This document shows, piece by piece, positions 1 to 27,620 of a DNA stretch of 27,620 nucleotides. Source of the stretch: Macrostomum lignano (taxonomy: Eukaryota); NCBI GenBank assembly GCA_002269645.1, contig NIVC01005055.1, forward strand, positions 1 to 27,620. The letters are read 5' to 3'. Below the pieces are notes generated by a model. That model was not told the origin of the DNA. It made no database searches and saw only the letters and a list, made by a program, of their open reading frames with translations. The stretch's first letter is position 1. Each line of letters starts with the position of its first letter. The translations under genes and the position numbers were made by a program.

Positions 1-26
1 GACTGAATTTCACGATCGGTCCTCGG

Positions 27-262
27 TGTTGTGTTCTAATTAACACAGAGAGTTTCTTGATTGAAGCTTTCTCGGCGAGACACAAATCTCGCTCACAATA
101 TGTTTATAGAGGTGAAACTCCTACTTGCACGTTTCATTGCCAAATCGATACGCAATCACCTACACATTCTAGTCTGAGTACAGTATACGCCCACGCATTC
201 AATAAGGTCAATAGTTAATTGTCAGTGGTCAGTTCATTGCGCAAGCATTGTCAATCACAACA
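27..262 (-). mobile_element. Solo LTR (236 bp) inserted in the Gypsy integrase core
   Basis: Begins TGTTGTG, ends CACAACA (7-bp terminal inverted repeat, TG...CA); flanks ctcgg/ctcgc on + (imperfect 5-bp TSD); internal TATAAA on -; removing it rejoins integrase MDFIVGL to PRTDREIQ. Confidence 0.8.
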
Positions 263-600
263 CTCGCAAGCCCACTATGAAGTCCATTTCAGTCGCTGGC
301 CAACGCTGCCGACCGCCATGCTCTGTATAGAAGCGCCCGCCTGTGCTGGCCAGAATCCTTCATTGTCGCGCATTCGAGGCATGCAGCACACCAGTCAGTC
401 ACATCTGCTGTCAATCCAGGCCAGTAGAGTCGCGTCCTGATCTTTTCAATGGTCTTCTGCGGTCGGCAGTGGCTGCCGCTTGTTCCAGCATGAGCTTCGA
501 CAAAACATCGCGCTGTAGACTCTCTGGCACCAGCAGCTGCTGACAAAAGGCGCTGCCATCTTCGGATTCCCATCGGCGGCACAGCAGTCCGTTCACCAGT
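263..600 (-). pseudogene. pol: Gypsy integrase zinc-binding domain and start of catalytic core (frameshifted)
   Basis: ORF 289-582 EAHAGTSGSH...RLYWPGLTADVTDWCAACLEC; after frameshifts, MDFIVGL carrying the first DDE aspartate near 280. Confidence 0.9.
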
Positions 601-855
601 GTCAGCCGCTTAAACTCGGACAGCAGTTGCCGCTGCCTTCCGTCTCTGCCTTGTCCGGTGGTTGACTATCTCGCAAGCAGTTCGCCAGCTTCTGCATGCA
701 CCAATCCTCTGCCTGTGCTCGTCGAATCGCGCTGTCGTCATTGAACTCGACAGCGAGCGCAGAGCCACTGCACAGACAAGGTCCTTTTCGACACGGTCAC
801 CGACTGAGTGCGTCTACATTTCTATGTTTCTCGCCCTTGCGGTAGTCGAATTCGC

Positions 856-1985
856 TTAGTGTATCCAGCCACCGTGCAGCTGACCATCGGGATCTCGGAA
901 GCGCAGAAGATGAATAAGTGAGGCGTGATCAGTACGTACTATAAATCTCTTTCCCAACAAGTAGCTACGATAGTGACCGACGAAGTGCACAATTGCCAGC
1001 AGCCCACGCCTCGTTGTGCAGTAATTTCTCTCTGCTTTGGGCAGAATGCGACTGCCGTACTCCACCACCTGCGTCCTGCCACCACGGCGCTCTTGAAGAA
1101 CTCCTGAGATGGCCACGCCAGAAGCATCGGTATTCAGCACGAACTCAGCGTCTTCTGCGAATGTCGACATGATGAGGACTGGGCCGGAAGTAAGGCACTG
1201 CTTTAGGCGATTAAATGCTGCTGAGCATTCGAGAGTTCAGCTGAAGGTCACGTCCTTTTGCGTGAGCTTGTACAGCGGTTCAGCAATCTCACTGTACTTT
1301 TTAACGAAATGACGATAGTTGACACACAACCCAGAAATTGTCGCACTTCTGAACGATCTTCGGGTGTTGGCCACCCTACACTGCTTTCATCTTGTCCGGG
1401 TCAGTGGTCACGCCATCTTTTGCGACTCGGAAATCTAGAAATGAGATTTCCTGATAGCACAAGTGGCACTTGGTCGGCTTCAACTTCAGATTAGCGGTTC
1501 TGAATTTCTGCAACACAAGCTCAAGACGCCGCAGATGCTCCTCGAATCCTTTCGAAAAGATAGATGACAACGTCGTAAAGAAATGACAGGCATACTTCCA
1601 TCAGAGGCCCTTCAGAACGAGTTCCATCAGCCTTGAAAACGTGAAAACGTGGCAGGACCATTGCACACACTTGCGGTAGTCTCTTGCTTTGGAATAATCC
1701 CTGTGGCGCAAGGAATGCTGTTTTTGAGCGACTCTCCGAGTCCAGCATCACCTGGGTGTACCCGCTAGTGAAGTCGAGCGTTGAGGACATTGTGGATCCT
1801 GCGAGAGCATCGATCAGATCGCTGGTGTGAGGCAGTGGATGACTGTCTTTGACGGTCACGGAGTTGAGCAGTCTGAAGTCGTTCACGAAGCGCAAACTGC
1901 CGTCCTTCTTCACCAGAATTACCGGGCTCGACCACGGAGAATTCGAAGGCTCTACGATGTCGTCTCTCACCATCTGCTTGACCAT
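856..1985 (-). pseudogene. pol: Gypsy reverse transcriptase and RNase H (frameshifted, catalytic motif mutated)
   Basis: ORFs 1521-1985, 1376-1570, 856-1170. The YxDD motif reads FLYD (ttt ctt tac gac), i.e. first Asp lost. Confidence 0.93.
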
Positions 1986-2078
1986 CTCTAAAACAGCTAG
2001 CTAGTTTGGCGGCGACAATCGGCGAGGAGGCACTCTGATGGGTTTCCCCGACCCGGTGTCAATTTTGTGGTCAAGTAG

Positions 2079-2963
2079 TCAAGTGCAACCCAGGTCGTTT
2101 GGACTTTTCGAGAACACAACCCGGTACTGATACAGAAGATCTTTGACACACTGAACTTGATTGGCTGTCAATTTTTTTATCACATTTGGTGCATACTCAG
2201 CGATCTGACCTTTCACTGACTCAACTTGCATTGACAACTCTGCATCGGCACCATCAGACATCGGCTCAAAAGTCCCCAGTCTTGTTCCGGGGTAAAATGT
2301 ATGCGACTTGGTGTCCGTATTGACATCGTGAACGGCGATGAGTCCTCCTCGCAACACCGAGAGGCTGCGCGCTCCACACATGACCATGGAGATGTCCTTC
2401 GAATTGTCAGGCTCAAAGATGCCGCACTCACCATCAACAGCTGCAGCTTACCCACTTGCCAATCTCGCTGGGAAAACGATTTCGTGACCAGCGGGCACGG
2501 TTGTCCTGTCTGCTACCTCAACGGCGAATACACAGCTACTGGCTGCCGATGACTCCATTTTTACTTGCTGACCGCACACAGTGAGCGTTTGGCGATTGCA
2601 GTCGATGACGCAGCCGCAGTTTGCCAGGAAATCTGCACCCAGCAAAAAATCCTTGGCCAGATTTTCGACAACCAAAACTCTTTGTCGAACCGTTGCCACA
2701 CTGAAACTTAGCTGCACGTCCTGCCAACCACAGGCAGCCAAATAGTTACCGTCTGCCAGCTTCAACTGCACCGGAGTCGTCAAAGGCAGGAGCCTCTCAT
2801 TCAGCTTGCAAAACAGGGAACTTGACATCAGAGACTGGGAACACCCAGTGTCAACTAGACAGCTGGCAGGGATACACATTGGCAGGATGCGACAGTTTAC
2901 CAGCATGTTTACTCCAGTGGCTGAGCTGGACACCTCCACGACTGGTTGCGCCGGGATTCTCAC
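2079..2963 (-). pseudogene. pol: Gypsy aspartic protease plus PR-RT linker
   Basis: ORF 2448-2963 CLVDTGCSQSLMS...LADG...DFLLGADFL, typical retropepsin; linker continues in ORF 2079-2387. Confidence 0.9.
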
Positions 2964-3666
2964 TTGCGGAACGGCACCCCGGCGGTCGCCGCTCCATCAA
3001 AGTTTCCCGACTTCTGAGTGCGAAATCTTTGAACATGGCCCGACTTACCGCACTTCCAGCATGGCACGACTCTGCGTCTGTCGCCGCTCTGACGATGATC
3101 CTGGTCCTTTGACTCCCAGCGACTGAGCTTGTTGTACAGCTCCTTCAGATACCGTTGAATTCCGACTGCAAAGGCTTCGGGAACCTTAGCAGCCAGAGCC
3201 GTAGCGGTGCCTCCTTGTGACTGTATCGATTCCATGAATCGCGCTGTTTCCCTCAATCCGGATAGAAACCGACCTTTGAGCAGCTCGTCCTTCGCTGTCA
3301 CTGACGTTTCCTGCTCAGCACTTGCTTTCGTTTCCATCACTGGAAAGTGCGCTTTGCCGCAACGATCAGGGCATCGGAGTAGTCTGCAACCGACTGACCG
3401 TCCTTTTGAGTCAGATTGAAGAACTGCGCCTGCAGCTCAGCAGAGGATGTTGATGGCCGAAATCGATTTTTCAGAGCCTTCTCAAAGTGGTCGTAGGACC
3501 GGGCAGCCTCCAAATTGCTGGCCGCTTGATATGCTTTGTCATCGAGGAATGACAGCAGAGCATTCTTGCGCTGATCCACTCGAAGAAATGATGCGAAATT
3601 GTTGAATCGCGCCAGCCAAAGTTCAAAGTCTTGTCCATGCTGGTATTGAGGCGGCCGCAAAAACAT
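2960..3666 (-). pseudogene. gag: Gypsy gag (two frameshifted parts, degenerate CCHC knuckle)
   Basis: ORF 3337-3666 (DFELWLARF...LLSFL...LKNRF...QKDGQSVADY) and 2960-3340 ending CWKCGKSGHVQRF (last Cys lost). Confidence 0.85.
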
Positions 3667-3782
3667 GTTGACAAAACTAGCTTGGGCTGAGTCACCGCCA
3701 TTGAAGGGCTTTCTGCACTGCCTTCCTTTTCAGTCATCAATGTAAGAACAAGCCAAGACGAAAATAGGCTTAAGGCGAAGAC

Positions 3783-4561
3783 CAGGGGTCGGCAACCTCC
3801 GGCCCGCGGGCCAGATCCGACCCGCAAAGACTTTCTATGCGGCCCGCGAACTTCCTTAATCTTAATTATTACAATCCGGCCCGCACTTTTATTGTAACTT
3901 CATTGTTTCTCCTACAAAAGTTTTGTGCACTAATAATGGGAAATTTCTTTCCTCAATTGCCAACTTTAATAACAAATTAGTTAACAATGAGACCCGAACT
4001 GATCGTGTAAGTGGCTGTTTACAAACTCTAGACAGACAGCACATCAGTTCAAACTTTCGAATATGGTATGGGGGGGGTAAAGGCCCAGGGGGGCAGATTT
4101 TGGAGGGTAAAGACCCAGGGGCGGATTCTGGAAGGTAAAGACCGACGGGGCCGATTCTGGAGGGTAAAGACCGGGGGTGGATTCTGGAGGGTAAAGACCG
4201 GGGGTGGATTCTGGAGGGTAAAGACCCATGGGGCAAATTTTGGAGGGTAAAGACCCATGGGGCAAATTTTGGAGGGTAAAGACCCAGGGGCGGATTCTGG
4301 AAGGTAAAGACCGACGGGCGGATTCTGATGGGTAAAGACCCAGGGGGCAAATTTTGGAGGGTAAAGACCCATGGGGCAAATTTTGGAGGTAAAGACCCAG
4401 AGGGCGGATTCTGGAGGGTAAAGACCCAGAGGGCAGATTTTTGAGGGTAAAGAAAGACCCAGGAGGGGGGGGGCGAAGTAATCGGGGGACGACCTGTGGC
4501 CCGTGGTCTTGAACTGAAAACCTCATCTGGCCCTCAAGTGGAAAAAGGTTGCCGACCCCTG
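3783..4561. mobile_element. Non-autonomous hAT-superfamily DNA transposon (779 bp)
   Basis: 16-bp perfect TIR caggggtcggcaacct / aggttgccgacccctg; 8-bp TSD gcgaagac / gcgtagac (7/8); subterminal ggcccg repeats; no transposase ORF. Confidence 0.9.
4070..4465 (+). repeat. G-rich minisatellite, ~31-32-bp unit (ggggcggattctggagggtaaagacc + variable), ~12 copies
   Basis: Direct reading; source of the repetitive ORFs at 3889-4604. Confidence 0.95.
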
Positions 4562-4581
4562 GCGTAGACCGACACTTGGCT

Positions 4582-4594
4582 GCCCAGGACGCCA
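4582..4594 (-). promoter_or_regulatory. Possible Gypsy primer-binding site (tRNA-Asn-like)
   Basis: Minus strand TGGCGTCCTGGGC resembles the complement of the eukaryotic tRNA-Asn 3' end (...CCCAGGGACGCCA) with a 1-nt gap; lies upstream of gag once the hAT is removed. No LTR-terminal CA next to it. Confidence 0.3.
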
Positions 4595-4729
4595 AGGCAC
4601 TCACTTATATATTATAATTGTAAAGCGAGCAAATATACATACGGGCTAGTAAACTTTCGCACCTGCAATCAACTAATCAAACCATCTTACACAACCAATA
4701 CGCTCATATATCTCGTTATCACAATGCAG

Positions 4730-5001
4730 AGGCCCTCGGCTGCTACAAAGACAACCACAAAGACCGCGACCTCGGTCAGCTGACGTCCAGCATCCTCATG
4801 AGCCACGAGAAGTGCTATTCGATTTGCAAGCGACTTGGCCTGAAATATTTCGGCGTCCAAGGCGGAGCGCACTGCTGGGGCGGATCGACCTACGGCAAGC
4901 ACGGCAAGGTTGACGAAAAAAAGTGTTCCATACCCTGCGAGGACAACGAGAAGCAGAGATGCGGTGGTTCGATATTCAACAATATTTTCGAGGTCCTGTG
5001 A
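4730..5001 (+). CDS. WSC-domain terminal exon of an upstream paralogue (earlier exons not in window)
   Basis: Acceptor atgcag|; ALGCYKD...EKCYSIC...[13 protein letters not shown]...KCSIPC...RCGG, intact to TGA; 264/272 nt identical to exon 8698-8969. Confidence 0.85.
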
Positions 5002-5537
5002 TGAAGCTCGTGGATCTCATTGCTGGTAGATTGCAGTTTTTTAGGTCTTACAGCTGGGAACCATCTTCTACTGAACTTTCTGACTAAGATTTTTTCAAGT
5101 TGAGAGCAGCTCTTTTTAGTCATTTTTCTTTTGAAGTAGCTAGCTAGCTAAAAATACGAGCGCTCGTAAGTAGTGTATATTTACGAGTACGTGAACTGTC
5201 TTACTTTCTCAGCTACAAATACAAGTGTAGACCATTAGAACTGTACGGTTTTTCATTAAATTGTGAATGGTAAAGAAAACCACACACATCATTTTGGCTG
5301 TCATATAAAGTTGCAGCAAGAGTGTAAGAACTTTTTCAGTGCATTGTTTTGTTATAAATACTTTTCTACAATATAGAGTGTTTATTTTTTATGTACACAG
5401 AGGGTTGCTACATATAAATATTCTAATTTGTCTTCACCATTGATATAAAATCTTCGATTTCAACAAGTCTATTTGTGTCGTGCTGAAATTGAAAGGCATT
5501 ATGAAAATATTAGAATTATAATTTTATGATACTGGCG

Positions 5538-5543
5538 AATAAA
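5538..5543 (+). promoter_or_regulatory. Putative poly(A) signal AATAAA of upstream WSC paralogue
   Basis: Retained at the equivalent position (9429-9434) in the diverged duplicate 3' flank. Confidence 0.5.
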
Positions 5544-6260
5544 GAATTAAATTTTATTCAATACCGGTTAATTTTGCTAATAAAAGTAACGTTAGCTAAG
5601 AATCAGTACAGGGAATTCATTAGAAATATTGGACAAACGACTGGATAAATATTGAAATATTGGTTACAATATTGGTAAATGTTGAATACTTGAATATACA
5701 TTCAGTGATCAGATGTAGATATAATGGCCGGTTCACAAAAACTACAAACAATTGAACGTCTAGGTGAAAATGTAGGATTACATTGATTGCTGCACTCAAG
5801 GAATATATGGACTTTAGCACTCGACGAATACTTCGACGTCGACAGATTAAATTGTCAGGCTCTCATATTCGGCTATTTTTTAAGAATTCAAAAAGACTAC
5901 TCCGGAGGAAGAAGAATTGAAGAAACGAGCTCGGAGAACCTTGCCCGACAAAAGCAGCTTTTCAACTCCAGCAACCAGCATTCGATCACGTTTTTTTTCA
6001 AGTTACGAGTCGACAATAATCAAGGAGTTCTATAATTATCCTGCTAATTATAAAACTCCTTGACTATAATAAGGGTTTATTTTTATTATCCCTGCTCACT
6101 CTTGGCCATAGAACCAAACTCTAGGAGTTAAATATGCAATAACGTCAATTGAGTTCGTCTAATTTGACTTCAAACAGTTAGCGTACGCTCGTAGCAGAGT
6201 GGGACAAAGAATCAGTTTAGAATTAACTTCTGTTCATTTTAGCATTAAATTTCAACAAAC

Positions 6261-7621
6261 ATGAGCAGAATGTCTCAACCATGGGTTTCACACTTGTTGC
6301 TAACAGTGCTGCTTCTCCTATGCCGATACGCCAGCGCCGTTAAACTCCACAAACCTCGGTCAGAAGTTCTCTCACTACTGGGCGAACAAGAAGGTAAGAC
6401 AATTCTTATTTACCGTATTTGTGGTGCTGTTTTGACACGAAAGAATTGATAAACTTGGCTGATATTCAGATGAAACTCTTGCCCAAGCCCTAACCCTTTA
6501 TTGGAGATTGGGTTAGTAAATTCAACACCTGTTCAAGCATTCTCCTCACTCTAAAATCTCGCATTCCCTTGTCACTAAATTACTTAAAATACTGGCTTAA
6601 ATTTACATTGAGACATGTTTATGCTACAATATTCTTAAACTATAGCATAAGCAGCAATAAAAACGCTCTTAAAAGTTAAAACCATAAATTTATCATACTA
6701 TGTCCAAGACTAAACATTGTCAAAACGTCATTAGTTCAGTTTCCAGAGGATATGACCACTTCAGAGATAGGAAATTTATTTAAATGCTGAATTTCTTGTA
6801 TTATATTTACATAATTTTTAAGTACATGCTTACTTCTTGCTAACAGTAAAACTATATAGTTAGCTACGTACTACAAGCTCGAAATTTAGCATTGTCAGTG
6901 GCGAAAACGACTAATAAGCCTTCCGACGATATTTGACATTTAAAGCTTTTAAAAGCCCCGAAAAAAACATGAAAAATCTCGCCACTACATTTCCTTCCAT
7001 CCACTCGAATCCGCATCAGGCCGACTGTACTTTGGCAACTGCGAGCAGAGCAGTGGACGGTCTTCGTGCGTCTTCGCCATAGACGAGAGCTACAATCAGG
7101 AGCCAACCCAGTGCGCCGTGACATCTCTGGAAGGCAAGCCCTGGTGGATGGGCGTCCTCGAGACGCCGGCGTATATAACTAAGATAACGCTGCTCAATAT
7201 CGATCAGCTGTATCGTTCTCACCCGGACGCCCTTCGCGCAGTAACCATTATGGCAGGTGATGACGTCTGCTTCCGCTACGAAAGCGACGAGTCTTTTGTT
7301 AAGCGTTCGTTTCCTTGCGACACCGTTGCGGACCAGATCGTCATCAGGAGCAGAATGGATTCAGCGGCTTTGACTCTGTGCGATGTCACAGTTTATGGCG
7401 CGCCAATTAGATTTCGGGGAGTTGTTGACGATGCTGGGTGAGCATTTAACTGACAAAATCAATACTTCTGTGTAAAAAACTTTTTGCCCTGAGAAAAACG
7501 AAAGAAGGAAATAAAGACGGTAATAAATAGCCAGAAAAGATTTATTTAAATGAACAAAAAACTGACATCAGGTGAGACAACTAAGAACAATCAGGATGGA
7601 TAGTGAGATCGAAACTAATAA

Positions 7622-7715
<94 letters not shown>

Positions 7716-7721
7716 CGTCAG

Positions 7722-7806
<85 letters not shown>

Positions 7807-7811
7807 CACAC

Positions 7812-7866
<55 letters not shown>

Positions 7867-7871
7867 CACAC

Positions 7872-7922
<51 letters not shown>

Positions 7923-8969
7923 CTAAGACAGACAACTCATTCCATAGCCATACGCTTTCCCGGCAGCCCTTTGCGAGTTCAGTGGTGCCAGCAGAGCAGT
8001 GTAAGCGGCAACGGCTACTGCGAGAACGCATTCGATGGCGATGCAAACAGCAACCACAATGCGCGTCCTTGTGCAGTCACCATAGACGAAGCAACGCCCT
8101 GGATGTCAGCCAGACTGGAAATTCCCTCTCTGGTGACTGAAATCAAAATTTTCAACCGAGCCGACTGTTGCGGCGATGGACTCAACCAATTTTTGCTGAC
8201 ACTTGATAATCGAGTCTGCGCGGATTACGAAGGTGCAACGTTCGAGTCGAAGTATTTCCCATGCAAGTTTTTCGGCGATCGGCTGCGCATTAAAAGCAAG
8301 AAAAATAGAGCCATTTCAGTCTGCGAGATGCAGGTCCTTGGCTACCCTATGGAACTTCCGCGAGATGCGAAATTCAGTAAGTTAGGATTCAAAGAAGATA
8401 ATGGGAAGTTAATCTCTAATAGTTCTCACAAAAAATTCACAAGAAAAACGTGTCTGCTCTATCCCACTGCTAACAAAGTGCCACTCCTCCCAGATTCTCA
8501 TTTACTGGGCCAGCCTCCCAGATCCTCAGTTGCTGGACCAGCCTCCCAGATCCTCAGTTGCTGGGCCAGCCAGCCTCCCAAATCCTCAGTCACTGGGCCA
8601 GCCTCCCAGCTCCTCAGTTGCTGAGGCCGGATTCTCAGATCCTCAGTTGCCAGCGATCCCAAATGCGCAACCAATATCTGTCTTTATCACAATGCAGAGG
8701 CCCTCGGCTGCTACAAAGATAACCACAAGGACCGTGACCTCGGTCAGCTGGTGTCCAGCATCCTCATGAGCCACGAGAAGTGCTATTCGATTTGCAAGCG
8801 ACTTGGCCTGAAATATTTCGGCGTCCAAGGCGGAGCGCACTGCTGGGGCGGATCGACCTACGGCAAGCACGGCAAGGTTGACGAAAAAAAGTGTTCCATA
8901 CCCTGCGAGGACAACGAGAGGCAGAGATGCGGTGGTTCAATATTCAACAATATTTTCGAGGTCCTATGA
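6261..8969 (+). CDS. Secreted protein: signal peptide, 2x FTP/F-type-lectin-like (F5/8C fold) domains, WSC domain; 410 aa
   Basis: Exons 6261-6393, 7020-7437, 7967-8376, 8698-8969; all GT-AG, phases 1/2/1 compatible, 1233 nt open. Hydrophobic leader [15 protein letters not shown]; [21 protein letters not shown] and [25 protein letters not shown]; WSC exon. Confidence 0.88.
7020..7437 (+). CDS. Exon 2: FTP/F-type-lectin-like domain 1 (no RxDCC motif)
   Basis: [15 protein letters not shown]...QCAVT...PWWMGVL...[10 protein letters not shown]. Confidence 0.85.
7622..7933 (+). repeat. (GACA)n microsatellite in intron 2
   Basis: ~75 GACA units with few interruptions. Confidence 0.98.
7967..8376 (+). 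CDS. Exon 3: FTP/F-type-lectin-like domain 2
   Basis: CQQSS...CENAFDG...PCAVT...PWMSARL...[12 protein letters not shown]...VCEMQVLG; donor A|gtaagt. Confidence 0.9.
8486..8652 (+). repeat. 28-bp minisatellite (cctcccagatcctcagttgctgggccag), ~6 copies, intron 3
   Basis: Direct reading. Confidence 0.9.
8698..8969 (+). CDS. Exon 4: WSC domain
   Basis: Same motifs as 4730-5001; phase-1 acceptor matches exon 3 donor. Confidence 0.9.
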
Positions 8970-9428
8970 TGAAGCTTAATGTTTTAGATTGTACAGCTGC
9001 ACCAACTTCAAATGCACTTTCTGACTAAGATTCTTTTATTTTGAGTTACGATTAGCTCTTTTGAGTTCTTTTTTATCAATTACGCTCGCAGCTACCCGTA
9101 AAAAGTATGTGTTTACGTGAAATGACCTACTTTCTGAACTGCAAATACGAGCGTAGATTATTTGAACTGTTTGGTTTTTATAAAGTTAGTATGGTAAATA
9201 AAACTACACATTTCAACCGTCCTATAAAAATTTGCAGTAGGAGCTAGCGTAAGAAACTTGTCAGCCCATTGTTGCTTTATAAATATACAATAGAGAGTGT
9301 TCATATTTAATGTACACAGCGGTGTGTTATTGATATAATTTTTTTAAAATATTTTTCTTCTCCTGCACAAATTTTCTAACAGTTTGCTTGTATGAAAGAA
9401 TCAGGAACATAACTTTATGATACTGGAG

Positions 9429-9434
9429 AATAAA
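9429..9434 (+). promoter_or_regulatory. Putative poly(A) signal AATAAA
   Basis: Conserved with 5538-5543. Confidence 0.5.
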
Positions 9435-9892
9435 TAATAACTTTTATTTAGTACCTGTTTGTTTTTCTAATAATTGTAACTTTTGTCAAGAATTAGTACA
9501 GGAAATTAATATTTATGTGCTAGCCCTTATGGTTCCTACTGAAATTATCTCACCAAGTTGCTGCAGTTCTTTAGTTCTAATTTCTCTATCCTATAAATTG
9601 TCACTAATATATCTACTTTGAGTAGCGTTGGCAGCCCTAATCTATGACTCTTTCCTAGAGATTTCTAATTTCACACGATTTCCTAGAAACATTGCGATAG
9701 CGTATAGTGCCTGAGCGGTAAGACACTGTCTAATTCCCTAGTTCTGTCCGAAAGTCTAGCATTTTCCGGGGATCAAGGGTGTCCAGCGGTAACTAATCTA
9801 CTTCCCTAATACCTAATCTCTTAATGCCTATTATTGGCCTGTACGGCTTTCTTAGGATCTGTACGATCTCGATCTCCCTACTCAGGTTCTAT

Positions 9893-10059
9893 TCTTGGGT
9901 CTCCACGACCTCTGGTTTCCTAATCAGATCCTTAGTTCTGGGTCTCCACGACCTTTGGTTTTCCCTATCTAGAGTCCTGGTTTTGGGTCTCCACGACCTC
10001 TGGTTTCCCTATCTAGAGTCCTGGTTTTGGGTCTCCACGACCTCTGGTTTCCCTATCTT
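9893..10059 (+). repeat. ~44-bp minisatellite (gggtctccacgacctctggtttccctatctagagtcctggtttt), ~4 copies
   Basis: Direct reading; lies within an insertion absent from the paralogous flank. Confidence 0.9.
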
Positions 10060-10673
10060 ATGAAAGAAATAACGAGATAAGCTTAGCCAAATTTAGATTT
10101 GTTTCGCTAAAAGATTCTCGCAAGAATAGTTAAAGGCAAATATTGAGAACGATCGCCGAGGTTATATTTTTCTAGCGTCAACCTGATTCCTTAAATACAG
10201 AAAATTTGGGGAAGGTGGGACGCATTTTAACAATTACTAAAATTATAACAAAAGGATTTGATTTGTTTGGGGAAATTAAACAAATGTGGAAGAAAATTTC
10301 TGATTGGCTGTGATTAAAACTCGGGTTTAACTACTGTTATAAGTAATATACAAAGTTTATAAGGATTCTGCCTCATTTAGCTATAATCAGTGCTACTAAA
10401 GAATTAGAATCACTGAGCATAAGACTGGATAATTATTGAAACCTTGCTTACATTGGTAAGTGTTGAATACTTGAATGCATATGCAGATCTAAATAAAATT
10501 GCCGGTTTACAAGAACAATAATTAAACGATCGAACTTCTCAGTTAAAATGTAAAATTTATATTGAATTGCTTCTTGTAAGCTACAGCTAGATTAAGTACG
10601 TTTGTAAACTTCTAACATTTGTTAGTGCACAGCGGTATTTTCTGGAATGTCATATAATATCAATTACATGACA

Positions 10674-13600
10674 TTACGTTACATACATGTCCTGGCTAGA
10701 ACAAGGCGGCCTGTCTTCTTCTGTTGAGTAATAAACTACAGGATCCTCAATCGCAGCTGCTGGTCTCGACTCCATTTTGAGTGCTTCAGCTGCCGCGTTG
10801 CTGCTTGCAGCTTTGCTTTGTCTGTTATGACGACATTTTTTGCAGTTACTCGCGGCTACACTGAGCAATGTTAAGATCAGAGCCAGACTGACAATCGCGA
10901 TCACAACCCATTGGACCAGAAACACCGGCATTCTCCACCAAGGAACGAGTCTGGCGCCTGCATTCAGATTTAATTAACATGCGATGTAATATTGTGGTAA
11001 GGCTCTCCTATTACTAATAAGCAAATAATAATTAATAGCTTCTTTAATCACTGCAAACCTATGCGCAAATGCGCATTATTAATCTGCGATTAGAACCAAT
11101 CTTTGTACATTGAGTTTTTTTAATGCACTGGAAATTATAATATTTAAAATACCGCGTAAATACAAGTATATATAACAAAGCTTCAATTTTCCTTTGAAGT
11201 GCATTAAAGCGAGCTAAAATGTCAATCGTATGAAGCTTCCAGTTTTAATTGCATGCATACAGCCCCATCCAAAAGATGAGATATTGACATTTGCATATGC
11301 TAAAAATGAGTTGTCTGTATGTATGTATCCAGGAGTATGCGATCGATTTTAGAAAAAACTTGCACCATTTGATCAGAAGTTTAGTGCTAAAAGTAAAAAA
11401 GAAGTCTAACACCAATTATTTTTAAACGAAATTGGGCCTTCAAATAAATTTTGGTAAATTCAAATAAAAGAGGTTGCATCCTCAGGCAACTGAACTCAAA
11501 GACTCACCGAACTTCGATTTTTGCGGCAGGTTCAGCTGTACAGTCAAGCTTCCATTTAGCTTTCGGCACTCGATAACTGATCCTGCTATGTCCGTTACGG
11601 GATGAACCACAACGGAGAAGTGTGACGTCACAGAACTGAGACACTGAGGGCCCACTGGATCGGAAACTACCTGAAATTTAAAGAGTTGCTATTGCAGCTG
11701 GTGATATTTTTGACAAGGAGAACTTTCCAAGTTATCACAATTTGCGTACCAATTGTATTAGCTGAGCAGCAATATTTGTGCTGTTGGTTGTCCTCAGCTT
11801 GCACCGGTGTCTCACTCTGGCACAAGCGGACGTGGACACAACACGGAACTGAGCTAACCCGGTACGAAGCCACAACTCAGGCTTTAGCAGGTCGATGCTC
11901 AAAGACTCCGGATCCACTGCAAGTACAATATGAGTTTTAAATAAATGGGAAAACTACTGACCCGTATAGTCAATGAGGAGGTTCAGTTGAACTTTACACT
12001 GAAAACTATCAAGATTCTGAACACTATCAGATTCATTGCGTGCATATTGCGACTAGGGGTTTCAACCTCTTGGGCGTGAATTATACAAGCTCTTGGTCTA
12101 ACTTCATTCAAGCATGCATTCATTATCGCTCCGCTACGATTCTAAGACTCATCATCAGAGACGGACGTCTTTAATACTCGTATATAGTAGTAAATCTTTT
12201 AATCATTTGAACGCTTACTTTGAGGCAAGTAAAGCGACTTTTTTAACTTGCTCAGACCGCCCGCTGAAAACTCGCAGGTGATACTACGAACGCACTGGTG
12301 GTCGAGTCTGCTGTGACGAAACTCAAAGGTAACCATGGTGTCGTTCCGTTGCCAATTTTCCTGGAATGATCAATCGTAACTTGCTTTCCAGAGTTTTTAT
12401 TATCTTATTCTCCTCCTAAAAATACCTGGTCCCACGCAAGTACGAGTATTATTCATAGAAGATAATTACCGATTGGGGATAAACTTGGATGAAACGGTTT
12501 CCACATTCCTTGTACAATCGACAAGTTGCTGATGTGTCTTTTGCAGCAGTTTGCAAAGCAACTTTAAACACTGAAGCGGACTTCTTGGACCATTGGTCTG
12601 CATCCCATATCACTTCGCTTGTCCCTGTGGAACAAACAGATAAAGACAACTGTAAAAAATGTAACTTCAAAACTATTTTTGAAAAGCGAATGCTTACAGT
12701 TCATCAAAGGCAAGTTACGTGACACAATGTTTCCATTCAATAGGTGGCACTCGATAACTAAACCATTGATGTCTGAGGGCTTAACGTTCACTGAGAATAG
12801 CGAAGTTACTGGACTAGTGCAGGCATGTGCACCTTTTGTTTGTTGTTCTACCTAAAGTTTCATCGTCATAATTAAATGCATGAAAATTGAACAACGGCCA
12901 AAAACTTATAAATTAGCGAAACATACCGAAGCTGCTAATGGAGCCGCGACAATCGAGCTATTACGACTTGATATTGACAGTTCGCATTTTCTCGGAACGG
13001 AGCAGCGACTTTCCGCTAATGTTCGAAATTGGACCGAGCCCTTTATTGGCCACTGGTCAGGCTGTAGTAGCTCAATCTGCAGTGAATCTGAAGATGCACT
13101 TTTTTAATAACTCAAATTAGAGTATGGTTCAGTGGAACTTCGTGTAAATATGAAAGTTGTTAACTCGATCAGTATGAATAATAGAGATTACAAAAATCTT
13201 TTTGGATTTTATTTTCACTATCGTTTGTTACAAAGAAAAAGCTCATTACGTTGCTAACACTGTGAAATGACTGTGACGATACCTTCCAGGCTGTGTTGTT
13301 CCTCCTGATGAGTTTTTTCCCAAACGACAGTCGCCAGAGCAATCATAGAGATTCGTAACATATTTGGATGCTGCGGGGAGCACTACTGTTGAATTTTTGA
13401 TCGGATTCAACACCACCACAAGCTAAATGTGTTGAAAGCCCTGTACATCAAACAGTTAAAGCCTACCCGAAATGTACAACTGACAGAAGGGGGCTAGTAC
13501 ATTTTTAGACCATTCTACGGCTACTTAAACCTGTTTTAAAACTCTTGGCCCGTACTTTCATTTTATTACCGTCCCATTACAAAAACTGTCACATGACGAT

Positions 13601-14961
13601 GCTGCAAGTTACAGCGAAACATGTTGGGAATACAAATAAAATATTTTCGTCATAATATCAATTTTATAGGATGCAAATCTTTGCAATAATCTTCTTGTTT
13701 TTAGCATTTCTTAAGCAAAGTAGCAGTCCTAAAATTTAAAGTGAATTGAAGTATCAATTTGCCCCATAAAATTTGGCACTCGTTCATTCGTAAAATTCTG
13801 CGCACTAACCAAAACCATTCTGCTTTACCTACAGCGCTGGCGGTTAGCAGCCCCCATTTTTGCAAACCAAGCTTTTGCTGATGGAAAAAAACGTTACAAA
13901 ATGGTATAAAACTTACCAATAGAAGAACTGTCTTCAACGCAGAATTGAAACTGAAACCCGGGCCTCACGACATATTCATCTGTTTTCAACGCAAGCGTCA
14001 CGCTTCCAGTGAAATTCAGCACATTGTTGGCGACCTTGTCATGTTTTCCGGTTAAATTCAATAGTGAAGCGGAACCAATATCAGACACCAAACCTTTGTA
14101 TATCTGCAATATGTCGTTGCCGGCCTCTAAATGAAACGAATTAAAATAAATTCGAACAATTTGAAACTCCTCGGCATGAATACTCCAAGCCTTGATCAGC
14201 TGATTGGTGTAGTTTCTTGAACCGAATTCCGGATGACTCGTTCGTATTCCCCAGATTTCTCTGATAATTTCTACGGGTATATCTGTCCAATTGTTTGGTA
14301 GGAAAAATATTTGGGTTGTATAATTGTCATGAAAAAAATAAAAAAAATTTTATTTACTTCTTTCTGTTATCAATCCCTGCAAACGAACATTGAACGGAGC
14401 GGAAGATTCATAATGAAACCGGAAACCCGATTTCCACTTGTCACCTTTGATAGAACATCTCAGCAGAGCTGGTGCGGACACCCAGTATTCCGACAGTGAA
14501 TAAGCATTTCTTAAAATTTGAAAATTTTCTACCGGACTAAATAATTTTTTTATATTTCCATACACGTGAACAGTGCGACAGACGATGTCAACCGTAGAAA
14601 ATGAGATTTTTATCGATAAGCCGGCACCTGGATTTAAAAGCCAGCAGTGATCGAAGCTGTTTGCTAGCTTTGCATTGTAGTCGATTGCAGCAGGACTAAG
14701 TGTGACGCTTCCGTGCATTTCAGTTAAATTAGACGGTGCTCTGCAGTTTCCTGGAGTTTTAGCTGAAAGTTTGAAAGCATTTTTGGATGTTTAAAAATCG
14801 ACGAAATGGCGGAGTGCGCGCCTCTCATTGCCGATAGGTTAACGTCGGCAACAGCACTTCGTTTGGATCACTGTAATAAAAAACTCACCCGCTAGTAACT
14901 TGATTCCATGGTTTATAACAAAAAGAAGGCAGACAGCCTTCAGGTTCGCTGTTAGCAACAT
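10674..14961 (-). CDS. Gene A: type I membrane protein, SP-CUB-CUB-3x novel ~105-aa repeat (a-b-a)-TM-Tyr-containing tail; 689 aa
   Basis: Exons 14961-14889, 14762-14358, 14282-13917, 13087-12927, 12851-12698, 12624-12470, 12360-12219, 11916-11750, 11670-11508, 10957-10674; all GT-AG, phases compatible, 2070 nt open; four introns 73-79 nt. CUB motifs HCWLL and NY..W.I..F..F.LE..D.L.IY..TD...GF; TM VFLVQWVVIAIVSLALILTLLSVAA. Confidence 0.85.
13300..13645 (+). mobile_element. Penelope-like element 3' remnant (GIY-YIG C-terminus, pLTR fragment) in gene A intron 3
   Basis: 13399-13497 reads DRIQHHHKLNVLKALYIKQLKPTRNVQLTEGG*, matching the PLE endonuclease tail pattern KL.ILEAL.I...KP.LN.Q; followed by a hammerhead-like motif and AATAAA. 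Left boundary approximate. Confidence 0.75.
13587..13630 (+). ncRNA. Degenerate minimal type I hammerhead ribozyme motif
   Basis: (A)TGACGA-T-GCTG caagtta CAGC-GAAA-CATGTT; palindromic AACATGTT helix III; C3 is A and stem I pairs poorly. Confidence 0.6.
13917..14762 (-). CDS. Gene A exons 2-3: CUB1 (14762-14358) and CUB2 (14282-13917)
   Basis: CUB2: NYTNQLIKAWSI...FNSFHLEAGNDILQIY...TDEYVVRPGFQFQF. Confidence 0.88.
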
Positions 14962-17720
14962 TTTGGTTAAGAGCTAATAATTGCCTTTGTGGTGCGCGAA
15001 CGGTTTCTGAGATAGCTTTGAATTTTAAGATAGATTGAACTCTTTTATTCACTTGATATAAACAAACGCTTAATACAGTTCCACAATCATCTGCGATCTC
15101 TTTTCCACTGAAAAGTTATCTTTGGATTAAGTCGATGTTAAAATTGACTGTCAGAGTTAACAGCGTGTGAAGCAGTATAGTCGATAACATGGCTCACTTA
15201 TTGTAAACAGGTCTCTTTCTGGGTCACATCTGGAATTTTTAGTGCCCAATCGTGTTTAATTTTATACTGAAGGCAAGTTGGTTTATTGGTTGTCTTGAGT
15301 ACTTTTCAAAACAATATTTGCGGACAGTATTTAAAATACGCTATGAGGTATTTTTATACTCGTAGCACATTATTATGATGAGTAAAATTTATATCTCAGC
15401 ATCCAACTGTGGAAAAGCATGTCTAAATTTAGTGATTTTTGTAAAAAAAATGGCATAGTTTCCATCAGTAATAGTATACGCCTATTCTTGATAAGCATGG
15501 TTATTCAATATTAGAGGCAGGAGCTTTAGGAACTTTAGCCGCATTGTCACACAAACGGCGTCAGGCATTATTGTCCATTCCGCCGACTCCCCTGAGCAGA
15601 CACACAAGCGCGCGGATACGTACGCAGTCATACGCACAGGCACACACTCACACAAGGTGTACAGTGGCGCTAATTTTATTTATCGTTAGGCATGTACACT
15701 TCACTGTGCCTTGGGGGTTGGCCCTCAAGAGCATTAATTGCACGAGCAGAGCTAAGCCGAGATGATCCAAAGTAATGTGACTGCATTTGGAATCGAGCCT
15801 AGGCCGCTAACAAAAAAGAGCGCTGCACCGCCCTGTATGCTCAGGATATCTACTAGATCTAGGTTTAAATCAGAATGAATATGCTTTTTTCATCTTAAAT
15901 GAAGGCTGACTAAAAGGTTTGAGTCTCCGTCGGTGTTAGAGTATTATCAACATGTTAACCCTGTCATCATTTTGGCCTGAAAGCTTGTAGCCTAAAAATC
16001 ACTTATAAATTTATTGTAACTTTGATCGAAACAGTAGTTTTTTTTTTAAATCTAAGTCTGTTTCAAGATGTTGTGGTGTGATAGGCCTCTTGGCTCTCTG
16101 TTAATAATTATACTGCTGTTACCAAATTGTTGTAGGGGTCGGGGTTTATTAACTTTATTCTGTTGCTGATACTAGATTATTACAGGGGATTTCGGGGGGT
16201 TCTTTAGAATTTAGGGAGAAAATATGCAAATATCACTACTAGAAGGAGTATGCTTTAAAGTTACTCCTGGCAGCGTGAGTGTCCGAGCGGCAAGACACTG
16301 TCTATATAAACTAATCCGAATAGGGCTACGCAATGGATTAGAGTTTCCTGGGAAACGCACTAATGGGGAATTTCAATATTTAATAGGGAATGCTGACATT
16401 AGGTAAGGGATGGGCCTAATGGGGAAGGAGTATAGGGGAAGAGGATTTGTCTAAATTTAAAAACTTGGGATAAGTCGCTAGGAGCGCGCAGGGACTGGGC
16501 GGCCTTTGCGTTAGGGGAAGGGGAAGGGGAGGCTTGAATGCACACACAACTGGGGGAGAGGGGTCGAGGGGAGCACAGTTCTTTCAACTAGGGGGGAGGG
16601 GAAGTGTTCGCTGGGAGGGGAGAAGCGGTCGGCGCTTCAAGGGAATAGAGGGGTTATTTATTGGGGAAAGAAAGGAAGACTGAAAGCTGAATCACTTCTA
16701 TTTTTAGAACAAACTGTTCATACTCCAGACTCAGCTAGGAGCAATCGCCAGAAGAGCATGCAAGAAGAAGAAGTTTATTTGCGCGTATATATACTAATTT
16801 TACTAAATATGGCGGACAATTTTAAACAAAAATACGTAAAAGAATTTATTAGCAGAAAAGTTACAGTATAAAATCAGTTATTTATTTACGTATACTTACT
16901 TCTGATAATGCTAAAATTAATAATGACAGGAAAAATGAATTTACGTAAAAAACGAGAAAAGCTAATGTATTAAGTCAACTTGGTTACTAGTAAAGCAAAA
17001 ATGAACGACAAAATATCAAGGCTTAAAAAACAGAGTTTATAAAAATAGCGCTGGCACATGAGCATGCGAGTTAATTCGATAATTTTATTTTGAGTTAGTA
17101 TTTATTTTTAGGTAAAATTATTGCGCGTGAAAAGCGGAATAGAAACAAAAGCCAATAACAACATCATCAAAGGAATATCTAAGGAATAATAACAAAAAAT
17201 TAAACCTTTACCGCATATCTATATTTACGTAAAGTATACTTTTGACGGTCCAACTAGCAGTCTAAATATTGTATTTTATAATAAAAACGTAGCTTACCAC
17301 TCAATGTTATTTGTGACGAAATAATCGTTGCGCGTAAAATTTCTTCTCAGTAGTGCAGTCTACCTGATTTGGGACCTTATTGAAATAATCAGTGCGTATT
17401 GATCACTTTAATTTCCAATCATGCAGTAATTGATGTCACCCGGAATATAATTATGCAATTACTCTACACACTCTACACAAAATCTGAATTTCACAGGAGA
17501 ACTTTAATTCTCTTTAAATGGCAGTCTCACATGGCCTCACGAAAACGTACACTTCATTTTGCGATAGCAGTTACGACGGATAAATGAAACCATGGACAAT
17601 TCTAAATAACTTTTGCAAGCCGAGTTTGCCCCACAGGGATTTTTGACAGTCTTTGAGTATATGGCCAGTTGCAGGTCCAAAGACTGCGTCGTAACTTTAC
17701 CAGGCTTGTCATTTGTGTTG

Positions 17721-17831
17721 TTAATCGTGACAAGTTTTTTTCCCAAGCGACAGCCCAGACCAATTATAGGGATTTGTAACATATTTGGAAGGCACTGGCA
17801 GTTTCCACACTCCTAATCCATATTTGAATGG
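17721..17831 (-). CDS. Possible terminal cytoplasmic-tail exon of gene B (only if the 18216-18221 frameshift is an error or polymorphism)
   Basis: Acceptor cactaacag|, phase 0 matches donor TGT|gtaagt at 18093; PFKYGLGVWKLPVPSKYVTNPYNW...*; KYVT echoes gene A MYVT. Confidence 0.35.
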   Translation of the reverse strand, partial: PFKYGLGVWKLPVPSKYVTNPYNWSGLSLGKKTCHD

Positions 17832-18194
17832 CTGTTAGTGGCAAAAAGTTTTAATGGCATCTTTCTTATTATCGGTAGCTAAAATAGTTTTCCATAGTAT
17901 TTTTACAAAACAACAAATACATTCTGTAATTGTAGGTGAAGGTTTTAATTAGGTTAGGATTTCGACCAGCCGTTTAAGCAACATAGATTTCCCTGTCCTC
18001 TATCTAGAATGACAATGATTGATTAGTACTTTGTGAGCTATGTAAATCTGTGTTTGAGAAAATAATTGTAAAAATTAATTGCACATAACTTACACAATCT
18101 TGTTCACCGTAATCTTGATTGCAAATAGCAACAGAGGCAGATGTAGCTAGCTGCTGCATCACGAGTTCAGTTGACGGATTTTGCTGACCTCTGC

Positions 18195-21100
18195 TCATTT
18201 TGACGAGTTTCGAGCAAAAAAGAAAGCTGCAACCAGGACAGAAACGACAGTTGCTACTGCTAAACCAATCAGTGCCGGTCGCTCCCACACTGTAGCGAGC
18301 CTGCCATCTGCAGTTATATTAATTTTAGCTACAAGCTTTTTGCCTGTGTTGCTGCAGACATTTCAGTAATTCATTCGGCTTTATTTACAATCATCATTAG
18401 TTGGTCGAAGGGTCGCTTTCACGAGGTCAAAATTTTTCATGGTAGATTTTTTCACGTTTTTTACGTCTCAAGCTCGTAGAAGTGACTCGCAATACTTTTT
18501 ACGATTTCAAAATTAGAGTTTATGAAGTTTTGACTTCATAAAGTGATCGAACTTTCTGATTTCGACAACATAAAATATCGAGCTTATGAAAGTCCACAAG
18601 TTCATGTGTTTAGATTCAGAACCGCACTGAAGCCATGATAATGAATCCAACCTGTTTGCGATAATTAAGTAATTAAAACTCACCTAAATTTAGCGGCGAC
18701 AGCTTTAGCACAAAAGAATCGTTGACTAGCTTACAGATAATAACTGATCCTGCCAAAGCTGATGGCTGAGTGATCGCTACAAACTGTGACTTTATTGTAC
18801 TGAAGCAACGAGGACCTTTTGGATTTGCTATAGTCTATAATAGAAGCACGTTTATGTAAACTAAAGTTTTAAAAGTAAAGCGAAATTTGAATATCTACAT
18901 AATATGCCAGCACAAACCATTTTCGTTCGACGGGCAGTGATGATTGCGGCACCGACAGTCTTTACTCTGCACCGGTGTCGTACATTAGCACAGGTAGATT
19001 CAGAAACTACTTTGAATTGAAGCATTCCGGACAGAGGCCACAGATCAGGCTTTAGTAACTCAATTTTTACGGACTCTGGATCAACTTCAGTGATTTCAGT
19101 AGCGTTTATTAGTATAGTTTGATTTTGAGTGTGACAACAAGGATACATTCTGATCTTTAAAGCGGATCACCATAATAGAAGCATCCTAGCTAAGATATAT
19201 AAACCTCTGTCCTATTTTTTTGCCATTGGTCCTTGCGGCTAGCATTCTGTCATTGCTTTTTAATAGTACATGGAATATTGTACCAAATATTATTCGTGTT
19301 GATGCATTTCATATGTTACACAGTTAATATAATAATATCGCAATTTCAATCCAACATGAATTAAATCAACAGAGTTCCTGCAATCCTAAAAGTTAAAATA
19401 AATTGGGAAACTAAAGAAGTTAATGAATATTCCTGAATATCTATGAATATTTATTTCGCTTGCCATCGGTTCCTTTTCTGGAAATACGCATTTTTTTCTT
19501 CAAAAATTATGCAAAATAACAACACATGAAATACTATAAATACTAACTTAATTTTTGCACTCAAATCTATTATAGCTTGTTACAATGAAACTTGTGCAAA
19601 ATTAAGAATTGTCGTTGGAATACAATGAAAGCAACTTACCAGCAGGAAGCGGATGGGAGATGATTAATTTCGACAGTCCAGAAGCAGAAAACTGACAGGT
19701 GACATTTTTGAAGCAGGCGATCATTTTCGAACCAGTTTTGCGAAAATGGAAAGCAGTCTTGAATAAATTCGAAGTGTTCAAATTAATCACCTGAAAAGTC
19801 GAATTTTAGCATGAAAAAGTGCATGTTTATGAAAACTTTTTTTCGAAATATCAATTATCGGAGTGCCGGAGTGTTGCATCTTTCAATATATATCATAAAT
19901 ATATAAAGTTCTATCAATATTCAGGATTATAAATGCTTTACCTTTAGTACTATGTGAAAGAATTATCAAGGGAAATATTTATATTGCTAGCAATTCTTTA
20001 AAATTTGTAAGCAAGCTCGAAAACAACACTAATAAGTTTAACTAGACGTGATACAATTAAAGTTGCTGTGTAGTAGTATTTTAGAAAACTATATTCCTAA
20101 TTTATTTACAAGCTATTTATAAAAAATATGTCAGGGACTACTCGAACATGTTTCGAACTCAAAAACATGTTTGAGTAGTCCCTGAAATATGTATTTTCGT
20201 GATACGCTCGTAAATTCATGTTCGAACATCGGGATTGCTCAAATGGCTGTTGCTGCTGCCTTTACCTTGATCGATCAAGGTAAAAAATTATATACGCTAA
20301 TATACTACTGCAAAGCAGCTGCATAATCTTCTATCCGTTGGCTTGTTTAAGGTAACGCCTTCTGTAAATGTACGCATGTAATTAAAACTCATTCGTTTTC
20401 ATCTAGTTAAAAACTCTTAAGACTTCTGCTACACAACGCGGTTATCCCTGGTATAGTACATGTATGTGCTGCACACCTTTACTAAATAAGGTCCCAGTTC
20501 GAAGCTGGAACTGTTGCATTCGCTCCACAAATTACACCTTGCTTGTACGGAGAAGTTAATTGCTGGGTATAGCGAAACACTGAATTCTAGACCAAAGTGA
20601 TTAGACTGGTCAGAAAAGTGCCATCCAACTTCGTAAGCCCCTATAAAAAATAAAGAGGAATTTTATGCAACATTAATCGTATTTAAACCCTGCTGAAGGT
20701 AAAGCTGTACGTACATTTCGTTGACCGAAGCGCTGTCGATTCGTAACCGCCGTTCCGCAATTGGCACATGATTGTTGAGCCTGCCCAGACCGTGGGATGG
20801 GCAGCCACAGCAAATACCGACGTCACTGAGCTGAGGCACTGAGTACCAGCTGACTCTTTTGCAGACTAAAACAATTAGAGAATCGAGGCTTTCATTAAAA
20901 CCTGGCGTTATTAATAGCAAAAACGAGTTTCACTGACAAGGCTGAATTTCGTAGCAGTGTACTTCATTCCACTGGAGGTCTTTAGACTGCACCGGTGCCT
21001 AATGCGCGAACAGGCCGGCTCAGACACAGCACGAAAATGAACGACTCCCGTTAGGGGCCACAGCTCTGGTTGCAGTGGCTCAATATGTACTGATGTTGGG

Positions 21101-23585
21101 TCGGCTGAAAAATAGAATTGCACTTGTGTAATTGAAAGTTCCACTCAGTGGTGATTAGGGTATTCATATTTCTAACGGTGAAATTATTCATGGTAAACTA
21201 ATTTATTTGAAATGTTATTTTTACCTATACATTACCACATATTGTGAAATAAAATGCTTAGTTGATAAGATAACAAACTTCTTACGGACGGGCGGGGTGA
21301 TTGTCGTATCGCCAGGTAGTCCAGAAAATTGGCAATTTATAGTAGCGATGCATAATACGGCCAAATTCTGATGCATATCAATCAATGTGTGAATTAATTT
21401 AAAGTCATGAGAATGGTGCGCTTGCTGAAATAATCAAGAAAACACTCTACCAACTGAATAAGTATATTAGCAATTTTTTAAAATGAACATAATTGTTTTA
21501 TAACTAACGTGCGCGACGACCACACTTTGATTGCAAACTGGGTGCAGAATGCACTTTCTAATGTGGCCCATGTCACTGTGCCAAATTGAAAAATATCGAT
21601 GAGCCGTTTCGTCAGTATGGAGATAAAATAAAGTCGACACTTCGCTGTTTCTGCAAGCTGCAAAAACAAACTTTAATTGAACCAGCTTAAGCAGATTTTC
21701 GATTGTTTTTAGCAATAAATTTACTTTCCTTACAAGAACTAGGAAGGTCAGAAACACAGAATTGAAATTTGAATCCGGATTTGACCACTGAACCGTCCGT
21801 TCGGAACACAAGAGTCACACTGCCAGTGAATGTTGTCTGTACTCCATTGTGGTCACCACCCGTTAGGTTAAACAGAGACATATTACCAATGCTTGGTACG
21901 ACGCCCTGAAATACTTGCAGCATGTCATATCCTTTTTCAGTGCGGAATGAGGCGAAATTTATCCAGACCGATTGTAAGTTCTTGGCCTGAATGCTCCAAG
22001 CTACTCTCAAATTGTTCGAATACTTTTGCGCTCGAAAGTCGGGATGACTGTATCGTTCTCCACTAATAGCTTTTATCATTTCTGTGGCAGGATCTGCATT
22101 TTATATGGACATACATGTATTAGAATAGTTGCAGTAAATGACGATTTTTAGCGATTTTTCAGTGTTACTTTTGTTTACATCACATTAAATAATTGCTATA
22201 GGGCAGATAGCTAGTTAAATGTGATTTTACCTAATTGTAGTAGTGCAGGCTTGGGAATTGTTAGGGGTTATGATAGACAAGGGAGTTTGGGAGTTTTTTT
22301 ACCAGTATAGAGCAGTTGGGCTCTAGAAAAGGAAGTCATGTAGCTCATCTCGGGACTTAGAAAAACAGAAGCAACTGGAGCTTAGGGTCAGCTAAGATTA
22401 AGCGAGTTAAGACCAGGGAATTAGGATTGGGAATACATAAAACTACTATCAGTAGTTTTCGCTAGTAACAGCACACTATGGTAGTCATTATGTTGCACTC
22501 GGGAACTAATAATGCCTTGCAACTAATTGCATATCACTTTTCTAATTATAATCTTTCGAATTATAATAACAATTATGGATTCCTGTCTTAATTATTTAGT
22601 CTTACATAATGAGAATTAAGAACAGCAGAGAACCTGGCTGGTGGCAGCAAATACCAATTCAAGCCAGTATCCACTAAGAACCAAAACGAGTAAAATAACA
22701 AGTAGCCTAGACCGGGCAAGCCACGGCGAAGTTTTCTTTTGTGCCGATAAGTTTATACAAATGTAGTTGACTAGACAGGGAGGGAATGATTATCCAAATT
22801 TCGGTGGCACTTGTCAATAAAATTATACACGGATTCGATGTGAAAGTGAAAAACTTCAAGGACAGATGAGTATAATCAAATTTGAACTTTCTGAAAATAC
22901 AGCACTATGAAGAGCTATATTATGTCAATATAAATATTTCCATAGATTTTCCCACAAAACAAAAAACGAATGCATTCAGCAACTAAGACTGCGTAAAAAA
23001 CTTACTGACATAATAACTGTCTCCCATAAAACTTGCACCAAACGTGGCCCTGTGCTTGTATCGAAAACTGAAACCCACGTTCCATCCCACGCCGTTGCTT
23101 TTGCATCGTAGTAGAACAGGGCCAGCGAGCCAGAACTCTGAGAGAGACGATTTTCCAGACGACAAACGGAACCTCTCTGTAGCATTACTTGGCGATTCCG
23201 ATCTTTCGTACAAGTGAACTGTGCGGCAAATGCTCAAATATATAAAAAGGGTGAACTGTATCTCAACTGCATTGTTAGTGCTGAGCAGCCAACAGTGATC
23301 AACATTGACACTAGGTCCTCGGTAGTTTACATTCGAGGAATTAGCCTGGACAATACCTTCTGGTTCGCTTAGAATTGTATTTATTGAGCATGAAGCTGGT
23401 TTTTCGTGTGAAAAGTAGATTAAGTAAAATAGGTAGAATATTAAATTTACGTAGAAAATTTTAAATGGTTGCACACCTGTTTATTTCTTGTTTTATAGAG
23501 CTTGTGAGAAGAACTTACCTCCAAAACTATCAGTGCTTAGTAGTAAAACCAAAAAAATTTTCCAATCCAGTTGTAACCGTACCAT
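18195..23585 (-). CDS. Gene B: paralogue, SP-CUB-CUB-4x novel repeat (b-a-b-a)-TM-RNSSK*; 720 aa as sequenced
   Basis: Exons 23585-23519, 23395-23006, 22093-21734, 21657-21509, 21424-21286, 21104-20938, 20865-20715, 20640-20483, 19790-19640, 19084-18918, 18834-18684, 18307-18195; GT-AG, phases compatible, 2163 nt open; each aligns with a gene A exon. Acceptor at 19085 is a weak AAG; exon 8 donor could instead be 20477. TM ALIGLAVATVVSVLVAAFFFA. Confidence 0.82.
20132..20184. mobile_element. 53-bp TIR-only hAT-like miniature element
   Basis: 22-bp TIRs cagggactactc(g/a)aacatgttt (21/22), 9-bp spacer, perfect 8-bp TSD aaatatgt. Confidence 0.85.
20261..20284. repeat. 24-bp perfect palindrome tttaccttgatcgatcaaggtaaa
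   Basis: Direct reading, no loop. Confidence 0.9.
21734..23395 (-). CDS. Gene B exons 2-3: CUB1 (23395-23006) and CUB2 (22093-21734)
   Basis: DHCWLL...ICRTVHLY...LLRC...GFSFRY; KYSNNLRVAWSI...FASFRTEKGYDMLQVF...FRTDGSVVKSGFKFQF. Confidence 0.88.
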
Positions 23586-24556
23586 TCTTTTATGCGTGTT
23601 TGAAGAATCTATAGCGAAAAGTTCCTATGTTCTGAATAAATTTTGTTGTCTTGAAGAACCTTAAAACAAGATGCTTTAACTTAAGGCTGTGTAAATGGGT
23701 TCTATAATATATTTAGTCTCTCTATCCGTGGCCGCAAGAACAAGTCTACTTGTTGAATTTCACATGAAAGTTAAATATATCAAAGCAGGAGAACAACAGG
23801 GACATGGAGTGTAGAATCGTAGAGTTAAATCTCAGAATAGATCGATTTTCTTTAACTGTAATATAGCGACGAATTTGGTTCAGGCTTGGTTATATACTGT
23901 ATACCGATAGGATCGAGGCTTCATAACACTCTAGTGGTGTATCGATAGTTTCGTGGCGCAGAACCAGTTGTTGAAGAAAATGCTTTGTTTTGCGCATTTG
24001 TATCAGTGCGCGCTGATAAACTTGCACGCCTTTCGTCGCTTGATTTAAAAAAAAATTTTGTGACCAATTTCGAATCACACAAGAAGTATACGAATGTGAT
24101 ACGCTTGTATTCGTGGACTTGCAAGGGGTGGCAACAGAGGGGTCCAAGCAGCTCGGATTGGACTAAAAGTCTAAATTTGACCACCAAATGCAAATGGAAA
24201 AAGCCAAGATCAATTCTTGCAACGTTTTCTATCAAAAAGTCAATTTAATATTAGACTAGCTGTCTTCATTCATTCTGTCTTTCATATTTATACTAAAGGA
24301 CTACATATCATTGCTAATTAAAAAGACAATAAACTAAGACGCATTTTATAGCCTGTGTTTTTGTACGCGCGACGCATGATTAAAAAAAGCAAATTAACGA
24401 AAGAAGACAATTTTAATTCAATTTTTTCAATTTTTTACGCATCAAATGGCCTAAACAGAGTAAAATTGTTGAGAGCGTAAGAAAAAAATACGTGACAAAC
24501 CAATTGGAGAGTTTTTTCTGGCTGACATACATGTACAGTAATTATACCTAAGGACC

Positions 24557-24762
24557 ATCCGGTACAGCAATCTGCCGTCGGCAACGTCGACCGACGTTTC
24601 TGACATGTATCGACGTTGCTGGCGCTGGTCACTTTTATATCACACGACGTTCCTCCGACGCATAACGTCGTTTGCCGTCGATTTAATGTAAAAATACACA
24701 TTTGCTAGCGACGTCCATCGACATCGACGATGCGTCGGCGAGCGTCGGAATGCTTTGCGGGT
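24557..24762. mobile_element. Degenerate MITE-like CpG-rich insertion with many cgacgt/acgtcg motifs
   Basis: Sharp CpG-rich block in AT-rich DNA; weak terminal inversion (atccggtacagca / tgctttgcgggt); no clear TSD. Confidence 0.45.
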
Positions 24763-25460
24763 GTAAGATCTCAATTTTCAGCAAAATTTTGAATTTTCAA
24801 ATAAAAATCATTCACAGAGACAGAAAGTAGCGAGAAAATTTTACAAAAAATTGAAGACGCAATGAAAAAAGATAAATCTATAGGCTCAACAAAATATTAC
24901 ACGCATAAAATTTGTGAGAAAAGCTTATCTGTTTGTGGACTTAACACAGCAACTTTGCTATAGTTGAGATTTACTTGCCACGTACTAATCATTGGCAGCT
25001 TGCTTGGGCAATGCGAGTTTTTTTATTTTTATTCATACAAAATAATCAAATGGCATACACTAAATTAGATAGCGCATCCAGCGATTCCAAAAATGATTTG
25101 CAAAAAAAACTATTTAACACTCGAATGTAATTCAAGCATGCAGTTTCATAACTTTTTATGCACCAGCAATATTTTTTGCAAGTAGTGTCAAAGCTGAACT
25201 ATTTGTCGTCGGAACTATAGAAGTCTTTATCAACTATCTTTGCATTTGAATTCAACATTATTTGCACCTTTATTGGCTTAAAAATGTGTAATTCATTAAT
25301 TAATTCACATGTAGTACACCTACCTATAAAATATCATGAGATTTCACAGCATTGTGTCGTCATCCCTTTTAGCAGTTTTACTAAATTAATTAGTTCCGAT
25401 TCTTGGACAAGTGGCAAGTTGAGTGCTTAATAATGTGCAAAACGTTAACCTTAGATTTAG

Positions 25461-26978
25461 TCAGCATGCACTCTTCCAAATCGTTGTAGCTGAAGTAGAC
25501 GCTCCGCCTTCGGTTGAGTGCCTCGACGGCTGTTGTGTCAGTGGTACAGATACAGATGCTGAGGCTAAGCCAACACCGCTGCTATTCTTCTGTCGTCGAC
25601 TTCCAAGAAGTCTGCGACCAGCCGCCGCGGAGACCGTTTCTGCATCTTCCTCTTCAGAACTGTCGTCCAAAGCTCTATTAGTGAAGCTGAGTCGATGCTG
25701 CAATGGAGGTGCCTGAGCTGGGGAAATATCACGTCGGAGATGCACTCCTCGACGAGGGTGCTGCGGCTGTTGCTGCATAGTCGAGGGAGGTGGCGGAGGC
25801 GGAGGCGGCGGTAGTGCCCTGGCGGGCTGGAAGAATATTGAATCGTCATCTTCCTCCTCAACGCAGACGTCGTATCGACCACCATGCGAGCCAGATGCCC
25901 GATCATCTTCATCTTCTTCGGCTTCGAAATCGTCTTCCTCTTCGTCGTCCAGATCGATTAGCCGTCGGGCAGGGGGCGGAGGCGGACTAGGCACCGATGC
26001 TATTCGGAACTCCATCGGTTCGCCACCATATTTACTCGCAACCCCTCCATGCTGATTCTTAAAATAGTTCTCCTCGTTGCACTCGCCGCACTCGTTTTCG
26101 TGGATCTGGGCGTGGGTGACGCGACGGACACCTGAGCTAATAAAAGAACTAGGCGGCGATCGTTGACGACTTTGCTGATTGCGTCGTCGGTTGTGTCGTG
26201 GGCGACCAAGGCTCGGATCTGCAGAGGACTCAGGGCGGACCGGCGAGGTTGGCGACTCGGCATGCGATTGTGTGCGGACGAGCTCGATGTCCGGTGCCGA
26301 TTGCGGACCATGTTGCGGGCCGATGCTCTGAGTCAGGTAGCGATATGTGACTCGCTTGGGCACGCGTGGACCCAGGTCGCTGTAGTTTCGAGTTAACGAC
26401 TTCTTCTGCTGCTTGGACTGACAGTCCTGGAGGATGGAGCGAAGGCCAGCAAGGCCGGAAGATTTTTGGGTCTGTTGCGGGGTTTGAGACGGCTGCGTAT
26501 CACTATCGACACTGCCACCGCCCGAGGAGCTGAGAAGAGGGCGCGCACTACTGCTGCTAATATTTCCGCCGCCACCACCTCCATGGTCACCGCCTCCGTT
26601 GTCGTCGTCGCCACCTCCACCGCCGCCTTCACTTCCAGCTGCACCACCACCTTCACCGTCATCTTCTCCTTCGTCAGCGTCATTCAGGGCGGCAACAGGG
26701 ACACCTTCGATGCCGCAGAACATAGCTCGCCTGTCCTCCTTGTACATGTCAATGAGAAGCTCGAGCTTTCGTTCAATGTCTTCCACCTGGTTATCAGAAG
26801 ATCAAATGTGTTAAACTATTATTTTTTCAATTAACTTTGAGTGCTAATCAATCCCAAAAAGTATATTTTCAATCTACTTACGGATCTCTCTACTTTAACG
26901 ATTCGTGAAGCTAGGCTGACTTTACTCTCGTAAACATCTTTGTCTTTGCTTCCCTGACGGCCCAGAATTTGGTCGAGC
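25461..26978 (-). CDS. KCNQ: KCNQ (Kv7) voltage-gated K+ channel, last two coding exons (26978-26882, 26786-25461)
   Basis: (R)LDQILGRQGSKDKDVYESKVSLASRIVKVERS|VEDIERKLELLIDMYKEDRR = end of helix C plus helix D, closely matching protostome KCNQ; GT-AG sites in phase. Upstream exons lie beyond the window. Confidence 0.93.
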
Positions 26979-27147
26979 CTGCGCAGTAGGTCAGTGGTAT
27001 CTATGTGAAATTTTATTCATTCTTACACTTACATGTACTTAGACCTGCACTTTTGAAGTACGCCATGACAATATACAAGCGTATAGAACGTGCTAACTTT
27101 TGCTATCGCTCTAGATAAGACTTTAGACATTCAAAATAAGACTGCAT

Positions 27148-27620
27148 AGGATCGCAAGCAAGGCCAGGCTAGCCACGGCCAGAGCAAGCCCAGTCTTGGC
27201 TGCAGGAATGGCTTGGCCATAGACTAAAAAATGGAATATCAAAATGAGAATAAGACGCTCAATATGAGACCAGGAGTGTGAAAGCCTTCAGATATCGCTC
27301 TAACCCTCTGACCCTCAGCCAGCTCTCCTTCTTCACCCCTTGGGTTGCATCTGACCCCTTGGATTTCACTGTGATGGCACCATCGATTTCTGCAGCAGAC
27401 CGTCAGCGTCTGATCGACGCAGTAAACAATGGATCAACCATCCTAGCTAGCTGTTTGTATGGTGACTGCCAAAAAGCAAATAAATTACGTTCACTCCCGT
27501 CTCATATTGAGCGTCTTATTCTCATTTTGATATTCCATTTTTTAGTCTATGGCCAAGCCATCCTGCAGCCAAGACTGGGCTTGCTCTGGCCGTGGCTAGC
27601 CTGGCCTTGCTTGCGATCCT
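27148..27620. mobile_element. Fold-back/MITE-like element with >=122-bp inverted arms in a KCNQ intron
   Basis: 27148-27270 is the reverse complement of 27499-27620 except one 1-nt indel; right arm reaches the window edge, so TSD cannot be seen. Confidence 0.9.

What the first reader, a model, noticed from the sequence alone, without database searches (positions are those of the whole stretch)
10674..23585. Tandem receptor family: CUB-CUB plus an unassigned ~105-aa two-subtype repeat built by exon-pair duplication
Seen: two paralogous genes whose ectodomains repeat a module always split into a phase 1-0 and a phase 0-1 exon. Subtype a: DP.S..I..L.P..W...G..F...S...C.R.R..C | ...C.S.VTS.F.V...P....G..I.C..NG (first-half exon 167 nt in three of four copies). 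Subtype b: W..EV.W...F.V.L...C.L..EC | ...F.F...C...(I/V)TC.FS..GL...LP. Gene A is a-b-a, gene B is b-a-b-a, so a two-domain unit has been duplicated or lost. Each module has two Cys pairs (C-X5/6-C spacing), unlike canonical Ig spacing. Inference: beta-sandwich (perhaps very divergent Ig C2-like) stalk under CUB ligand-binding domains; a lineage-specific, diversifying cell-surface recognition family I do not recognise.
Basis: partly seen in the sequence, partly recalled or inferred. Interest (0 to 1): 0.8.

Follow-up and report, generated by a model that had tools for sequence, protein, structure and literature searches.

The report
Flatworm CUB plus Ig-like receptor gene pair
Two neighbouring genes encode single-pass membrane proteins with two CUB domains on a stalk of very divergent immunoglobulin-like domains; this uncharacterised family was otherwise found only in the flatworm Macrostomum lignano, and it is real but only modestly surprising.

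Summary
On the minus strand lie two intact, tandem paralogous genes, A (14961-10674, 689 aa) and B (23585-18195, 722 aa). Both read signal peptide, CUB, CUB, alternating ~100-aa modules (A: a-b-a; B: b-a-b-a), then a transmembrane helix. Every module is two exons with phases 1-0 and 0-1, and all junctions are GT-AG.

The a and b modules match no Pfam family and no PDB sequence. AlphaFold2 models of a b-a unit fold as two beta-sandwiches. Foldseek matches them to two-domain immunoglobulin chains (E about 1e-6, probability 1.00).

An exhaustive HMMER search of 1.84 billion proteins found only 10 relatives, all from Macrostomum lignano. They are named only "CUB domain-containing protein" or hypothetical. 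They share the architecture, the eight conserved cysteines, the intron positions, the 167-nt exon, a juxtamembrane VWERP motif, a C-terminal YVT motif and a tandem arrangement.

The b-a pair is the ancestral unit, present one to two times. So this is a flatworm-restricted, uncharacterised CUB plus Ig-like type I membrane protein family. "Diversifying recognition" is untested, and the a module is in fact well conserved. The function proposed here is inferred: Ca2+-dependent ligand binding by CUB2 and tyrosine-motif signalling.

The parts
14889..14961 (-). Gene A exon 1: ATG and signal peptide (MLLTANLKAVCLLFVINHGIKLLA), ends in phase 1
   Evidence: Read directly; gene model; donor GTGAGT
14358..14762 (-). 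Gene A exon 2: first CUB domain, degenerate (phase 1-1)
   Evidence: No Pfam hit. Homologous to CUB1 of M. lignano P0001 and P0011 (5e-12 and 9e-7); the M. lignano CUB1 does pass Pfam CUB (P0014). The family profile matches the ADGRG6 CUB and neuropilin-2 a1.
13917..14282 (-). Gene A exon 3: second CUB domain (phase 1-1); keeps the acidic E..D..D motif
   Evidence: Pfam PF00431 at 2.6e-6, 28.2 bits against a cut-off of 21.4. Best PDB sequence match is enteropeptidase CUB2 at 1.3e-6.
12927..13087 (-). Gene A module a1, first-half exon (161 nt, phase 1-0)
12698..12851 (-). Gene A module a1, second-half exon (154 nt, phase 0-1)
12470..12624 (-). Gene A module b1, first-half exon (155 nt, phase 1-0); the leading Trp codon is split T|GG
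12219..12360 (-). Gene A module b1, second-half exon (142 nt, phase 0-1)
11750..11916 (-). Gene A module a2, first-half exon (167 nt, phase 1-0)
   Evidence: 49% identical to a2 of P0001 (1e-29).
11508..11670 (-). Gene A module a2, second-half exon (163 nt, phase 0-1)
   Evidence: Modelled in AF2 model m62b850c2a7de, where the a domain has pLDDT 72-88.
10674..10957 (-). Gene A last exon: juxtamembrane motif RLVPWWRMP, transmembrane helix, 56-aa cytoplasmic tail ending DMYVT, stop codon
   Evidence: The motifs are shared with M. lignano P0001, P0011 and P0014.
23519..23585 (-). Gene B exon 1: ATG and signal peptide (MVRLQLDWKIFLVLLLSTDSFG)
23006..23395 (-). Gene B exon 2: first CUB domain, degenerate (phase 1-1)
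   Evidence: 33% identical to gene A CUB1 (2e-25). BLASTP 4e-14 and 2e-11 to CUB1 of P0001 and P0014.
21734..22093 (-). Gene B exon 3: second CUB domain (phase 1-1)
   Evidence: Pfam PF00431 at 5.6e-8, 33.5 bits. 50% identical to gene A CUB2.
21509..21657 (-). Gene B module b1, first-half exon (149 nt); very divergent b copy
   Evidence: Keeps C-x5-C.
21286..21424 (-). Gene B module b1, second-half exon (139 nt)
   Evidence: Keeps C-x5-C and QFSG.
20938..21104 (-). Gene B module a1, first-half exon (167 nt)
20715..20865 (-). Gene B module a1, second-half exon (151 nt)
20477..20640 (-). Gene B module b2, first-half exon (164 nt)
19640..19790 (-). Gene B module b2, second-half exon (151 nt)
18918..19084 (-). 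Gene B module a2, first-half exon (167 nt). The acceptor (cactgaag|TT) has a weak pyrimidine tract.
   Evidence: It is the only acceptor that keeps the frame and the conserved 167-nt length.
18684..18834 (-). Gene B module a2, second-half exon (151 nt)
18195..18307 (-). Gene B last exon as modelled: juxtamembrane RLATVWERP, transmembrane helix, stop codon 6 aa after the helix
   Evidence: The next reading frame continues with a tail that resembles the P0001 tail.

Best explanation
The region holds two tandemly duplicated, apparently functional genes. They belong to a small family of type I single-pass membrane glycoproteins that, as far as can be detected, exists only in macrostomid flatworms.

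Each protein has these parts, from the N terminus:
- a signal peptide;
- a membrane-distal pair of CUB domains;
- a stalk of two alternating, sequence-orphan Ig-like beta-sandwich domains, b and a, each stapled by two conserved disulfides in a non-canonical pattern;
- a conserved juxtamembrane motif (RL..VWERP);
- one transmembrane helix;
- in gene A, a short cytoplasmic tail ending in a conserved acidic-x-Y-V-T motif.

The evolutionary unit is the four-exon b-a pair, which the model predicts as a rigid two-domain rod. Family members carry one pair (P0014, P0011), two pairs (gene B, P0001) or one and a half (gene A, which has lost the first b).

Shown: the gene structures, the domain content, the Ig-like fold prediction, the conservation and the taxonomic restriction.

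Inferred mechanism: the stalk holds the CUB pair away from the membrane. CUB2 keeps the Glu/Asp/Asp and Tyr positions of Ca2+-binding CUB domains. As in cubilin, C1r/C1s, MASPs and neuropilin, it would bind a protein ligand through a basic side chain in a Ca2+-dependent way. The C-terminal tyrosine motif would then recruit a cytoplasmic partner. Gene B as assembled lacks that tail, so it would act as a non-signalling partner or decoy.
For: - Gene models: closed reading frames, GT-AG introns and regular phases.
- CUB domains: Pfam hits on CUB2. CUB1 is homologous to M. lignano CUB1, which passes Pfam. The CUB1-CUB2 family profile hits cubilin at 2.5e-20 and PCPE-1 at 7.5e-11. It also hits neuropilin-2 across both CUBs, and the ADGRG6 CUB. 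Gene A CUB2 aligns to enteropeptidase CUB2 with the same short LE...D loop and a TD..GF motif.
- Fold of a and b: the AF2 model of the window's A_b1-a2 has pLDDT 67.7, with the a domain at 72-88. The model of the M. lignano b-a unit has pLDDT 86.3 and pTM 0.78. Foldseek against PDB gives 1851 and 1071 hits at E<=1e-3. The top hits are two-domain Ig chains aligned over 200-250 columns with probability 1.00.
- Family and restriction: 10 hits in 1.84e9 proteins, best 2e-80, all M. lignano. Two further profile searches of 5.8e9 clusters found only M. lignano proteins.
- Conservation: the eight cysteines. Intron positions and the 167-nt exon in M. lignano loci. A tandem family neighbour 5.3 kb downstream of P0001. 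The VWERP and YVT motifs, read from the sequences.
- Glycoprotein: 9-11 N-x-S/T sites per protein.
Against: - No transcript evidence for the window's junctions. One acceptor (gene B a2, 19084) is weak.
- No Pfam Ig, FN3 or other family matches a or b even at E<=10. No PDB sequence matches either. The Ig assignment therefore rests on predicted structure only.
- The better model is of the M. lignano homologue, not of the window protein. The window b domain was modelled at only pLDDT 45-65 and without its split-codon Trp.
- Model coordinates could not be read, so the disulfide pairings and the sheet topology are not verified.
- The window's CUB1 domains have lost the acidic positions and fail Pfam.
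- Ligand, Ca2+ dependence, signalling and tissue of expression are all untested.
- Gene B's tail is truncated, or frameshifted in the assembly.
Confidence: 0.62

Rival explanations
1. The a and b modules are fibronectin type III or cytokine-receptor-like modules rather than Ig-type domains. A two-subtype pair with conserved cysteine pairs resembles a cytokine-binding homology region. The proteins would then be cytokine-receptor-like.
For: Two alternating subtypes form a fixed pair, and the cysteines lie on neighbouring strands rather than in the canonical B-F position (DSSP strings; alignment). Foldseek cannot cleanly separate Ig and FN3 sandwiches, and only the top 50 hits were visible.
Against: All 100 visible Foldseek hits are immunoglobulin C/V-type pairs and none is an FN3 or cytokine receptor. 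There is no WSxWS motif in any member (sequences). No fn3 or cytokine-receptor Pfam hit appears at E<=10. UniRef labels one member (P0010) an Ig-like domain protein.
Confidence: 0.1
2. The proteins are structural adhesion or matrix-anchoring molecules (cell-cell or cell-cuticle glue) rather than signalling receptors. The stalk and the CUBs would mediate homophilic or matrix binding, and the short tail would serve only in trafficking.
For: The tails are short and poorly conserved apart from the last few residues. Gene B has almost no tail. The ectodomain is rod-like and glycosylated. CUB and Ig-like domains are both common in adhesion proteins (general knowledge).
Against: The C-terminal acidic-x-Y-V-T motif and the juxtamembrane VWERP motif are conserved between species even though the rest of the tail is not. 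That argues for a specific cytoplasmic or membrane-proximal interaction.
Confidence: 0.2
3. This is a rapidly diversifying self/non-self or reproductive recognition family. Copy number and domain number vary, and a long-tailed and a tail-less member form a paired-receptor arrangement.
For: Tandem paralogues exist in two species. The number of b-a units and of CUBs varies. The b module and CUB1 evolve fast, at 26-33% identity between species. The family is lineage restricted.
Against: The family is small: about four to five distinct genes in polyploid M. lignano and two in this window. The a module and CUB2 are well conserved (38-49%). There are no polymorphism or dN/dS data. Gene B's transmembrane helix carries no charged residue of the kind activating paired receptors use.
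Confidence: 0.12
4. One or both loci are decaying pseudogenes or artefacts of my hand-built models.
For: Gene B stops 6 aa after the transmembrane helix, while the next frame carries a tail that resembles the P0001 tail. B_b1 is highly divergent. The window's CUB1 domains fail Pfam. A decayed LTR retrotransposon lies nearby.
Against: There are 22 exons without a single internal stop, and every splice site is canonical. All structural cysteines are retained in every module, including B_b1. The exon structure is identical to annotated M. lignano genes.
Confidence: 0.06

Closest known systems
Macrostomum lignano 'CUB domain-containing protein' / hypothetical proteins: PAA76314.1 (BOX15_Mlig014562g1), PAA75150.1 (Mlig034133g1), PAA86082.1 (Mlig019335g1), UniRef A0A1I8HM97
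   Same: True homologues (2e-80 to 1e-10). They share the order signal peptide, CUB, CUB, (b-a)n, transmembrane helix. They also share the eight cysteines, the intron positions, the 167-nt exon, the VWERP and YVT motifs and the tandem arrangement.
   Different: Only 26-49% identical per domain, so they come from a different species. Unit numbers differ: one b-a in P0014, four CUBs in P0011. Gene A's a-b-a order is not seen among them. None has been characterised.
Neuropilin-1/2 (CUB-CUB-FA58C-FA58C-MAM-TM, short tail with a C-terminal motif)
   Same: Type I membrane protein with an N-terminal CUB pair on a stalk, and a short tail whose last residues are the conserved functional element. The family CUB1-CUB2 profile aligns across both neuropilin-2 CUBs (6.5e-5).
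   Different: The stalk is made of discoidin and MAM domains, not Ig-like domains. The C-terminal motif is a PDZ ligand (SEA), not a tyrosine motif. The sequence relation is only generic CUB similarity.
Ca2+-binding CUB domains of cubilin, PCPE-1, enteropeptidase, C1r/C1s and MASPs
   Same: These are the best PDB sequence matches to the CUB pair (cubilin 2.5e-20, PCPE-1 7.5e-11, enteropeptidase 1.3e-6). CUB2 keeps Tyr, Glu, Asp and Asp at the motif positions (F.hLE...D.l.iy and TD....GF).
   Different: Those proteins are secreted or have other architectures. Ca2+ binding here is inferred from motif alignment only. CUB1 of the window genes has lost the acidic residues.
Immunoglobulin-fold domains (C1/C2-type pairs such as IgG Fc CH2-CH3 and Fab light chains)
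   Same: The predicted b-a unit superposes as two sandwiches on these chains (Foldseek E 1e-6 to 1e-5, probability 1.00). Ig-type exon logic applies: the modules are bounded by phase-1 introns.
   Different: No sequence-level match to any Ig Pfam family or PDB chain. The cysteines are not in the canonical B-strand and F-strand positions with a strand-C Trp. Each domain has two disulfide-forming pairs. Each domain is split by a phase-0 intron.
CDCP1 / NETO / DCBLD-type CUB-containing single-pass receptors
   Same: General logic of CUB ectodomain receptors with short tails. In CDCP1 and DCBLD2 the tails carry tyrosine motifs (from general knowledge, not tested here).
   Different: They have no Ig-like b/a stalk. 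No specific sequence similarity was detected in any search.

Membership tests
CUB domain (Pfam PF00431) | Score above the Pfam gathering threshold for the second CUB | tested here: met
   Gene A 28.2 bits and gene B 33.5 bits against a cut-off of 21.4
CUB domain (Pfam PF00431) | First module is also a CUB | tested here: met
   The window copies fail Pfam directly. They are homologous (5e-12 to 4e-14) to M. lignano CUB1, which passes Pfam (P0014 residues 33-141). The family profile matches the ADGRG6 CUB at positions 3-116 and neuropilin-2 a1.
Ca2+-binding CUB subtype | Tyr, Glu, Asp and Asp at the Ca2+-site positions | tested here: inconclusive
   CUB2 has NY..., hLE, ND and TD at positions that align to enteropeptidase CUB2 and to the C1s motif recalled from memory. 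CUB1 lacks them. No structural or metal-binding test was possible.
Immunoglobulin superfamily (Pfam clan Ig) | Sequence match to an Ig-family profile | tested here: not met
   No Ig, I-set, V-set or C2-set hit at E<=10 for window or M. lignano proteins. No PDB sequence hit with 8- and 9-sequence profiles. UniRef calls only P0010 'Ig-like domain-containing'.
Immunoglobulin-like beta-sandwich fold | Two-sheet sandwich of 7-9 strands that superposes on Ig domains | tested here: met
   AF2 models with pLDDT 67.7 and 86.3, all-beta with 7-9 strands per domain. Foldseek top hits are Ig pairs with probability 1.00. These are predictions, not experiment.
Immunoglobulin superfamily | Canonical B-F disulfide with a strand-C tryptophan | tested here: inconclusive
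   By the DSSP strings, b's two C-x5-C pairs sit on two long strands (residues 37-44 and 82-93 of model 2). Those strands are not the pair expected for a B-F disulfide. The four cysteines of a sit at the end of B, the start of C, the start of E and the end of F. Coordinates were not readable, so the pairings are unverified.
Class I/II cytokine receptor homology module (FN3 pair) | WSxWS motif or an fn3 profile match | tested here: not met
   No WSxWS in any member. No fn3 Pfam hit.
Zona pellucida module (CUB-CUB-ZP proteins such as CUZD1) | ZP-N/ZP-C profile match | tested here: not met
   No Zona_pellucida Pfam hit at E<=10. The Foldseek top hits are classical Ig pairs.
Macrostomid CUB-CUB-(b-a)n family (unnamed) | Full-length homology, shared exon structure and shared motifs with the M. 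lignano members | tested here: met

The most novel reading that the evidence does not exclude
The a and b modules are two previously undescribed Ig-like domain families whose canonical B-F disulfide has been replaced by pairs of staples between neighbouring strands. Locked together as a rigid b-a rod, they are the duplicating unit of a macrostomid-specific surface receptor system. In that system a tyrosine-motif signalling member (gene A type) and a tail-less member (gene B as assembled) work as a pair, for example in the fast-evolving reproductive or tissue-recognition biology of these hermaphroditic flatworms.
Probability: 0.15. Interest if true: 0.55.

Novelty: new variant of a known kind. 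Interest (0 to 1): 0.33.

Why it matters
The result defines a clade-restricted receptor-like family that is currently annotated only as "CUB domain-containing" or "hypothetical". It also defines two domain types, a and b, that no Pfam model or PDB sequence matched in the searches run here. Both could become new domain families, and would improve flatworm genome annotation.

It is a clean example of module evolution: a four-exon, two-domain unit with symmetric phases that has been duplicated or lost. It is also an example of Ig-like sandwiches that appear to have re-engineered their disulfide pattern.

Macrostomum lignano is a transgenic and RNAi-tractable model, so the function is directly testable. 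The finding does not bear on a long-standing open question, and the building blocks (CUB, Ig-like, single transmembrane helix) are ordinary.

Tried and rejected
- Word-indexed homology search with full-length gene A: no hit.
- Pfam on all modules and on both full proteins at E<=10: only CUB, plus one chance hit to an adenovirus fibre head at E 0.03.
- PDB sequence profiles of a and b, shallow and deeper: only chance hits with E>0.5.
- hhalign of a against b: probability 16%, so no demonstrable common origin.
- Rfam on the window: nothing.
- Search for extra a or b exons, or a lost b, in gene A's long intron: nothing.
- Domain trees to decide orthology of the a1/a2 and b1/b2 copies: unresolved, with unreliable bootstrap values.
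- Gene B tail against the tails of gene A and P0001 by BLASTP: silent. A Smith-Waterman shuffle test gave z=3.9 for the shifted frame against P0001 only.
- Search for a terminal YVT mini-exon downstream of gene B: none.
- Exact-sequence look-ups to identify the source organism: not on record.
- Literature searches for the M. lignano gene identifiers and for Macrostomum plus CUB: nothing relevant.
I therefore submitted versions tiled from exact exon translations. These drop the split-codon Trp of b, or replace M/P by the contiguous V/A at a linker.
- ZP module, cytokine receptor and CDCP1-like readings were considered and rejected (see the membership tests).

Full report
**1. What is in the sequence**

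Three-frame translation of the minus strand between 10.5 and 23.8 kb shows a regular series of open segments. I read the DNA at each boundary and assembled two gene models.

Gene A runs from 14961 to 10674, with 10 exons and 689 aa. Gene B runs from 23585 to 18195, with 12 exons and 722 aa. All introns are GT-AG and both coding sequences close in frame.

Both proteins begin with a hydrophobic signal peptide exon. Two single-exon domains of about 120-135 aa follow, each bounded by phase-1 introns. Next come modules of about 100 aa, each encoded by an exon pair with phases 1-0 and 0-1. The last exon holds a hydrophobic transmembrane helix.

The module order is a-b-a in gene A and b-a-b-a in gene B. 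The first-half exon of a is 161, 167, 167 and 167 nt. The finding's coordinates are exact: they are the first base of gene B's ATG and the last base of gene A's stop codon.

**2. Is the repeat more than chance?**

BLASTP among the modules gives 35-49% identity and E values of 1e-16 to 3e-33 for the four a copies. A_b1 and B_b2 are 33% identical (6e-11). B_b1 gives only a weak match.

Even B_b1 keeps both C-x5-C pairs and the CQFSG motif. tblastn of all modules against the window found no further copies and no relic of a lost b in gene A's 830-nt intron after CUB2.

**3. The CUB head**

Pfam recognises the second domain of both genes as CUB, above the gathering threshold. The first domain fails Pfam in the window. 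It is nevertheless homologous to the first domain of the M. lignano relatives, and that domain does pass Pfam.

A profile of the CUB1-CUB2 region from five family members matches the following:
- cubilin (2.5e-20);
- PCPE-1;
- enteropeptidase;
- neuropilin-1 and neuropilin-2, the latter in one stretch across both CUBs;
- the ADGRG6 CUB, over the CUB1 part.

Gene A's CUB2 aligns best to enteropeptidase CUB2. It shares the short LE...D loop and the TD....GF motif. By motif, CUB2 therefore keeps the Tyr/Glu/Asp/Asp positions of Ca2+-binding CUB domains. That assignment rests on my recollection of the C1s numbering, so it is an inference. The window's CUB1 has lost these residues.

**4. What a and b are**

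Neither module matches any Pfam family at E<=10. Neither matches any PDB chain sequence, whether with profiles of the window copies or with deeper profiles that add M. lignano copies. Profile-profile comparison of a against b is not significant.

I therefore modelled A_b1-a2 without the split-codon Trp. That model has mean pLDDT 67.7, with the a domain at 72-88 and the b domain at 45-65, and is all-beta.

A second model used the homologous b-a unit of M. lignano P0007, with the Trp present and a 10-row family alignment. It reached pLDDT 86.3 and pTM 0.78. The high pTM for a two-domain construct suggests a fixed b-a interface.

Foldseek against PDB gave more than 1000 hits at E<=1e-3 for each model. 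The visible top 50 in each search are all two-domain immunoglobulin chains: Fab light chains, IgG Fc CH2-CH3 and TCR chains. They have E values of 1e-6 to 1e-5 and probability 1.00, and they align over essentially the whole query. The TM-scores of 0.31-0.41 reflect different interdomain angles.

So a and b are Ig-like beta-sandwiches by prediction.

The cysteines do not follow the classical B-F pattern. From the DSSP strings, b's two C-x5-C pairs lie on two long strands whose spacing would allow an antiparallel two-rung ladder. The four cysteines of a lie at the end of B, the start of C, the start of E and the end of F, all at one pole of the domain. I could not read coordinates, so these pairings are inference.

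**5. Relatives**

The word-indexed search with gene A found nothing. The exhaustive HMMER search with an a-b-a profile against 1.84 billion representative proteins found 10 proteins at E<=1e-3, with the best at 2e-80. All ten are from Macrostomum lignano. They are named "hypothetical protein", "CUB domain-containing protein" or, in one case, "Ig-like domain-containing protein". Further profile searches added only M. lignano proteins.

The full-length members have these architectures:

| Protein | Architecture | C terminus |
|---|---|---|
| P0001 | SP, CUB, CUB, b-a-b-a, TM | GVYVT |
| P0014 | SP, CUB, CUB, b-a, TM | EVYVTLPN |
| P0011 | SP, four CUBs, b-a, TM | EVYLN |

Gene A ends in DMYVT. 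All members share a motif, RL..VWE(R/L)P, immediately before the transmembrane helix.

The eight cysteines of a b-a unit are invariant or nearly so across both species.

Mapping P0007 and P0001 onto their genomic loci shows the same split of every b and a into two exons. It also shows split codons between modules and a 167-nt first a exon.

In the P0001 locus a P0011-like gene lies 5.3 kb downstream on the same strand. The tandem arrangement is therefore shared too.

Per-domain identity between the window and M. lignano is as follows:

| Domain | Identity |
|---|---|
| a | 31-49% (43-49% for the best-conserved copies) |
| CUB2 | 32-43% |
| CUB1 | about 27-34% |
| b | 26-33% |

The window therefore comes from another species, most plausibly a macrostomid flatworm. 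That is an inference: its sequences are not on record.

**6. Interpretation**

The best-supported reading is a small, flatworm-restricted family of type I membrane glycoproteins with 9-11 N-glycosylation sequons. The CUB pair sits on a rod of b-a Ig-like units, and the four-exon b-a pair is the unit of gain and loss. Gene A's a-b-a is best explained by loss of the first b.

The mechanism is inferred:
- Ca2+-dependent ligand capture by CUB2, as in other Ca2+-binding CUB domains;
- a possibly degenerate or accessory CUB1;
- signalling or sorting through the conserved C-terminal tyrosine motif.

Gene B as assembled ends 6 aa after the helix. The next reading frame encodes a tail whose similarity to the P0001 tail is modest but better than chance (z=3.9, 1 of 500 shuffles). 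This points to either a homopolymer error or a real frameshift.

I weigh four rival readings in the rival explanations: an FN3 or cytokine-receptor-like fold, a purely adhesive role, a diversifying recognition role, and pseudogenes. None is favoured by the data.

**7. Novelty and score**

The claim of diversification is untested and partly contradicted by the conservation of a.

Homologues already sit in public databases but are uncharacterised, and I found no paper on them. The building blocks are familiar. The combination is new: a CUB pair plus two orphan Ig-like domain types with unusual disulfides, restricted to one flatworm lineage. I rate it a new variant of a known kind, of moderate-to-low general interest (0.33).

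Noticed in passing
window 18195-18240 (minus strand), and the next reading frame down to about 18007: Gene B's reading frame stops 6 aa after the transmembrane helix, just after a T-run (GCTTTCTTTTTTGCTCG). The next frame continues for about 70 aa (CSKLVKMSRGQQNPSTELVMQQLATSASVAICNQDYGEQDC, followed by a perfect GTAAGT). It resembles the P0001 tail (NQYYGE against NQDYGE; Smith-Waterman z=3.9, p about 0.002), although BLASTP is silent. This is either a one-base homopolymer error in the assembly or a real frameshift that makes a tail-less paralogue. No terminal YVT mini-exon was found downstream.
   Followed up: partly
window 1-3700, minus strand: A decayed Ty3/gypsy-type LTR retrotransposon. 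Gag, aspartyl protease, reverse transcriptase, RNase H and integrase zinc-finger pieces lie in several broken frames (Pfam hits; ORFs).
   Followed up: partly
window 7118-7441 and 7971-8624, plus strand: Two open exons carry a galactose-binding-like / F-type-lectin-like signature (PWxxxx[19 protein letters not shown]). Pfam F5_F8_type_C_2 scores 3.9e-5, just below its cut-off. This is probably a separate lectin-domain gene on the opposite strand.
   Followed up: partly
window 7580-8050: A long (GACA/CTGT)n-type microsatellite translates as TDRQ or SVCL repeats in several frames. It lies between the two lectin-like exons.
   Followed up: no
window 3890-4600, minus strand: A tandem degenerate repeat encodes a proline-rich ~10-aa periodicity (LPSRI.P.G / FTLQNLP.GS) in overlapping frames. 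GC skew shifts sharply at 4-5 kb. It may be part of the retroelement's flank or a satellite.
   Followed up: no
window 25461-26786, minus strand: A 441-aa open frame is rich in Gly, Asp, Glu and Pro low-complexity tracts. It sits in a 45-54% GC block, has no Pfam hit and is not on record as a called gene. It is probably a large exon of an unrelated neighbouring gene.
   Followed up: partly
window 16400-16700: A strongly strand-asymmetric stretch (GC skew +0.33 for 16001-17000) lies in the intergenic region between genes B and A. It translates into P/S/L-rich frames.
   Followed up: no
L002 19600-23600 (M. lignano NIVC01000829.1): A P0011-like family member with four CUB domains, 88-94% identical to P0011, lies about 5.3 kb downstream of P0001 on the same strand. 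No gene was called at this position in the listing for this locus.
   Followed up: partly
L001 8940-10135 (M. lignano NIVC01004028.1): The annotated gene for P0007 starts inside CUB2. The signal peptide, CUB1 and the start of CUB2 of a P0014-like protein lie just upstream of the annotated start. P0007 is therefore an N-terminally truncated gene model.
   Followed up: partly
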